IMG/VR virus record: IMGVR_UViG_3300007171_000012
Length of the DNA stretch: 64,000 nt
From: an uncultured virus (IMG/VR IMGVR_UViG_3300007171_000012)
Lineage: Duplodnaviria > Heunggongvirae > Uroviricota > Caudoviricetes
Direction: 5' to 3' (one strand)
The position numbers were made by a program, and so were the translations under genes. Shown here in pieces: positions 1 to 64,000 of this stretch. How positions within the stretch are numbered: position 1 is the stretch's first letter; every line of letters starts with the position of its first letter. Below the pieces are notes generated by a model. The model did no database searches, was not told the DNA's origin, and saw only the letters and a list, made by a program, of their open reading frames with translations.

Positions 1-38
1 TTGCTTGCAATTTTAACTATTGAGTGCATAATACAAAC

Positions 39-185
39 ATGAACTGGCACTTCCAAAATTTCAAATACCGCTGCCGCTACTACTGGAAAAAGATCTGCAA
101 TTTTGTTGGTTTCTGCCCCGAGTGCTGGTCATCTGTCAATTATACAGCTTCGGGCCGAGCAATTTGCCCCAAGTGCAGCAAATAA
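39..185 (+). CDS. 48-aa zinc-ribbon peptide (not in ORF track)
   Basis: Manual translation MNWHFQ...FCPECWSSVNYTASGRAICPKCSK with two CxxC pairs; TTGCAA-N16-CATAAT lies just upstream. Confidence 0.6.
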   Translation: MNWHFQNFKYRCRYYWKKICNFVGFCPECWSSVNYTASGRAICPKCSK

Positions 186-276
186 AAAATAATAAAAAAT
201 AAATCTGCATATTAAAGCTCCAAACGTATCGCCTTTAGATTATACTGCATTCACTAAAATCTTCCTTGCTGGAACA

Positions 277-594
277 ATGATCAGAACCATTACAATCGAA
301 CAACTAAAAAAGGATTATATGATGCGCAATGGCTTTATTTTTCAAGCTGCGTCAGACTGTAATCCAGAAAACGCCAAATTGGTTGCTTCTACAGTTCAAG
401 CAAAAGGATTCACTTTGGAATTGCCAGAATTTGTTGGGCATATTGACAACAGAACATTTGCTTTTGTTTATGCAGAAGGTGTTTCTTTCGATACTCCATC
501 ATTTATTGATGTTTGTAAACACATAAGAACATTTTCAGGAGGAAGCCAATTTTTTCATGTGGATGCTTTGTATGCTTGGTTGCAGACTAAGTGA
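277..594 (+). CDS. hypothetical phage protein
   Basis: 105-aa ORF in a + strand gene run. Confidence 0.6.
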   Translation: MIRTITIEQLKKDYMMRNGFIFQAASDCNPENAKLVASTVQAKGFTLELPEFVGHIDNRTFAFVYAEGVSFDTPSFIDVCKHIRTFSGGSQFFHVDALYAWLQTK

Positions 595-625
595 TCCTTC
601 TCTAAACAATTAAAATCAATAAAAT

Positions 626-1063
626 ATGTCAGTCGAAAGATTTGAATTCACAATAGATTACGGCGTTATTTCTGGAAATGAATACGCAAGACATCAAATT
701 TCAAAAGCGTCGATGCTTTCCAAAGAAGACGGTTCGTATGTCCGTTACGAAGATTACGCTCATTTGAGCGAATACTGCGATTATCTCGTTCAATTTAGTA
801 AGCTACCATGCCTTCCTAAAGATCTGGAAGTTCTTCGAAACGCAAATGCAACATTTGCCACTGAGAACCAAACGTTGCGGCAGGAAAATGAAGAAATGGC
901 AAAAAAAATTACTCGATTGCAAAGCGATCTTTATACAGCATTGAAAATGCGGGATAAATGGTTCTGCAAATGGAAAGAAGTTTCAAAGAATTGCGGCGAT
1001 AAAATCGACAAAATAAAGGGTTTTATTGACCAACTCGATCAAAAAGTTGCAGATCCCCGTTGA
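626..1063 (+). CDS. hypothetical coiled-coil protein
   Basis: 145-aa ORF; DGSYVRYEDY motif followed by a heptad-like region. Confidence 0.65.
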   Translation: MSVERFEFTIDYGVISGNEYARHQISKASMLSKEDGSYVRYEDYAHLSEYCDYLVQFSKLPCLPKDLEVLRNANATFATENQTLRQENEEMAKKITRLQSDLYTALKMRDKWFCKWKEVSKNCGDKIDKIKGFIDQLDQKVADPR

Positions 1064-1094
1064 CAAATCCGAAAATATACACTAAGATCAAATC

Positions 1095-1547
1095 ATGAAG
1101 AAAAACGATGCCAAATCGCTACTCAGTCCAACTCCTGCTCAGATCAAATTTCGCAATCGCAAGTGGGTTGAAGCTCTCGTTAAAAACAAGCGCAAAGCTC
1201 GCAGCAAGATGTATGACTGCAAAGGCTCGCGCTGCTGCTTGGCTGTTGCCCAAGATGTCGCGCATGAATTGGGCCTTGAAAATTATAAAGGACATTCCGA
1301 TGCTCTTCCTCATGCAAATGTTGCCAGATTTTTTGGTTGGGAAAGCAAGGAACCTTATTTGAATATCATGTCCAATAATAAGAAATGGATGAAGATGTCA
1401 GCGTTGCAATTGAATGATGGCGTTGATGCTTTTGATACTGAAAATAGAAAGTTTCGGAGGTTCGGGCTGTCTCACGGCCAAATTGCTGAATGTGTTTTGA
1501 ACACTTTCGTTCGCCCAAGCACCAAGAAAGCTTCTTTCTCACTGTAA
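1095..1547 (+). CDS. hypothetical phage protein
   Basis: 150 aa with KWVEAL and RCCLAVA motifs; TTGACA-N17-TAAGAT lies 6 nt before the ATG. Confidence 0.7.
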   Translation: MKKNDAKSLLSPTPAQIKFRNRKWVEALVKNKRKARSKMYDCKGSRCCLAVAQDVAHELGLENYKGHSDALPHANVARFFGWESKEPYLNIMSNNKKWMKMSALQLNDGVDAFDTENRKFRRFGLSHGQIAECVLNTFVRPSTKKASFSL

Positions 1548-1555
1548 ATCTGCCT

Positions 1556-2356
1556 ATGAAACCTAAAACTATTATTTATCGTTTTGATTCCAAAGAAGAA
1601 CTGAATCAGTTGATTCAACTTTACGGAAGGGAATACTTTTGTTATATTCCCCATCATTCTACAGAAGGTTTTCTTTACGAGCAAGTTAGCCGCCGCTTGG
1701 CACAAAATACAGGAGGCGTGTGGACAAGCGCTACTCTGTCAGAAGCTCTAGCAGATTCACGTTATACAGTTGTGACGTTTGCTGAAGCAGTAGAAAATAA
1801 AAACAAACAAACAAACAAAATGAAAGTCGGTGATATTGTAAAATGTAATAAGGCCAGCGGATCAACCTTCCTGCGCACTTGGAATACTTATGAGCTTGTT
1901 GATCAAAATATTTATGGCAATTGGCAAGTGAAGCAAGTTGACAGTGGAGAGCTTTCTGCTCATTGGTATAAGAGTGATCGTTTCGAGGTTATCTCTTCGT
2001 CAAGCAAAAGTATCAAGAGGGTCAATCTGATTGAAAGATACAAGACTGTTTCGGGTAATGCCGTGAAGTTTTATACCGTTGATGGAGATAATGCTGCTTA
2101 TCCAGTCGTTGGAGTTTACAAGAATGCGGCGGGAGCTTGGGTGAATACTGTGTGGACTGCTGATGGTCTTAATGCTCAGTCTGATCTGAACTTGGTTCTA
2201 GTGCCAAACAAGCAAATTGTTACTCTTTCTTATGGAAACGCTGAGATTTTTAGCGATGGTTCCATTCTTTTTGAATCAAAAAGAAAAAAGTTCTCATTCA
2301 CTTTTGATAAAGACGAGATCGCAAATCTACATAAGCTTTCTCAAGAAATGCTATAA
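1556..2356 (+). CDS. hypothetical protein; possible internal start at 1820 (MKVGDIVKC)
   Basis: Open frame; an A-rich initiation-like tract precedes ATG 1820. Confidence 0.6.
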   Translation: MKPKTIIYRFDSKEELNQLIQLYGREYFCYIPHHSTEGFLYEQVSRRLAQNTGGVWTSATLSEALADSRYTVVTFAEAVENKNKQTNKMKVGDIVKCNKASGSTFLRTWNTYELVDQNIYGNWQVKQVDSGELSAHWYKSDRFEVISSSSKSIKRVNLIERYKTVSGNAVKFYTVDGDNAAYPVVGVYKNAAGAWVNTVWTADGLNAQSDLNLVLVPNKQIVTLSYGNAEIFSDGSILFESKRKKFSFTFDKDEIANLHKLSQEML

Positions 2357-2438
2357 TTGAAAATAATTGCAATCCTGAGCAGAGACGTTAAAAGGCTCAC
2401 TTTTTCACAATACAAAAAAAAAAAAAAATACAAAAAAA

Positions 2439-2693
2439 ATGAAATATTCTCTAATTGCTCTTGTTGTTGCGTGCCTTTCTCTTTCTAGCTGCACTGATGC
2501 AGATCGCGCCAAAATGGGCGGCATTGGCAGCAAGTTCAAGGTTGAAATGTATTCTGGAGGCACCAAGGTCCGCGAATGGATTTCCAGCGGCAAGGTTCAC
2601 TCTGAACAGGGATCGGACGGTTACTACTTTAATGACACGGCGACAAATACCGTGGTCGAGGTGAGTGGTGATGTTGTGATCACTGAGCTTTGA
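2439..2693 (+). CDS. putative lipoprotein
   Basis: MKYSLIALVVACLSLSSC: signal peptide ending in a lipobox-like LSSC. Confidence 0.7.
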   Translation: MKYSLIALVVACLSLSSCTDADRAKMGGIGSKFKVEMYSGGTKVREWISSGKVHSEQGSDGYYFNDTATNTVVEVSGDVVITEL

Positions 2694-3214
2694 TGTGTAT
2701 GTAACAAACAAAAGAATTGATCAATTTAGGCTCCAAATGCTCTGTTTTCGTTAATTACAAACGATGTTCAAAGTGTTTGGGGCCAGAATGATTAATTTGT
2801 GATTTATAAATACCGTTTGGCACAAATGAATAACTTGTTTGTGCGCCATTATGACGCAGTTGTTTGCGATCCTGCGACAACTTGACACAGTGGAATAAAA
2901 GAGCGTTTCTGAGAGGGGTAAAACAGAGGACAGAAACAGCTTTTTTAAGGGGATTTTAATCGCGAATTTGAGACGGTGAAATACGCTGAAATCCTTGATT
3001 TATCAAGGTTTCTACGACCCCCACCCACCCTCTTCCAAACACTCTATCTATATAGGAAACATAACAAGCAAACAAAGCATATTGGGAAGGATGTAAAAAG
3101 AGGGGGGAGGTGGAATGATTTGCCAACCCTCAATCTCTTAAAACACTTTTTACGGCTAAATTCCCACCATTTTCTGCTTGCAAAAAAACCCTACAACCCT
3201 TATACTACAAGGAA

Positions 3215-3436
3215 ATGAGGACATTCATACTGAAAGCAGCAGCCGCAACGACAACGTTTTTTATCGCGCCTGTGATTGCTCTAATTTGCGGGCTAATCGT
3301 ATTTTTCCAAGTGTATTTTTACCTATGGAAAGGTCTTTTTGGTGAGGTTGATGACATTCAAAACAATCCAAATAAACCAAAAGACATTTGGGATCGTCAC
3401 ATCGAGCGCCAAAATCAGAAAAAACAAGATCAATAA
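3215..3436 (+). CDS. small membrane protein
   Basis: Long hydrophobic N-terminal segment; TTGCAA-N17-TATACT promoter upstream. Confidence 0.65.
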   Translation: MRTFILKAAAATTTFFIAPVIALICGLIVFFQVYFYLWKGLFGEVDDIQNNPNKPKDIWDRHIERQNQKKQDQ

Positions 3437-3507
3437 TGGAGTATTTGTATTAGTAGATACGAAATAAAAGAAATTCGATGGAGTATTTGTCTTACTAGAT
3501 ACGAAAT
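3436..3507. repeat. 30-bp direct repeat pair
   Basis: ATGGAGTATTTGTATTAGTAGATACGAAAT (3436-3465) and ATGGAGTATTTGTCTTACTAGATACGAAAT (3478-3507), 2 mismatches. Confidence 0.85.
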
Positions 3508-3677
3508 TTGTTTGGCTTGCCTCTGGATAGATTTTTCCAACGGTCTTTTAATTTCAGTTCTCGTTTGAGTAAAGCGGCAATAGGATTCTTGCACAAGAAG
3601 TCTCGCGCATTCAAATTGTATTCTGCGAAAAATTTTTCGAGCAAATATAGTAGTTGGTCTTGGTCTTTTTTATTCAT
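3495..3677 (-). CDS. small hypothetical protein
   Basis: 60 aa; overlaps the stop of the upstream GIY-YIG gene. Confidence 0.55.
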   Translation of the reverse strand: MNKKDQDQLLYLLEKFFAEYNLNARDFLCKNPIAALLKRELKLKDRWKNLSRGKPNKFRI

Positions 3678-4149
3678 GCTTTTTGTAGGAAATTGAGTTT
3701 AAGAATCCACCAAAGAACATTGTCGCTGACAACGAATCAGTATTAGTAAAAAACTCTTTGGCTATTTGAGGAGAGGAATGGTATTTGCTTCGGAAGCTAT
3801 TCAATAATTCTTTTTCGATGTTGTGGTTTTTGTGAAAAGAGAAGCGACTCCATGCGTATTGTAAATCTTCCATAGCGGCCCCGCCATAACAACAAAAACT
3901 ACTTGTGTGGCTCATCATTCTTCGGAATGGAGAATTGCTACGCCCGAACTTAACTATCTTTTGTTTTGTGTCGCACAAACAATATACAAAATAAGAGTCC
4001 TTGTTTGATTCAATACGCTTCAAAAAAGAATACTCAGGGTCCAATTGCACAGCGGGGATATTTTTAACCCATATGAAATTCTTGCCAAAAACATTTCCAT
4101 AAATATCTTGACCCGCTGCTTTGGATGTATATAATTCTATTGCCTTCAT
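3670..4149 (-). CDS. GIY-YIG (T5orf172-like) nuclease
   Basis: FVYCL...VKFGRSNSPFRR...IEKEL...KEFF pattern. Confidence 0.7.
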   Translation of the reverse strand: MKAIELYTSKAAGQDIYGNVFGKNFIWVKNIPAVQLDPEYSFLKRIESNKDSYFVYCLCDTKQKIVKFGRSNSPFRRMMSHTSSFCCYGGAAMEDLQYAWSRFSFHKNHNIEKELLNSFRSKYHSSPQIAKEFFTNTDSLSATMFFGGFLNSISYKKHE

Positions 4150-4221
4150 ATTCGTATTTACACCGATAAATACTCTAAGAGAACAATTACAAACGATTTT
4201 CCACTAAATAAACAAAAAAAA

Positions 4222-4410
4222 ATGAACGAAATTACAAACACGCCCGAGGTAAATAACGAAAACATTCTTGAAGATCTTAGTCCTGCTCGCCGCCGACACA
4301 TTCAGGCTCAGTATCAACGACTTTTAAATCTTATTCCCACTGGTAAACACAAAAAGCAGAGAGGGCAAAAGGGCGCGTTCGGCAAAAGCAAGTTCTTGAA
4401 TCGCAAATAA
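4222..4410 (+). CDS. small basic hypothetical protein
   Basis: 62 aa with an A-rich upstream region. Confidence 0.55.
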   Translation: MNEITNTPEVNNENILEDLSPARRRHIQAQYQRLLNLIPTGKHKKQRGQKGAFGKSKFLNRK

Positions 4411-4490
4411 GAGCATTGCAAATAATGTAATCGCAAATAAACAAAAGGCAAATAAGCCGCCGCCAAATATGAATCAAAAGCAACGAAATA
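4403..4490 (+). repeat. CAAATA array with 15-bp period
   Basis: CAAATA starts at 4404, 4419, 4434, 4449 and 4464. Confidence 0.85.
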
Positions 4491-4685
4491 AAGAAGCCGA
4501 TCTTGAGCTACTGCGTCAATTTGTCGCACTTATACTAAAGTTTCTTTTTGTTTGTTTTGTGGTGGTTTGTGTGGCTTTTGGCGTCATTTGGGTTTTTAAA
4601 TCGTTTTAAGTGTTTTTTTGCCTGACGCATTTTTAAGCAAAAAATTGTTGACGCGCCCAATGAGGTCAAGTAGAGTGTCTCCAAC

Positions 4686-4946
4686 ATGAACGCCGAAGCA
4701 AACACCAAACGTCGCGGTCGCCCCGCAGGTTCCAATTCTTTTGTCAAGATCAAGACGAGCGATTTGATTCGTTTGATTGGAGAGAATGGTATTGTGCCTG
4801 TGAGCAAGGTGTGGCTGCGTGAAATGGGCGTGGTTGTGGGAGAACAGCCTGCGCCGATCCAGATTACCGCCGCTGTCGAACCTGTAGCCGAAGAAGAAAA
4901 AATCTCTTTCTCTCTCACTACATTCGATGAAGATGATGCAGAATAA
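4686..4946 (+). CDS. small AT-hook-like DNA-binding protein with acidic tail
   Basis: KRRGRPAGS motif and C-terminal FDEDDAE; TTGACG-N17-TAGAGT promoter. Confidence 0.6.
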   Translation: MNAEANTKRRGRPAGSNSFVKIKTSDLIRLIGENGIVPVSKVWLREMGVVVGEQPAPIQITAAVEPVAEEEKISFSLTTFDEDDAE

Positions 4947-5005
4947 TGTTGACACCCTGCATTCTCTGATTCATTCTCTCTCCAGCAACCAAACCAACTG
5001 ACCAA

Positions 5006-5905
5006 ATGTTCCAAGACCTCATCGGACAAGATCACATCAAAAAGACTCTGAGTTTCTATGTCGAAGGTGCCAAGCGTGGTGGCGCAGTGCCGCCGCTTCT
5101 TTTCACTGGTGCGCGTGGACTTGGCAAGACTGAGTTCGCTCGCCAGATGGCACGCAACCTCAAGAAACCTCTTCTTGAACTCAACTGCTCGACCATCAAG
5201 AACAACACGCAATTCTTCGAACAGATTTTCGTGCCTGTGGTGATGAACAATGAAATCACTATTTTGTTTGATGAGTGTCACGCGCTGCCCAAGGAACTGC
5301 AAAATGCTTTCCTTACGGTCTTCAATGTTGAGAAGGCGAGCCGCAAGAGTTTCGAGTGGCAAGGTTCTTCGATGGAGTTCGACTTTACCAAGCAAACTTA
5401 TTTGTTTGCTACGACTGAACCTGACAAGATCTTCACTCCTCTCAAGGATCGTTTCGAAGAAATTGATTTCCGCAGCTACACCGAAACTGAGCTTGGTGAC
5501 ATTCTCAAGAAGCGTGCCGATTGGGTTTCTTTTGACGATGCGCTGATTCCCACGATGGCCGAAACGCTGCGCGGCAATGCTCGCAGTGCTGTCAAACGCT
5601 CCAAACAAATTGAGCTGTTCTGCGAAACCAAGAACATCAACAAGTTTGGTTTGGCCGAATGGAATGAAATGTGTGTTCTGCTGGATGTCAAGGCCAATGG
5701 TCTGACCAATTCGGAAGTGCAGGTTCTCAAGATTCTCAAGGAACGTGGCGCATGCACGCTGGCGATGTTGTCTGCCGCAACTGGTTTCTCGCGCACTGCT
5801 TTGCAGCGTGATATTGAAATGCATCTTCTGCGCAAGGGATATATGAAAATCGAAGGAACTCGCATGATTACTGGCGCAGGTCAGAAGGCATTGAGTCAGC
5901 TTTGA
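5006..5905 (+). CDS. ruvB: RuvB-like Holliday junction branch-migration AAA+ ATPase
   Basis: FQDLIGQDHIK, Walker A GARGLGKT, Walker B ILFDECH, ATT...PLKDRF, RGNAR, and a winged-helix-like C-terminus. Confidence 0.85.
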   Translation: MFQDLIGQDHIKKTLSFYVEGAKRGGAVPPLLFTGARGLGKTEFARQMARNLKKPLLELNCSTIKNNTQFFEQIFVPVVMNNEITILFDECHALPKELQNAFLTVFNVEKASRKSFEWQGSSMEFDFTKQTYLFATTEPDKIFTPLKDRFEEIDFRSYTETELGDILKKRADWVSFDDALIPTMAETLRGNARSAVKRSKQIELFCETKNINKFGLAEWNEMCVLLDVKANGLTNSEVQVLKILKERGACTLAMLSAATGFSRTALQRDIEMHLLRKGYMKIEGTRMITGAGQKALSQL

Positions 5906-6542
5906 TTAGATTGTCTAAAGCCCATAGGGGTTGCAGATTACTATAATGACATAGCTTTTCTGCTTCCTCTGGGGTTTTAGCCGAAGACAAAGGAATGATA
6001 TGGTCAATATGCCATTCGCCTCTATTATCCCATGTCATTCCTTCTTGGAAAAGAGATTCGATATGAGCTTTTACGGTTTCCCATTCTGCGCCCAACATAA
6101 GCATCGTTTTTGAGCATTTCGACCAACCGTTTTTCTTAAAGCAGATATTTACACGACAGCGTAATCTCTCCTTCAAAGCGAACATGATGTCTTCTTTTCT
6201 TTTTTTAGCTTTGTATTCTCTGTTGTTTCTTTTGCCTTCGTCAGTGCGCGAATACTCCCTTTTGTAAGCAGCCCTCTTCATTAAGAAGTCTGAATCGCTT
6301 TCTTTTTTTTGTTGATACCAATCTTTGCTCTTTTCTCGATATTTTATATTCTCCAATTTTGTAACCTCCTTACCTTGTGGAGTAGATCGAAATCTTTTTC
6401 TTCTTTCATTTCTTAATTCAAGAAGTTCTTTTTCTCTTTCCACTTTTGCAGGGTCAATGCTTAATAATTCTTTTTTTCTTGCTCTTTCGCAAGGGTAACA
6501 TCTAGACTCTACTGGCTGTTGGCATTTTTTGCAAACCTTCAT
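5868..6542 (-). CDS. HNH homing endonuclease-like protein
   Basis: CKKC...CYPC, then GMTWDNRGEWHIDHIIPL...HYSNLQPLWALDNLIK. Confidence 0.9.
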   Translation of the reverse strand: MKVCKKCQQPVESRCYPCERARKKELLSIDPAKVEREKELLELRNERRKRFRSTPQGKEVTKLENIKYREKSKDWYQQKKESDSDFLMKRAAYKREYSRTDEGKRNNREYKAKKRKEDIMFALKERLRCRVNICFKKNGWSKCSKTMLMLGAEWETVKAHIESLFQEGMTWDNRGEWHIDHIIPLSSAKTPEEAEKLCHYSNLQPLWALDNLIKADSMPSDLRQ

Positions 6543-6637
6543 AATATATATTACACCAAAAGTCTGTATTTATGGGCAGCGTTTTTCTCCTTTTTCCTAT
6601 TGACACGCCCTCTTCCAGCAATTAACTTTTCCCCGAC

Positions 6638-7048
6638 ATGAAACCTCTCAACTACATCATCAGCACCAACGGCCTTGGCATCGCAGTCGGCATCGTTGGC
6701 GACAAGACTCTCGCCCAGCGTGATGCAACCCTTGCAGAAAACATCTATGGATCAAATACATCAGACCATTTGTTTGCTAGTCTTATTTACATGGCTAGTG
6801 TGCAGCAATTCAAAAAATTCCTTACGCTGAAAGAATACTTCTTGATTTGGGACGAACATTGGGGCAAAAACAAAGTCGCAGGTCGTCGCGATCCCGCCCT
6901 GATCATGCAGTTTACTCGCCGCGCCATCAAACGCGCCCGACTCATTATGGAAGCAAACGTTTCTTTTGAGAATTTTATGCAAGGAATGTCTGCTCGCAAC
7001 AACGAATATCAAATTGGCGGCTATCAGGACGAAGCAGCCGCCGAGTAA
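6638..7048 (+). CDS. hypothetical protein
   Basis: 136 aa; TTGACA-N17-TAACTT lies 8 nt before the ATG. Confidence 0.7.
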   Translation: MKPLNYIISTNGLGIAVGIVGDKTLAQRDATLAENIYGSNTSDHLFASLIYMASVQQFKKFLTLKEYFLIWDEHWGKNKVAGRRDPALIMQFTRRAIKRARLIMEANVSFENFMQGMSARNNEYQIGGYQDEAAAE

Positions 7049-7072
7049 TCGCAACTACAATACAATAACAAC

Positions 7073-7231
7073 ATGATGAGCAATTGTAAACTTACGTTGA
7101 TCAAGTGGAGCAATGGAACCATCAACAAGTTCCTCAAAAACGATCCTAACATTAATGATTTCGTAGATTGGAAGAAAACAAAGTTTCCGAATCTGCGAAT
7201 TGTTCTGCGCTGTAATATCAACCTCAAATAA
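7073..7231 (+). CDS. 52-aa hypothetical protein (not in ORF track)
   Basis: MMSNCKLTLIKWSNGTINKF...RCNINLK with an A/C-rich leader. Confidence 0.5.
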   Translation: MMSNCKLTLIKWSNGTINKFLKNDPNINDFVDWKKTKFPNLRIVLRCNINLK

Positions 7232-7300
7232 CGGCAATCGCAAATACGGCAAATAAAATAACAGCAAATAACAAAAAGCCAAATAAGTAAAGCCGTAATA
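7225..7300 (+). repeat. second CAAATA array
   Basis: CAAATA at 7225, 7241, 7250, 7265, 7280 and GTAATA at 7295; 15-bp period from 7250. Confidence 0.75.
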
Positions 7301-7347
7301 ACGTGCGTATGTAACTACCTGATCACCAGCGACTTGTGAAGAGATTC

Positions 7348-7424
7348 GTAAGTCGTTGAGTGTGAAGGGGTTACGGAGGCGCGGCCCCCCTGCCGCTGTA
7401 AGTCGTTGATTTTCAATCACTTAC
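7348..7424 (-). repeat. 77-bp double-palindrome element, copy 1 (apparently inverted)
   Basis: GTAAGTCGTTGA-GTG-TGAAGGGGTTAC + 23-bp GC spacer + GTAAGTCGTTGA-TTT-TCAATCACTTAC. Confidence 0.85.
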
Positions 7425-7666
7425 AACAGATCTCGCATTTCCCAATCTTCGTCATCCATCAGAACGTCAACGGGGTCGCCCGCGCCGATCATGCGGTCGA
7501 TGTAGTCGCCCATTTGTTCTTTCATATTTGCCTTGACACGCGCCCTTGCATCGAAATGCAGACGATTGCGGCGGCAGTAGGCACAAGAGCCATGATTGCG
7601 ACATGACCAGTCAAAGCGGCGGCTGTCAAACTTTTTCGGATATTTTTTGCTTGTGGAACGGCTCAT
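7421..7666 (-). CDS. hypothetical Cys/His-motif protein
   Basis: SCRNHGSCAYC motif; its stop codon falls inside element copy 1. Confidence 0.7.
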   Translation of the reverse strand: MSRSTSKKYPKKFDSRRFDWSCRNHGSCAYCRRNRLHFDARARVKANMKEQMGDYIDRMIGAGDPVDVLMDDEDWEMRDLL

Positions 7667-7667
7667 T

Positions 7668-8018
7668 TTATTGGGGGTTGGTGGCGTAGATCATGCGGCC
7701 CTTGATGAAAACTCTGTCGGCGGTGTCAACATATTTTTGACCGTCGTAGAATTTTTCCAGCTTGTAAGGGTTGTATGTGATCAAATCCATCCATTCGTTG
7801 AGATTGGACTGACCTTCAAAAATCGTGCCGCAGATGTAGGCATGCACGTTTTTTCTTTTGTTTTTAATTACACGCTGGCGACCCTTTTCGGATACCTTGA
7901 AAACAACATCCGTCAGCGAGATGGATTGGCGGTGGCGCACGACTTTCCACACGCCATTCACTTTGGCTTGAACAGAAAGGAGTTTCTTTGCGAGGTTGAA
8001 GTAAACGCGGACTTTCAT
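7668..8018 (-). CDS. hypothetical phage protein
   Basis: VRVYFNL...GRQRVIKNKRKNVHA...YNPYK; own promoter TTGCAC-N17-TACATT. Confidence 0.8.
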   Translation of the reverse strand: MKVRVYFNLAKKLLSVQAKVNGVWKVVRHRQSISLTDVVFKVSEKGRQRVIKNKRKNVHAYICGTIFEGQSNLNEWMDLITYNPYKLEKFYDGQKYVDTADRVFIKGRMIYATNPQ

Positions 8019-8067
8019 GGCGGGGGAAATGTAATAGAATGAATGAATTTGTGCAAGCTTTTTTTGA

Positions 8068-8238
8068 TTAAAAAGGGCCGTCGTCTTCTGGGTGCCGCTG
8101 ATCTTCGCCCTGATAAAAAGGATTCTTTTCCCATGTATCCCAGCTTGACAAGATCCATTGTTTATCTGGATTTTCCATGCCGAAGATTTGGCGCTGCTCT
8201 TCGATTGCTTCGTGAATGATGTGTTGTCTTGCGTCCAT
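8068..8238 (-). CDS. 56-aa hypothetical protein (not in ORF track)
   Basis: MDARQHII...QWILSSWDTWEKNPFYQGEDQRHPEDDGPF. Confidence 0.65.
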   Translation of the reverse strand: MDARQHIIHEAIEEQRQIFGMENPDKQWILSSWDTWEKNPFYQGEDQRHPEDDGPF

Positions 8239-8248
8239 GTGGAAGAAT

Positions 8249-8650
8249 TTATTCGGTAGCGATCACCATGTCAAACGGAATCTCAACAAAACGATCCATC
8301 TCTTGCACCATAGCGATAGATTGGCGATCTGAATCAAAACGATTCTCCACGATGTAGCGACGGATAACCATATCATATTTCGCGCAGAAATCATAAAACC
8401 TTTTGCTTGTTCCAAACCACTTGCGCAGTTTGTTCAGTGAGCAAAAGCCATATCGAGAAAAATCGTTATGATATTTTCCCAATCCATTGTGAAATGGACT
8501 AAGATGATAATCCTCGCTGAATCCCATATCTAAATACTCCCTGACTAAAGCGCAGAAGTAGCGTCGAAAACCTGTTTCATGGTCATGGGTCAGGTGATTG
8601 TAAAAGCCAATGCGAGTCTCTTTGTTTTCGAGGCGATACAAGAAGGGCAT
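8249..8650 (-). CDS. hypothetical protein
   Basis: 133 aa; TTGACC-N16-TAGTCT lies 6 nt before the ATG. Confidence 0.7.
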   Translation of the reverse strand: MPFLYRLENKETRIGFYNHLTHDHETGFRRYFCALVREYLDMGFSEDYHLSPFHNGLGKYHNDFSRYGFCSLNKLRKWFGTSKRFYDFCAKYDMVIRRYIVENRFDSDRQSIAMVQEMDRFVEIPFDMVIATE

Positions 8651-8709
8651 GCGGAAAGACTAGCAAAAGGATTTGGTTGGTCAACTTTTTTTTGTGATTT
8701 TTTTCCGCT

Positions 8710-8786
8710 GTAAGTCTCTCATTTTCAAGGACTTGCGCACGCGGGGCGGCCCCGCCGTCGTAACTCGTTGATACTCAGCGAGTTAC
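8710..8786. repeat. 77-bp element, copy 2
   Basis: Palindromes at 8710-8736 and 8760-8786 with a 23-bp GC spacer; orientation ambiguous. Confidence 0.85.
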
Positions 8787-8796
8787 GCAGGGATTT

Positions 8797-8988
8797 TTAG
8801 GACAGAACCGCTTCAATTTTCTTGACAACCTCTGGCAGATCATGCATGTCGAAAGGCGCAGCCTCGCCCACAACTCCGTCAGAGATAGGGTAAACCCTCA
8901 AAGACATAACTTTACAGTTATCATGTTCTGCATTCACCAAGAACTGGCCGACTTCAGTTTCCAACAGGGTCTGAAAGATTTTCTTCAT
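8797..8988 (-). CDS. small hypothetical protein
   Basis: 63 aa; own TTGCTT-N16-TAGCCT promoter. Confidence 0.6.
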   Translation of the reverse strand: MKKIFQTLLETEVGQFLVNAEHDNCKVMSLRVYPISDGVVGEAAPFDMHDLPEVVKKIEAVLS

Positions 8989-9049
8989 CGCTTAAAGCAG
9001 GCTACCAGAGAAAGCAGGAAAAGCAAGAGAATTGTGATTTTAGGGTCCA

Positions 9050-9766
9050 TCAGATGGCACCTCCATTTTCAGGCTCTAGCACAAAGCCTGTCAAGTCTTT
9101 TTTAGCGCGGCCCTTTTCCACAAGGCCGATGACCTTCCCCTTGCCATCCAGAAAGCGGGCATCCGTTTCGTCACCGTTCACAACGTCCGCGCCAAATGCA
9201 CGGGTGGGCAGGCTCTTGCGAAACACGACGGCCACATTGCCACCAGAGCGCAAGACGCTTTCGACAATTGCGTTCGGCGTGTTCTCCTTGCGCGAGAAAG
9301 TCAAATGGTAATTTGCGGGCATTTCGCCAGCGAGGAAAGCCGACATGCGGGAAAGCGTGGCGGTGTAGTCATAGAACTGGACCGAGGGGAAAAGCTCGAA
9401 AATGTTCTTGCCATCGTGACGAATTTTTTCCCATGGAAGGTCCGACGTAAGATTGAGACGGAAAGCCGCTTGCATGCCATTTTTGTTTGCTTTTTTAACG
9501 GCTGCCGCGATTTCCTTCACAAGCTGCTTCATGAAAGCCGACTTGTCGGAAAAGAAAAGGCGAGTTTTTGCGATTCGTGCCTGCTGGACGGTCGAATAAA
9601 CTCCCATGCCCGCCGTGTTGAGGCATGCCGCTGCGCATCCTGCGGACGCATCTTTGCAAGTATTGAAGCCCGACAGATTGGAAGGTGCAAGGTGGATTCC
9701 AAAGGTGGAGAAACCGAGCTTTTCGCCCTTGCGGATTTTGGTGTTGGAAGTGGTGAGAAGTTTCAC
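9050..9766 (-). CDS. Gp88-like phage protein (Cys cluster, radical-SAM-like)
   Basis: NTKIRKG...LAP...NTCKDASAGCAAACL...FRLNLTSDLPWE...FYDYT...YHLTFS...GNVAVVF...GDETDARFLD; GTG start 6 nt after TATCTT. Confidence 0.75.
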   Translation of the reverse strand: MKLLTTSNTKIRKGEKLGFSTFGIHLAPSNLSGFNTCKDASAGCAAACLNTAGMGVYSTVQQARIAKTRLFFSDKSAFMKQLVKEIAAAVKKANKNGMQAAFRLNLTSDLPWEKIRHDGKNIFELFPSVQFYDYTATLSRMSAFLAGEMPANYHLTFSRKENTPNAIVESVLRSGGNVAVVFRKSLPTRAFGADVVNGDETDARFLDGKGKVIGLVEKGRAKKDLTGFVLEPENGGAI

Positions 9767-9880
9767 GGCCACAAGATACCAAGCGGCCCGAGCTTTGCAA
9801 GCGTTTTCTGCATCTTTTCCGAAAAAACTTTTCTTGAGAAAATGCTTGACAAGAAAAAAAACAGAAAAAAAACTTGACAC

Positions 9881-9957
9881 ACAACTCGTTGATTATCAGG
9901 GACTTACGACGGCGCGGGGGCCGCGCCCGCGTAACTCGTTGAGCGTCAACGACTTAT
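9881..9957 (+). repeat. 77-bp element, copy 3
   Basis: Palindromes at 9881-9907 and 9931-9957; spacer GACGGCGCGGGGGCCGCGCCCGC. Confidence 0.9.
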
Positions 9958-9991
9958 ACCGATTATTTTTTTGCTTGACAAATGCAAGAAC

Positions 9992-10014
9992 TGCGCCCCG
10001 CTTTCGCGGGGCGC
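9992..10014 (-). terminator. GC-rich hairpin after the DUF932 gene
   Basis: GCGCCCCGC-TTTC-GCGGGGCGC (GAAA loop on the minus strand); no clear U-tract. Confidence 0.5.
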
Positions 10015-10026
10015 AGCCTTTCGCCG

Positions 10027-10821
10027 TCAGCCCATCACCACCAGAGGCTCGATGTCTTCCGTTCCAGCGTCGGCTGGGTCGATGTCAACAACAATCTGCG
10101 GGCGATGTCCCGCGATGCGGTCAAAAACGCTTTGCGCGGTCATCGTGCGGAACGGCAACTTGCTAAGGTCGCCACCTTTGAGATTTTCCGTGATGGAATT
10201 GTAAAGGGTCCAGAGGGTGCCACCCTTGAATTCTTCGTGACGAGGATTGCGGAATTCCTGAACGGCACTGTAAATGTCGCGAGCGGGGAAAGCCTTGGCG
10301 TCCACAAGGTCGATGAGAAGATCAGCGGCACGATCACGGGAAATTTCCGTCTGCTTGTAAAGGGAGATACGGTTTTCCATGTCATTCCAATGAGAAACCA
10401 CGCGGGCGACAGCATCCGACAGCACGCGGGGAAGATCCGCGATGATGTTGGTAGTATGGCGGCGGGCGAGCTTCACATCAGAAGAGAAGCAAAGATTTTC
10501 ACAGACCAGCATGCGATTGCCGATGCACACGCTGGCGGCGAAGCTCTTGTCGTGAGCATTGCGCAAACCGAGAACGATTTCGCGATCCGCGCCAGTAATG
10601 TCAAGACCCTTGAGGGCAAAGCCGCCGAAGTAACGCTGGCCACCACGGGCAAGCGAATGCTCTTCAAGACCGACTTCAAGACCAGCGCGGGCGATGGCAT
10701 CGCGGGTGAGATTCACAAGCTGGGCGTGTGGAATCGGAGTGAACGAATCGGTGCGCTCAGGAGTCTGCACGCCGACGAGTTGTTCAGAGGAAACCTTGTT
10801 CTTTGCGATGATGAGGGCCAT
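10027..10821 (-). CDS. DUF932/DUF945-family protein
   Basis: LRNAHDKS...RMLVCENL...RRHT motifs typical of the family. Confidence 0.8.
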   Translation of the reverse strand: MALIIAKNKVSSEQLVGVQTPERTDSFTPIPHAQLVNLTRDAIARAGLEVGLEEHSLARGGQRYFGGFALKGLDITGADREIVLGLRNAHDKSFAASVCIGNRMLVCENLCFSSDVKLARRHTTNIIADLPRVLSDAVARVVSHWNDMENRISLYKQTEISRDRAADLLIDLVDAKAFPARDIYSAVQEFRNPRHEEFKGGTLWTLYNSITENLKGGDLSKLPFRTMTAQSVFDRIAGHRPQIVVDIDPADAGTEDIEPLVVMG

Positions 10822-11001
10822 AATGTTGTGGGATTGGGAGTTGGAGTTGGTGCGCCGTCAGTGGCGATGGGGAAAGAATAGCACAGGACGCAGCAGAGTC
10901 AACACGTTTTTGATTGTTTTCGCGTTTTTAGGTGAGAAAAAAGACTGCGCATTTTTTGCTTTATGCTTGACAAACGCCTGTCAATACTTTTTTTTGCATG
11001 C

Positions 11002-11078
11002 GTAAGTCGTTCATTATCAACGAGTTACGACGGCGCGGGGGCCGCGCCTCCATAAGTCTTTGATACTCAGTGACTTAC
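11002..11078 (+). repeat. 77-bp element, copy 4
   Basis: Palindromes at 11002-11028 and 11052-11078. Confidence 0.9.
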
Positions 11079-11123
11079 GAGGCTGGTTTTTTATTGATTT
11101 TTTTTCTTGACAAGCGGAGAGCC

Positions 11124-11142
11124 GCGCCCCCTTTCGGGGGCG
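11124..11142 (-). terminator. GC-rich hairpin with GAAA loop (minus strand)
   Basis: CGCCCCC-TTTC-GGGGGCG immediately after the gene stop. Confidence 0.5.
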
Positions 11143-11152
11143 AGGCCGATAT

Positions 11153-11572
11153 TCAGTGCGAAACCTCCTTGACAAGCGATCCGCAGCGGAAGGTCACGAC
11201 CGCATCCTTGTGAGCGGAAGCCCACTTTTCGGTATTGCGGTTGACGAAGGGGACATAGCCCGCATCGCGCACAGTGTCAACACCGCCTTTCAGAAGACGC
11301 TGATACTTGTCCTTGCCGTTAATGACGCGGGTGGTTCCGTCCTTCTTGACAAAGGTGATGGAAAAGAACTTGCCCTTGGTTTCAGCGATCAGGTTGTCGA
11401 GTTCGACTTGCATGGTTTTGGTCATTGGTTTGGTTTCTACTGGTTTGGTTTTGGAAAGGCGATATTCTGTGATGAACGTGTGAATGGTGAGGAAGATGAC
11501 GAGGGCGGTGATCGTGATGATCAGGCCGTAAAAGGCGAAGGCGAAGATGGCGGCGACGGTGGATTCTTGCAT
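11153..11572 (-). CDS. protein with N-terminal TM helix and SH3/WYL-like C-terminal domain
   Basis: Hydrophobic N-terminus; FFSITFVKKDGTTRVING motif. Confidence 0.6.
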   Translation of the reverse strand: MQESTVAAIFAFAFYGLIITITALVIFLTIHTFITEYRLSKTKPVETKPMTKTMQVELDNLIAETKGKFFSITFVKKDGTTRVINGKDKYQRLLKGGVDTVRDAGYVPFVNRNTEKWASAHKDAVVTFRCGSLVKEVSH

Positions 11573-11611
11573 TTGGTTTGGTTAGTTGCGGGTTGCGGTT
11601 ACGGGGAAAGA

Positions 11612-11824
11612 TTAAGCGTTTTGGGCGCGCCTGTCAACACTATTTTTGAACTTTCTTTTCAAAAGATCGGCGGCTTCTTTGCGATCCACGAAAACGCTGG
11701 CAGCTTCGTTTCCATTGGTAAAAATCACAAGTGGACGGGCAGGTGTGCGGAAAGCATGAAGAGTGAAAAGCGGGGTTTCATAAGTTTTGCAGTTGCCCGT
11801 CTTGCGGATGGTGTAGCGTGTCAT
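11612..11824 (-). CDS. small hypothetical protein
   Basis: MTRYTIRKTG...; TTGCAA-N17-TACTCT promoter. Confidence 0.6.
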   Translation of the reverse strand: MTRYTIRKTGNCKTYETPLFTLHAFRTPARPLVIFTNGNEAASVFVDRKEAADLLKRKFKNSVDRRAQNA

Positions 11825-11953
11825 GGCGGGGACAGAGTAGCATCGGCGGGCGGGTCTTGCAAGAACTATTTTGCATTTTTCCAAGAAAAAAAAGCTGCGC
11901 ATATTTTGCTTTATGCTTGACAAGAGCGTGTCAAGAACTTTTTTTTATGCTGT

Positions 11954-12030
11954 GTAACTCGTTGATTATCAAGGACTTACGACGGCGCGGGGGCCGCGCC
12001 CGCGTAACTCGTTGATCTTGAGTGAGTTAG
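11954..12030 (+). repeat. 77-bp element, copy 5
   Basis: Palindromes at 11954-11980 and 12004-12030; spacer identical to copy 3. Confidence 0.9.
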
Positions 12031-12075
12031 GCAAGGGAGCCACCACAACTCCCTTGCCATTTTCACCGTGCCATG

Positions 12076-12564
12076 TCAACCACGAAATTTCACAAAATCT
12101 TCGGCCAGACTATTGATGATCTGTTCAAGAAACAAATTTCCGCCCTCTGTCTGAAAAGAGCTTGACTTTTCGATTGCATCCCAAGGAAAGATTTCCTTTT
12201 GATTGGCGAAGTTTTCGTCGTCTTCATCTTCGGCTAGCAGAGCGAGGCAAAGAGTTTCGGCACTCCATTCTTGAGGCCAACTGGACAGAAAGTGCGATGC
12301 GGCTTTTAGATACGCTTCCGCATGGATAGGATTACGCAGATCAAGACCATGAGTAAAATCTTCATTTACTTTGATGATTGGGGGAGGTTCGGGCAATTGC
12401 TTTAGGCTTGCGACGTATGCATCGGCGGTTTTGGCCATGCGAGTCAATTCGGTATAAGCTGTATCCCTTATACAAGCATTTTTGTTTTGATGAGAGGAAA
12501 GAAGAAGATCGAGGACGCTTTCCCATGTGGGGGTCATGTCAATAGTGTTTGTTGCGGCAGGCAT
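12076..12564 (-). CDS. acidic hypothetical protein
   Basis: 162 aa; TIDMTPTW N-terminal motif. Confidence 0.7.
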   Translation of the reverse strand: MPAATNTIDMTPTWESVLDLLLSSHQNKNACIRDTAYTELTRMAKTADAYVASLKQLPEPPPIIKVNEDFTHGLDLRNPIHAEAYLKAASHFLSSWPQEWSAETLCLALLAEDEDDENFANQKEIFPWDAIEKSSSFQTEGGNLFLEQIINSLAEDFVKFRG

Positions 12565-12662
12565 TTTTTTTGATTTGTTTCTTTTTGTCAGTGTGACGAA
12601 TGACAGGCGGTGGGAAATGGAGCCTAGGCTTCGCGGCGGGGATTGTCAAGGTGATTTTCATC

Positions 12663-12845
12663 TTAATCTTCTTTTTCGGACCATTCCTTCGGAAGCCAAG
12701 CTTGGCGCAGTTCTTTTCTGATTGCTCTTTTCAAAGCATCCATGTCATAAGCGTTTGTCCTATGACCGATGCCGCTACTCACGATGATTTCTTCCAGCGA
12801 ATTATTCACACGCTTTTCGAAATTCATTTTGTTTTTGAGTTCCAT
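12663..12845 (-). CDS. small hypothetical protein
   Basis: MELKNKMNFEKR...; TTGACA-N17-CACACT promoter. Confidence 0.55.
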   Translation of the reverse strand: MELKNKMNFEKRVNNSLEEIIVSSGIGHRTNAYDMDALKRAIRKELRQAWLPKEWSEKED

Positions 12846-12886
12846 GACGGAGACAGTGTGCGGGATTTGAAGCAGCTTGTCAACAA

Positions 12887-13210
12887 TTAAACGGGAATTC
12901 TCAAGCGTGCGGGAATTTTCAACACTTGGCACCACTTGCGCCAGTTCTGGCCATGGAGGCTTCGGCGGCTGCCGACATAGTAAGTGCCACGCTCGCGAAA
13001 GTCAAGCAAATGCGCCAGCTCATGCAAGAAAACTTCGCGAAACAATCCGAAAGACGCAAGAACATTTTCCGACAATTGGATTTTTGATTCTTCGGCATGA
13101 GCCAACCCGAGAAAACGTTTTGATTGCATCCATTCCACACGCACCGAGGCCATGCCCCACTCTTTGAGAGTCAGGCGGATGTATTGGTCAACTTCGTGCG
13201 CGGTGAGCAT
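12887..13210 (-). CDS. SprT-like zinc metalloprotease
   Basis: LGLA...FLHELAH...HGQNWRKWC. Confidence 0.8.
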   Translation of the reverse strand: MLTAHEVDQYIRLTLKEWGMASVRVEWMQSKRFLGLAHAEESKIQLSENVLASFGLFREVFLHELAHLLDFRERGTYYVGSRRSLHGQNWRKWCQVLKIPARLRIPV

Positions 13211-13276
13211 GAGCAAAGTCTGTCAGGATTTAAGCAGTATGGCAAGAGTTTTTTTTGATTATTTTGTGCTTGACAC

Positions 13277-13353
13277 GTAAGTTGTTGATTATCAAGGACT
13301 TGCGCGGCGGCGGGGGCCGCGCCTTCGTAACTCGTTGAGCGTCAACGAGTTAC
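13277..13353 (+). repeat. 77-bp element, copy 6
   Basis: Second palindrome has perfect arms: GTAACTCGTTGA-GCG-TCAACGAGTTAC. Confidence 0.9.
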
Positions 13354-13364
13354 ACACGCCCAGC

Positions 13365-13925
13365 TTAACTTATGCCCTGCCATAACTTAACTTCATAAGC
13401 TCGTCGGATAACTAGTCCACGCAATGTCTTACCTGCGGCCTTAACATAAAGAGGAAGCAACTTAGGCACGCTATCATAGTTGCCGCTATTAAGTCGATTC
13501 TTACCGTTAATCAGAGCGTCAAGACAATTTTCATTTGTGTTATGAGTAAAGCTGACAAGCGCGGCAAGCTGGTATTCCGTAAGTTTGACCTTAACCTTAG
13601 ACAGAACCAGTTTTTTTGTTTCAATCAATTCTTGCTTGAGGATAAACTCTGCTGTGGATATGCTCATGCTATTGCCAGCATATTTACCAGTGTGTCCATA
13701 TCCAACAGTCAAGATGCCAGCAGGACAACGATAAGGCTGCGCACGATATGACTCGAAACTCTTAACTTTTTCCGTCATTTTAGAAAACCATTGCACCTTA
13801 TGCTTTGGCGCAACAAGGACAGGATAGTTTTTAATGTTTTTAACTATCTGAACGCTTGGCACTGTCTGAATAGACAGCGCGGCAACAATTCCTGCGATAG
13901 TGGCGGCGAGCATGAGTTTTTTCAT
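13365..13925 (-). CDS. GH24 (T4-type) lysozyme with N-terminal signal/SAR-like segment
   Basis: FESYRAQPYRCPAGILTVGYGH (E-x8-C-x5-T), ALVSFTHN, LRGLVIRR; hydrophobic MKKLMLAATIAGIVAAL. Confidence 0.88.
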   Translation of the reverse strand: MKKLMLAATIAGIVAALSIQTVPSVQIVKNIKNYPVLVAPKHKVQWFSKMTEKVKSFESYRAQPYRCPAGILTVGYGHTGKYAGNSMSISTAEFILKQELIETKKLVLSKVKVKLTEYQLAALVSFTHNTNENCLDALINGKNRLNSGNYDSVPKLLPLYVKAAGKTLRGLVIRRAYEVKLWQGIS

Positions 13926-13967
13926 GATCAAAAGATTAATGCGGGGATAGAACCCGCGCAAGGTTTT

Positions 13968-14099
13968 TTATGGGATAAAATCGAGTTCTTCGATGTTGAC
14001 GATTTCTTCGCCTCCATCATCGAATGAAATTTCGGCTTCATTTCCTTCGATTCCTTCGACGGCGACGACTTGATTGCGGTAGATTGCGAATGCGAGCAT
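13968..14099 (-). CDS. 43-aa acidic peptide (not in ORF track)
   Basis: MLAFAIYRNQVVAVEGIEGNEAEISFDDGGEEIVNIEELDFIP; own promoter. Confidence 0.6.
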   Translation of the reverse strand: MLAFAIYRNQVVAVEGIEGNEAEISFDDGGEEIVNIEELDFIP

Positions 14100-14147
14100 G
14101 GTGGTGAGGTGTCGGTTGACGGGGAAAGAGTAACTCGGGCGAACGGA

Positions 14148-14282
14148 TTAAGCAACTTCTTTTTCGTCTTTTTTGCAGAATTCTTCAGTCCATTGGGACA
14201 CTTCATCTGCGAGAGCTTCAAAGCGGCCAGTGGCTGCGATCAGTTCGGTGATCCAAGCTGGGGTTTCGGTGACGTTTTCCAC
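14148..14282 (-). CDS. 44-aa hypothetical peptide
   Basis: GTG start 6 nt after TTGCGC-N17-TATTCT. Confidence 0.55.
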   Translation of the reverse strand: MENVTETPAWITELIAATGRFEALADEVSQWTEEFCKKDEKEVA

Positions 14283-14408
14283 GCGCGAAGAATACAGCGG
14301 CAATCGACTAAGCGCAAGACTTTTTTTTGCTATTTTTCGCAGAAAAAAAGCTGCGCATATTTTACTTTGTGCTTGACAGATCATGATTTAGCCCATGACA
14401 TATCGTTT

Positions 14409-14485
14409 GTAAGTGCTTGATTATCAACGACTTACGCGGGCGCGGGGGCGTTAGCCGCGCAACTCGCTGATGTTCAACGAGTTAC
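14409..14485 (+). repeat. 77-bp element, copy 7
   Basis: Palindromes at 14409-14435 and 14459-14485. Confidence 0.9.
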
Positions 14486-14497
14486 GATGTTATTTTT

Positions 14498-14704
14498 TTA
14501 CTTGACTATTTTCAAGAATGTGCGGCTACAGTATTCAATGCGGTCTTTATGGCGATGACCATCGAGCCAAGCGGTGAAAGCGGCGAGAACACTTTCGTCG
14601 GTATTTTCAGCGTGACGAAGATTGACATCGAAAAAGTGATGACCAAGGGCGCGACCTTCCGAACTGACATGCAGTTGCTTGTAAGAAATGCGAGACAGGA
14701 ACAT
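14498..14704 (-). CDS. small hypothetical protein
   Basis: 68 aa; TCGACA-N16-TACTCT promoter. Confidence 0.6.
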   Translation of the reverse strand: MFLSRISYKQLHVSSEGRALGHHFFDVNLRHAENTDESVLAAFTAWLDGHRHKDRIEYCSRTFLKIVK

Positions 14705-14758
14705 GTGGTGATGGGGAAAGAGTAAGAAAAAAAGTCTTCTTGTCGAGTGTTTTTTTGT

Positions 14759-14950
14759 TTATTTTTCAACCAGCGACCAGAAACCCGATGAACTAGGGTA
14801 TCTCTTCAGAAAACCAAGAGTTTCCAACTGCTTTATTGTATTCAATTGCGCGTCGGTGTAGGCGAAAACAAGTCGCTTGCCATTGCCGAAATCTTTAGTT
14901 GGAGGATTGGCCAAAAACCTTTTTTGATTGCCTGTGAGTTTTGTTTTCAC
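14759..14950 (-). CDS. small hypothetical protein
   Basis: GTG start 6 nt after TTGCTC-N17-TACTCT; MKTKLTGNQKRFL... Confidence 0.6.
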   Translation of the reverse strand: MKTKLTGNQKRFLANPPTKDFGNGKRLVFAYTDAQLNTIKQLETLGFLKRYPSSSGFWSLVEK

Positions 14951-14993
14951 GCTAAAAGAGTAATCGAGCAGAGGCTTATGAGCAAGCTTTATT

Positions 14994-15161
14994 TTACAGA
15001 TTGGCGAAAAATTCTTCGGCTTGAGAGGCACGGCTGGCGGTGTTGAAAGCCTCTTCAAGAGTTTCAGCGGCTTCCCATTCGGCTTGCGCGAAAGCGGCAG
15101 CATCTTCAAACATAGCAAGCAACTCCAGAGAGTCAGGGGTGGCAAGAAAGTCAATCGACAT
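14994..15161 (-). CDS. 55-aa acidic helical peptide (not in ORF track)
   Basis: MSIDFLATPDSLELLAMFEDAAAFAQAEWEAAETLEEAF...; TTGCGA-N16-TAATAT promoter. Confidence 0.65.
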   Translation of the reverse strand: MSIDFLATPDSLELLAMFEDAAAFAQAEWEAAETLEEAFNTASRASQAEEFFANL

Positions 15162-15269
15162 GTGTAGATATTACCAGCGGGGCGGCAGATCGCAAGAAAA
15201 AAATGTTTTTTTTTATTTTTTTACTTTTCTGCTTGACAGATAGAGAAAAACATGATGATTCATTCGTTC

Positions 15270-15346
15270 GTAACTCATTGATTTTCAAAGACTTGCATCT
15301 TCGCGGGGGCCGCGCCTGCGTAACTCGTTGATAGTCAGTGAGTTGT
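15270..15346 (+). repeat. 77-bp element, copy 8
   Basis: Palindromes at 15270-15296 and 15320-15346. Confidence 0.9.
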
Positions 15347-15417
15347 GGCTTTTATTTTTTTTCTTGACAAGGTGCGGCTGGCCCCCACCACAAGGGCCAG
15401 CCTTTCCCACCATGCCA

Positions 15418-15669
15418 TCACACCGCAAGGTCAATGCCTGCGATGTGGAGATTGCGAAACTTGCTTTCTCCGCCGTCGTCAATGTCGCGAGCCTTGACGG
15501 TCACGTAACGCTTGCCATTCTTGGCGAAGCCGACATGATCGACAGCTTCAACCTTCAGGACGCGCACGCCATCCTTTTTGATGCTGGATTTTTCGGCGAG
15601 GTAGCGGACAGTCTTTCCAACAAGAGCGGAAGCGATTTCGACAGCGGGTGCAGAGTAGTTGAGGAACAT
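15418..15669 (-). CDS. small beta-rich (SH3/WYL-like) protein
   Basis: 83 aa; GKTVRY...VRVLKVE...FRNLHIAGI. Confidence 0.55.
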   Translation of the reverse strand: MFLNYSAPAVEIASALVGKTVRYLAEKSSIKKDGVRVLKVEAVDHVGFAKNGKRYVTVKARDIDDGGESKFRNLHIAGIDLAV

Positions 15670-15725
15670 TGGATTGGTTTGGTTGACGGGGAAAAAGTAA
15701 GCGAGAAACAGCAGGGATGCAAGAT

Positions 15726-15944
15726 TTATTTTGCAAGAAACATATTCACAAGGCCCAGATCAGCTTTTTCGAAAGAGATGTATTTGCATGTTCCCTTGAC
15801 AATAATTCCAGGATTTGCAAGTTTGAATTCGCGAGCAATCTTTGGCGTTACGGTGACAGTCAACCCGTTGCGCAGCGCGGGAATGATAAAAGGATAGTTG
15901 CTTTCAATTGGCTTAAACGTGCGGGTAAGAGCTTCGGGGAACAT
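15726..15944 (-). CDS. small hypothetical protein
   Basis: MFPEALTRTF...; TTGCAT-N17-TACTCT promoter. Confidence 0.6.
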   Translation of the reverse strand: MFPEALTRTFKPIESNYPFIIPALRNGLTVTVTPKIAREFKLANPGIIVKGTCKYISFEKADLGLVNMFLAK

Positions 15945-16081
15945 GGTGGCGATTGCTGGTGACAGGGACAGAGTAACCCACTGGACCAACGAATGCAAGA
16001 TGTTTTTGCATCTTTTTTTGATCTTTTTTTTCTGCATTTTATTGTTGACAGATGCACCAAAGCATGATGATTCGCACATCT

Positions 16082-16158
16082 GTAAGTGATTGATTATCAA
16101 GGACTTACGCGCACGCGGGGGCTTTGCCTTCGTAACTCGTTGATAGTCAACGACTTAT
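16082..16158 (+). repeat. 77-bp element, copy 9
   Basis: Palindromes at 16082-16108 and 16132-16158. Confidence 0.9.
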
Positions 16159-16218
16159 GTAGGCTATGAGAAAAGGAAAAGAATCTTCCCTTTCGGGAAG
16201 ATTCCCCTTGACATGCGC

Positions 16219-16500
16219 TTAGAAGTCGCCGCAGCAGCCCTCCATGCCATACTCGCTCTGTTCCTCCCAGTAGGAGTCGAGGTAGCTGTCCTCTCGACCG
16301 TTATCGCCCTCACGCTCATAGAGCGAAGCCCAATAGGCTTCATCCTCTGCCTCACGCAGTTCATCCGATTCTTCGTCGGGCGTCCAACCCGAAGGCTCGG
16401 GGTCGGGGATATTGGCGTTGGCCTCGTCGGCCATCTCCTGCATGACGGAGGTGTATTCTTCGAACTCGGCGGAATCGGCGGGGAATGGGAGCATGCTCAT
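16219..16500 (-). CDS. highly acidic 93-aa protein
   Basis: About 29 D/E, 3 R and no K by manual count; TTGCAA-N17-TAATCT promoter; hairpin at 16181-16204 downstream. Confidence 0.7.
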   Translation of the reverse strand: MSMLPFPADSAEFEEYTSVMQEMADEANANIPDPEPSGWTPDEESDELREAEDEAYWASLYEREGDNGREDSYLDSYWEEQSEYGMEGCCGDF

Positions 16501-16671
16501 GGTAGTGGTGGGTGAGAGGAGGTGGGAAGGCCCGCCCTGCGGGACGCCCACAGATTACCTCGGGATGGACTGCATTGCAACATCTTTTTGATTCTTTTAT
16601 TCAGAAAAAATGCTATGCGTATTTTGCTTTTTGCTTGACAACATGCTGTCAAGCGTTTTTTTTGTAGGCTC

Positions 16672-16748
16672 GTAAGTCGTTGATTTTCAACGAGTTACAA
16701 CGGCGGGGGAGCCGCGCCTGCGTAAGTCGTTGATGTTCAGTGACTTAC
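16672..16748 (+). repeat. 77-bp element, copy 10
   Basis: Palindromes at 16672-16698 and 16722-16748. Confidence 0.9.
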
Positions 16749-16800
16749 AGAGGAACTTTAACATATCTTTGGAGTTATGTCAAAGATATGTCGTGACATA

Positions 16801-17037
16801 TCACACGGGCGCACCCGCTGGCAGCGTGTCAAGGTAGGCGGCGACACGGGCCTCGTATGCAGCACGCTTTTCCTTCCATTCCTTTTCCGTGATGGTGTGG
16901 ATGGTGGCCATGCGCTCAGGCGTAGGGTGAAACTTAACCCATCCTTGCAGAGCTTGGAATTTGACGCGCTCTCCTTCCCATCCAAGGAAGATGCCCATGT
17001 TCGTGAAAGTGCCAACGGCTGTGGTGGTGATGTCCAT
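16801..17037 (-). CDS. small hypothetical protein
   Basis: MDITTTAVGTF...; TTGCTT-N17-TACATT promoter. Confidence 0.6.
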   Translation of the reverse strand: MDITTTAVGTFTNMGIFLGWEGERVKFQALQGWVKFHPTPERMATIHTITEKEWKEKRAAYEARVAAYLDTLPAGAPV

Positions 17038-17077
17038 GCGTGTGAATGTAGAGGATGAAGAAGAGAAAAGCAAGGAT

Positions 17078-17251
17078 TTATTTCGCCAATTTGATTTCGG
17101 TGATCGTGTAGTCAACGCCCTCGATGTAGTAGGGCCACGCGCTTTTCATTTCTTTTTCTGCGGCCTCGATGCTCCAACGGATGCCGCGAGCAGCGATTTC
17201 GAGGACGAGAGGCTTCGAATCGTTCTTGAAGAGAATGGTGACGAGATACAT
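17078..17251 (-). CDS. small hypothetical protein
   Basis: MYLVTILFKN...; TTGCAA-N17-TACTCT promoter. Confidence 0.6.
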   Translation of the reverse strand: MYLVTILFKNDSKPLVLEIAARGIRWSIEAAEKEMKSAWPYYIEGVDYTITEIKLAK

Positions 17252-17321
17252 GGCGGAAGAGGTGGTGCTGCTCACGGGGAAAGAGTAATGCAGGGGTTGA
17301 ATCTTTGCAAGCTTTTTTTAC

Positions 17322-17639
17322 TTACTTTTCGACAATTTCGAAAACGGTCGTCTTGTATTCGCGCACCGTGCAGAAAGTTTTCGTTGTGATTTGATTCCAA
17401 GGAATCACATTTTCCACAACCGCACCATAGTTGCAGTATTGAGCAAGTCCATGTGCAGTGGGAATGCCCGTGACTTCATCGCCCACGGCATAGGTTTTGA
17501 CTTGGCCGTAACCATAGTCGCGTGTGAACTCTACGTTTGCAAAGTATTTGGTTTCGTATTTTTCAGTGGCTTTGCCAGCGGTTTCAAGAGCGATAGCTTC
17601 GAACTGTGGCTTGATGCGGGGCAGGATGGTCGGCGTCAT
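17322..17639 (-). CDS. hypothetical protein, first gene of the leftward array
   Basis: MTPTILPRIKPQFE...; TTGCTT-N17-TACTCT promoter. Confidence 0.65.
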   Translation of the reverse strand: MTPTILPRIKPQFEAIALETAGKATEKYETKYFANVEFTRDYGYGQVKTYAVGDEVTGIPTAHGLAQYCNYGAVVENVIPWNQITTKTFCTVREYKTTVFEIVEK

Positions 17640-17974
17640 GTGGTGGTGGTGGTGGTGAACAGGGACAGAGTAACCTAGTAAGCTGATGAAAGCAAGAACT
17701 CTTTTGCATTTTCTGAGAAAAAAATGAAGAAAGTTTGTTGTTTTATGCTTGACAAGTGACCCCTCCCCCCATTTCTCAGAAAAAATCAAGGGTTGAGTGT
17801 TTAAGAAACCGAGGGGGGACACTAATCTAAATCTCTAAATCTCATTTCAGTAAACACATACATCTGGGGGCCAGCCCCCTCCCCCCCCTATTATCCGAAA
17901 CGTTTTGCATTCTCTATAAAATTACCCCAAAACCATCTGAAAAAAAATCCCAGCCCCCTTTTTTGCAAAACCTT

Positions 17975-17983
17975 GTGTAAATA
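17975..17983 (+). promoter_or_regulatory. putative phage late promoter GTGTAAATA
   Basis: 5 nt before the ATG; the motif recurs at 18818, 19557, 24586, 31081, 37897, 54301, 57017 (+) and 4155, 6548, 35817 (-). Confidence 0.7.
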
Positions 17984-17988
17984 AAAAG

Positions 17989-18810
17989 ATGTCAGTCATA
18001 ACATACCAAAACATCCCAGTGATAGCTTCTTCTCCTCGCGGCAACTTTTATTACGCTGCGGCAACCAATGCAACCATCAGCGCACAAAACAGATTAGAAG
18101 CGTCACGCATTCTGGCCCCAAACCAAAACAACAACTATCGTATTGGCGGCGAACTCAATTCCAAGATCAGCATAACATTCGCGGCAGTGAATAAATCAAA
18201 AGGGTCAGACACTTGGAACTTTGCATCTGGAGTGTTAAACGATCTTACAGGACAATCTGGCACCAACATTATCATTGGCGGCAACACTTTTAGTGGGTGC
18301 TATTTGGAAAGTGTGTCTCTTGACATTGCCCCGTTTTCTCCAGTAATGGTCAGCGCAGATTTTACTTGTTTAAATCCTCCAACAGGCACCGCATTTAGTG
18401 GATCGGGCGTGGGCTTCACAGACAACTTGACTGACAGCATTGCTTATGGTTTTTATACTGTGATTACCAACGGCACAACATTTTCAGATGCAAACCGTGA
18501 AAGTATTTCATACAAAATCAATTGCGACCGCAGCTACACAACCAGCATTGGCCGCACCAGCCCCAACAATGCATTCTTGAATGGCGTCGAAAAAGAATTA
18601 AACATCAAATGCCACAATATCGGCGCGTATATTAATTATAGTGGATACGGCGGCATTATTAATATTGACCCGAAAAACATTAGCGGGCAATCTATCGTAA
18701 GTGGTGGGTTTGGAATGTCCGCAAATTGCAAATTAGTTTCGCAGAATATATCTGTTCAAGAGGGCGATGTTTTAATGGCAGATATTTCATTAAGAGAAGT
18801 CGTTTTGTAA
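17989..18810 (+). CDS. putative virion protein (tail-tube-like paralogue)
   Basis: Beta-rich, S/T/G/N-rich; GCYLESVSLDIAPFSPV resembles the motif in the tube genes. Confidence 0.5.
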   Translation: MSVITYQNIPVIASSPRGNFYYAAATNATISAQNRLEASRILAPNQNNNYRIGGELNSKISITFAAVNKSKGSDTWNFASGVLNDLTGQSGTNIIIGGNTFSGCYLESVSLDIAPFSPVMVSADFTCLNPPTGTAFSGSGVGFTDNLTDSIAYGFYTVITNGTTFSDANRESISYKINCDRSYTTSIGRTSPNNAFLNGVEKELNIKCHNIGAYINYSGYGGIINIDPKNISGQSIVSGGFGMSANCKLVSQNISVQEGDVLMADISLREVVL

Positions 18811-18833
18811 TTTTCGCGTGTAAATAAATATGA

Positions 18834-19562
18834 ATGGCTAAAAAAAAGCTCGACAAGTCGGGTTCTTTTGAGTTGCATCCTCAACTAGAACATAAAATCA
18901 GAACTAAAGCAAAAAAGTTCAGATTCACTTCGAAACAAGTTCAGTTTCTGGACTTGCTTCTTGACCCCCAGAATTCAGTAATCTTTGTTTCTGGGCCAGC
19001 GGGGACATCCAAAACATACATGTCTCTTTATGCGGCAATTCAATTGATGGCCGCAGATAAAGACAAAGAACTACTGTATGTTCGCAGTATTATTGAAAGT
19101 GCTGAAAAAGGATTAGGCAGTCTTCCAGGTGATATTTCCGAAAAATTTGATCCATTCTTGATGCCGCTATACGATAAGCTGGAAGAAATCGTTCAACCGC
19201 AAGATGTTGTCTGGTTAAAGTCAGAAGGCAAAATTGGTGCGCTTCCTGTTAACTTTTTACGTGGCGCAAACTGGGTCAATAAGATTGTTGTGGCAGATGA
19301 GTGCCAAAATTTCACCTTTAAAGAAATCACAACACTTATCACTCGCGTAGGCGAAGGTTCTAAGCTTATTATTTGCGGCGACTTTATGCAAAGTGATATT
19401 GGCAATAAAAGTGGTTTCAAGCCAATCTTTAATTTGTTTAATGATCAAGAAAGTAAAGATAACGGCGTTCAAACATTCTCGTTTACTCACGACGATATTG
19501 TAAGAAGCGGAATTCTGAAGTTTTTGATTACTAAATTAGAAAATTATCAAGCATCAGTGTAA
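18834..19562 (+). CDS. phoH: PhoH-family ATPase
   Basis: GPAGTSKT, LGSLPG, FLRG, VADECQN, ITRVGEGSK, GDFMQSD, DIVRS. Confidence 0.95.
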   Translation: MAKKKLDKSGSFELHPQLEHKIRTKAKKFRFTSKQVQFLDLLLDPQNSVIFVSGPAGTSKTYMSLYAAIQLMAADKDKELLYVRSIIESAEKGLGSLPGDISEKFDPFLMPLYDKLEEIVQPQDVVWLKSEGKIGALPVNFLRGANWVNKIVVADECQNFTFKEITTLITRVGEGSKLIICGDFMQSDIGNKSGFKPIFNLFNDQESKDNGVQTFSFTHDDIVRSGILKFLITKLENYQASV

Positions 19563-19683
19563 ATACAAGAGACAAGACTCCGCAACGCACGCAGCGAAAT
19601 GCAAATTTCTATACGGTGGCAGTCTTGTCTTTTCGTGCTTAAAAATAACTTGAAAAAAATAATAAAAATAGCATCATAATTAT

Positions 19684-20049
19684 ATGAATACTATTTTTTG
19701 CTCTCAATGCGGAGCTAAACATACTTATACTTACGCCAAGCCTAAGTTTTGTTCTGGTTGCGGAACTAGTTTGGGGCCAGAGTTAAAGAAAACTATTGCC
19801 ACATCTAAACCAAGCGTCAATGATGAATATGATGATGTAGAAGATGACGAAGATAGTGAATATTCCAACTCGTCTTATGTTCCACAGCTCCGAAAGCTGG
19901 ATATTGAGATTGAAAAATATTCTGAATCCAATTCTTTCACCTTGGGTTCTATTTTTGGCCAAACAGATAGTCATCCTACACAACCAAGACGCCGCACATC
20001 ACAATCTTTGGGCGACTTTGTAAATGATAAACCTCGCCGTGGAGAATAA
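19684..20049 (+). CDS. zinc-ribbon protein
   Basis: FCSQCG...KFCSGCG followed by an acidic tract. Confidence 0.75.
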   Translation: MNTIFCSQCGAKHTYTYAKPKFCSGCGTSLGPELKKTIATSKPSVNDEYDDVEDDEDSEYSNSSYVPQLRKLDIEIEKYSESNSFTLGSIFGQTDSHPTQPRRRTSQSLGDFVNDKPRRGE

Positions 20050-20725
20050 ATCTAAAACATACGAAGAGTGCTATGAAACGATTGACTCAGTAATTAAAAA
20101 GTTCCAAAAAAAATGGCAACTAAAAGCAATTAACTGGTTTGATTTTGAAGATGTTTCACAACATATTAAATTGCATATATTCAACAAGTGGTCTTTATGG
20201 GATCAAAGTCGTCCTCTTGAGCCTTGGGTTGCGCGAGTTGCATCGCATCAGATAAGAAATATTATCCGCAATAATTACACAAATTATGTAAAACCATGTA
20301 TGCAATGCAAATATAATATGGGCGACAATATTTGTGCGTTTACTAGGAGTGGCACACAAAACACAACATGTCCTCAATATGCTAAATGGTCCAAACAAAA
20401 GAAATCGGGGTATGGTATCAAATTGCCCCTTCCTATGGAAAACCACAGTAAAGAAATAGACGCATGCGAAGATACTTCCATAAATTTCAATGATTCAATT
20501 AAAAGACTAAACGAATTATTAAAAGAATCATTATCTGAGACGCACTATCAAGTCTATACCATGTTGTTTTTTGAACACAAAACCGAAGATGAAGTTGCTA
20601 AGTTTATGGGTTACAAAACAAATGAAAAAAATCGAGCCGCAGGTTATAAACAAATAAAAAACTTAAAAAAAATGTTAAAAGCTAAAGCTCAAAAAATAAT
20701 AAATGAAAATGACATTTTACTATGA
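20024..20725 (+). CDS. sigma-factor-like protein with Cys insertion
   Basis: DFEDVSQ...KWSLWDQSRPLEPWVARVASHQIRN (region 2-like) and a C-terminal HTH (EDEVAKFMG). Confidence 0.7.
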   Translation: MINLAVENKSKTYEECYETIDSVIKKFQKKWQLKAINWFDFEDVSQHIKLHIFNKWSLWDQSRPLEPWVARVASHQIRNIIRNNYTNYVKPCMQCKYNMGDNICAFTRSGTQNTTCPQYAKWSKQKKSGYGIKLPLPMENHSKEIDACEDTSINFNDSIKRLNELLKESLSETHYQVYTMLFFEHKTEDEVAKFMGYKTNEKNRAAGYKQIKNLKKMLKAKAQKIINENDILL

Positions 20726-21774
20726 ATTTAACTGAGCAACAAAAACAAGCAATTCAATCTTCTTATAAAAAGACCTCAGATTTAAATGAGATTACTAGAA
20801 TAGTTTTTGAAAATCCAAATATAGATGGTCGCAGCAAAGAAGGTCGCCTTGTGCGATCTTATATGATCGAAACAGGTTTAAAATTCAAGACAGCGCGACG
20901 AGTAAAACAAGAAGGAATTCAATTTTCTAAAGAGCAAGAGCAGTTTATCATTGATCAAGCAAATACAGGCTTGTCATCATTAGCAATTGCCGAATTGCTT
21001 TTCCCAGATAAAGAAGTAAAACCTCTTTCGCTGGAACAGCGAGCGGTTCACAGCATTATTAAAGAAATAAACCCAGATTATTCTCCGTCGCAAGACAGCG
21101 ATGTTGGTTTAAGCAGTTATGTAGCGCCGAAATCGACGGGCCGAATCATCAAAAAGATCAACGATGCAACTGGTAATGAATTGTTGGAAGAAAAGATCAA
21201 TAGACAACATAAAATCTGCGTAGATCGTTTGGGCGTCAATTTGAATAACTCACGATTCTTGAAGATCGTAAATAATTATACTTCGAAAGAAGATAGAGAA
21301 TTATTCGAACAAGAATTTATTCGATTAACTTGGGATAAGCCTGATTTAACTGCCGACGAAATAAATCTTTACATGAACGTATGCAAAGAAATTGTTAATC
21401 TTGAAGTAGTTAGCAAGCACTTAAACAAGTTGAATGATATGTTTGATGTAGCGAATGATCAAGAAGAAATGAGCGTTCGATTAGCGGAAATTATTAAGGC
21501 TAAAAGTTCGGAATATCATCAATGCGAAACTCGTATTGAAAACCTTACGAAAAAATTGCAAGGTGATCGTGCTACACGAATGCAGAATAAACAAAAAGAA
21601 AATGCTTCTTTGTTATCTTTGGTTCAATATTTTCAAGACGAAGAGGAAAGAGCTAATATGGTCAAAATTGCAGAAATGCAGAAAGCGTTGGTCAAAGAAG
21701 AAGCGCATAGATTGGAAGGAATGGCCGAGTGGAAAGCTCGTATTTTAGGTATTTCTCAAGAAGATGTCATTTAA
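20722..21774 (+). CDS. hypothetical helical protein (possible terminase small subunit)
   Basis: HTH-like N-terminus, coiled-coil C-terminus, lies upstream of the terminase large subunit. Confidence 0.4.
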   Translation: MNLTEQQKQAIQSSYKKTSDLNEITRIVFENPNIDGRSKEGRLVRSYMIETGLKFKTARRVKQEGIQFSKEQEQFIIDQANTGLSSLAIAELLFPDKEVKPLSLEQRAVHSIIKEINPDYSPSQDSDVGLSSYVAPKSTGRIIKKINDATGNELLEEKINRQHKICVDRLGVNLNNSRFLKIVNNYTSKEDRELFEQEFIRLTWDKPDLTADEINLYMNVCKEIVNLEVVSKHLNKLNDMFDVANDQEEMSVRLAEIIKAKSSEYHQCETRIENLTKKLQGDRATRMQNKQKENASLLSLVQYFQDEEERANMVKIAEMQKALVKEEAHRLEGMAEWKARILGISQEDVI

Positions 21775-22702
21775 GTGTAAAGAATGTGATCAAGAATTTG
21801 AATCACTAAAAAGCCTTCATGCTCATATCAAAAAGCACAATTTGATATTGGGAGATTATTATGTTAAACATTTCCAAAGAAGAAACAAGCTCAATGGCAA
21901 TCTTTTACAATTCAAAAACTACGAGGACTACTTTGATAAAGATTTTACTAACAGAAGCCAAATGATCGAGTGGTGCAAAACCGCAGATAAGTCACAAGTC
22001 AAAGAATATATCCTTGATTGCTTAAAAAAGAGAATCCAAAAAAAGAAATTAAAATATGCGCCAAACACTATCGAACTTTTCACTGCTGATTTACCGCCCA
22101 TGCCTCTGTATAAACAATTATTTGGAAGCTATTCAGAGGCGTGTAAGCTTTGTGATTCGGAACCTATGTTTAAATCTTCTTTGCCCAAAGAGTTTCACAA
22201 TGATTTTAGAGATTCTAAGATTTATATAGACACTAGAGAACAACAACCATTAACATTTAAAAATTCTAAGTCGTTAAAATTAGACGTAGGAGATTATGCT
22301 GTTAATGGAGATGACTATGATTATACTTATGTAGATAGAAAGTCGTTTGCCGATTTCTGCTCGACTATGACTGTTGGCTTTAATAGATTTGCTAAGGAAT
22401 TAGAAAGATGCCGAAGCTTAGGATGTTATTTGTTTATTGTTATCGAATGCGATCTGTATAAGATGGCCAAGCTGAATGCTTTTTCTCCTAAAAGATACAA
22501 TCTAAGCTATGTATTCCATAATATGAAAGAGCTACAGCATGAGTATCGTGATTGTTGTCAGTTTGTATTTAGCGGCAGCAGAAGCAATAGCGTATTGTTA
22601 ATCCCTAAACTGTTGATTTGTGGTCAAAAGCTTTGGAATACCGATATTCAGTATTTCTTAGATGAGGGAGTAATGGATTATTACGAAAGGAGTAAAAAAT
22701 GA
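21764..22702 (+). CDS. C2H2 zinc finger + ERCC4/XPF-like nuclease
   Basis: CKECDQEFESLKSLHAHIKKH; IDTREQQPL, LDVGDY, VDRKSFADF, FAKELER, IVIE. Confidence 0.8.
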   Translation: MSFKCKECDQEFESLKSLHAHIKKHNLILGDYYVKHFQRRNKLNGNLLQFKNYEDYFDKDFTNRSQMIEWCKTADKSQVKEYILDCLKKRIQKKKLKYAPNTIELFTADLPPMPLYKQLFGSYSEACKLCDSEPMFKSSLPKEFHNDFRDSKIYIDTREQQPLTFKNSKSLKLDVGDYAVNGDDYDYTYVDRKSFADFCSTMTVGFNRFAKELERCRSLGCYLFIVIECDLYKMAKLNAFSPKRYNLSYVFHNMKELQHEYRDCCQFVFSGSRSNSVLLIPKLLICGQKLWNTDIQYFLDEGVMDYYERSKK

Positions 22703-24558
22703 GTTGGGAAACTGGTTATCAAACACTGCATAAAAAATTTAAAAATATCAATGAGGAAATCTTAGAAACAAAAGGGTTCTTAGAAGAGAAGAAGGCTAAA
22801 TTATTGCTTTATAAATTCCTGCGAGAAAATCCTTCTTTCGCTTGTGAATTGATGACAGGCGTTAGTTTGTTCCCATTCCAACATATGGCTATTAAAGCTA
22901 TGATGGAAACTGATTACTTCTTGGGAATCTGGAGTCGTGGTCTTTCCAAATCATTCACAACAGGAGTATTTGCGGCATTAGATGCTATTTTAAATCAAGG
23001 AGTTCAGATTGGTATTATCTCTAAGTCTTTTCGCCAGAGTCGAATGATTTTCAACAAGATCGAGGAAATTTCAAAGAGTCCGAAAGCTGGATTTCTCGCT
23101 CAGTGTATAACAAAAGTATCAAAGAGCAATGACCAGTGGGTTATGGAAATTGGCAGAAGCAAAATCATAGCTCTTCCATTAGGCGACGGTGAAAAACTTC
23201 GTGGTTTTCGTTTTCAACGAATGATTATTGACGAGCTTTTGCTTATGCCAGAAAAGATTGTGAATGAAGTTATTCTTCCGTTCCTTGCAGTTGTTGAAAA
23301 TCCAACCGAACGTCAAAAAATTTATGATCTTGAAACTAAGATGATTGAAGAAGGCAAGATGACGGAAGAAGAAAGGCATAAATGGCCCCATAACAAAATT
23401 ATTGGTCTTTCTTCTGCTTCTTATAAATTCGAATATCTTTATAAGCTCTATAAGCAATACGAAGATCTTATTATGCATCCTGACAAACAAGACAATGCTC
23501 ATCGAGTAATCATGCATTTAAGTTACGATTGCGCTCCACAACAATTGTATGATCAAAACCTTTTGGATCAGTCAAAAGCAACAATGAGCCAAGCTCAGTT
23601 CGAAAGAGAATTCGGCTCTGTATTCACCGACGACAGCTCTGGATACTTCAAAGTGAGCAAGATGGCCGCTTGCACTATACCAGACGGTGAAGGGCAGTCT
23701 GTGCAGGTCGTAGGCGATCCTAAAGCCAAATACATCATATCATTTGACCCGTCTTGGTCTGAAAGCGATGGATCAGATGATTTCTCTATGCATGTGATTA
23801 AATTGAACGAGGGAAAACAAACAGGGACAATCGTTCATTCTTATGCTTTGGCAGGTGCGAATTTGAAAAAGCATATTCATTATTTCTTTTATCTATTGAA
23901 TCATTTCAATGTTGTAGGTATCGTTGGAGACTATAACGGCGGCGTTCAATTTCTTAATTCTTGCAATGAGAGCGAGTTATTTAAAAAAGCTGGTATTAAA
24001 ATTGATTGCTTTGATGCTGATTTTGACAATCCACAAGAATATGCTACAGCATTACGCGATGCTCGTAATCAGTATAATTTAGAAACAAGAAAAATAGCCT
24101 TTTTGCGTAAACCTAGTTCTTATTGGATTCGATATGCAAACGAAATGTTACAAGCAGCATTTGATCATAAAAAAATCTGGTTTGCTGGAGCGGCATTGGA
24201 TGATGATTATACTCGACAAAAAATGGCGTCAATACCTATCGAAGAAATAACATTCTCTAAATCAGACGATGAAAAAGATGCTTCTGCCAAACAGATTGAT
24301 TTTATCGAACATATTAAAGATATGGTTGATATGATTAAAGTTCAATGCGCCTTGATTCAAGTTTCATCTACAGCTAATGGAACTCAAACATTTGATCTTC
24401 CACCAAACTTAAAGAAACAGAGAAATGCTGATAAAGCAAGAAAAGACTCTTATTCTGCTCTTGTTTTGGGCAACTGGATGATGAATATTTATTATGACAT
24501 GATGGCTGCTCCTGTGAATGATGCGCCCTCTACATTTACTCCAATGTTTGTTTGTTAA
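22699..24558 (+). CDS. terL: terminase large subunit
   Basis: LFPFQ, Walker A SRGLSKS, LRGFR, Walker B IIDE, FEREF, RNase H-like SFDP...KDSYSAL. Confidence 0.9.
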   Translation: MSWETGYQTLHKKFKNINEEILETKGFLEEKKAKLLLYKFLRENPSFACELMTGVSLFPFQHMAIKAMMETDYFLGIWSRGLSKSFTTGVFAALDAILNQGVQIGIISKSFRQSRMIFNKIEEISKSPKAGFLAQCITKVSKSNDQWVMEIGRSKIIALPLGDGEKLRGFRFQRMIIDELLLMPEKIVNEVILPFLAVVENPTERQKIYDLETKMIEEGKMTEEERHKWPHNKIIGLSSASYKFEYLYKLYKQYEDLIMHPDKQDNAHRVIMHLSYDCAPQQLYDQNLLDQSKATMSQAQFEREFGSVFTDDSSGYFKVSKMAACTIPDGEGQSVQVVGDPKAKYIISFDPSWSESDGSDDFSMHVIKLNEGKQTGTIVHSYALAGANLKKHIHYFFYLLNHFNVVGIVGDYNGGVQFLNSCNESELFKKAGIKIDCFDADFDNPQEYATALRDARNQYNLETRKIAFLRKPSSYWIRYANEMLQAAFDHKKIWFAGAALDDDYTRQKMASIPIEEITFSKSDDEKDASAKQIDFIEHIKDMVDMIKVQCALIQVSSTANGTQTFDLPPNLKKQRNADKARKDSYSALVLGNWMMNIYYDMMAAPVNDAPSTFTPMFVC

Positions 24559-24600
24559 CTTTTAAAGTTAACTTTGGGACTTTTTGTGTAATATATATAA

Positions 24601-26625
24601 ATGGAATCTGGCAAGCGTAAATATAATAAAAAATCGGAATATTGGACTAAGTTCGAAAAACAAGAGCAACCAATTGCGGCAAAACCAATCAATCTACTTG
24701 AAAGCCTTGCTTCTTGTGAACCAGAACTTTGCGGCGAGCCTTTTTATGTTTCACAATCGTCTGTGAATGTTTCGACTGCCAGCGATTATTCTAGAACTGA
24801 TAGTTCAATTGAAAGAAGTGGCGCAAGAAAAAATAGGGCCGCAGTATCAAGAACTGTAGATCGTTTTGGAAGTATTAGAAACGGTCTTTTGCCATATAGT
24901 TTTGCCGTTGACGGAGTTAATGTCCGAGAAGCTATCGAGCTTTGTCAAAAAGCTTATGCTAACGTAGCTATTTTTAGAAATGCTATTGATATTATGTCTG
25001 AATTTGCTAATACGGATATTTATCTTGAAGGAGGATCGCAAAAAAGCAGAGACTTTTTTTACGAATGGTTTAAAAAAATTAAAATCTGGAATATAAAAGA
25101 TCAATATTTCAGAGAATATTATCGAAGCGGAAATATCTTTCTTTACCGTATTGATGGCAAATTTAAGCTTGATGATTTCGCTCAATTAAGCAATAGAATT
25201 GGTAGCGGCACTGGAGCTAAAAATGAAATACCAATTCGTTATATTATGCTTAACCCTTTTGATGTAGTAGCAAAAAGAAGCTCTAGTTTTGCTGTTGGCT
25301 TATACGAAAAAATTCTTTCTCAATATGAATTATCTCGTTTGCAAAATCCTTCAAATGATGATGATAGAGAGATTTTCAGAAATCTTCCTAAGCAAGTAAG
25401 AGATGACATTGAAAGAGGAGCTTATTATAAGAATGGATTGAAGATTCAACTCGATCCTGAAAAACTATGTTTCTCATTTTATAAAAAACAAGATTACGAG
25501 CCGTTTGCGGTTCCTTTTGGTTATCCAGTATTAGAGGATATTAATACCAAGATGGAATTAAAGAAAATGGATCATGCTATTACTAGAACCGTTGAAAACG
25601 TTATTCTATTAATCACTATGGGTGCCGAACCAGACAAAGGAGGTATCAATCAAAACAATGTGAAGGCAATGCAAACACTATTCAAGAATGAAAGTGTTGG
25701 CCGCGTTCTTGTTTCTGATTATACCACAAAAGCTCAGTTCGTTATTCCCGATCTAAACAAAGTATTGGGATCGGAAAAATATAAAGTTCTCAATGAAGAT
25801 ATTAAGCAAGGTCTTCAAAATATTGTTATTGGCGAGGAAAAATATAGCGCGACAGAAGTTAAAGCCCAAATCTTTGTAGATAGATTAAAAGAATCTAGAA
25901 ATGCATTCTTGAATGATTTCTTGCAAGTAGAAATCAAAAGAATTGCAAAAGCTATTGGTTTAAAAAATTATCCAATCGCTAGATTCAGAGATATTGATAT
26001 TAGAGATCAGACTCAACTTATGCGAGTTACAACTCGACTTATGGAACTTGGCGTTCTTACTCCTCAACAAGGTATGGACATGTTCCACACTGGAGAATTC
26101 CCAAAATCAGAAGAAATTGCTCCTGCTCAAGAAGAATTCATCAAAAATAGAAAGAGTGGATATTATAACCCTATCGTTGGTGGAGTTCCAAGTATTCCGC
26201 CTCCAAAAGATCCTAATGCTGCGAAGCCAGCAATCAATCAAACTAACAAAGTTGCAGGTCGTCCGCAAGGAACAACAGGAATTCCCGTTGTGAAAGCTAA
26301 TTTCTCCGTCAAAAACGTTCAACAAGTTGTTAAGAAAATTGAAGAGACAAGAGGTTCTATTGAACAAGAATTGAAGCTAAAATTCAATACAGAAAAATTC
26401 AATGATCAGCAGATTCAAATGATCGACAAATTGTGCGAAGCAATTGTTGTTTCACAAGATATAAAAACTTGGGAAGCAACAGCCAATTCTTGTGTAAAGA
26501 ATTTTGAAGAAATTTCTTCATTGGCTACTATGCCAGAAGTTTTGTCTATTGCGGCTGAACATGAGTTAGAGGACGATTATTCCGCAGCTTTATTATACCA
26601 TTCTCAAAAAATAAATGAAAATTAA
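24601..26625 (+). CDS. portal protein
   Basis: Follows terL; 674 aa; FRNAIDIMSEF, EYYRSGN, PFAVP. Confidence 0.8.
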   Translation: MESGKRKYNKKSEYWTKFEKQEQPIAAKPINLLESLASCEPELCGEPFYVSQSSVNVSTASDYSRTDSSIERSGARKNRAAVSRTVDRFGSIRNGLLPYSFAVDGVNVREAIELCQKAYANVAIFRNAIDIMSEFANTDIYLEGGSQKSRDFFYEWFKKIKIWNIKDQYFREYYRSGNIFLYRIDGKFKLDDFAQLSNRIGSGTGAKNEIPIRYIMLNPFDVVAKRSSSFAVGLYEKILSQYELSRLQNPSNDDDREIFRNLPKQVRDDIERGAYYKNGLKIQLDPEKLCFSFYKKQDYEPFAVPFGYPVLEDINTKMELKKMDHAITRTVENVILLITMGAEPDKGGINQNNVKAMQTLFKNESVGRVLVSDYTTKAQFVIPDLNKVLGSEKYKVLNEDIKQGLQNIVIGEEKYSATEVKAQIFVDRLKESRNAFLNDFLQVEIKRIAKAIGLKNYPIARFRDIDIRDQTQLMRVTTRLMELGVLTPQQGMDMFHTGEFPKSEEIAPAQEEFIKNRKSGYYNPIVGGVPSIPPPKDPNAAKPAINQTNKVAGRPQGTTGIPVVKANFSVKNVQQVVKKIEETRGSIEQELKLKFNTEKFNDQQIQMIDKLCEAIVVSQDIKTWEATANSCVKNFEEISSLATMPEVLSIAAEHELEDDYSAALLYHSQKINEN

Positions 26626-27151
26626 TCCTAATGATGTAAAAGTGCCACTTCAAAAGACAGTGGAAGTTAAAAATGGAGTTGTTGAAGTATCTCTTTCTAA
26701 AAGAGATCCAGAAGCTTCTTTAGCATGTCAAGAATTCGTTTCTGCGTATGCTTCTATTGTAGAATCTACAGTCGAAGAAGCTATTGCCGAATTTGTTAAG
26801 TATGAATCAGCTATTATGGAAACTAGCGAATCGGCAGAATTAACTCCTGCTCAAAAGAAACTTCCGCCAAATGTGCAGAAGGCTATCATGGAAAAAATGA
26901 AGAAAAAAGGTGCTAAGAAAGAGCCAGAGAAAGGCGAAACTGGCAAGCACGAAAAATCTGAAACTAAGACTCAAGAAAAGTCCGAAGACATGCAAGAAGA
27001 AGAGTCTAAGGCTGATATGGGCGAATGCGAAGATGGAGAAGATGGCGAGCCTTGTGGAAAAGACTCTTGCGCTGTTTGCAAATCAAAAGCTTCTTCTCAA
27101 AAAACCAAAAATCTTACCAAAGACGATTATACTGACAAAACCAAGAAGTAA
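26615..27151 (+). CDS. hypothetical charged protein in the head module
   Basis: 178 aa between portal and protease. Confidence 0.6.
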   Translation: MKINPNDVKVPLQKTVEVKNGVVEVSLSKRDPEASLACQEFVSAYASIVESTVEEAIAEFVKYESAIMETSESAELTPAQKKLPPNVQKAIMEKMKKKGAKKEPEKGETGKHEKSETKTQEKSEDMQEEESKADMGECEDGEDGEPCGKDSCAVCKSKASSQKTKNLTKDDYTDKTKK

Positions 27152-28728
27152 TGCATAAAGACTTTACATATAAAACTTATTTTGATTGCCCTATCCAATT
27201 ATGCTCAATTGGAGAGAAGAGTTTTATATCTAAAGCTTCTCTTGATAACTTAAAGCCGCTTATTCCAAAAGAAATTGACTTTGAAGAAAATATAGATCTT
27301 CTTGGATTAGCTTATAATGCCGCCGTTATTAACATGTTTAATAAAAACGACGACGGTATGGACTCTGCTACAGCGGCAAGAGTAATCAAAAACTTTTTAC
27401 ATAAGCCTACGAATATCGAGCATGATAAATCAAAAGTAGTAGGCCACATTGTAAATGCAGGATTTAGCAAATTCGATGACGAAAATACTTTATTATCTAT
27501 TGATGATATTGCATCGATGAACGAGCCTTTTAATTTATCACTAGGTTCCGTTCTTTACAAATACGCTAATAAAGATTTTACAAAATTAATCATGAGATCT
27601 TTAGATCCTCAAGATTCAATGCATAATGAAATTTCGGCTAGTTGGGAAGTTGGATTTAGTGATTATAAAATTGCTATTGGAAATGAAAACCTAAAAGATG
27701 CAGAAATAATTAGCAATCCAAAGCATCTTGCAGAAATGAAGTCTAGCTTAAAAAGCTATGGAGGAAGCGGCAAATTAAAAGATGGAACTCGTATTCGCAG
27801 ATTATTGAGTGGAGAAATCTATCCTTTAGGAATTGGTTTTACTTCAAATCCTGCTGCAAAGGTAAAAGGTCTTGTTTCAGAAGATAGCGAAAATCAAGTC
27901 GAAATAAAAGACAAAAGAGATAAAAAAACATATTTCGACATTAAAAAAATAAATTTTAATAAAAAAACAAGCGAAGCAATTTCACAATTGGCTGCTGCTA
28001 ATGTAAAACACGAAAAAGAAACTATTATGGATGTAGAAAAAATTCTTTCTGAGGTTCAAGCTCTTCTTATCGAGAAAAAATTCTCTGAAGAGGCTGTTGC
28101 AAGTATGAGTAGCGTTTTCGCTGACGCAATTAAACAAAAAGATGTCGAATATCGCGCATCTCTTACAAAGGCAGAAGATGAAAAAGCTGCAATTGCCCAA
28201 GAGCATGAAACTCTTAAGGCTTCAGTTTCTGATCTTGAAGCAAAACTCACTGAGGCTACCCAAAAAATTACTGAGTTTGAAAATTTCAAGAAGCAAGAAG
28301 AAGCTGTTGCTCGTTTCAATTCTCGCATGGAAGTTATTGATCAAGCTTATGAACTTGACGATGAAGATCGCAAGGTTCTCGCAGAAGATCTCAAGAGCCT
28401 TGGCGATTCAGAAGAAGCTTTCGCATCTTACCAAGGCAAGCTTGCAATTATGTGGAGAGGCAAGAATAAGGAAGCTAAAGCTTCTTTAGATAAGTCAATC
28501 CAAGATAGAATTGATGAAGAAGTTGCTAAGAAGCTAGCATCTATTTCTCAAGCTTCTGAACAAACCAAGCAAGAAACTGACAAGGAACTTGCTGAAAAAG
28601 CTCTTGACAAAGCAGAAGCTTCCGACAAGGGGCTTCCTAATTCTAACGAAGACTCTTCAAGAGAACAACCAACTTTACGCGAAAAGTTTGCAAATGCATT
28701 CGCTCGCGAAAACATTTTAATCTCCTAA
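27151..28728 (+). CDS. prohead protease fused to coiled-coil scaffold
   Basis: NKNDD, KPTNIEH, SASWEV, GIGFTSNPA, then a long coiled coil; lies before the capsid genes. Confidence 0.75.
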   Translation: MHKDFTYKTYFDCPIQLCSIGEKSFISKASLDNLKPLIPKEIDFEENIDLLGLAYNAAVINMFNKNDDGMDSATAARVIKNFLHKPTNIEHDKSKVVGHIVNAGFSKFDDENTLLSIDDIASMNEPFNLSLGSVLYKYANKDFTKLIMRSLDPQDSMHNEISASWEVGFSDYKIAIGNENLKDAEIISNPKHLAEMKSSLKSYGGSGKLKDGTRIRRLLSGEIYPLGIGFTSNPAAKVKGLVSEDSENQVEIKDKRDKKTYFDIKKINFNKKTSEAISQLAAANVKHEKETIMDVEKILSEVQALLIEKKFSEEAVASMSSVFADAIKQKDVEYRASLTKAEDEKAAIAQEHETLKASVSDLEAKLTEATQKITEFENFKKQEEAVARFNSRMEVIDQAYELDDEDRKVLAEDLKSLGDSEEAFASYQGKLAIMWRGKNKEAKASLDKSIQDRIDEEVAKKLASISQASEQTKQETDKELAEKALDKAEASDKGLPNSNEDSSREQPTLREKFANAFARENILIS

Positions 28729-28752
28729 ATAAAACTCTAAATAAACAAATAT

Positions 28753-29388
28753 ATGGCACTTAGAACACTACCATTCAGACAATATAGCGACAATGATGTT
28801 ATCAACATGTTCGCTCTCGGGACTGGATACGTTAACAACGCTGTAACTGACACTGGAAACGGTGACGCTGGCGTTTTCGTTACCGTTGAATCTGGAAACC
28901 TTAATGTTGACACCATTACCTATGATAATGCTTATGCATCTTATCTTGGTAAGGTTGACTATCCATTCGTTGGATCTAACCAGTATCCAAGAGTTAGCCT
29001 TAGCTTGAAGCCAGCGACCTCTGGTGACGCGCTTCTTGGCATGACTCTTCGCCAAACTGCAAAGGTTGACGAAAACGGTGAAAAGCTTCTTTATTACCCA
29101 CAAAAGGCAGAAGAACTTATGTGCATGCTTCCAGGACAATCTGTTCCTGTTGCTGCTCGCGGTATCTTTACCATCACTGACGCTGCTTATGTTGGTTCCA
29201 TCGGTATCGGATCTGGTCTTAAGCTTCCTTCAGGCGTTAGCGGTAAGCTCACTGGTTGCGCAGTTACTGACGCAAACCAAATCGCTATCGTTATCGCAAC
29301 TGGTTCTCGCACATCTTCTACCTCGATTGCTGACCAGTTCGCAGGAACTACTACTGGCGCTTACGCGATCATCGGTCTTCGCCTCTAA
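28753..29388 (+). CDS. capsid decoration/cement protein
   Basis: G/A/T-rich with biased codons; directly upstream of the MCP. Confidence 0.55.
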   Translation: MALRTLPFRQYSDNDVINMFALGTGYVNNAVTDTGNGDAGVFVTVESGNLNVDTITYDNAYASYLGKVDYPFVGSNQYPRVSLSLKPATSGDALLGMTLRQTAKVDENGEKLLYYPQKAEELMCMLPGQSVPVAARGIFTITDAAYVGSIGIGSGLKLPSGVSGKLTGCAVTDANQIAIVIATGSRTSSTSIADQFAGTTTGAYAIIGLRL

Positions 29389-29409
29389 TACTAACTCGAA
29401 AATAATTAT

Positions 29410-30552
29410 ATGAAAATTACTTTAAAAAGAACCCCTGAACAAATCGAATTGATCAAGGCAATGGCTTCTAAGAACAAGAATGTTGCTATGGAAGCTCAAA
29501 TTGCTCTTGCTGATTTCATCGGTCCTGTTTTGGCAGAAGTGATCAATAATGCTCCAACTTTGAGCAATCTTTTCACCAGCCTTCAGTTCAACGCTGATGA
29601 TAATCCAAGTATTCCGCTTGATCTTTATTATGACGTAACCGCAGAAGACTATATCACTGTTTATAGCCAAAGCGCTGCGGGTGGTCTTCCACAGAACCAA
29701 GTTCTTCCAACTGTTTCTGAAATGAAGATTCACACCTATACACTCGACTCAGCACTCAGCTTCGACAAGCGTTATGCTGCTAAGAGCCGTATGGACGTTG
29801 TTAGCAAGACCTTTACTCGTTTAGCTCAAGAAATTCTCTTCAAGCAAGAGAAGACTTCTGCTAACCTTCTTTTGGGCTCCCTTGCAAACGCTACCACAAA
29901 TGGTAAGAAGCACGTTCAGCGTGCAAATACCAATGGTCGCTTCTTGCTTGCAGACCTTAACGAACTCTTCACTCTTGCTAAGAGAATCAACACCTCATGG
30001 CTTGGTGGAACTCCAGAGTCTCGTTCTGGCCGTGGTCTTACCGACCTTATTGTTTCCCCAGAAGTTGTTCAAGAGCTTCGCTCAATGGCTTACAACCCAA
30101 TCAATACCAAGGGCGCTCCTGCTGGTGGCACCTTGAATAATGGCATCACTGTTCCAGAAGATATGAGAACCTCTATCTTTAATAGCGCAGGTATCCCAGA
30201 ATTCTATGGTGTTTCTATCATGGAAATCAACGAACTTGGCCGTGGTCAACGCTTCAACTCCGTCTTCGACGCTGTTGCAGGAACCACTAGCTACTCTAAT
30301 GTTGGTGGCACCAGCACTGGTGTATTCGATGGAGCCAACGAAGAAATCATCATCGGTCTTGACCGTAGCCGCGACTCTCTTGTTCGCGCTGTTGCAGTTG
30401 ATTCTGAGAATGGTTCTGAGTTCTCGCTTACCGCTGATGACCAATACAGCTTGCGTCAAAACAAGATTGGTTACTTCGGTTCCATGGAAGAAGGACGTAT
30501 GGTTCTTGACACTCGCGCCCTTGTTGGTAAGATTGTCTCTGGACTTGCTTGA
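29410..30552 (+). CDS. major capsid protein
   Basis: 380 aa, strongly biased codons, position, LTDLIVSPE motif, followed by a strong terminator. Confidence 0.8.
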   Translation: MKITLKRTPEQIELIKAMASKNKNVAMEAQIALADFIGPVLAEVINNAPTLSNLFTSLQFNADDNPSIPLDLYYDVTAEDYITVYSQSAAGGLPQNQVLPTVSEMKIHTYTLDSALSFDKRYAAKSRMDVVSKTFTRLAQEILFKQEKTSANLLLGSLANATTNGKKHVQRANTNGRFLLADLNELFTLAKRINTSWLGGTPESRSGRGLTDLIVSPEVVQELRSMAYNPINTKGAPAGGTLNNGITVPEDMRTSIFNSAGIPEFYGVSIMEINELGRGQRFNSVFDAVAGTTSYSNVGGTSTGVFDGANEEIIIGLDRSRDSLVRAVAVDSENGSEFSLTADDQYSLRQNKIGYFGSMEEGRMVLDTRALVGKIVSGLA

Positions 30553-30568
30553 TAAACCCCTCAAATTT

Positions 30569-30601
30569 AGGGCCGCTCCGAAAGGGGCGGCTCTTTTTTT
30601 T
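30569..30601 (+). terminator. rho-independent terminator
   Basis: GGGCCGCTCC-GAAA-GGGGCGGCTC followed by T8. Confidence 0.9.
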
Positions 30602-30636
30602 GTTTAAAAAACGACATTATATCGTATAATTAAATT

Positions 30637-31080
30637 ATGGAAGAATTTGAAACCACAAATGGAGCATTAAAGAATGAAGAATCCGCTGCTAGTATTAACA
30701 ATCCAAAACAGATTTTGCAGCAAATTCAAGAAATGAGAGAAAGGGGAGATGTTTCTTCTCCAGAGTTTATTTCGAAGATGAGACAATTAGAAATCATCTT
30801 GGGTGTATCTCAAATCAGCCCATTCGGCACGAATGAATTAGAAATCTTTGAAGAAAATATTCAAGAAATGTCTAATGCTGACATGCAAAGATTGGCAACA
30901 AAAGTTGGAGTAAATCCTTTTCAAGAAAGAGCAGTCTTAAAGAAAATCTTGCTTAAAGAATTCCAAAATCAAACTAAAAATAGCCGACGCAATATCATGC
31001 CGACATCTGTGAATAGTTTTATTCCTGATCCAACTAATCCCAAGCATCAGAAATTAATCAAAATCCTTGGCGATAATTAA
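30637..31080 (+). CDS. hypothetical protein
   Basis: 147-aa ORF. Confidence 0.7.
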   Translation: MEEFETTNGALKNEESAASINNPKQILQQIQEMRERGDVSSPEFISKMRQLEIILGVSQISPFGTNELEIFEENIQEMSNADMQRLATKVGVNPFQERAVLKKILLKEFQNQTKNSRRNIMPTSVNSFIPDPTNPKHQKLIKILGDN

Positions 31081-31094
31081 GTGTAATATATTAC

Positions 31095-31574
31095 ATGAGC
31101 GTTCTTAGCGATTTAGCATTAAAAATTTTCCAGACAGAGTTTGACGGCGATACAGGCGTAATGTATCAGTCTTATATTGAGGCTTGGCTTTATAATAATC
31201 TTGGCCAGTTGAATACGAGATTAAATGAATCATTTAGTGGAGTTGACGCTCCATTGAATCTAGAAGCCCAAGCAATCTACAAAGAGATGTATATGGGCAA
31301 TTACTACCGCAAACAGTCTAGAAGCGCTCTGAGGGGGCTTATTGGCAATACAAATGGCGCTGATATTCTTAGTCTTAAAGATGGAAATAGTTCCGTATCA
31401 TTTACAAATAAAAATGAGGTAGCTAAGGTTTATAAATCTATGGCTGATGACTGTGAAAAGAAAATCAATGAACTGTCTCATCGCTACAACATTTATCAAT
31501 CTGAACCTCTTCAATTGGGAGGAATTGAAACGACATTTTTATCAACTCTAGAGATGTATAACAAAGTGAGATAA
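31095..31574 (+). CDS. putative head-tail adaptor
   Basis: Helical 159 aa after the capsid genes; GTGTAATAT upstream. Confidence 0.45.
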   Translation: MSVLSDLALKIFQTEFDGDTGVMYQSYIEAWLYNNLGQLNTRLNESFSGVDAPLNLEAQAIYKEMYMGNYYRKQSRSALRGLIGNTNGADILSLKDGNSSVSFTNKNEVAKVYKSMADDCEKKINELSHRYNIYQSEPLQLGGIETTFLSTLEMYNKVR

Positions 31575-31575
31575 T

Positions 31576-31603
31576 AAAAAAGCCCGCCTTTCGGCGGGCT
31601 TTC
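31576..31603. terminator. bidirectional terminator
   Basis: AAAAAAGCCCGCC-TTTC-GGCGGGCTTT between convergent genes. Confidence 0.85.
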
Positions 31604-31607
31604 TAAT

Positions 31608-32579
31608 TTATGGAGTTATACCGCTAAAATTAACGTATAATTTTCGAAGAGGTGGAATTAAAGCGGCCACATCTTCAGCGGACGTGTCCAATTGAATCGT
31701 ATGATCATCAATAACTGTATAGTGAATCATTGGTTCGTCTGGATAAATAGCAATAGTATCCGTCATCCCAGTGGCGAATATTTGTGCAGAATCAAATGGC
31801 AAAGGAGCTTTCACTTCTTCTTGTGGGCCTTTGTATAGATTATCACCGCTCCAATAAAAAGAAACATGCCCAAGATCTTGCATATCTACTCCTCCACTAA
31901 ATGTAATGCTTTTTACAATCGAATTAGAATTCAATCCAGAAATAGTAAGTTCACTTGGAATGGTTTCAAAATAAATACTTCTTTTATTCCAAGAGTAATT
32001 ATTATTATCAAATCTAATTCCATCAAATCCTGATGGAATATCATCTATACGGCATCTTGCTTTGATGTTTGATATTGGGGTCATATCAAATCCAATTGAA
32101 TTTATATATGGATATGAAAGAGGAATCCATGTTAAATCTAAAATATTGGTTCCAGAAGTTGCATCTGCTACAAACATAATTCCAGGTGATTCATAATTTT
32201 TAGGTCCAATAGCCCAAAACCCTCCAGAAGTGTAAGCAAGAATAAATCCATTTGGATTGCCATATTCTTGCCAAACACCGCTATTATTTTTAATAGCAAC
32301 ATAATCTGGATATGAACCAAAATCAACATATGCACGATCAAATGGAAGATTTAATTGGTCCATAAGTATGATTTTTAATTTACCAGACGCATCTAATATA
32401 AGACCATCATTATCATCTCCATTTAACGTGAATGAAAAATGAATAATTGGATTAGATTTATCTAAATCGGTTATGTAAGAAACTATTGGAGAGTAATCTT
32501 TATACAGAGCATAAAATTGATTAGACCCATTCCAATAGCCAGTATTTGTTTCAAATTGTGAATAATCTATTGTTGACAT
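31608..32579 (-). CDS. AT-rich, aromatic-rich hypothetical protein (possible virion accessory)
   Basis: 323 aa downstream of the tube gene. Confidence 0.6.
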   Translation of the reverse strand: MSTIDYSQFETNTGYWNGSNQFYALYKDYSPIVSYITDLDKSNPIIHFSFTLNGDDNDGLILDASGKLKIILMDQLNLPFDRAYVDFGSYPDYVAIKNNSGVWQEYGNPNGFILAYTSGGFWAIGPKNYESPGIMFVADATSGTNILDLTWIPLSYPYINSIGFDMTPISNIKARCRIDDIPSGFDGIRFDNNNYSWNKRSIYFETIPSELTISGLNSNSIVKSITFSGGVDMQDLGHVSFYWSGDNLYKGPQEEVKAPLPFDSAQIFATGMTDTIAIYPDEPMIHYTVIDDHTIQLDTSAEDVAALIPPLRKLYVNFSGITP

Positions 32580-32617
32580 TTTTTTTGTTTATTAATTTGT
32601 TTTGGCCCCTATGAATT

Positions 32618-32648
32618 AAAAAGGAGGGTTAGTTACCTAACCCTCCTT
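32618..32648 (-). terminator. terminator after the tail tube gene
   Basis: AAGGAGGGTTAG-TTAC-CTAACCCTCCTT, 12-bp stem with a flanking A-run. Confidence 0.8.
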
Positions 32649-32726
32649 ATATATTTATTTAAACTGACGGAGCAAAAGCTCCATAAATACCAAATTCAGC
32701 ATAAAAACTTGGTTCAGAGGGGCTAA

Positions 32727-33833
32727 TTAAAAAGGGCTTCCTGTATAAGAACCGCTTACTCTAATACCGTTAACAGCATCGTTAGCACCACCAATTTGAG
32801 TTGAGAATGTCAAGTCAACAGTCTTATTGGAACCGATAGAGCTTGAGAAACCAACTGAGTCTAACTGAGCGTTAGTAATGGTATAAGTAATAGCGACATT
32901 ATTTGTTCCAGGTTGCTTAACGCTAATGGTGATATCATTCTTTGGATTATTTTGAACGAGATCAATCAAGCTTCCTTGAGAAGTTTCAGATTGAATACCA
33001 TTAAGGGTAAGAGTAGAAACAATTGGGAAGTCAACTGTTCTTGCAAACGCGAACTTGGTGCCAAGTTGTTGAATTGGAGTTCTTCCAAGAGGAAGAGCAA
33101 GGCTTGCGCTTTGAATGTGCAAATCAGTAAGAGAAGTAAATCCTCCAACACCAGTTCCAGTGAACCCACCGAAAGAAACAGTTACGTCACCAGGTCGAAG
33201 AGCCGAAATTGTGCCGTCAACAGCCGCTCCAGTTTGGTTAGCAGAATTTGGCAAAATAACTCCAAGACCAATAGATGTTCCAGATTGAGGAACAACGCCT
33301 GCGCCAGAACCGCTATTGCCCGCTGCAATATTGAAAGCGTTCATATTAGAACCTTCGAAACTTACAGATGCAGTAGGAATACTACCAACAGCAAGATCAA
33401 GAGTATAATTAGTCAAATATGCATTACCAACTCCAATTGCTGACTTTCCGCTAAGATTTGCTTCAGCATTAAGGTCAGAACCTTCGGAAGTGGTAACAAT
33501 ATAGAAATTGCGGCCTGTTCCGTCTTGAACGTGACCAGATGGGAATTGTCCAGAAGATGCGCCACCAGTTTGAACGTAGAAACCAAGCGCTCTTTCGTTT
33601 TTACCATCAGTTACATAATAGGTAAAATCAAGACCAACAGTTGGAGTCTCAAGAACAATAGAGTCGATACGAGCAAGTTGCCCATATTGGTTAACATCTT
33701 GACGAGCAATGTTGAAATTGTAATTAGCGGATTGAACTCTCTTGAGTTGGAAGTGATCTCCACTGCCAGTAGAATTGTATTCTTTACTTACATAAAGACC
33801 TTCAGATTGATAAATTACTCTGTTTCGTGCCAT
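32727..33833 (-). CDS. major tail tube protein (putative)
   Basis: 368 aa, G/S/T-rich beta protein with biased codons, downstream of the neck genes. Confidence 0.65.
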   Translation of the reverse strand: MARNRVIYQSEGLYVSKEYNSTGSGDHFQLKRVQSANYNFNIARQDVNQYGQLARIDSIVLETPTVGLDFTYYVTDGKNERALGFYVQTGGASSGQFPSGHVQDGTGRNFYIVTTSEGSDLNAEANLSGKSAIGVGNAYLTNYTLDLAVGSIPTASVSFEGSNMNAFNIAAGNSGSGAGVVPQSGTSIGLGVILPNSANQTGAAVDGTISALRPGDVTVSFGGFTGTGVGGFTSLTDLHIQSASLALPLGRTPIQQLGTKFAFARTVDFPIVSTLTLNGIQSETSQGSLIDLVQNNPKNDITISVKQPGTNNVAITYTITNAQLDSVGFSSSIGSNKTVDLTFSTQIGGANDAVNGIRVSGSYTGSPF

Positions 33834-33884
33834 AAATTTTTATGTTTACTGTCTTTACAACTTAATTCAAAAAAAGTGAAATTT

Positions 33885-34733
33885 TTATATTCTAGGATAA
33901 CGTTGTTGGTGAATTTCAAAATCAATAAATCCAACATACAAATCATTCGTCAAACTCTTTGAGGATTTGTCTGATAATTTTGACGTATCAACATCATTAA
34001 CAAAGAATAATTGATTGTTTTGGTATTGAGATTTTAAAGCTTCATAAGAATAAAATCCACTTTTTAAATCTCCATATTCAGTAATAGGATGAGCCTCAAA
34101 TGGAATAGTCGGAAATACCGATTGTTTGGAATCGGCAAATATAGAGAGAATACCTTCTAATTGATATGAGTTTTCGGCTAATATAACAGCCTTCATAAGT
34201 ATTTTGGTCGTATCTTCTCCACCAAAAGAAAATGGATCATTTTTAACAGTAGAGCTAGATAAGAAAATAGCAGGAATAACTGCATCATAAGGATTTACAT
34301 AATTTTCTTGAGGAGAATACACTCTAGGATTTGCCACGAATTTTCTGTCAATCAACAAGTCTTCTTCTGTTTCATTGGTAAAATAGATATTAAAATCTTT
34401 GACTGCGAAAGATCCTGTAACAAAATCGTTTTGAGAAATTCCGCTAGATAAAATGCGGCCATTGTCAAAATCAAAGATGATGCCATCGCTGCGATTTTTT
34501 TGGACTCCATTGATAAATATACCAGTTGGAATATTAGCTCCTGAGATAGAACTATCTGTAACCCATTGTTTATAAGGACTTCCAAAAGTCTCAAAACGAG
34601 GATCTAAACGATCATCTGCATAGTGATAAAGTTTTCCTGTTTTGTTTGAAAAAGCTTCTCCTTTTTTGATAAGATAGTTATCAAACCATAAGAAAAAAGA
34701 AGTTGTTGCGCTGTGGATAAATTGAGGCTTCAT
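33885..34733 (-). CDS. putative tail terminator/neck protein
   Basis: Position upstream of the tube gene; IPAIFLS motif. Confidence 0.45.
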   Translation of the reverse strand: MKPQFIHSATTSFFLWFDNYLIKKGEAFSNKTGKLYHYADDRLDPRFETFGSPYKQWVTDSSISGANIPTGIFINGVQKNRSDGIIFDFDNGRILSSGISQNDFVTGSFAVKDFNIYFTNETEEDLLIDRKFVANPRVYSPQENYVNPYDAVIPAIFLSSSTVKNDPFSFGGEDTTKILMKAVILAENSYQLEGILSIFADSKQSVFPTIPFEAHPITEYGDLKSGFYSYEALKSQYQNNQLFFVNDVDTSKLSDKSSKSLTNDLYVGFIDFEIHQQRYPRI

Positions 34734-35347
34734 AATTTGGCTATTCTTATTTTAGAGTAATTGATTGATGTAAATTTTTGAGTATATTTATTTATTAAAG
34801 AAGAAATGTAAGGTGTGTTTTTGAATTTCCCAGAAGATATTTTTTTATCAACTTGAATACCGCCTTCAGATCGACCTTGGTTGAATTTTTGAAGATAAAA
34901 ACCAAGTCCAGAAATTCCAGACTCTATTCCTTTTGCCCAACTTCTTCCCTGCGCCCACGGCATGGGAGTAATGGCAAAAATTGATTCGGCTGTTGGTATT
35001 GTAATTTTGACTATAAAATTTTTTCTATTATTGTATAAGAATTTTATATTTGACTGTTCTAGAAGATTAATAATTTGTGAAATTGGATCGTCTGAAGCAT
35101 CGAAGCCAATAAAAGAAAAAAGATTGCCTGTTCTATTTGATAGTGTTCCAGAAGTATTTTCCGCATTGATTCCATTCATGATTTCTTCCGTTACTGGATG
35201 ATTCATAAACTCTTGGATCATTTCTTCTTTGATTCTATCAAACTCTTCGGTTAAAGATTGTTGCAAATATTGCTTCCCAATAAGCTGAATAGCTTGCTTC
35301 TCAACCTCTGCTAAAGTTGAAGGTGGTATTACGATTCTACGGCTCAT
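34730..35347 (-). CDS. putative tail completion/neck protein
   Basis: Position; RTGNL...SWAKGIESG...KNTPYI. Confidence 0.45.
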   Translation of the reverse strand: MSRRIVIPPSTLAEVEKQAIQLIGKQYLQQSLTEEFDRIKEEMIQEFMNHPVTEEIMNGINAENTSGTLSNRTGNLFSFIGFDASDDPISQIINLLEQSNIKFLYNNRKNFIVKITIPTAESIFAITPMPWAQGRSWAKGIESGISGLGFYLQKFNQGRSEGGIQVDKKISSGKFKNTPYISSLINKYTQKFTSINYSKIRIAKL

Positions 35348-35811
35348 TCATTAAGAGGTGTTAAGTGGAATTCATAGAAGATATTATTGAATAAACCTTC
35401 TGGGTTAGCATGATTACCCGCGCTTCGAATTGAGTAAACGACTCCATCAAATTCAACTTTGCGCGCTTCTTTAATAAATGAATAAGCATCGGCATCTACA
35501 ATAATTTTTACAAATCCTTGAGGCAAAATAAGCTTATCATTTGAACCATTAAGGCCGCGACCATTATAAAAGAATTCTTGCTCAGATTTGACAAAGTAAA
35601 CTCTCGCTTTAAATGTCTTTGAAATCATCTCATATTGAATGCTTTGAGATGGCCCTTTATCTCCATAAATACTGTTGAATGTCGGAGAACTGCTTATACA
35701 AATACCTTGAGCATTTTTATAGACAGTGATTTCTTTAACAAATGTATCGTGCAAATTGCGCAAAACAGTTTCGATACTTTGTTGTCTTGCTTCACTAATT
35801 AAACTTGGCAT
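35344..35811 (-). CDS. putative head-closure protein
   Basis: Start MPSLISE lies 5 nt after GTGTAAAAT; KTFKARV...VEFDGVVYSI. Confidence 0.45.
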   Translation of the reverse strand: MPSLISEARQQSIETVLRNLHDTFVKEITVYKNAQGICISSSPTFNSIYGDKGPSQSIQYEMISKTFKARVYFVKSEQEFFYNGRGLNGSNDKLILPQGFVKIIVDADAYSFIKEARKVEFDGVVYSIRSAGNHANPEGLFNNIFYEFHLTPLNE

Positions 35812-35856
35812 ATTGAATTTTACACTTTTTTTTATATTATTAAATAAGGTATAAGG

Positions 35857-36144
35857 ATGAATGCTCAAAATTCCCTAGAAAAACGATATAAACAGTCAAC
35901 AACACTGTTATTTAAAACGATGTTGAAGATTGTAGAAGATATGAAAGCAGATCATGATTATCATTATCGCAAGCTTTATGAAAATATCCCTAGTGAATAT
36001 CATGGGATAATCAATGCGGCAAATCATTTTGATGATCAAAAATCTAATTGGATTAGAAAAAAAATACTAGATGTTGGTAATGAATCTTTAAGAGATTTCT
36101 CATCAGAACTAGAAAATTATACCGTAACATTTATATTTAAATAA
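35857..36144 (+). CDS. hypothetical protein
   Basis: 95 aa; IRKKILDVGNE motif. Confidence 0.65.
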   Translation: MNAQNSLEKRYKQSTTLLFKTMLKIVEDMKADHDYHYRKLYENIPSEYHGIINAANHFDDQKSNWIRKKILDVGNESLRDFSSELENYTVTFIFK

Positions 36145-36148
36145 CCAT

Positions 36149-36910
36149 ATGGACAAAACATTCAAGGAACTATATAGCTTTGTGGTAGATCGCGAAGTTG
36201 AAAAGGAAGAAGTCAGCACAAAAATTGACAAAAAAACAAAGGAAGAAATCACAGTAAAGAAAAAAGTCACTGTAAAAGAGCCTGTTACTATCAAGCTCAA
36301 AAGACCTTCTCGCCGCGAGCTTGAAGAAGCTGAACTTGAGTTTAGTGTTGAAATGAGCCGATGCGTAAAGAAGGGAATCTTAACCAAGGCTATGTTAGCG
36401 AAAAAGTATAGCGACAGTGGCGGCTTGATGAGTGAAGATGATGCAAAATCACTTGTCGATTCTTATAAGAAGATTTTTGATTTGCAAAATGAATTCTCCA
36501 GATTGGAGATCGTTCAAAATAAGAGCGAAAAACAAACAGAAAGAGTTTCTGAAATCACTAAAGAATTGGCCGAAGTCCGCCGCCAGATTGTTGAATTTGA
36601 ATCCAATTATCAATCTTTATTTGATCACACTGCTGATGTGAAAGCTCAGAATCGTCTTATTTTGTGGTATGTTATCATGTTGACCTATATTCAAAGTCAA
36701 GATGATGAAAGCCCAGTTCCTTATTTTGGCAAAGGTGATTTTGAAACAAAGCTTGAAGAATATTACAAAAAAGAAGAGTCTGATGATTCTCTGTATTTCT
36801 TAATTGCTAAGAAGGCTGCGACTATTTTGGCGTTTTGGTTCTTTAACCAAGCATCTGATAAAGAATCTTTCGACAGTCTTATGAAGAAACTTGAAAACGA
36901 CGAAGTGTGA
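36149..36910 (+). CDS. putative tail assembly chaperone
   Basis: Helical, upstream of the TMP. Confidence 0.5.
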   Translation: MDKTFKELYSFVVDREVEKEEVSTKIDKKTKEEITVKKKVTVKEPVTIKLKRPSRRELEEAELEFSVEMSRCVKKGILTKAMLAKKYSDSGGLMSEDDAKSLVDSYKKIFDLQNEFSRLEIVQNKSEKQTERVSEITKELAEVRRQIVEFESNYQSLFDHTADVKAQNRLILWYVIMLTYIQSQDDESPVPYFGKGDFETKLEEYYKKEESDDSLYFLIAKKAATILAFWFFNQASDKESFDSLMKKLENDEV

Positions 36911-37881
36911 GTGAAGAAGAATATATTGGAATAGTCGGAGAAATCTTTGATGGTTATACAGAATTCGAATATTTTGGATCTGCTGTATATCTAAAACATT
37001 TTTCTATCCGAGATCAAAGATATATTCATCGTTACTACGAAAAGTATAAAACAATTGCAATGAACAAAGGCATCCCCTCGGAAGAGGAGATGCTTTTGCA
37101 GTTAAAAGAAGACGGCTTATGGTCAGATAAAGAAGAAGATCAAATTGCCTCGTTGAAATCTGAGATAGATGCATTATCTCAAACTAAAAAGAAACTAATT
37201 CTTCCATCTCAGAAAAACGATCTGCAAAAACAGATTGATGAGAAAAATGTAGAATTGAATAAATTGTTAAAAATGCGCAGAGATGTTGTTGGAAAAACGG
37301 CGGAAGAATATGCATCTGCAAGAGCAAATGAAGAATTTATTCGATATATTGTTTATAAAGATCCTCAGTTGACGCAGCACTATTTTACTGACGATCAGTT
37401 TGCAAACTTGAGTGATGATGAAATAGCTCCGCTTTTAAAGCAATATGAAATATGCGGAAAAAGACTATGCGAAGAAAATATCCAACATGTTGTTTTAAGA
37501 GATTTCTTTAATATGTATATTTCTCAAACTGAAGATGTTTCCGCTTTTTATGGAAAGCCTATTGTGCAGCTTTCAGCTTATCAATTAAAATTAGCTTTAT
37601 ATGCTAGAATCTTCTTTAATATTTTCCAGTATAACGAGGATATTCCAGAGCATATCAAAAAAGACCCAACAGCCGTTTTAAATTTCTCAGAAAATAAAAA
37701 GAATAAAACTTCACCAACCAATTTTGCTAGCAAAGAAACTGGCGCAACGGCAGTATTTGGCGCTACACAAGAAGATTTAGAATTTATTGATCCAAATGCA
37801 AAAACTTTAAAATTATCTGACGAACTCAAAAAACAAGGAGGATCAATGAATATGGAGCAATTGATGGAATTAATGGGGTAA
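36907..37881 (+). CDS. putative tail assembly chaperone 2
   Basis: GTGA overlap; immediately upstream of the TMP. Confidence 0.5.
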   Translation: MSEEEYIGIVGEIFDGYTEFEYFGSAVYLKHFSIRDQRYIHRYYEKYKTIAMNKGIPSEEEMLLQLKEDGLWSDKEEDQIASLKSEIDALSQTKKKLILPSQKNDLQKQIDEKNVELNKLLKMRRDVVGKTAEEYASARANEEFIRYIVYKDPQLTQHYFTDDQFANLSDDEIAPLLKQYEICGKRLCEENIQHVVLRDFFNMYISQTEDVSAFYGKPIVQLSAYQLKLALYARIFFNIFQYNEDIPEHIKKDPTAVLNFSENKKNKTSPTNFASKETGATAVFGATQEDLEFIDPNAKTLKLSDELKKQGGSMNMEQLMELMG

Positions 37882-37929
37882 TATATTGTTTTTTTTGTGT
37901 AAATATGTCAAAGGGAATAAGGACCGTAT

Positions 37930-40900
37930 ATGCAATCAATTCAGTTACCAGTAACTCAAGTAGGATTAGAGCAAAGTATTCAACAAGCGTTAAAAACTGC
38001 TGGACGTAATGCTCAGATCAATTTGGGAACCAATAGCCGACAAATCAATGCGTTGGCACAACCATTAGGAAGAATTACTGGGCAAGCAGACGAGTTCACG
38101 AAATCTATGGAAGCCGCGAATGCGCGTGTATTCGCTTTCGGAGCTTCAGTTGGTGTTATTAATGGCGTATCTAAAGCTTTTCAAGCATTGGTAAAAAATA
38201 CAATTGCCACAGAAAAAGCTTTAACCGATATTAATATCAACTTGAAACAAAGTTCTAGCGAGCTTGATAAATTTGGCAATAATCTTTTCAACTTGGCTAA
38301 ATCTACAGGCCAATCATTTGAAACAGTTGCAGAAGGAGCTTTGGAACTTTCCAGACAAGGTTTAGATGCACAAAAAGTTTTAAAAAGACTCAATGATGCT
38401 CTTATCTTATCAAGACTTTCTGGGCTGGATGCGCAACAATCTGTTGAAGGTTTGACTGCTGCTATCAATTCATTTGCAGATGCTGGGATTACAAGCTCCC
38501 AGATTTTGAATAAATTGGTTGTTGTTTCTCAGCAATACGCTGTTTCTGAACGAGATCTTATCGAAGGTATCAAACGTTCCGCTTCTGTTGCTGATCAAGC
38601 TGGAGTTTCATTTGATGAGCTTGTAGGTATTATTACAACAGTTCAAGAAAGAACTGCGCGTGGTGGTGCTGTTATTGGTAACGCTTTTAAAACAATTTTC
38701 TCCAAGATCCAAGATAAAGGAGCTTTAGAAGATCTTGATAACTTAGGAATCCAAGTGGTAGATACTGCTGGAAAAATTTTACCAGCAACAGAAATTCTCC
38801 AAAATTTAGCTAAGGAATTTCAAGGATTAAGCCAAACTAAACAAGCAGATATTTCCAAAAAACTTGGTGGTGTTTATCAATTGTCTAACTTACTTGCCGC
38901 TGTTAAAGATTTGGGAAGCGAACAATCAAAATATGCTGATATTGTTAAACTATCTCAAGGAGCGACTTCAGAAGCTTATAAAAAGAATGCCGCATTAAAT
39001 GAAACACTTTCAGCAATCATTAATAAAGTTTCTATTAGCGCCGAACAATTGGGAGCTACATTAGGCAAAATTGGAATTACTGATAATTTAAGAGATTTGC
39101 TTAATTTCTTTGGAGGTTTATTGGATAGTATCCAAAATATCTTGGGCGAAGAAAGTGCGATGGGTGGATTTGTTCGCGGATTAGTTAAAGGAATTGGAAA
39201 CTTGATTAGTGGACCAGGTTTAGCTTTATTTGGAGCTATTATTGTTAAACTATCTAAGGATCTGGTTCAATTCGGCTTCTCAAGTTTAAAAGGTTTCTTC
39301 GGAATTGGAAAAGCTGCAAAAGATATTGCAGATGTTGAAAAAGCAATCAATACAGCATTAGCTACTAATATCGGTTTGCAGCAAAAACTATTTTCATTAG
39401 AAGGAAACAGAGCAGGTCAATTAAAAGTTATTACTGATGCTTTAATTCAACAAGAAGCCGTAATCAGAAGAAGTGCTGCTATTTCTAAAGATTTAGCTAG
39501 CCCTTCATATGGATTAGGGATAAGAGCGACAGGGCAAGGTCTTAGAGTGCCAGAAAAGAATGCGGCGGCTGGATATATGCCAGCGTTAGCTAAAGAAAGC
39601 TCTGACATTAGCAGAGGTGTTGGTGGAGCAAGATCAGGCGACAAGCCTGTGGTTATTCCGAACTTCAATTTTGGCGGCGGCAAAAAAGGATCTATTGTTG
39701 CTCATACAGGAGAATATGCAATTCCTAATTTCGCAGGAAGTGGTGGCACAGCTATTTTCAACCGAGATATGGTTAAAAAAATGGGTCTTCCTGCTGGAGC
39801 TAAAAAAATTGGAGCGGCAGGGGGATTGATTCCTAATTTTGCAGCAGCATCAAGGGATTTATTTGTAGATCGTGTTGGACTATCTGGTAAAACAGTTAAG
39901 GGCGAATGGAATGCTTTTATTAATGATAACCCAAATTTAAATATAAATGATAAAAAAAATCCATACTCAAGTTTAGGAGACGAAACTGTTCGCGAGGCTT
40001 ATCTAAACTGGAGATCTAGCGGAGAAAAATCTCTCCAAAGAAGAATAAAAGAAGAAGAGTCTATTAAATTAATGCAAGGAGATTATTCATCTAATATTGC
40101 GTTATTATATCCATCTTCTAAACAAAAAACAGGTTTTGCAACAACTAAAGGCGGTAATATTATTAAGATTGCATCTGTTGTTTCTCATCCTGATGATTTT
40201 CTATATAAAGAATTACGACAATCTTTCATAAACACATCTAGAAATTATGTAAAAAATATAGGAATAAATCCAGATGTAGTTGATGACCAAAAATTCTTAG
40301 ATATTGCTAATAAAACGCTCAACGAAGGAACTTTACAGAGTGCTGTTGGAAATGTTTTTGAAACAGCCTTGCAAGCTGCCTCTGGAATTCAAAGTAAAAA
40401 ATCAAATGCGAATTTTGATATTCTTGGAGAAGGATCAATTAAAGGATTTGCGGCATCTTTTGGGAGCGCCAATGGTTTACAACCAAATAGTCATTTAAGC
40501 AATGTTTTAAATAGAGTTAAAGCTTTAGATTTCAAAAACGCTTTAAATAATGACAATATAAATTCATTTGATACTAAAATCAAGAATGCAATTCAGATGG
40601 GCGAAATAAAAACGCCCAAACTAGAAAATAAAGCATCAGGCTATATTCCCAATTATGTTTCTAAATCGAGAGAAATAGGAAGAGGAGTGCAGGGCGCATT
40701 TTATAGACTTGGAGAAAAAGATGGAACTCAAGTTGGCGTCAAGAAATTTTTTAAGGATGGACCTAGTAAAGCAGTAGAGTTCGAATGGCTCGTTTCTGAA
40801 TTTATAAATAAATATGCAAATATTCCAAGCATATTTGGACCTAAAAATTTATCTAGCCTTGAAGATTCAAAAAGAAAACTATCTATTAGAAAAGAAGTCA

Positions 40901-43900
40901 TATCTGATCCTTTGGCAAAAACCGCATTAGGATCGCAGGTTTCTGAATCTTTTGGAAGAAGAGTTTTATTTAGCGCACTTGGAGCTAGAGGTTTGAGCAT
41001 AGAAGATCTACACGGCTCAAACTATACAGTAAACAAAAATGCTGAAAATCAAATAGATCAATTGAGAAATTATCCTCAAAATGCTGTTGGCGCATTTGCT
41101 ACTTTGAGGAGTATGGCTGCTGCTGGCGCAAAAATTGGAATTCTTGATCCTGGGGCCGCTAAAGTTTCTGGTATTGCGAGAGATATAATAGGCAAAATTC
41201 TCATAAAACAAACTCAACAAAAAACAGCCGCAAATGGTTTTATTCCAAACTTTGCACAAAAAAGCTTTTGGGTAGAAGATAATTATGGATCGCTATACAG
41301 ACGATACAAGACTGAAAAAGGCAGCACTTTAGATTTTGAAGTAGATGATTTTATGGATGAAAAATCCTTAAAAATTGACTATATAACTTCAAAAAAGAAA
41401 GGAGACGCTTATAAATTATTTTTACAATTAGCAAAATTATCAAAAAGAACAAAATTACCTATTCTTAGTGATCAACTCGTTTCTCAAAAAGAGAGAAAAA
41501 TCTCAAGATCAAAAAAGCCTATTGATTTTAATAAAATGAGTAATTGGGACGAGTTGATTTATAGTTTCCCTCAACTTAAATATAGACAGATTCCAAATCT
41601 TGTAACATCAGGTTCTTTTGGTGGTAATGATTTCGAAACCATTGAAGAGTTAAAGAAGTTTGTAACTGAAATGCCAAAAAAAGAATTCCAACGAACACTA
41701 TTTTCTGGTATTGGGGGCTTAACTTCGAAATATGCAGCGAGAGGATTCTTACCTAATTTTGCTGATCCTCTCAAGCAGGCAATTAGCCGCGAAATGGCGG
41801 CTGGAGTTCCTTCTTCGCAGATCTATATTGATAAGAGTCCTTCGCTCAAGAACGCGGCAAACCCAATGGGTTTGATGGTCGCTAATCGTCGTGATGAACC
41901 AATGGGTGGGCATCAAGGTGTTAGCCGTGCAATCAAAGAAGGGCGTAATCCAAAGACTTATGGTGCGGCTAGTGGATTTGTGCCGAATTATGCTGCAAAA
42001 ATTCCAGAAATCGCTGGTCAAGTGGCAAGTTCATTAGGAGGTGGCACAAAGTTTGGATCTGATGTTGAAAAAGCTATTAATGAATTTGGAAAAAAAGCTA
42101 TTGCGGCTGGTGGCAATATGGATAAGCTATCTAAAAAACTAGAGGCTGCATTAGTAGCTTTGGGTAATAGCACTGATGTTTCAAAAAAGGTTGCTGATGA
42201 ATCTAAAAAACAAGCGGAATCTATAAAGCAAGCAAGAGAAATTGCGGCTCAAGAAGCTAAAGCAAAAAGAGAAGCTTTAGCAGCTAAAAAATTAAATAAT
42301 CAAGGATTATCTCAAACAACAGACTCAGATAATAAAAGCGCAGCAGATTTTGTTGGTAAGGTTTTCTTATTTCAGTCTGTAGCTTCAGCATTAACTGGAG
42401 TGTTTTCTGAGCTTGGAGAATCTGGGCAAAAATTAGCTCAAGGATTAAATGATGTAAGTTTTGGAGTTTTGAGTTTCAATGAATTCACCAAAATGGGCAG
42501 GCAAATGAGAAAAGAGCCTAAGTCTGAACTTCAAAACTCTTTAGAAAATTTCAATACAGCAAGAAAATCTGGGGCATCAGCGGCAGATTTAGCTGATGCA
42601 GCATCAGCAATTTCTTCTTCTGGTGGAGGAATGATAACAAGCAAACTTGCAAATGCAGCTTCTAAAACAGGGGTAGTAGGTAAAGTCGCAGGAGGGACTT
42701 TAGGAGCTATTACTAAAATAGGACCATTGTTTGGAAAAATGCTTCCAGTTATAGGGCAAGTTATAACAGCATTTCAAGCTGTAAATGCAATTGGAAAAAT
42801 ATTTGGAAAAGATTTGGCTGGATGGCTCATGGATCTAGGAACAGGTTTTGCTAGAGCGCTTAACATTATTGATACAGAAGCTGAAGCGGCTGCAAAATCA
42901 TTATCTAAAATAACTAGTAGCAAGATCGAAGGATTCGGAAAAGGACAGTTTAATACTGGAGAAAGTGCATTAGGTAGTTTCATGGCTACCTATATGACAG
43001 AAGGCGAAAAAAAGCAATTAAGAGATAAATATAAAATTTCTAGCGATGCATCCCAAGCTGAATATGCTGCAAAAGCAAATGCTCAACAATTCGAATTCGC
43101 TACATTTAAAAATAATAAAGAATTTTTAGCACGACAAGCTTCAATATCTGAAGCTCAATTACAAGAACAATATAATGTGGGAGGCCCGACAGCGCTTCAA
43201 AAGAAATATACAGTTGGAACTACTAATCTAGAATCTGGCACCGCTAAATTATCTTCTGAAGATGTTTACAAAGGATTTAGCGATTTGCAATTTAAAGCTC
43301 TAACTGCTTTTGAAACAGATTTGGTTGATAAGTTATCAAGTGAAGAATCTAGACAAAAATATGAAAAAGCTGTTTCGGCAGGATTAAAAGGAATCGAATT
43401 AGATCCATTCATTAATGATTTATTTGCTTCTGTAAATACAAATATAGCAGGAAATCCAGAATTAAAAAAGAAAATAGATGAAGCTCGAAAATCAATCGCT
43501 GAATCTGGAAATCTTAATGATGCTGGAAAAAAACAAGAATTAGCAAAAAAACTTTTAGATATTTTTCAAGATACTACAAAAGAAGCTAAAATACAAGAAT
43601 CAGTTAATCTTATTAATTTACAATTAGCAGAGCAAAAATTAGATAATGCTATCAAATATAAATTAGCTTTATTAGATATTAATAGCCAACAAGATTTATT
43701 ACTATCTATAGAAAAAGAATTAATTAATACAACAGATGCGAGAAAAATATCAATTGATCGTGAATTATCTGCTAGAAAAAGTTCTATTGAACTAGTTAAG
43801 CAACAAGCGGGTGCAGCAGCAGATTTTTTAAGAAGTCAAGAAGCTATCAAAAACGCTGTTGGAGAAGCTATTGCTGGAAAAATAAACGAGAAGAGCTTTG

Positions 43901-46900
43901 AAAAAATTCGTGGATTAGTGGATTCAATAACCGAACAAATCATTCAACAACAAGGCTATAATTCTCAAATTAAAAATTCTTTAGAAGATCAATTAAAATC
44001 TATATTTGGAGAAGGAGAAGCTTATAAAAAGATTTTAAATTTATTAGACAGCCAATTAAATTCAATTGCTGATCAAATCAAATTAACGAAAATACAAGAA
44101 GATTTAACCAAAAAAACAACTGCTATTGTTGAAGCTAAGAATTCTGCTTTGAATAACGAAAGAAATTTTAGATTACAAAATATTGATTTGCTCAAAGAGG
44201 AGCTTTCATATGAAGAAAAGTTATTAAATATAAGAGATGATAGCTTTAAAAATAGAGCAGAACAATTAAAATCTATTGCTCCGAAAGGAATGCAAGATAA
44301 TATTGATGTCTTAATTAATAAAAAAGAAAGATCTTCTGTTGTATTAAAAGCTCAAAATCAACAGCAAACAATTTTTAGAAATCTTCAAAAAGATTTATTA
44401 TCTAATGCTCTTGAAAAAAATCTTGGACAAGGGCTTGTGTCTAAAATTGAGAAAGCAAGTTCTATTAATGAACTCGCAAATTTAGGAAAAGATATTGCTG
44501 AAGCTGAAAAAAATGCTGCAATTATAAAATTAGATGCAGCTTTTAGTTCGCAGAAATTAGTTGTCGATTCCGCAGACTATTTTTACAAAAAAATAATTGC
44601 ATCAGCAGATTATTTAAAAAGCGGATCTTCACAAACAGATTTTATAGAAAATCAAATAAGTAATCTTAAAACTTTAGCGGAACAAGGTGTCCCTGGAGCC
44701 GAAGATTCTTTAAAACAAATGATGAGCATAAAAAATGCTCCAGATATTGAAGAAGACTATAGAAAATCTAGAGCGCAATTAGAGCAGTCTAATTTTTCTC
44801 AATCCACAGCGCAAATTGGTTCGGCAATGAACGAAGCTTCTCTTGCTACGGAAGAAATGATAAGCAAGTTAGAACAGTTAAATCCAGCATTCCTTAATGC
44901 ATCAAAAGATTTAGAAAAGCAATTCAATAAATTATTGTTATCATTCACTGGATCAATGGCCGAAAAACAAAGAGAAAACATTGCTCTTTCGGGCCGTATT
45001 GAAAGACTTAGCATGCAAAAAGATTTTGAATTACAAAATCCAAAAAACTTTGCGGGAATAACCGATCCTCAAGAATACCTTAACAAGCAACAGCAGATTG
45101 AAAAAGAATTCTTTGATAAAACTCAACAACTTGAATTTGAAAAAGCGGCAAAAGAAGCAGAAATTCAATTTAAAACAGAGCAAATGACTTTGGAGAATAC
45201 GAAACAATTGGCTGCAAATACAGAAGCTTTACAAAAGTTATATGATGCTTTAGCAAAAGAAGTTGCTGAATCACCAGCAAACACTCCAATGCAAAATAGA
45301 GACTTGACTGGAGTGGATACAGCGCATTTGCGCAAATTAATTGCCTCTGAAGTTGGCGGTCAATCTCAAGATGCGCAAGCGGCATTTTTATCGACTGTTT
45401 TCAATAGAGCATCTATGTATGGACAAAGTGTTGATAGTGTAGCAAAAAATGCAAAATATTATGAACCACTTAAAAATCCAGGAAGGTTTGCACAAACAAA
45501 TCCACTTACAGAAAAACAATTTAAAGATCTTTTTAATAATCCAAATATCAATTCTCCATACACTCACAATGTGCAAGCAGGATCGCAATTGGAAAAGAAT
45601 TTGCAACCTGAAATGGGATTATCAAAAACCATTAATGGAGAAACATTCTATACAAAAAATTGGGAAAAAAGCCCTGATAAAGCATGGGCCGAAGTTCAGA
45701 AATTGTCTATGATGTCGGGAGATCTCAGCGAAGCTGCTCAAAAAGCTGCCGAAGCTATTGGATATACTGGAGATGCTGCAATAGAAAAAGCTACAGAATT
45801 GACTAAAGCCGCAGAAGGACTCAGAAATATAAAAGCAACCCAATTTGAAAGTGGTAAAACTTTAAAAACAAAGTTCGATATTCAAACAGCACAGGCACAA
45901 CCAGGATCTTTCAAAGAGGGGATGACAAATGCATTTCGCGAATTGAATAAGAGCGTCCAAGAATTTGAATCTAAACTTGGGCAAGAAATTCCTGCTATGT
46001 TTGCGAGTGGAATGGCAAATGCCATCAATTCAGCAATCGAGGGAACTGCATCGCTAGGAGATGCTTTAAAAGCTGCCGCATACGAATTTGTTAAAGGAAT
46101 CAATCAAAAAATCATTGGCAATTTAGTTGATAAAGCTGTAGGTGGTTTGGGTAATTTGATTCCAAGTTTCTCTTCATTGTTCAGGGCTTCTGGAGGAGCA
46201 ATCGTTGGAGGCTCTGGAAATAAGGACGATGTTCCAGCTATGCTTATGGGCGGTGAATTTGTTATGAACAAAAAAGCTGTTCAAAAGTATGGACCAGATT
46301 TCTTGAATGCTCTTAATAGTGGATCTATAAGCGGATATGCAAAAGGTGGACCAGTTCAAAAAGGCCCACAAGGCAATTTCTATACACCAGGTCAATATGG
46401 ATTAGGAGCGATCTCTGGTTCTAAAAACTTGTTAGGTTTTGCTACACAATCTTATACTACAGGCAAAAGAGATGAAATTATCAATAGCGGAAATTATGCT
46501 TCTATTAATTTGGAAGCTGAAAGCGCAAGATTGACAAATTTTGGAAGACAGAATAGCCCAGCGGCGGAAGCATTGCGCTCTGCAAAGGGAGAAGCTTTCT
46601 CTTTGTATTTGAGAGATTATGAAGCCAAAAAAGAAGAGCAAAAGAAACAAAAGGAGCAATCAAAAGCTTTGAGAAATCAATTATTGATGCTTGGTATTTC
46701 TGTTGTTGGTGGTTCTTTGGTTAAGTCTGCGGTAACTGGTTTTAATAATGGATATACTCAAGCTCAAAATTTAGGGCAAGGATATATGTCATCCATTGGT
46801 TCTGGAATAAATGGAGTATGGAGTGGATATAACGGATCTGGAGGTCTATCTAATATATTTAGCGATACAGCATTCACTCCTCGCGCAAAAATTGTTGGTG

Positions 46901-47328
46901 ATGTTAATGGAATGGCATTTGAAAAGTATAGAGCTACAGGTGGACCAATTCCTTCAACATCAGGCATCGACACGGTATCAACAATGCTTTCTGGTGGAGA
47001 GTTCATCATGAATCGTGCTGCTGCACAAAATATCGGTAGCGGAAATCTTCAAGCGTTGAACAGCGGAGCAAAGTCTCTTCCAACAGAAGAAAAGAGCGAA
47101 GAATTGAATGATCGTTTGATTTCCAAACTTGATGAATTGATTGAAGCATCTGGTTCTGCTGGAAACATCACAATTAACGTAGAAGGCGGCTCTGGCAAGT
47201 CTTCTGAGACTTCTGACGGTAATGGCTCAGAAGGGAAGCAACAACTCGCTAGACAGATCAGAGACGCAGTTCTCAAGGTCATCCAAGAAGAAAAGAGACT
47301 CGGCGGGCAATTAAGAAGAGGAATGTAA
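37930..47328 (+). CDS. tape measure protein (TP901-type core) with embedded enzymatic modules
   Basis: ELSRQG, TARGGAVIGNAFKTIF core; long helical body; two GG..D.V..ML.GGEF.MN..A repeats near the C-terminus. Confidence 0.92.
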   Translation: MQSIQLPVTQVGLEQSIQQALKTAGRNAQINLGTNSRQINALAQPLGRITGQADEFTKSMEAANARVFAFGASVGVINGVSKAFQALVKNTIATEKALTDININLKQSSSELDKFGNNLFNLAKSTGQSFETVAEGALELSRQGLDAQKVLKRLNDALILSRLSGLDAQQSVEGLTAAINSFADAGITSSQILNKLVVVSQQYAVSERDLIEGIKRSASVADQAGVSFDELVGIITTVQERTARGGAVIGNAFKTIFSKIQDKGALEDLDNLGIQVVDTAGKILPATEILQNLAKEFQGLSQTKQADISKKLGGVYQLSNLLAAVKDLGSEQSKYADIVKLSQGATSEAYKKNAALNETLSAIINKVSISAEQLGATLGKIGITDNLRDLLNFFGGLLDSIQNILGEESAMGGFVRGLVKGIGNLISGPGLALFGAIIVKLSKDLVQFGFSSLKGFFGIGKAAKDIADVEKAINTALATNIGLQQKLFSLEGNRAGQLKVITDALIQQEAVIRRSAAISKDLASPSYGLGIRATGQGLRVPEKNAAAGYMPALAKESSDISRGVGGARSGDKPVVIPNFNFGGGKKGSIVAHTGEYAIPNFAGSGGTAIFNRDMVKKMGLPAGAKKIGAAGGLIPNFAAASRDLFVDRVGLSGKTVKGEWNAFINDNPNLNINDKKNPYSSLGDETVREAYLNWRSSGEKSLQRRIKEEESIKLMQGDYSSNIALLYPSSKQKTGFATTKGGNIIKIASVVSHPDDFLYKELRQSFINTSRNYVKNIGINPDVVDDQKFLDIANKTLNEGTLQSAVGNVFETALQAASGIQSKKSNANFDILGEGSIKGFAASFGSANGLQPNSHLSNVLNRVKALDFKNALNNDNINSFDTKIKNAIQMGEIKTPKLENKASGYIPNYVSKSREIGRGVQGAFYRLGEKDGTQVGVKKFFKDGPSKAVEFEWLVSEFINKYANIPSIFGPKNLSSLEDSKRKLSIRKEVISDPLAKTALGSQVSESFGRRVLFSALGARGLSIEDLHGSNYTVNKNAENQIDQLRNYPQNAVGAFATLRSMAAAGAKIGILDPGAAKVSGIARDIIGKILIKQTQQKTAANGFIPNFAQKSFWVEDNYGSLYRRYKTEKGSTLDFEVDDFMDEKSLKIDYITSKKKGDAYKLFLQLAKLSKRTKLPILSDQLVSQKERKISRSKKPIDFNKMSNWDELIYSFPQLKYRQIPNLVTSGSFGGNDFETIEELKKFVTEMPKKEFQRTLFSGIGGLTSKYAARGFLPNFADPLKQAISREMAAGVPSSQIYIDKSPSLKNAANPMGLMVANRRDEPMGGHQGVSRAIKEGRNPKTYGAASGFVPNYAAKIPEIAGQVASSLGGGTKFGSDVEKAINEFGKKAIAAGGNMDKLSKKLEAALVALGNSTDVSKKVADESKKQAESIKQAREIAAQEAKAKREALAAKKLNNQGLSQTTDSDNKSAADFVGKVFLFQSVASALTGVFSELGESGQKLAQGLNDVSFGVLSFNEFTKMGRQMRKEPKSELQNSLENFNTARKSGASAADLADAASAISSSGGGMITSKLANAASKTGVVGKVAGGTLGAITKIGPLFGKMLPVIGQVITAFQAVNAIGKIFGKDLAGWLMDLGTGFARALNIIDTEAEAAAKSLSKITSSKIEGFGKGQFNTGESALGSFMATYMTEGEKKQLRDKYKISSDASQAEYAAKANAQQFEFATFKNNKEFLARQASISEAQLQEQYNVGGPTALQKKYTVGTTNLESGTAKLSSEDVYKGFSDLQFKALTAFETDLVDKLSSEESRQKYEKAVSAGLKGIELDPFINDLFASVNTNIAGNPELKKKIDEARKSIAESGNLNDAGKKQELAKKLLDIFQDTTKEAKIQESVNLINLQLAEQKLDNAIKYKLALLDINSQQDLLLSIEKELINTTDARKISIDRELSARKSSIELVKQQAGAAADFLRSQEAIKNAVGEAIAGKINEKSFEKIRGLVDSITEQIIQQQGYNSQIKNSLEDQLKSIFGEGEAYKKILNLLDSQLNSIADQIKLTKIQEDLTKKTTAIVEAKNSALNNERNFRLQNIDLLKEELSYEEKLLNIRDDSFKNRAEQLKSIAPKGMQDNIDVLINKKERSSVVLKAQNQQQTIFRNLQKDLLSNALEKNLGQGLVSKIEKASSINELANLGKDIAEAEKNAAIIKLDAAFSSQKLVVDSADYFYKKIIASADYLKSGSSQTDFIENQISNLKTLAEQGVPGAEDSLKQMMSIKNAPDIEEDYRKSRAQLEQSNFSQSTAQIGSAMNEASLATEEMISKLEQLNPAFLNASKDLEKQFNKLLLSFTGSMAEKQRENIALSGRIERLSMQKDFELQNPKNFAGITDPQEYLNKQQQIEKEFFDKTQQLEFEKAAKEAEIQFKTEQMTLENTKQLAANTEALQKLYDALAKEVAESPANTPMQNRDLTGVDTAHLRKLIASEVGGQSQDAQAAFLSTVFNRASMYGQSVDSVAKNAKYYEPLKNPGRFAQTNPLTEKQFKDLFNNPNINSPYTHNVQAGSQLEKNLQPEMGLSKTINGETFYTKNWEKSPDKAWAEVQKLSMMSGDLSEAAQKAAEAIGYTGDAAIEKATELTKAAEGLRNIKATQFESGKTLKTKFDIQTAQAQPGSFKEGMTNAFRELNKSVQEFESKLGQEIPAMFASGMANAINSAIEGTASLGDALKAAAYEFVKGINQKIIGNLVDKAVGGLGNLIPSFSSLFRASGGAIVGGSGNKDDVPAMLMGGEFVMNKKAVQKYGPDFLNALNSGSISGYAKGGPVQKGPQGNFYTPGQYGLGAISGSKNLLGFATQSYTTGKRDEIINSGNYASINLEAESARLTNFGRQNSPAAEALRSAKGEAFSLYLRDYEAKKEEQKKQKEQSKALRNQLLMLGISVVGGSLVKSAVTGFNNGYTQAQNLGQGYMSSIGSGINGVWSGYNGSGGLSNIFSDTAFTPRAKIVGDVNGMAFEKYRATGGPIPSTSGIDTVSTMLSGGEFIMNRAAAQNIGSGNLQALNSGAKSLPTEEKSEELNDRLISKLDELIEASGSAGNITINVEGGSGKSSETSDGNGSEGKQQLARQIRDAVLKVIQEEKRLGGQLRRGM

Positions 47329-47329
47329 T

Positions 47330-48121
47330 ATGTTTGGGCAAATCACAAATCATGAAAACAAACTATTTGTTTCGGGCCAAGAGATTTTTGGCATCGAAAA
47401 CTTAGATATTTCCTATTCTAATTCTCCAGCTATTTCAAAATATCTAGGATTCGAAAGAGCAACAACTGTTATCAATGGAGCAACTCAGCAAAAACTAAGC
47501 ATATCAAGAAATCTTATTTATCAAGATCCTTTGTTAAATTACACTGGCTCGTCTCAAATGAGCGGAAGCTTGAATTATGGCGGCAACAGCTATGGATTTA
47601 AAAGTGGCTATCTTGATGAATATATGGTTAATTGCGCTGTTGGCTCAATACCAAAAGTCAGCACCAATGTAACAATTTATGATGAATTAAAAACTGGAGT
47701 CAACAATGCATCTGGGTCGATTGCTGCGCCAACTTTCTATATTCCAAACCAAGGATCTATTTCATTAACATGCGATTATTCTTCTACAAATAGAGTAGTT
47801 GGTTTTGATTATGCTATCAGATGCTCCAGAAAACCAATTTATAATATTGGCTCTAAATTTCCAACAGAGATACTTTCAGTTGGACCTTTTGAGTTTTCTG
47901 CTACAGTTCAAATTGAAGTAGATGATTCATTTTTAGCAAGCGGAATGGAATTTTTATCGAAAAAAGAAAACAAAACAGTAACATTCTCTATAAAGTCAAA
48001 AGATAAGACTGTTACTTTGCAACAACTGCAAATACCTAATGCTTCTTTGATTGGAGAATCTTTATCTAGCAGTGCGGATGGAGGAGTCAAACTAACATTA
48101 AATTATATTGGACATTCATGA
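47330..48121 (+). CDS. distal tail / tube-like protein
   Basis: Follows the TMP; GYLDEYMVNCAVGSIP motif shared with the tube protein. Confidence 0.55.
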   Translation: MFGQITNHENKLFVSGQEIFGIENLDISYSNSPAISKYLGFERATTVINGATQQKLSISRNLIYQDPLLNYTGSSQMSGSLNYGGNSYGFKSGYLDEYMVNCAVGSIPKVSTNVTIYDELKTGVNNASGSIAAPTFYIPNQGSISLTCDYSSTNRVVGFDYAIRCSRKPIYNIGSKFPTEILSVGPFEFSATVQIEVDDSFLASGMEFLSKKENKTVTFSIKSKDKTVTLQQLQIPNASLIGESLSSSADGGVKLTLNYIGHS

Positions 48122-49062
48122 GCGCATTTTACGATAGAACAACTGGAAATATAACTGGAGTAACTCCATTAACGGGTTTGAGTTTAGAGCCTGTATATGG
48201 ATCAAGAGCTTCTTTCAGCGCAAGATCAAATACATATGAAACTCAAAATGGATACTTCAACATGATCCCATCATCAATCAATAGTATTGATGCTAAGTTT
48301 GAATTAAGATTTGACGTTAATGAAATCTCCGCGCAACAATTAGTTTCTTATATTGAACGTCAAGAAGGTAATAAATTATTTGGCTTCACCGACGCATCTA
48401 ACTTTTATAAAACTATCAGTGGAGTATGTGATAACTATGCAGTCAATCACATAAATAAAAACCATTACGAAGTAGCAGTATCTTTCGAAGTTAATCAAGC
48501 TCCAGCTTTACTCAACTGGTCTGGAATGACATTTATTAATAGTCCGCTACAAACATGGTCTGCGGCAACTTCATATAAGAAATATGATATTGTTTATAGC
48601 GGCATTAGCGCAAATAAATTAAACAACTATTATTATTGCAGTGGAGATCATACATCTTCAAGCGCATCAGTTGATGGACCGACAGGATCATCGTCAAAAT
48701 GGACTCAAGCATTTTTCTTTGAACCTGATGTCGGATTACAAAACGATGTTACTTTAAAAGTAGATAAAATAGAATTCAAAAACTCGTTTATTCAGCGAAT
48801 GAAAACTCGCAGAAATTTGGCGCAAACTAATTTCTCTTATAAATTCAGTAATGTGTCAACAAGACAAGCTAAAGCGATTCTCCACTTTTTAGAAAACAAA
48901 GCGGGTTTTAGAAAATTCTCGCATACTCCTCAATCTGTGTATAATAGGGAAAAGGTATTTTATGCCCCTTCGTGGAGTCATACTTTTAAATATTTTGATT
49001 CTCATGATATTGAAGTATCATTGATTGAAGATCCACTAGGAGTAATACCAACAGGAACATGA
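48118..49062 (+). CDS. minor tail protein (two lambda gpM-like halves with a carbohydrate-binding-like insert)
   Basis: QLVSYIERQEG and AILHFLENKAG repeats; WSAATSYKKYDIVY insert. Confidence 0.6.
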   Translation: MSAFYDRTTGNITGVTPLTGLSLEPVYGSRASFSARSNTYETQNGYFNMIPSSINSIDAKFELRFDVNEISAQQLVSYIERQEGNKLFGFTDASNFYKTISGVCDNYAVNHINKNHYEVAVSFEVNQAPALLNWSGMTFINSPLQTWSAATSYKKYDIVYSGISANKLNNYYYCSGDHTSSSASVDGPTGSSSKWTQAFFFEPDVGLQNDVTLKVDKIEFKNSFIQRMKTRRNLAQTNFSYKFSNVSTRQAKAILHFLENKAGFRKFSHTPQSVYNREKVFYAPSWSHTFKYFDSHDIEVSLIEDPLGVIPTGT

Positions 49063-50231
49063 AAAAAATAGTCATAAAAAGCAACTCAACATTCGCATTG
49101 ATTGGCGATTCTCCATCTTGGACTACTGGACAAGATTCGGCGCGATTACTTTCTCTTGTGCAAAGCACCGATTGCTCTATCACAAGCGATAGACAAAAAA
49201 TCAAGCAAATTGGCAGTCAAGACTATGCTGTAAATGATATTGTAAAAGCTCCAGAAGTTGAGTTATCAATGAGTTACTATTTAACTCCTTATTTAAGCAA
49301 TGAGTTGCTTTTCGGATTAAAAGGTTCTGGAGATAGTTATGAACCAGCATTATCAAATCTGCAAGGTAAAAATAATAACATATATTTATTGATTAATACA
49401 GAAGCTGGTCAAGATGGTTTCACTGCTGCTAAAAACTTACCTTCAAATTTCAGTGGATACAATGCAATGAATTTTGGAAATTGTTATCTTACAAAATATT
49501 CTGTTGCATTTGCAATAGGGCAGATTCCAGCGGTATCTGTTGGTTTTTCAGCTTCAAATGTAAGATGTGAATCTTTAACTGGCAACAAAATGCCAATACC
49601 AGCGATCAATAGCATTTCTGGAAATAATAGCGGATCGGGCAATTTAGATCTTTCACAGTTATATCAAACTATAACAGGAACATATATAAAAAATAATCCA
49701 GAATCAAGAAACGAATATAATGCACCTGTAGCATTATCTAGTGCAAGCACTTTTTCTCTTCAGAATTTGCAAATAGGAGGAGTTAATTTAGATCCAAGCG
49801 CAAATCCATTGCTACAATCTTTTTCTTTAGATTTGGATTTGGCCAGAGTTCCTCTTTATGGACTAGGAAGTAATTATATATTTGATAGAAAACTTCTTTT
49901 TCCAAACAATGGACAAGTGCAGATTTCTTGTTTAGTTTCTGGATTAGCAGTTGGCAATATACAATCTTTGCTTGGAAATGAAAGCGGATATTCTTTAGAA
50001 GTATCATTTGCCGATCAAACTAAATCACAATCTGGTTTTTATAAGATTGAAAATGCAAAACTAGAATCCTCCAGCTACTCGATGCAGACAAATGGGATAA
50101 TGCAATTCAATGCTACTTATTCATTTGCCGCAAATGAGACTGGAGGATTTTTTATGAAACGAGAACTCTCAACGAGTGGAGCATATTACGAGCCATTTTC
50201 GATTATGGGCGCATTTGCTCCAGCGTTTTAA
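49059..50231 (+). CDS. tail tube paralogue
   Basis: Aligns by eye with 32727-33833 (VQS...RQ...P.V...YY; GN.YLT.Y....A.G.IP..SV.F..SN). Confidence 0.6.
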   Translation: MKKIVIKSNSTFALIGDSPSWTTGQDSARLLSLVQSTDCSITSDRQKIKQIGSQDYAVNDIVKAPEVELSMSYYLTPYLSNELLFGLKGSGDSYEPALSNLQGKNNNIYLLINTEAGQDGFTAAKNLPSNFSGYNAMNFGNCYLTKYSVAFAIGQIPAVSVGFSASNVRCESLTGNKMPIPAINSISGNNSGSGNLDLSQLYQTITGTYIKNNPESRNEYNAPVALSSASTFSLQNLQIGGVNLDPSANPLLQSFSLDLDLARVPLYGLGSNYIFDRKLLFPNNGQVQISCLVSGLAVGNIQSLLGNESGYSLEVSFADQTKSQSGFYKIENAKLESSSYSMQTNGIMQFNATYSFAANETGGFFMKRELSTSGAYYEPFSIMGAFAPAF

Positions 50232-50629
50232 TTTTTTGCAGTGAAGTCAACAGAAACATGTTGATTTTCAAATTTCTTTTTGAACTGATCAGGATGTTTT
50301 GCGCCTTTTCTTGCTTTCGAATAGTTTTCGAAATACTTTTCTTTTACTGGATCAATACCTCCTGCTGTTTCTGACCTTTTTGCACTAAGCTCCGCGCTTC
50401 TATCAATTAGATCGCCATAAGTTCCCTTTTTATTATAAGTTTTATCTGTAAATTGCTGAGAACTAAATGGATCAATAACAGAGTCGATAGAAGCCTGCGG
50501 AACCGTGAATACTCTTTTCCAATTTTTTTCATCACCATTTTCTCCAAAATATTCATGTTTTTCTTTCATAGATTGAAAGACTTCTCGATATTCGTCGGTT
50601 TCTAAATTGTGATAAATATATATTGGCAT
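50228..50629 (-). CDS. FmdB-like small protein lacking the Cys ligands
   Basis: MPIYIYHNLETDEYREVFQSM...WKRVFT. Confidence 0.55.
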   Translation of the reverse strand: MPIYIYHNLETDEYREVFQSMKEKHEYFGENGDEKNWKRVFTVPQASIDSVIDPFSSQQFTDKTYNKKGTYGDLIDRSAELSAKRSETAGGIDPVKEKYFENYSKARKGAKHPDQFKKKFENQHVSVDFTAKN

Positions 50630-50643
50630 AGAATATTATAAGC

Positions 50644-51720
50644 TTAATTAGCGAAAGATTCAATAATTGAATCAACAGTAGCACTGTAAGTCATTTTATT
50701 GCCTAATTCAATTCCATTTTTATTGACAATTGAATGTTTTCTAACAGCCAGTTCCATCGCAGCAATAGCTACATCTTCATCCCAAGTGTAAAATACGCCT
50801 TGATTAAATGGTTGCCCGCGACTGAAGAAAAACCCGTCATCAACTGGCATTGTGCCATTAGGTTCAATCATGATTGAATTATCCTGTGTAGCCCAATCAA
50901 GATGTGATGTAGCGGCTAAGACGATAGACCATTTGCCTAAACATGTAGCATTAAAGCTAGGAAGATTCCAACCTTCCCCACCGCTAAGACCCGTCAAATC
51001 AATATCAATAGCATTTAGGAATTCATTAACCTCTTTATTTGTTGATAAATATGGAAGGAAATTAATATTCGTATAACGCTTACCTTGAAGAATATTAGCG
51101 ATAGCCGCTTGCATTTGTTCTGGCTTTAAAAATGGATTTGTAATACAGCAGGAAAGCTGATAGCGATTATCATTTCCAAAAGCCTTTAACCAAGTTTGAA
51201 TAATAGAAACTGTATGCTTTCTCTTTTCCAATTTACCCATCAAACCAAAATGAATAACGCCCCGTAGGTATTCTTTATTTGTTGGTTTAAAATCTGGATC
51301 AAAGCCAAGAGGAAGAAAAGCAGTATTAGTGCAACCAGCAGCATCAAACAGGTCTTTTGAATATTTGGAACTAAAGAACGTTAAATCTTGAGATTTACAG
51401 ACAGAAACCTCATCTTTTGTTGGTTGGCTACATTCATAAAAAGTATATAAATGTTGCTTTGGAGTTTTTCTATTTTCGCCCCCATTCAGATGCCAGAGTT
51501 TGAATACTGGAGTTTTTTCCGACAAAAGATCAAGTCTCTTATCAATGCTTTCTTGGAGCCACTTAGTAAAAGACTGATCTAGTGAATAAGCAGAGAGATC
51601 TGGGTTCCCAATTGGGAACAGCCCGACTTCTACATTTTTCTTATGCAATTCCCTGAGAATGTTAACAGAAACATTACCAAAGCTCAGGGAATTAATTGGA
51701 GTTTCAACAAGGAGTTTCAT
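50644..51720 (-). CDS. GT-B fold glycosyltransferase
   Basis: PLGFD, GKLEKRK, SGGEGWNLP motifs. Confidence 0.8.
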   Translation of the reverse strand: MKLLVETPINSLSFGNVSVNILRELHKKNVEVGLFPIGNPDLSAYSLDQSFTKWLQESIDKRLDLLSEKTPVFKLWHLNGGENRKTPKQHLYTFYECSQPTKDEVSVCKSQDLTFFSSKYSKDLFDAAGCTNTAFLPLGFDPDFKPTNKEYLRGVIHFGLMGKLEKRKHTVSIIQTWLKAFGNDNRYQLSCCITNPFLKPEQMQAAIANILQGKRYTNINFLPYLSTNKEVNEFLNAIDIDLTGLSGGEGWNLPSFNATCLGKWSIVLAATSHLDWATQDNSIMIEPNGTMPVDDGFFFSRGQPFNQGVFYTWDEDVAIAAMELAVRKHSIVNKNGIELGNKMTYSATVDSIIESFAN

Positions 51721-52115
51721 TAGAATGGAATATCGTCTTCATCTCCTGATGGAGATGCTGCTGGAGCGGGTGCGCTGGATGAACCAGACTGAGAAGCATC
51801 ACTTGAACTCTTTGCAGAACCGATAAACTTTACTCGATTCGCTCTGATAAAGTTCTTTGATTGAGTCTTTCCATCGTTACCCTGCCAAGAAGAAAGGCAA
51901 AGTTCGCCTTCGACAAGGACTTCGCGGCCCTTAGTAAGATACTTGGCACAGACCTCTGCGGTCTTCTCCCAAGCTTCTACGTCAATAAAGCACTTGTTCT
52001 TTGCATTATTTTCAGAAATGCACATGCGGATTGTGCAAATGGTCTTTCCAGTGGAAGTATTTCGAACGATTGGATCGTTTACCAAGTAGCCTGCTGCGAT
52101 GATTGTGTTATACAT
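51720..52115 (-). CDS. ssb: single-stranded DNA-binding protein
   Basis: GYLVNDP, FIDVEAWEKTAE, LTKGREVLVEGEL, C-terminal DDIPF. Confidence 0.95.
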   Translation of the reverse strand: MYNTIIAAGYLVNDPIVRNTSTGKTICTIRMCISENNAKNKCFIDVEAWEKTAEVCAKYLTKGREVLVEGELCLSSWQGNDGKTQSKNFIRANRVKFIGSAKSSSDASQSGSSSAPAPAASPSGDEDDIPF

Positions 52116-52677
52116 TTGTTATTTCTTTCTTTATTTTTTGAATAAATTTATTGTGAATGTCGATACATCCTTGTATGCTCATGTTTAGAGCTTTGGAAAT
52201 TTCTTTCCATGAGTGAGTTTTAGTATAACCAAAACAATATCTCATGTCAATAATTTTCTTAATTCTTTTGTCTGAACTTTTGTTCGCCAAATCAATAATT
52301 TTGTTGACGAGTTCTTGTTGTTGAAGATCTGATAAAAAATCATCAGAGCTAGATTTTTCTTTTATAGAATCATCTAAAGGCTCTTGGACCATTTTTTTAT
52401 TTTTATTAAACATGTTCAGGCATCTCCAGCGAGTATCATTTGCCAAATAAGTAGAAAATTTAGTATTTTTACTTGGTTGGAAATTTAAAGCCGCAGAATA
52501 AATATAATAATCCTTATCCAAAAGGATCTCCTTTTTATTCATGAATGAACAAGAATCAGAAACAGTTCTGTTAACCATATCTATATAGATTCCAGAATGT
52601 CTATCAATTAGTTCACGAAGACTTTCGCTATCGTTATTTTGTTTGATGTTTTCAATTAATGACAAGTCTGAGTCCAT
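52108..52677 (-). CDS. sigma70-family/ECF-like factor
   Basis: ELIDRHSG, FQPSKNTKFSTYL (region 2), IIDMRY...SWKEISKALNMS (region 4 HTH). Confidence 0.8.
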   Translation of the reverse strand: MDSDLSLIENIKQNNDSESLRELIDRHSGIYIDMVNRTVSDSCSFMNKKEILLDKDYYIYSAALNFQPSKNTKFSTYLANDTRWRCLNMFNKNKKMVQEPLDDSIKEKSSSDDFLSDLQQQELVNKIIDLANKSSDKRIKKIIDMRYCFGYTKTHSWKEISKALNMSIQGCIDIHNKFIQKIKKEITNV

Positions 52678-53240
52678 GTTTCTAATTGGCTTTCTGGAAT
52701 GGCCTTTAATAAGACCTCGTAAGCAATAGCTGAAAGCCATTTCTCATCCGAAATGCTTCCCCATACAAACGAACAATCACAATCTGATTTAAGTTTCATT
52801 GTATGCTCCTCTTCTTCTTTGTTTGCTGGAGGAATAAGATTTCCTTCTGGATCATATCTTTCTACAAAGATAGAATATCCGCCAGATTTCTTAACCCATT
52901 CTAATTCATTTTCAAATCTAACATCGCTAATGATAGAAACAACCTTATCTGAAAGAAGGTTTTTTACAGAATCAATCCAAACATCAGGATTTAACTTTCT
53001 TCGAACATGCGTTCCCCAAGTAACCAAAAATGGACGAATGATTTTCTTTTCTTCGTCATTTTGAGTGAATGAACTAATACCAATTTTATCTTTTAGAAAA
53101 TCGTCAGTTTCTTTTTTAAGTTCATTTGCAAATGAAACTTTTTGACAAGCAATGCCCCATTCCTTAAGAATCGACATTATATTGTCCCCTAGAGTATCTT
53201 TGCCACTTCTTGCTGGTCCAGAAATTCCAATAATATTCAT
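52656..53240 (-). CDS. deoxynucleoside monophosphate kinase
   Basis: IGISGPARSGKDT, SFANELK, RPFLVTWG, ISDVRFENE. Confidence 0.88.
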   Translation of the reverse strand: MNIIGISGPARSGKDTLGDNIMSILKEWGIACQKVSFANELKKETDDFLKDKIGISSFTQNDEEKKIIRPFLVTWGTHVRRKLNPDVWIDSVKNLLSDKVVSIISDVRFENELEWVKKSGGYSIFVERYDPEGNLIPPANKEEEEHTMKLKSDCDCSFVWGSISDEKWLSAIAYEVLLKAIPESQLETWTQTCH

Positions 53241-53731
53241 GATCCTGTGCTGCCAAAGCCTCCTGCATTTCTACTGGTTTCTTCAAATGAATCAACTAAT
53301 TCAAGTTCTGGAGTGAGAGTTTCGCTGAATACTAACTGTCCAATTTTATCTCCCTTTTTATAAATAAATGACCAATTAACTTGCGTAAAAATAGATCCAT
53401 TATGAATAATTAAATCACAAGGCTGTGCGATGTATTTAAATCTAACTTTAAGCGTTCCTCTGTATCCATTATCAATAACTCCAACGCTATTAGCAAACAT
53501 CAAGTTGGTTTTGGATATAGAAGATCTTGGAAAAAAATAAGAGTGTATTCCAGAATCTGGTTCGATGATTAAATCAGTATCATATTCAATATATGATATA
53601 TGCGAATATACATCAGGCAATACTTCTGTTCCAACGATAGCTGGGCCTGAACTAGCTATAACATCAAAGCCCGCATCTCCTTGGAGAGCAGGCTTGGAAA
53701 TTTTATCGAGTGAGTTTGCTTTAACCTTCAT
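53237..53731 (-). CDS. dut: dUTPase
   Basis: DAGFD, PRSSISK, GVIDNGYRG, GDKIGQL, RNAGGFGSTG. Confidence 0.95.
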   Translation of the reverse strand: MKVKANSLDKISKPALQGDAGFDVIASSGPAIVGTEVLPDVYSHISYIEYDTDLIIEPDSGIHSYFFPRSSISKTNLMFANSVGVIDNGYRGTLKVRFKYIAQPCDLIIHNGSIFTQVNWSFIYKKGDKIGQLVFSETLTPELELVDSFEETSRNAGGFGSTGS

Positions 53732-54005
53732 CTTCTTCGATTTGTTTGATCATTTCGGTCGCATGTTTATGCATGCCAATATCCGCCAAAACAGACGGAG
53801 AGTAAATTAATTTAGTTTCATCTTGAAACATCTGAATTGGCACAACAGAAATAGCTGCTGCTACAGAAAATTTTTCAGAATCACAATCCACTTGTTGACG
53901 CAAGGCAATTGCCGCAGCCTCCTCAAAAGAAGAGGCTTTTTCCACAACCTGCGTCCATTCAGCGCTTGAGCATAAAAAGGCTCTTTGGTGTTGTTGTTCT
54001 AGCAT
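53721..54005 (-). CDS. hypothetical protein
   Basis: 94 aa; TTGACA-N17-TATAAA lies 6 nt before the ATG. Confidence 0.65.
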   Translation of the reverse strand: MLEQQHQRAFLCSSAEWTQVVEKASSFEEAAAIALRQQVDCDSEKFSVAAAISVVPIQMFQDETKLIYSPSVLADIGMHKHATEMIKQIEEDEG

Positions 54006-54320
54006 AAAATATTTATACTACGTATTCCGATATTTGTCAATATCAAAAATTTTCGTCCTATTAAATTAATTTTGAATAACTTTGGATAATCAATAGCGTA
54101 AAACTTCAACCAATATGGTTCGCTTAAAATTAATTTAATTCGTATTCGCTATAGATTGATCGTGAATCGCGTTAGGCTCATCCAAAGTTTATTGTTTATT
54201 ATCGTAAAGTAGCTACGTTATCGTAAGACATTTTTCCTAGATGTCAAGAAAAAAATTTAAGAAAATTTTCATTGCAGATTGATTTTAGATGTGATACAAC
54301 GTGTAAAACACACTACTATT

Positions 54321-55304
54321 ATGAGTATTTTTGAAGCGGGTAAATATTTAGATCCAGAGTATCAATTTCTGGATAAATATGTGGGAATCATGTATAGAGG
54401 GTTTTGGACTCCAGCTAAGTATGAAAAATTGATCAAAGAACAGGATGTCCCTTATTATTTCAATTCGATGACCAAGGTTGACCAAGAGGCAATTAAGCGC
54501 TGTATTTTGGCTGTGGCCATCGTTGAAGACAAAGTGAAGGTATATTGGCCTTCTTTGCATTTTGATCTTCCACAGACGATTATTGGCGATATTGGAGGCT
54601 TGTTTGGAATGTCAGAAACAACTCATAGACGATCATACCATTCTTTGCTTGAGAATTTAAAAATTGATCCACAGGAAATTCACAGTCATCCAGCAACCGA
54701 GGGAAGAATTACTTATCTTGCTAAATATTTGGAAAATGATCCAAAAGTGATCGGTAAAAAGAGAATCCTCAAAAAGCTTGTTTTGTTTACTTCTCTTGTT
54801 GAAAGAGTCAGTTTGTTTACTCAGTTTTATATTTTGATGTCTTATGCTAAGGCTAATAAAGGACTCAAAACAATTTCATCATTGCAGCAAACTACAGCCA
54901 CCGAAGAAATGGTTCATTACTCTTGCGGTATGGCAATAATCAATAAAATCAAGAGCCAGCATCCTCAACTCTGGGACGAGTATTTGATTGAACTCGTAGA
55001 AAAGAATATCAAAGATGCTTATGAAGCAGAAATCAATTTGATTAATTGGTTTTTTGAAAATGGCACTCCATCCCACCTCACAAAAGAAGAGGTTATAAAC
55101 TTTCTGAACTTTAATATCAATGAAGTTTGTAAAGATCTTGAACTTGGAGTAAGATTCGATTACAATGCCGATCTATATGAGCAAAAAAATAAATGGTTCA
55201 TGGAAAAAGTCCTGAACGCGGGCGAACCAGATTTCTTTGACTGTCCTGCTGGCGGATATGCTTCAGAGGATATTGATGTTGACTTGGATAATTTTAATTT
55301 TTAA
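54321..55304 (+). CDS. nrdB: ribonucleotide reductase beta subunit (class Id-like)
   Basis: FW; VEDKVKVYW; ETTHRRSY; VERVSLFTQF; EEMVH. Confidence 0.9.
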   Translation: MSIFEAGKYLDPEYQFLDKYVGIMYRGFWTPAKYEKLIKEQDVPYYFNSMTKVDQEAIKRCILAVAIVEDKVKVYWPSLHFDLPQTIIGDIGGLFGMSETTHRRSYHSLLENLKIDPQEIHSHPATEGRITYLAKYLENDPKVIGKKRILKKLVLFTSLVERVSLFTQFYILMSYAKANKGLKTISSLQQTTATEEMVHYSCGMAIINKIKSQHPQLWDEYLIELVEKNIKDAYEAEINLINWFFENGTPSHLTKEEVINFLNFNINEVCKDLELGVRFDYNADLYEQKNKWFMEKVLNAGEPDFFDCPAGGYASEDIDVDLDNFNF

Positions 55305-55308
55305 CTAT

Positions 55309-56991
55309 ATGAGTTTTGGAACTGAACAACTAGAATTTCTTCGTGCGAAGAATTATTTAAATGGAAATACGCTGGATGGAAGAATTGATGAAATCAAAGC
55401 TGTTGTCAAACGCTATGAATCAGACTATTCCGAAGGGCTGGCTGATAGGATTGCTTCTTATATCAAAAGAAGAATCTTAAGCCCTTCTACTCCACAGTGG
55501 GCTAATTTAGGAAAGGAGAAGAAAAGTGGAACGTCTCCTCTCCCAGCTTCATGTTATATCACTTCTCCGACAAATAGTATTCAAGGCATTTATTATGCAA
55601 TTGGAGAAACTGCAATGATGTCTAAGTTAGGTGGCGGCGTTGGCGCGGATTTTACCAATTTATCGAATAAAGGTGAATTCGTTGAAGAAGGATTTTATAC
55701 AAATTCTAAGCTGGATTGGATTGAAGATCTTGTTAGCGCAAGCCAAAAAGTTTCTCAGGGATCTCAAAGAAGGGGTTATTCTGTGCCATTCATTTCTATT
55801 GACGATCCAGAATTTTATGATATTCTGCAACGCTGCGATAAAACAAATCCAGATAAAAATGATCCTTTGGTAAATAACAATCTTGGAGTTACTCTTCCAA
55901 TTGGATTTAGAAATAGAATCCAAAATGGAGACAAAGAAGCTCAAAAAAGATTCCTGAAGTGCCTTAGCATTAGAGAAGCTTCTGGCAAATTATATCTTGT
56001 TGATATTGAAAATTGCAATAAGAATCAAAGCCCAGTTTATGCTAAACTCGGTCACACGGTCACTTCTACCAATATCTGCACCGAAGTTCTTACTCCTAAG
56101 TATGATGACAAGAGTTTTGTTTGCGTCATTTGCTCATTAAATGCCGTTCATTGGGATGAAATCAAGGCAAATCCTCAGATTATTAAAGATGCCTACATGT
56201 TCTTAGATATTAACGTATCTGAATTTATTAGGCTTACCGAAGGCGTTCCTTTTATGGAGAAAGCTCGCCGTTCCGCTATGGAAAAAAGAGATATTGGCCT
56301 TGGCGTTCTTGGTTTCCATGAATATCTTCAATCTAAAGGATGCGCTTTTGGAGATCTTAACAGCAGATGGATCAATAAAGATATTTTCTTTACAATCCGA
56401 AGCGTTGGCGAAGAATATGCATTAGAAATTGGAGAAAAACTTGGCAGCCCTAAAATGTGCCAAGATGCAGAAATGGTTCGCCGCAATGTATCGTTAATGA
56501 TGGTTGCTCCAAACAAATCAACTTCATTCTTATGCGACACAACTCTTGGAATTGAACCTAGTTTTAGTAATTACTATGTAAAATCACTAGCTGGAATTCA
56601 ATCTACTTCTAAAAATAAACATCTTAAAGTTCTTTTGGAATCAAAAGGCAAGGATACTGTTGAAGTTTGGGATTCTATCTTAGCTAACTTAGGATCTGTC
56701 CAGCACCTTGATTTCCTCGATGAAAAGGAAAAATCTATCTTCAAAACTGCTTCTGAAATTTCTCCAAAAGATATAATTGATTTGGCGGCTGATAGACAAG
56801 TTTTTATTGATATGGCTCAGAGTATTAATTTGTTTAATCGTCCAAATTATACAAAACACGATATTTATCAGATTCATAAATATGCATTTGAGAAAGGCTT
56901 AAAAACTCTTTACTACTATTTCCCTCAAGCTCATGCAGCGTTAGAAAAAGGTGGAGAAAAATGGGACGCATGCGAGTCTTGCGCTGATTAA
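55309..56991 (+). CDS. nrdA: ribonucleotide reductase alpha subunit, short form without ATP cone
   Basis: SPSTPQW, SCY, GGGVG, TNICTE, VAPNKSTS, FIDMAQSINL, LKTLYY, C-terminal CESC. Confidence 0.95.
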   Translation: MSFGTEQLEFLRAKNYLNGNTLDGRIDEIKAVVKRYESDYSEGLADRIASYIKRRILSPSTPQWANLGKEKKSGTSPLPASCYITSPTNSIQGIYYAIGETAMMSKLGGGVGADFTNLSNKGEFVEEGFYTNSKLDWIEDLVSASQKVSQGSQRRGYSVPFISIDDPEFYDILQRCDKTNPDKNDPLVNNNLGVTLPIGFRNRIQNGDKEAQKRFLKCLSIREASGKLYLVDIENCNKNQSPVYAKLGHTVTSTNICTEVLTPKYDDKSFVCVICSLNAVHWDEIKANPQIIKDAYMFLDINVSEFIRLTEGVPFMEKARRSAMEKRDIGLGVLGFHEYLQSKGCAFGDLNSRWINKDIFFTIRSVGEEYALEIGEKLGSPKMCQDAEMVRRNVSLMMVAPNKSTSFLCDTTLGIEPSFSNYYVKSLAGIQSTSKNKHLKVLLESKGKDTVEVWDSILANLGSVQHLDFLDEKEKSIFKTASEISPKDIIDLAADRQVFIDMAQSINLFNRPNYTKHDIYQIHKYAFEKGLKTLYYYFPQAHAALEKGGEKWDACESCAD

Positions 56992-57040
56992 AAAAATAAC
57001 AAAAATATCAAATTTTGTGTAATAAATTATAACTATAATT

Positions 57041-58009
57041 ATGGAATTGGATTTTTCTGATAAAATTAAAAATTTATTTGAGTCTTCTGCTAATAGACCT
57101 GGACCTAAGAGTGGAGCGCAGACTCCTGCTCCTAAATCTGATCAAAAAACAGGTTCAGATAAAAACCGAAAAGGATCTGCTGGAGAAGACGGCGGAAAAA
57201 TTGAGTTTAATGAAAAAATCGTAAGCTCTCTTCAAGAAAAAGTAAAATCCCATAATGAAAAATACGATAAAAAAGTCTCCTTGTCTCAATTGAAAAAAGT
57301 TTATCGTAGAGGCTTGGGGGCTTTTTCTTCTTCTCATAGACCAGGTCAAAGCAGAAATAGTTGGGCGATGGCTCGCGTAAATATGTTTTTGAAGATGATG
57401 CGCGGCGATAAAGTAAAAGATTCTTATAGAGCGGCAGATCAAGATGTCGCTTCTGGATCAGAACTTTATTACGAGCAAAAAGCGGAAGATGTATTTTGGC
57501 AATTCGACTCGATTGATTTTGATATTGCAAGGATTGATCTTATCAAAGCAAATGTCAATTTAGAAGAAGAAGGCGATATTGACTTGTTTGATATTGATTA
57601 TTCTGAAGCTGAAAAAAAGACGCTCAATAAACCTTTTAGATTGCCTAGTGGATCAAATAAAAAATTTGGAGTCTATGTCAAAAACGATAAAGGCAATATT
57701 GTAATGGTTAAATTTGGTGATCCAAATATGGAGATTCGCCGCGACGATCCAGAAAGAAGAAAAAGCTTTAGAGCAAGACATCAATGCGATACAAATGTTG
57801 GGCCTAAGTGGAAAGCTCGCTACTGGAGTTGCAAATTCTGGAGTAAAAAACCAGTTTCTTCCATGGCTTCAGAAGACTTTCTTTTAAGCGATGATGACGG
57901 AATGGATTGGGATTGGGACGATTCTTCATTTATTGATCAATCCGAAATCTTCGCAAGATGGCAAGATTTGGAAAAAGTTGAAGATTTTGTTGAAGAAATA
58001 GATCTTTAA
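57041..58009 (+). CDS. basic two-domain phage protein (late, possibly virion-internal)
   Basis: VYRRGLGAF...WAMARVN and VKFGDPN...RRKSFRARH...YWSC domains; GTGTAATAA upstream. Confidence 0.6.
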   Translation: MELDFSDKIKNLFESSANRPGPKSGAQTPAPKSDQKTGSDKNRKGSAGEDGGKIEFNEKIVSSLQEKVKSHNEKYDKKVSLSQLKKVYRRGLGAFSSSHRPGQSRNSWAMARVNMFLKMMRGDKVKDSYRAADQDVASGSELYYEQKAEDVFWQFDSIDFDIARIDLIKANVNLEEEGDIDLFDIDYSEAEKKTLNKPFRLPSGSNKKFGVYVKNDKGNIVMVKFGDPNMEIRRDDPERRKSFRARHQCDTNVGPKWKARYWSCKFWSKKPVSSMASEDFLLSDDDGMDWDWDDSSFIDQSEIFARWQDLEKVEDFVEEIDL

Positions 58010-58028
58010 TGTATGATCATACGAAAGT

Positions 58029-58760
58029 ATGAGTCATCGAGTTTCTGTCATAACTTCTATTTATAATTCTTCTGAATTTTTGTATCATTTTTTAGTTGAT
58101 GCCAAAAGGCAAACCATATTTAACGAATCAGAGTTTTTATTATTAGATTGTAATGATAATGTTAATAATTCTGATTATGAAATAATTAAGCCTTTTTTGA
58201 GTCTTAAAAATTTTAAATATTACAAACTCAATAAATGTAGCGTCTATGAGGCTTGGAATAAAGGTATTGAACTATCTTCTTCTGATATATTAACCAATTG
58301 GAATACTGATGACCGAAGATCTTTCAATTCTTTAGAAAAGCAAGTTTCATTTTTAGAAGAGAATCCAGATTATGATATATGCTATGGACCTACTTTAATT
58401 AGCGAAATTCCTAATGAAATTTTTGAGTTTTGCGCATCTAAAACATATTACCCCGCTTTAGAAGGCACATTACAAAATCAACTTGTCCATAATTCTCCTC
58501 ATTGCCTTCCAGTTTGGAAAAAATCTATTCACGATAGATTTGGAGTATTTGATACCAAATATTTTTCCGCCGCAGACTATGATATGTGGTTTAGAGTGCT
58601 AGTAAATGGCGGGAAAATGAAAAATCTTAAAGAAATTGTTGGACTTTATTATAGAAATCCAGTTGGTGTTTCTAGCGATCAAAAAAATATCGATAAAGCA
58701 ATAAAAGAAGTATTAGAAATTAGATCTAAATATAATGACCAGCTTAATCACATGTTGTAA
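58029..58760 (+). CDS. family 2 glycosyltransferase
   Basis: VSVITSIYN, AWNKG, NTDD, ADYDMWFR. Confidence 0.88.
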   Translation: MSHRVSVITSIYNSSEFLYHFLVDAKRQTIFNESEFLLLDCNDNVNNSDYEIIKPFLSLKNFKYYKLNKCSVYEAWNKGIELSSSDILTNWNTDDRRSFNSLEKQVSFLEENPDYDICYGPTLISEIPNEIFEFCASKTYYPALEGTLQNQLVHNSPHCLPVWKKSIHDRFGVFDTKYFSAADYDMWFRVLVNGGKMKNLKEIVGLYYRNPVGVSSDQKNIDKAIKEVLEIRSKYNDQLNHML

Positions 58761-59493
58761 TTTAAAATTTCTAAATAAAGCTGTTTTATGTTTAGAAAGT
58801 TCATATCTGGTCAATCCAGACATTAATCATTGTCTATATTTTATAGGTAAAGAAATTAATATAAAAATTCCCGAATTTATCAATGTAAAATATATACCAG
58901 ATCATCCAAAAAATTTGAATGATATTTTTTTATTTGCTTATAAATATTGGGCAATTTTAAAAGAATTGGAAACTTCTGATGTTGTTTTATATACAGATTC
59001 GACTCATTTAATAAAGAAAAGCTTTTGCGCTATTGATAAATATTTTCATAACGATTGTTTTATTTTGCCTTATAAATCTGGACAATTTTTGATTAAAAAT
59101 TGGACAACTGTTAAATGCATAAAAGAACTCAATGGATTCAAATATTTAAACTGTTCCCAAATTTGGGCTGGATTTCAAGGTTACAAATCCACATCCAAAA
59201 ACATTGAATTTTTAAAAACAATTCTATCGCTTTGTTTGGATGAAAAATTGAGCGGTCCTTATCCACATATTCAAAATCCAGATGGAAAAAATACTGAATG
59301 TTTGTATCATAGAAATGATCAATCAATATTATCTATTGAATTATTGAAAAATGATTTATATCCAGAATTTTGTGCTCAAAAAGATTACGAATTTGGAGAT
59401 TTCATTTCAGTAAAACATTTTTATCCAGAACAGTATGATGGAGATGTTTTAAATTCAATCTATAGATTTTTATATCCAAGATATTTTAAATAA
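58735..59493 (+). CDS. putative GT-A glycosyltransferase-like protein
   Basis: FAYK...VLYTDS...HRNDQSILS. Confidence 0.6.
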   Translation: MTSLITCCNLKFLNKAVLCLESSYLVNPDINHCLYFIGKEINIKIPEFINVKYIPDHPKNLNDIFLFAYKYWAILKELETSDVVLYTDSTHLIKKSFCAIDKYFHNDCFILPYKSGQFLIKNWTTVKCIKELNGFKYLNCSQIWAGFQGYKSTSKNIEFLKTILSLCLDEKLSGPYPHIQNPDGKNTECLYHRNDQSILSIELLKNDLYPEFCAQKDYEFGDFISVKHFYPEQYDGDVLNSIYRFLYPRYFK

Positions 59494-59495
59494 AT

Positions 59496-60038
59496 ATGAG
59501 CGAAATTGTTTATTACGATACAAGAACAGATCTTTTAGATCTGGTGCCAAAAAATTCTAATATATTAGAAATTGGAGTGTTTGTTGGAGATTTCTCAAGA
59601 GAAATTATTTCTAGATGCAATCCAAAAAATTTATACTTAGTTGATATTTGGACTGGAAAGTATGGATCGGGAGATAAAGATGGCAATAATCATTATGAGA
59701 TTGATGATATGGAAGCTATTTATTTAAATTTATACCAACAATATAAAGATGATCCATCAATTCATATTGTCAGATCTAAATCTGTGTCTTTTTTATTAAG
59801 TTGTGAGAATAATTTTTTTGATGCTATTTATATCGATGGCGATCATACCGCTCAAGCTGTATATGATGACCTATGCTTATCTTACGAAAAAATAAAAAAT
59901 GGTGGCATTATTATGGGTCATGATTACCATTACCAAGTAGAATATGCTGTTAAAATATTTTGCGAAAAGTTTAATCAAAAAATTAAATATATTGCAAAAG
60001 ATGGTTGCCCATCGTTTTATATACAAATCTCAAAATGA
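59496..60038 (+). CDS. class I SAM-dependent methyltransferase
   Basis: LEIGVFVG, VDIW, IYIDGDH, GGIIMGHDY. Confidence 0.88.
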   Translation: MSEIVYYDTRTDLLDLVPKNSNILEIGVFVGDFSREIISRCNPKNLYLVDIWTGKYGSGDKDGNNHYEIDDMEAIYLNLYQQYKDDPSIHIVRSKSVSFLLSCENNFFDAIYIDGDHTAQAVYDDLCLSYEKIKNGGIIMGHDYHYQVEYAVKIFCEKFNQKIKYIAKDGCPSFYIQISK

Positions 60039-60847
60039 AAATACAAAAAGCAATATTTTCTACTTCGGAAGAATACAGCGATTTTTGGAATTTGCAATCA
60101 CAAATTCTTAAGGAAAAATTTAATATTGATCCTATATGTATTTTATATGGAGATGTTAAAAAAACAAACATGTCCGATAAATATGGAGATATTATAGAAA
60201 AAAAATTCGATCAATCTTTGCCAAAGGTATTGCAAATTACTTGGTCTAAATTTTTCTACCCATCTCTTGAAGAGGATACTACTTGGTTTCTTGGAGATAT
60301 AGACATGTTTTTTTTGCAAAAGGCATGGATAACCGATTCCATTTCTAATGTCAGCGACGATTATTATTTACATATGAACTGCGAAGGATGCGGGGCAAAA
60401 AGATGGAGCGATGGAGGTGATTTGCCAGCGCACTATCACATTGCAAAAGGCAGTCTTTTCACTCAAGTATATAATAGAATGTCTTCTATTGAAGAAGAAG
60501 TTAAATTTATTGTAGATCAGCAAAAATATGGTTTAGGATTTAATCTGTGGAAGGGTAATAGTTTTTTAAATCAAGATCAATATTATTGGTGTGCTGAAGA
60601 AAATTATTCATCAGAATTAATTAGGAATAAAATATTAAACCATAATTTAAAGTTCAAGGGTTTCTCTTATATGGATTCTCCATGTGGAAATGGTCATAGG
60701 ATTGATCGAGCATCCTTCAATGGAGATTACCAATATGATTTAAATAGACTCAAAAATAATGAATATATCGATATACATTGCATGCGTCCATTTGAGCCTT
60801 ATAAAAATCAATTAATTAAAATCCTAAAACATTCTAATATGATATGA
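60035..60847 (+). CDS. putative glycosyltransferase-like protein
   Basis: DxD motif GDIDM; cluster context. Confidence 0.5.
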   Translation: MKIQKAIFSTSEEYSDFWNLQSQILKEKFNIDPICILYGDVKKTNMSDKYGDIIEKKFDQSLPKVLQITWSKFFYPSLEEDTTWFLGDIDMFFLQKAWITDSISNVSDDYYLHMNCEGCGAKRWSDGGDLPAHYHIAKGSLFTQVYNRMSSIEEEVKFIVDQQKYGLGFNLWKGNSFLNQDQYYWCAEENYSSELIRNKILNHNLKFKGFSYMDSPCGNGHRIDRASFNGDYQYDLNRLKNNEYIDIHCMRPFEPYKNQLIKILKHSNMI

Positions 60848-61671
60848 AGAAAATTATTATTTTATCTGGGCATAGCAATAGATTTACGGAAAAAGGATTT
60901 CCAATTAAACCTTTAATTAAAATTTCTGATTCCTTGGTTATTGAAAAAGCTGTTAAGTCTGTGTATGAAAATGAGGAAGATTACTCTGATTATATTTTCA
61001 TCACAAAAAAAAGTGACATAAAAAATTTTAATATTGACAATGTTTTAGTTAATAAATTTCCAAATTCGTCAATTATTATTATCGATGATCACTTTTTAGG
61101 GCCAGTTTTCTCTGTCCAGCAGGCGTATGATCTTATTCCTCAAGACGAAGAAATAGTTATTTGTTATTGTGATTTATTTATTAATTGGGATTTTTCAAAA
61201 TTTATAGAATTTGCAAGATCTGAGAATTGTCATGGATTAATAGCTTCTCATAAAGATTGGCATCCTCATAGAATTCATAATAATTATTTTGCTTATATGA
61301 AGGTTTCAGATAATAATGATGTCCTCGAAATTAAAGAAAAAGAGTTTTATACGGACAACCCAATGAATGAATATGCTTCTAGTGGAATTTATTTTTTTAA
61401 AACTGGGGGCATAATGAAAAAATATTTTAATGCATTGGTAGAGAAAAATATTCGGGTAAACAATGAATTTTATGTAACCATGCCTTTTAATTTAATGATT
61501 CAAAATGGATTAAAAGTTAAACATTTCCCATCTGAAAATTATTTCTGTTTAGGAACCCCAAAAGATGTTGAAATTATTCAATCTTGCGATAGTATCATCC
61601 AGAATTTAAAAGGATTCGAATTTAGCCCAAATCAACTAATTGAATATTTTTTGAAACATTTTTATCAATGA
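60844..61671 (+). CDS. sugar-phosphate nucleotidyltransferase
   Basis: IILSGHSNRF...KPLI, YCD, IKEK, SSGIYFF, NEFYV, LGTP. Confidence 0.85.
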   Translation: MKKIIILSGHSNRFTEKGFPIKPLIKISDSLVIEKAVKSVYENEEDYSDYIFITKKSDIKNFNIDNVLVNKFPNSSIIIIDDHFLGPVFSVQQAYDLIPQDEEIVICYCDLFINWDFSKFIEFARSENCHGLIASHKDWHPHRIHNNYFAYMKVSDNNDVLEIKEKEFYTDNPMNEYASSGIYFFKTGGIMKKYFNALVEKNIRVNNEFYVTMPFNLMIQNGLKVKHFPSENYFCLGTPKDVEIIQSCDSIIQNLKGFEFSPNQLIEYFLKHFYQ

Positions 61672-62756
61672 AAAAAGTAATTATTACAGGAGTTACAGGT
61701 CAAGATGGCAGCTTTATGGCAGACTATCTTTTAGAGAATACTAATCATATTGTTGTTGCGGCTGTAAGACGTTTGAGTGTTCCTAATCATAAAAACATTA
61801 AGCATCTTATTGGTAATCCAAGATTTAGATTAATTGATCTAGACATCACAGATCCACAAAATGTTGAAGAGGTTATTAGAACAGAGCAGCCGCATTATTT
61901 TATTAATTTTGCTGCGAATTCTTTCGTCGGCAATAGTTGGACAATGCCAGTGAATCATATGGTAACAAATTGTATGGCTGTTCTTTATCAGCTTGAAGCT
62001 ATTCGTAAGTTTGCTCCGCAATGCCGTTATTACAATGCTGGCTCTTCTGAGGAGTTTGGAGATGTTGTGACTATGCCTCAATCAGAATCTCATCCTCTTC
62101 GTCCGCGTAGCCCTTATGGAGCAGCTAAAGCTTCAGCAAGACATCTTGTAAAAGTTTATAGAGAGTCTTATGGCATATATGCAGTTCAAGGATGGCTCTT
62201 TAACCACGAAGGAACTCGCAGAGGAGAAGAATTTGTTACTCGAAAAATCACTAAAGCTGTCGCTCGTATTAAAAAAGCAATAGACGCATCAGAAGCTTAT
62301 GATCTCTTAGAACTTGGTAATATTGATTCTACAAGAGATTGGAGTGATGCAGAAGATTTTGTTGATGGTGTTTGGAGAATGTTGAATCAAGATTACTATA
62401 GAGAATTTTCTAGATCTTGGAGTCTTGATCCTGATTACAGCAAACAATTGCGTGAATATGTTCTTTCGTCTAATGAAACCCACAGCGTTCGCGAATTTGT
62501 TGAATTGGCATTCGCCGCAGCAGGTATCGAAGGCTACTGGCAAGGCACAGGACTAAATGAAATGTTCTTGCATAAAGAAACTGGTAGGTTGTTGATGGCA
62601 ATCAATCAAAATTTTTATCGCCCAGCCGAAGTTGACATCCTTTATGGAGATTCTGAAAAAGCTCGCGAAGAACTTGGTTGGTCGCCAAAAACTTCTTTCA
62701 AACAATTAGTTGACAAAATGGTAAGGCATGATATGCTAGAGCATGGCCAAGTCTAA
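61668..62756 (+). CDS. gmd: GDP-mannose 4,6-dehydratase
   Basis: ITGVTGQDGS, SSEEFG, PRSPYGAAK, LFNHE..RRGEEFVTRKIT, RPAEVDIL. Confidence 0.95.
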   Translation: MKKVIITGVTGQDGSFMADYLLENTNHIVVAAVRRLSVPNHKNIKHLIGNPRFRLIDLDITDPQNVEEVIRTEQPHYFINFAANSFVGNSWTMPVNHMVTNCMAVLYQLEAIRKFAPQCRYYNAGSSEEFGDVVTMPQSESHPLRPRSPYGAAKASARHLVKVYRESYGIYAVQGWLFNHEGTRRGEEFVTRKITKAVARIKKAIDASEAYDLLELGNIDSTRDWSDAEDFVDGVWRMLNQDYYREFSRSWSLDPDYSKQLREYVLSSNETHSVREFVELAFAAAGIEGYWQGTGLNEMFLHKETGRLLMAINQNFYRPAEVDILYGDSEKAREELGWSPKTSFKQLVDKMVRHDMLEHGQV

Positions 62757-63093
62757 GATTAATAAAAAACATATTCTTGCTCGACTCACGCTTGTTCCTC
62801 TTAGGGACAAGCGTATGTTTTATATGCGAGAGATGAAATTTTTGAATGATCTTTGTGAGCGGTATTCTTTAGAGTTCATGAATATCGTTTCTTTTGATAG
62901 AAAATTTGACTCTTTAGCCTATATAGTTTCTGATAAATTGAAAGAAACAATGGATCAAAAGTTTCGAGCTTTCAATTATTGTATTGATCTTTCTCGTTAT
63001 GAGAGTTATAATCTTGGAGATAAAACTGGCGAAGATATTGAAGTCAAGATGCCAGTGAAAACAATTAAACAATTTTTAAATGAGCAAGACTAA
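62743..63093 (+). CDS. hypothetical protein
   Basis: 116 aa, overlapping both neighbours. Confidence 0.65.
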   Translation: MAKSKINKKHILARLTLVPLRDKRMFYMREMKFLNDLCERYSLEFMNIVSFDRKFDSLAYIVSDKLKETMDQKFRAFNYCIDLSRYESYNLGDKTGEDIEVKMPVKTIKQFLNEQD

Positions 63094-64000
63094 AGAAAAA
63101 GAAATTCAAAAATCAAGCGATATTCTTAGTTCGTTCTTGAAGCAAAATTCTCAAGATCATTATAATTTCGAACAAGAAATCGACTACAAAGTATCTAGTG
63201 GATCTTTGCAGCTAGATCTTCATTTAGGCGGCGGATTAGGTCCAGGTCTTCACCGATTTTGCGGTATGAATGAGGGAGGCAAAACTAGTTCTGCGCTATC
63301 CTTTATGAAAAACTTTTTGGCAAATATTCCCAAATCAAAAGGTTTTTATATCAAGGCTGAAGGGCGACTTTCTAAAGAAATGCGTGAAAGATCGGGCGTG
63401 AATTTTGTCTTTAATGCCGATGAATGGGTTGAAGGAACTTGCTTTGTATTTGAAAGTAATATTTATGAAACAGTTGTCGATGCTATGCGCCAATTGGTTG
63501 CTAAAAATGATGAAGGCAATGTGTATTTCTTTTTGCTTGATTCTGTGGATGGATTGATTTCTAAGGGAGATCTTGATAAGGGATTTGAGGACTCAAATAA
63601 AGTTGCTGGTGGCGCAGTCATCGCTGCAAATTTTATGAAGAGATTGTCGATTGCTTTAGCAAAGCGCGGGCATTTGGCTATTTTTATTAGTCAAGTTCGC
63701 GCTGATATTAAATTAGATCCATATTCTAAAGCTCCTGTTCGACAAACTTCTGCTACTGGAGGTAATGCTCTTCTTCACTTTGCGAACTTTATTTTAGAAT
63801 TTGAGCCTAGATTCAAGGGCGATCTTATTCTCAAAAATCCTGCTGATAAAGTTATTGATGCTACAAATAACCCTCCAATTGGTCATTACGCGAAAGTTAC
63901 TGTCAAAAAATCTCCTAATGAAAAAACTAATTTGACAATTCCATATCCAATCAAGTATGGTCGAACAAATGGCAATTCTGTTTGGATTGAAAAGGAAGTC
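63080..64000 (+). CDS. RecA/UvsX-like recombinase (runs off the window end; not in ORF track)
   Basis: SSGSLQLDLHLGGG, Walker A GMNEGGKT, IKAEGRL, LLDSV, FISQVR, GGNALLHFA. Confidence 0.88.
   Translation, partial: MSKTKEKEIQKSSDILSSFLKQNSQDHYNFEQEIDYKVSSGSLQLDLHLGGGLGPGLHRFCGMNEGGKTSSALSFMKNFLANIPKSKGFYIKAEGRLSKEMRERSGVNFVFNADEWVEGTCFVFESNIYETVVDAMRQLVAKNDEGNVYFFLLDSVDGLISKGDLDKGFEDSNKVAGGAVIAANFMKRLSIALAKRGHLAIFISQVRADIKLDPYSKAPVRQTSATGGNALLHFANFILEFEPRFKGDLILKNPADKVIDATNNPPIGHYAKVTVKKSPNEKTNLTIPYPIKYGRTNGNSVWIEKEV

What the first reader, a model, noticed from the sequence alone, without database searches (positions are those of the whole stretch)
7348..16748. Cassette array punctuated by ten fixed-geometry 77-bp double-palindrome elements
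Seen: ten copies start at 7348, 8710, 9881, 11002, 11954, 13277, 14409, 15270, 16082 and 16672. Each is GTAA(G/C)TCGTTGA-N3-TCAACGA(C/G)TTAC (27 bp), then a 23-bp GC-rich spacer (consensus GACGGCGCGGGGGCCGCGCCYGC), then a second 27-bp palindrome. The 50-bp palindrome-to-palindrome distance is invariant although bases drift, which points to selection on geometry. Copies recur every 0.6-1.4 kb and separate blocks of 1-4 unrelated, self-promoted small genes. None were seen outside 7.3-16.8 kb. Inference: either an integron-like modular platform (recombination/exchange sites for accessory genes) or a repeated nucleoprotein scaffold on the first-injected DNA. No integrase is visible in the window.
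Basis: partly seen in the sequence, partly recalled or inferred. Interest (0 to 1): 0.9.

Follow-up and report, generated by a model that had tools for sequence, protein, structure and literature searches.

The report
Paired bending-site palindromes between phage cassettes
An uncultured long-tailed phage separates its small early genes with ten copies of a 77-base module made of two near-identical palindromes around a GC-rich core; the palindromes look like docking sites for a DNA-bending protein rather than hairpins, the same palindrome turns up in bacterial chromosomes and mobile elements, and in nature gene blocks are gained and lost by recombination within these modules.

Summary
Ten 77-bp elements (27-bp palindrome, 23-bp GC-rich core, 27-bp palindrome) lie at the stated coordinates. 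None is expected by chance and none occurs elsewhere in the window.

They sit between minus-strand early or accessory gene cassettes of an uncultured siphophage. The palindrome is shared by many IMG/VR contigs.

Across 214 distinct copies the two arms do not covary, so it reads as a double-stranded protein site, not a hairpin. Its half-site, W-a-TCAA-CGAs-TTA, is a symmetrised IHF (DNABII) consensus with the two kink steps 9 bp apart.

The same palindrome occurs in bacterial genomes where IHF sites classically sit: next to tRNA/integrase junctions, an IS transposase gene, RepA iterons and dnaA. The phages encode no DNABII protein, recombinase or transposase.

Contigs from other samples show one cassette lost exactly between two elements and extra DNA joined inside a third. 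The crossover points vary, which indicates homologous rather than site-specific recombination.

Best reading (about 0.4): paired host-factor bending sites that fold or insulate early cassettes and, as repeats, drive PeSL-like shuffling. The integron reading is rejected.

Caveats: the binding protein is inferred, the motif is sporadic among host genomes, and its inner arms also serve as tRNA terminators.

The parts
7348..7424 (.). Element E1: P1 (right arm degenerate, GAGTGTGAAGGGG type), GC core with a C-run, P2. It is the last element of the array, next to periodic AAATAA repeats.
   Evidence: The same degenerate P1 variant sits at the array end in G003 (140300) and G004 (31563).
8710..8786 (.). 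Element E2
   Evidence: The stop codon of the upstream gene (8797) lies 11 nt from P2. A minus-strand promoter, TTGACC-16-TAGTCT, starts at 8684.
9881..9957 (.). Element E3
   Evidence: It aligns with orthologous elements of G002 and G003. Contigs of runs X1, X2 and X6 break inside it.
11002..11078 (.). Element E4
11954..12030 (.). Element E5
   Evidence: Contigs break inside it at 11986-12011.
13277..13353 (.). Element E6. Other populations have additional DNA joined inside it.
   Evidence: Loose ends at 13286 (X1, X2) and 13338 (X1, X2, X5).
14409..14485 (.). Element E7, left partner of a natural cassette deletion
   Evidence: Joint 14460 to 15322, skipping 861 bp, which equals the E7-E8 distance (run X6).
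15270..15346 (.). Element E8, right partner of the same deletion
16082..16158 (.). Element E9
16672..16748 (.). Element E10. A minus-strand promoter-like site, TTGACA-17-TAAAGT, reads into it from 16783.
7421..17822 (-). Array of small early or accessory genes. It includes an L5 gp82-like gene (7668-8018), GP88 family (9050-9880), DUF932 (10027-10821), SprT-like (12887-13216) and a lysozyme (13365-13961). GC is 0.45-0.52, against 0.33-0.39 in the rest of the phage.
11834..11862 (-). Example of the conserved early promoter family, TTGCAA-17-TACTCT followed by GTCCCCG and a start codon a few bases later. Relatives of it lie at 17310, 11637, 10902 and 8684.
   Evidence: These promoter repeats are themselves rearrangement breakpoints (17281 and 15962/17667).
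11869..11953 (+). Conserved left flank of the elements (repeat D5): a T-rich stretch, the invariant GCTTGACAAG box about 30 nt before P1, its inverted partner, and a T8 run. The box lies on the strand antisense to the genes.
   Evidence: (19 of the 23 plus-strand CTTGACA copies in the window lie in the array)
9989..10018 (-). Gene-end hairpin with a GAAA loop, between the stop of the DUF932 gene and E3. Similar hairpins lie at 16177-16208, 12031-12057 and 15376-15402.
4686..7048 (+). Conserved left flank of the array: an 86-aa ORF, a RuvB-like AAA+ protein with a winged helix (5006-5905), an endonuclease VII-like gene on the minus strand (5868-6542) and a 136-aa ORF (6638-7048).
17989..20725 (+). 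Conserved right flank, divergent from the array: a 273-aa ORF, PhoH (18834-19562), a Zn-ribbon ORF and a 233-aa ORF. The 233-aa ORF takes, by gene order, the place that a sigma-70 region-2 protein holds in G003; homology between the two was not tested.

Best explanation
Each 27-bp palindrome (P) is a double-stranded DNA docking site for a dimeric protein. The most likely reader is a host DNABII (IHF/HU-family) DNA-bending protein, because P is a mirror-symmetric version of the IHF site. An element is therefore two sharp-bend sites held 48-60 bp apart by a stiff core that averages 82% GC. It sits in the gap between the end of one early cassette and the promoter of the next. Bound, it would fold that gap into a compact nucleoprotein knot. 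This knot would separate neighbouring, strongly transcribed cassettes (architectural or insulating role; inferred). Because the modules are repeated about every kilobase, general homologous recombination between them deletes, inserts and reshuffles cassettes, as PeSLs do in T4-like phages. Shown: the elements exist; the family is widespread; the arms do not covary; the position relative to genes; natural recombinants at the elements; the absence of recombinases. Inferred: which protein binds, and what the folding achieves.
For: Evidence that P is a protein site and not a hairpin:
- In 214 distinct palindromes, arm positions pair no more often than independence predicts. At position 5 the pairs are CG 60, CC 52, GG 47 and GC 38, giving Watson-Crick 98 against 99.9 expected.
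- T>C changes at position 9 are never compensated (0 of 44).
- The same holds for P1:P2 pairing, and the loops are complementary in only 3 of 89 elements.
- Predicted RNA folds differ between the ten copies.
- A position that is G or C but never A or T fits minor-groove reading.

Evidence for IHF likeness:
- The half-site logo from 195 phage and 95 bacterial palindromes is W(76-78%)-A(45-50%)-TCAA-CGAs-TT-A.
- That is WATCAA starting at the centre and TTR four bp further on.
- The TT and AA steps lie exactly 9 bp apart across the dyad.
- These are the features listed for IHF sites in the passages read from PMC1874591.

Evidence from context:
- The pattern occurs in 73 bacterial loci, against about 2 expected by my estimate.
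- There are 8-11 sites per genome in two Verrucomicrobiota, an Akkermansia and a Fibrobacter genome, and 0 for the reversed control.
- Sites lie 5-15 nt after tRNA or tmRNA genes, beside tyrosine integrases and direct repeats (L184, L204, L236, L242).
- Sites lie 85 bp upstream of an IS transposase gene (L254, L258), beside RepA iterons (L256), and upstream of dnaA and argS.
- By textbook knowledge, these are the places where IHF sites are used.

Other points:
- No DNABII gene is found in G001-G004, whereas Akkermansia has 5.
- Up to four palindromes sit side by side in G002.

Evidence for recombination:
- An in-register E7/E8 deletion, and junctions inside E6 in two studies.
- In G003, the whole module is swapped between flanks that are 97-100% identical.
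- The cassette order is shuffled relative to G002.
Against: - No binding was tested, and the IHF parallel rests on a consensus match plus contexts recalled from textbook knowledge.
- P carries about 37 bits of information, far more than E. coli IHF needs. The conserved CGAs, C and G positions have no counterpart in the IHF consensus.
- P is sporadic. At up to 2 mismatches it is found in only 5 of 151 sampled genomes of one phylum, which suits a lineage-restricted or mobile reader better than a universal one.
- No P lies near the four Akkermansia DNABII genes whose loci were scanned.
- The host of the phage is unknown. Related contigs are binned into MAGs labelled as three different taxa.
- The distance from P1 to the next promoter is not constant: P1 sits roughly 74 to 148 bp upstream of the start site. 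A simple promoter-activation geometry is therefore not supported.
- In G003 some modules work without palindromes.
- The inner arms form ordinary terminators after tRNA genes.
Confidence: 0.4

Rival explanations
1. The palindromes are operators or roadblocks for a phage-encoded regulator of unknown fold. This regulator would silence the early array at the switch to middle genes, as mycobacteriophage stoperators or phiC31 conserved inverted repeats do.
For: The sites are confined to the early array in the window, G003 and G004. They have very high information content and dyad symmetry, and they form clusters of 2-4 sites. Some promoters read straight into an element (16783 and 14515; the TTGACA-16-TAnAnn-10-P arrangement in G002 and G003). 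Most phage proteins have no recognisable family.
Against: The same 27-bp palindrome lies in bacterial chromosomes at core genes (dnaA, argS), in IS copies and beside plasmid iterons, all without this phage. No HTH, RHH or other DNA-binding regulator was detected among 150 Pfam-scanned and 108 PHROG-scanned ORFs of the complete relative; the only DNA-binding-type domains found were sigma-70 regions, a C2H2 zinc finger and RuvB winged helices. DUF932, which always accompanies the elements, does not track P among 151 genomes.
Confidence: 0.2
2. The element acts as RNA or single-stranded DNA. It would form three hairpins, or one long hairpin, that terminate, pause or stabilise the early transcripts in both directions.
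For: All ten copies fold far better than shuffles (z from -1.9 to -7.0). Some relatives have cores with clear tetraloop hairpins and different stems (58/60-bp class; 9 of 81 cores have z below -2). The inner arms followed by a U-run are evident intrinsic terminators right after 17 tRNA or tmRNA genes among 60 bacterial loci. In E2, E6 and E7 the upstream stop codon is only 11-13 nt from P2.
Against: There is no covariation in the arms, with mismatches in about half of the copies at position 5. Sequence is conserved while pairing is not. The core orientation flips within one genome (G002; contig of L130-134). No U-tract abuts the palindromes in the phage, and the T-runs are on the antisense strand. 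By my own rough tally of the gene maps, about 10 of 25 bacterial copies lie in divergent promoter regions. Rfam has no match.
Confidence: 0.13
3. The element is a small non-autonomous mobile element (MITE, REP or REPIN-like) that spreads into intergenic gaps.
For: There are many copies. It has an inverted-repeat architecture of two palindromes around a core. It occurs in either orientation in G002. Presence or absence differs between near-identical flanks in G003. Its occurrence across bacterial genomes is sporadic, including copies inside an IS.
Against: There are no target-site duplications at the ten copies. No Y1/RAYT transposase and no DDE transposase hit was found in the phage records. 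The G003 difference is a replacement of one module by another, not a clean insertion. Elements at corresponding positions are orthologous between relatives.
Confidence: 0.05
4. The array is an integron-like platform, and the elements are sites for a site-specific recombinase that excises and inserts cassettes.
For: The layout is cassette-like. An in-register deletion lies between two elements. P lies next to integrases in bacterial integrative elements.
Against: No tyrosine or serine recombinase is found in four records, including a complete genome. The cassettes carry their own promoters. The 3-bp centre does not fit the 6-8-bp (tyrosine) or 2-bp (serine) crossover regions; this point is recalled knowledge. 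Crossover points differ between events: the centre of E6, and the start of P2 for E7/E8. Another event uses promoter repeats.
Confidence: 0.03

Closest known systems
IHF (DNABII) binding sites, e.g. the lambda attP H' site; consensus WATCAANNNNTTR (passages read in PMC1874591)
   Same: WATCAA starts at the site centre and TTR follows 4 bp further on. Two AA/TT steps lie 9 bp apart. The conserved region of about 27 bp fits inside a footprint of about 34 bp. The degeneracy (S, W) is of the minor-groove type. P is used beside att sites, IS ends, iteron origins and dnaA.
   Different: P is perfectly symmetric, with both halves carrying the consensus. It also conserves CGAs, C and G, giving about 37 bits. 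It comes in pairs around a GC-rich core. No A-tract element is present. Binding was not tested.
PeSLs (promoter-early stem-loops) of T4-like phages (abstract of PMC4122927 read; PMC2839356 seen in the search listing only)
   Same: These are repeated composite intergenic modules between small, variable early genes in a hyperplastic region. They serve as points of homologous exchange that add, remove and swap genes.
   Different: PeSLs are a terminator stem-loop plus an early promoter. Here the repeated unit has in addition two sequence-conserved palindromes that do not behave as stem-loops. The phage is an unrelated siphovirus.
17-bp dyad repeat of Cluster O mycobacteriophages, TGTTCGGNNNCCGAACA (passages of PMC4351075 read)
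   Same: It is a dyad motif with a 3-bp centre, present in more than 30 copies. The copies lie mostly between or at the starts of small genes of a long leftward operon, with no orientation bias. Its function is unknown.
   Different: It has 7-bp arms, not 12-bp arms. It is not paired around a GC core. The sequence is different. It has not been reported in host genomes.
Stoperators of Cluster A mycobacteriophages (abstract of PMC9283540 seen) and phiC31 conserved inverted repeats (recalled; pointed to by earlier finding e1-6222728)
   Same: Many copies of one protein site are spread through intergenic gaps of early regions. The bound protein acts on transcription elongation.
   Different: Those sites are read by the phage's own immunity repressor in temperate phages, and stoperators are asymmetric. 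Here no repressor or integrase is found, and the site also occurs in bacterial chromosomes.
BIME/RIP (RIB) elements of E. coli: REP palindrome, IHF site, REP palindrome (recalled, no call)
   Same: It is a mosaic extragenic repeat of about 80-100 bp built from two palindromes and a central piece. It is linked to IHF and lies after transcription units.
   Different: The arrangement is the reverse: there the palindromes are hairpin-forming REPs and IHF binds the centre. Here the palindromes look like the IHF-type sites and the centre is GC-rich.
Integron attC sites and cassette arrays
   Same: Imperfect inverted repeats punctuate an array of unrelated small genes.
   Different: There is no IntI. 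The cassettes have promoters. The arms are conserved in sequence rather than in structure. The crossovers are not at a fixed base.

Membership tests
Integron (attC cassette array) | Adjacent IntI-type tyrosine recombinase | tested here: not met
   PF00589 gives 0 matches in G001-G004, including the complete G003. None is found in the window ORFs scanned.
Integron (attC cassette array) | Mostly promoterless cassettes expressed from one Pc promoter | tested here: not met
   There are 15 minus-strand promoter-like sites inside the array, including a conserved TTGCAA-17-TACTCT family.
Integron (attC cassette array) | Sites conserved in folded structure, not sequence; recombination at one fixed position | tested here: not met
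   The reverse holds: sequence is conserved and pairing is not. Natural junctions lie at different positions.
PeSL-type recombination modules | Repeated intergenic terminator/promoter composites between variable small early genes | tested here: met
   Gene-end hairpins, repeated flanks and promoters surround each element. The array differs in content and order from G002.
PeSL-type recombination modules | Indels and swaps between relatives have their ends in the repeats | tested here: met
   The E7/E8 in-register deletion, the junctions inside E6, and a translocation ending in promoter repeats. A module swap lies between identical flanks.
PeSL-type recombination modules | Homology to the T4-like PeSL sequence and phage group | tested here: not met
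   No DNA match to any cultured phage. The terminase is at most 28% identical to those of Firmicute phages.
IHF/DNABII binding site | WATCAA near the centre, TTR 4 bp downstream, two AA steps 9 bp apart | tested here: met
   Half-site logo compared with the passages read in PMC1874591. A at +1 is present in only 45-50% of half-sites.
IHF/DNABII binding site | Bound and sharply bent by a DNABII protein | not testable with these tools
   This needs EMSA, footprinting or ChIP. The phage has no DNABII gene, and an Akkermansia genome with 11 sites has 5.
IHF/DNABII binding site | Low-information, asymmetric site with an A-tract in the other half | tested here: not met
   P is symmetric, carries about 37 bits, and has no A-tract. 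If it is a member, it is an unusual symmetric 'super-site'.
Stoperator/CIR-type repressor sites | Phage-encoded repressor, with the sites restricted to the phage | tested here: not met
   No repressor-like domain was found. The sites are present in bacterial chromosomes.
REP/REPIN with RAYT | Y1 (RAYT) transposase in the genome; hairpin-forming units | tested here: not met
   PF01797 gives 0 matches in G001-G004. The arms do not covary.
Intrinsic terminator | Stem-loop directly followed by a U-tract on the transcribed strand | tested here: not met
   In the phage, the T-runs start 5-9 nt after P2 and lie on the antisense strand. The feature is met only for the bacterial tRNA-linked copies.

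The most novel reading that the evidence does not exclude
The 27-bp palindrome is an unrecognised, cross-phylum 'super-site' for a symmetric DNABII-type bending protein. Phages, integrative elements, IS elements and plasmids would carry it as a portable DNA-folding module. This phage group strings about 20 copies through its early-gene array, either to recruit (or titrate) the host's architectural protein and fold each cassette boundary into an insulating knot, or to organise the first DNA to be expressed. The same repeats make the array a self-shuffling library of accessory genes.
Probability: 0.25. Interest if true: 0.8.

Novelty: new variant of a known kind. Interest (0 to 1): 0.62.

Why it matters
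The finding matters in three ways if it holds.

- It would give a concrete, testable DNA motif for an architectural protein in poorly studied phyla. Akkermansia and Fibrobacter are cultivable and carry 8-11 chromosomal sites.
- It would show a way in which a lytic phage uses arrays of host-factor sites to organise its early region.
- It extends the PeSL idea, that repeated intergenic modules drive gene shuffling, to an unrelated and widespread group of aquatic siphophages. Here there is direct population evidence of cassette gain and loss at the repeats.

It also warns that a cassette-array look does not imply an integron.

Tried and rejected
- Near and distant DNA searches of cultured phages with the array or one element found nothing relevant.
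- Rfam at a permissive threshold gave only a chance snoRNA hit.
- Literature searches by sequence words returned primers only.
- The earlier-findings look-ups by place and by sequence were empty.
- No RNA holder was listed among the public runs, so transcript ends could not be examined.
- I could not validate the plus-strand CTTGACA boxes as promoters, because no consistent -10 lies 16-19 bp downstream.
- Core-hairpin test: only 9 of 81 cores fold clearly better than shuffles (mean z -0.5). The hairpin is therefore a subfamily trait, not a defining one.
- No target-site duplications were found.
- DUF932 was tested as a candidate reader of P. It is present in 29 of 151 genomes but in none of the five with P.
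- Possible autoregulatory P sites at Akkermansia DNABII genes: none at the four loci scanned.
- Host assignment failed. Related contigs are binned into MAGs labelled Verrucomicrobiales, Flavobacteriaceae and Enterobacterales, and the window has no tRNA.
- The window's own assembly is not held, so the whole genome could not be scanned. A 99.8% identical 32-kb fragment and three relatives were used instead.
- Supplementary files of the cited papers were not opened.

Full report
**What is there**

At up to 5 mismatches there are 20 palindromes, forming ten pairs at the stated starts. Each pair is exactly 50 bp apart, and there is nothing elsewhere in the 64 kb. A repeat search independently finds a ten-copy family.

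The window is a phage. It encodes a terminase, a 3132-aa tape measure protein, PhoH and ribonucleotide reductase. It has no close cultured relative.

The array region is richer in GC (0.45-0.52) than the rest of the window (0.33-0.39). Its genes lie on the minus strand, as Pfam confirms for an L5 gp82-like gene, GP88, DUF932, SprT and a lysozyme. Promoter-like sites are mostly on that strand, 15 against 6. They include a conserved TTGCAA-17-TACTCT-TCCCCG family with start codons a few bases downstream.

Reading along the genes, each element lies after the upstream gene's stop, or after its GAAA-loop hairpin, and 30-115 bp before the next promoter.

**A widespread family**

- A 32-kb IMG/VR record is 99.8% identical to the window.
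- Record G002 is about 70% identical and has the same flanks, with about 13 elements.
- G003 (148 kb, rated complete) has 7 elements and G004 has 6, always within the small-gene array.
Of these, 77 carry the full palindrome at up to 3 mismatches. Fifty-six have a second copy within 70 bp.
- The spacings are 48 (8 cases), 50 (27), 51 (7), 52 (6) and 58 (7), with a few others.
- The core between the palindromes differs from genome to genome. It averages 82% GC over 81 distinct cores, and only 9 of these fold clearly better than shuffles.
- In G002, and in another contig, the core occurs in both orientations.

**Hairpin or protein site?**

As single strands the elements would fold strongly. However, four copies fold as three hairpins and six as one long hairpin.

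More telling, the arms do not covary. In 214 distinct palindromes, position 5 is G or C in each arm independently: CG 60, CC 52, GG 47, GC 38, with paired 98 against 99.9 expected. The 44 T>C changes at position 9 are never compensated.

Pairing between P1 and P2 is no better, and the loops are complementary in only 3 of 89 elements. At the G/C positions, complementarity is in fact below expectation. In the window, the two G/C positions flanking the core carry the same base on the same strand in 10 of 10 elements (my reading).

Sequence is conserved while pairing is not. That is the signature of a double-stranded site read by a dimer.

**Which protein?**

The half-site logo is W-a-TCAA-CGAs-TTA-C-g. 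This places WATCAA at the centre and TTR four bases on, with TT and AA steps 9 bp apart across the dyad. These are the features given for IHF sites in the passages I read of PMC1874591. That text also states that recognition is through the minor groove, which would explain a position that accepts G or C but not A or T.

A scan of 185,579 bacterial genomes for the 23-bp core pattern gave 73 loci, where I estimate about 2 by chance. Twenty of them match the full 27-mer at up to 1 mismatch.

Four genomes carry 8-11 copies each at up to 3 mismatches, and none for the reversed control: an Akkermansia, a Fibrobacter and two Verrucomicrobiota. A fifth genome searched, a Cytophagaceae MAG, has one copy.

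The contexts of the bacterial copies are telling:

- 17 of 60 loci have the palindrome 5-15 nt beyond a tRNA or tmRNA gene.
- Several of those are followed by direct repeats and a tyrosine integrase (L184, L204, L236, L242).
- In one genome the palindrome travels with an IS, 85 bp upstream of the transposase gene.
- One copy sits beside iterons upstream of a RepA gene.
- In Akkermansia, copies lie upstream of dnaA and argS.

From textbook knowledge, att arms, IS ends, iteron origins and dnaA/oriC regions are where IHF sites are found. The phage records encode no DNABII protein, while the Akkermansia genome has five.

**Caveats to that reading**

- Nothing was bound in a tube.
- The motif holds about 37 bits, much more than E. 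coli IHF specifies.
- At up to 2 mismatches it is present in only 5 of 151 sampled genomes of one phylum.
- No copy lies at the four Akkermansia DNABII genes whose loci were scanned.
- DUF932, a constant companion of the elements in phages, does not track the motif in bacteria.
- The inner arms followed directly by U-runs are plain terminators after tRNA genes in unrelated bacteria. Five of the 17 are one Bacteroidales operon.
- The host of the phage is unknown.

**Recombination**

No tyrosine or serine recombinase and no Y1 transposase is found in G001-G004. None is found among the ORFs scanned with Pfam or PHROGs.

Yet the array is plastic. Compared with G002, genes are missing, added and re-ordered.

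In G003, two near-identical copies of a 5.7-kb stretch differ by replacement of the whole palindrome module. The replacement is a palindrome-free AT/GC-core/AT module, between flanks that are 97-100% identical.

Contigs of four DNA runs from three studies were laid on the array:

- One joins 14460 to 15322, skipping 861 bp. This is exactly the E7-E8 distance, with the crossover at the start of P2.
- In two studies, contigs run into E6 from either side and then continue into other sequence (13286/13338).
- A third rearrangement moves 17335-17654 next to 15962. Its ends lie in the shared promoter sequence, not in an element.

The crossover positions vary, and plain promoter repeats are also used. 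This points to homologous recombination between repeats, as described for PeSLs in T4-like phages (abstract of PMC4122927), and not to an integron-like system.

**Verdict**

The element is best read as a pair of DNA-bending-protein sites around a stiff core, placed at cassette boundaries of the early array. The effect on the phage, whether insulation, folding or recruitment, is inferred.

The repeats demonstrably act as recombination substrates.

The rivals are an unknown phage regulator (0.2), RNA hairpins (0.13), a MITE-like element (0.05) and site-specific recombination (0.03).

I found no description of this palindrome in print by sequence search. The nearest described things are IHF sites, PeSLs, the Cluster O 17-bp dyad and stoperators.

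Noticed in passing
L161-L168 (G003): 17577-23281 vs 141906-147652: The 'complete' 148-kb relative carries a 5.7-kb stretch twice at 96.5% identity, and 16269-16998 vs 140993-141721 at 67%. It looks like a wrap-around assembly of two strains of a genome of about 124 kb rather than a true terminal repeat. The two copies differ in whether the intergenic modules have palindromes.
   Followed up: partly
window 8684, 10902, 11637, 11862, 17310 (minus strand): A conserved early promoter family, TTGCAA/TTGACn-16/17-TAnTCT followed by (G/T)TCCCCG. Start codons lie only about 6-25 nt downstream, giving near-leaderless messages. These promoter repeats are themselves rearrangement breakpoints.
   Followed up: partly
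window 7300-17950, plus strand: CTTGACA(A/G), a perfect -35-like box usually preceded by a T-rich stretch, occurs 19 times on the strand antisense to the genes, of 23 plus-strand copies in the window. The reverse complement occurs only 6 times in the array. No usable -10 follows. GCTTGACAAG is invariant across three genomes about 30 nt before P1. Its purpose is unknown.
   Followed up: partly
window 7200-7340: Periodic (G)CAAATAA repeats at roughly 10-11-bp intervals lie next to the last element, E1. Similar AAATAA-rich stretches sit beside the matching end element in G002, G003 and G004. They could be curved DNA, an origin or an end-of-array signal.
   Followed up: no
window 12031-12057 and 15376-15402: Two gene-end hairpins share the same 9-nt loop (TTGTGGTGG on the coding strand) but have entirely different stems. 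This is true compensatory change, unlike the palindromes.
   Followed up: no
L182, L191, L202, L219, L221, L223, L228, L233, L237 and others: Hairpins with the same inner arms (sTCGTTGA-N3-TCAACGAs) followed at once by a U-run terminate tRNA and tmRNA genes. They occur in unrelated bacteria (Bacteroidales, Flavobacterium, Chitinophaga, several Proteobacteria), more often than I would expect by chance. The reason for this arm sequence is unexplained.
   Followed up: partly
window, all ten elements (P1 position 23 and P2 position 5): The two G/C positions that flank the core carry the same base on the same strand in 10 of 10 elements (C/C seven times, G/G three times). They can therefore never pair. 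Across 89 elements of the family, complementarity here is below expectation (29 against 44).
   Followed up: partly
L212, L215, L188 (bacterial MAG contigs): Contigs with palindrome arrays and homologues of the window's GP88, DUF932 or RuvB-like genes are binned into MAGs labelled Verrucomicrobiales, Flavobacteriaceae and Enterobacterales. They are probably phage contigs mis-binned, so these labels cannot be used to name the host.
   Followed up: partly
window 37930-47328: The tape measure gene encodes 3132 aa, which implies an exceptionally long tail. The relative G003 has a 6-kb counterpart.
   Followed up: no
L254, L258, L262, L266 (genome G007): Six identical copies of the palindrome in one Verrucomicrobiota chromosome belong to an IS with a 401-aa DDE transposase. 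The palindrome lies 85 bp upstream of the transposase gene, well inside the repeated unit.
   Followed up: partly
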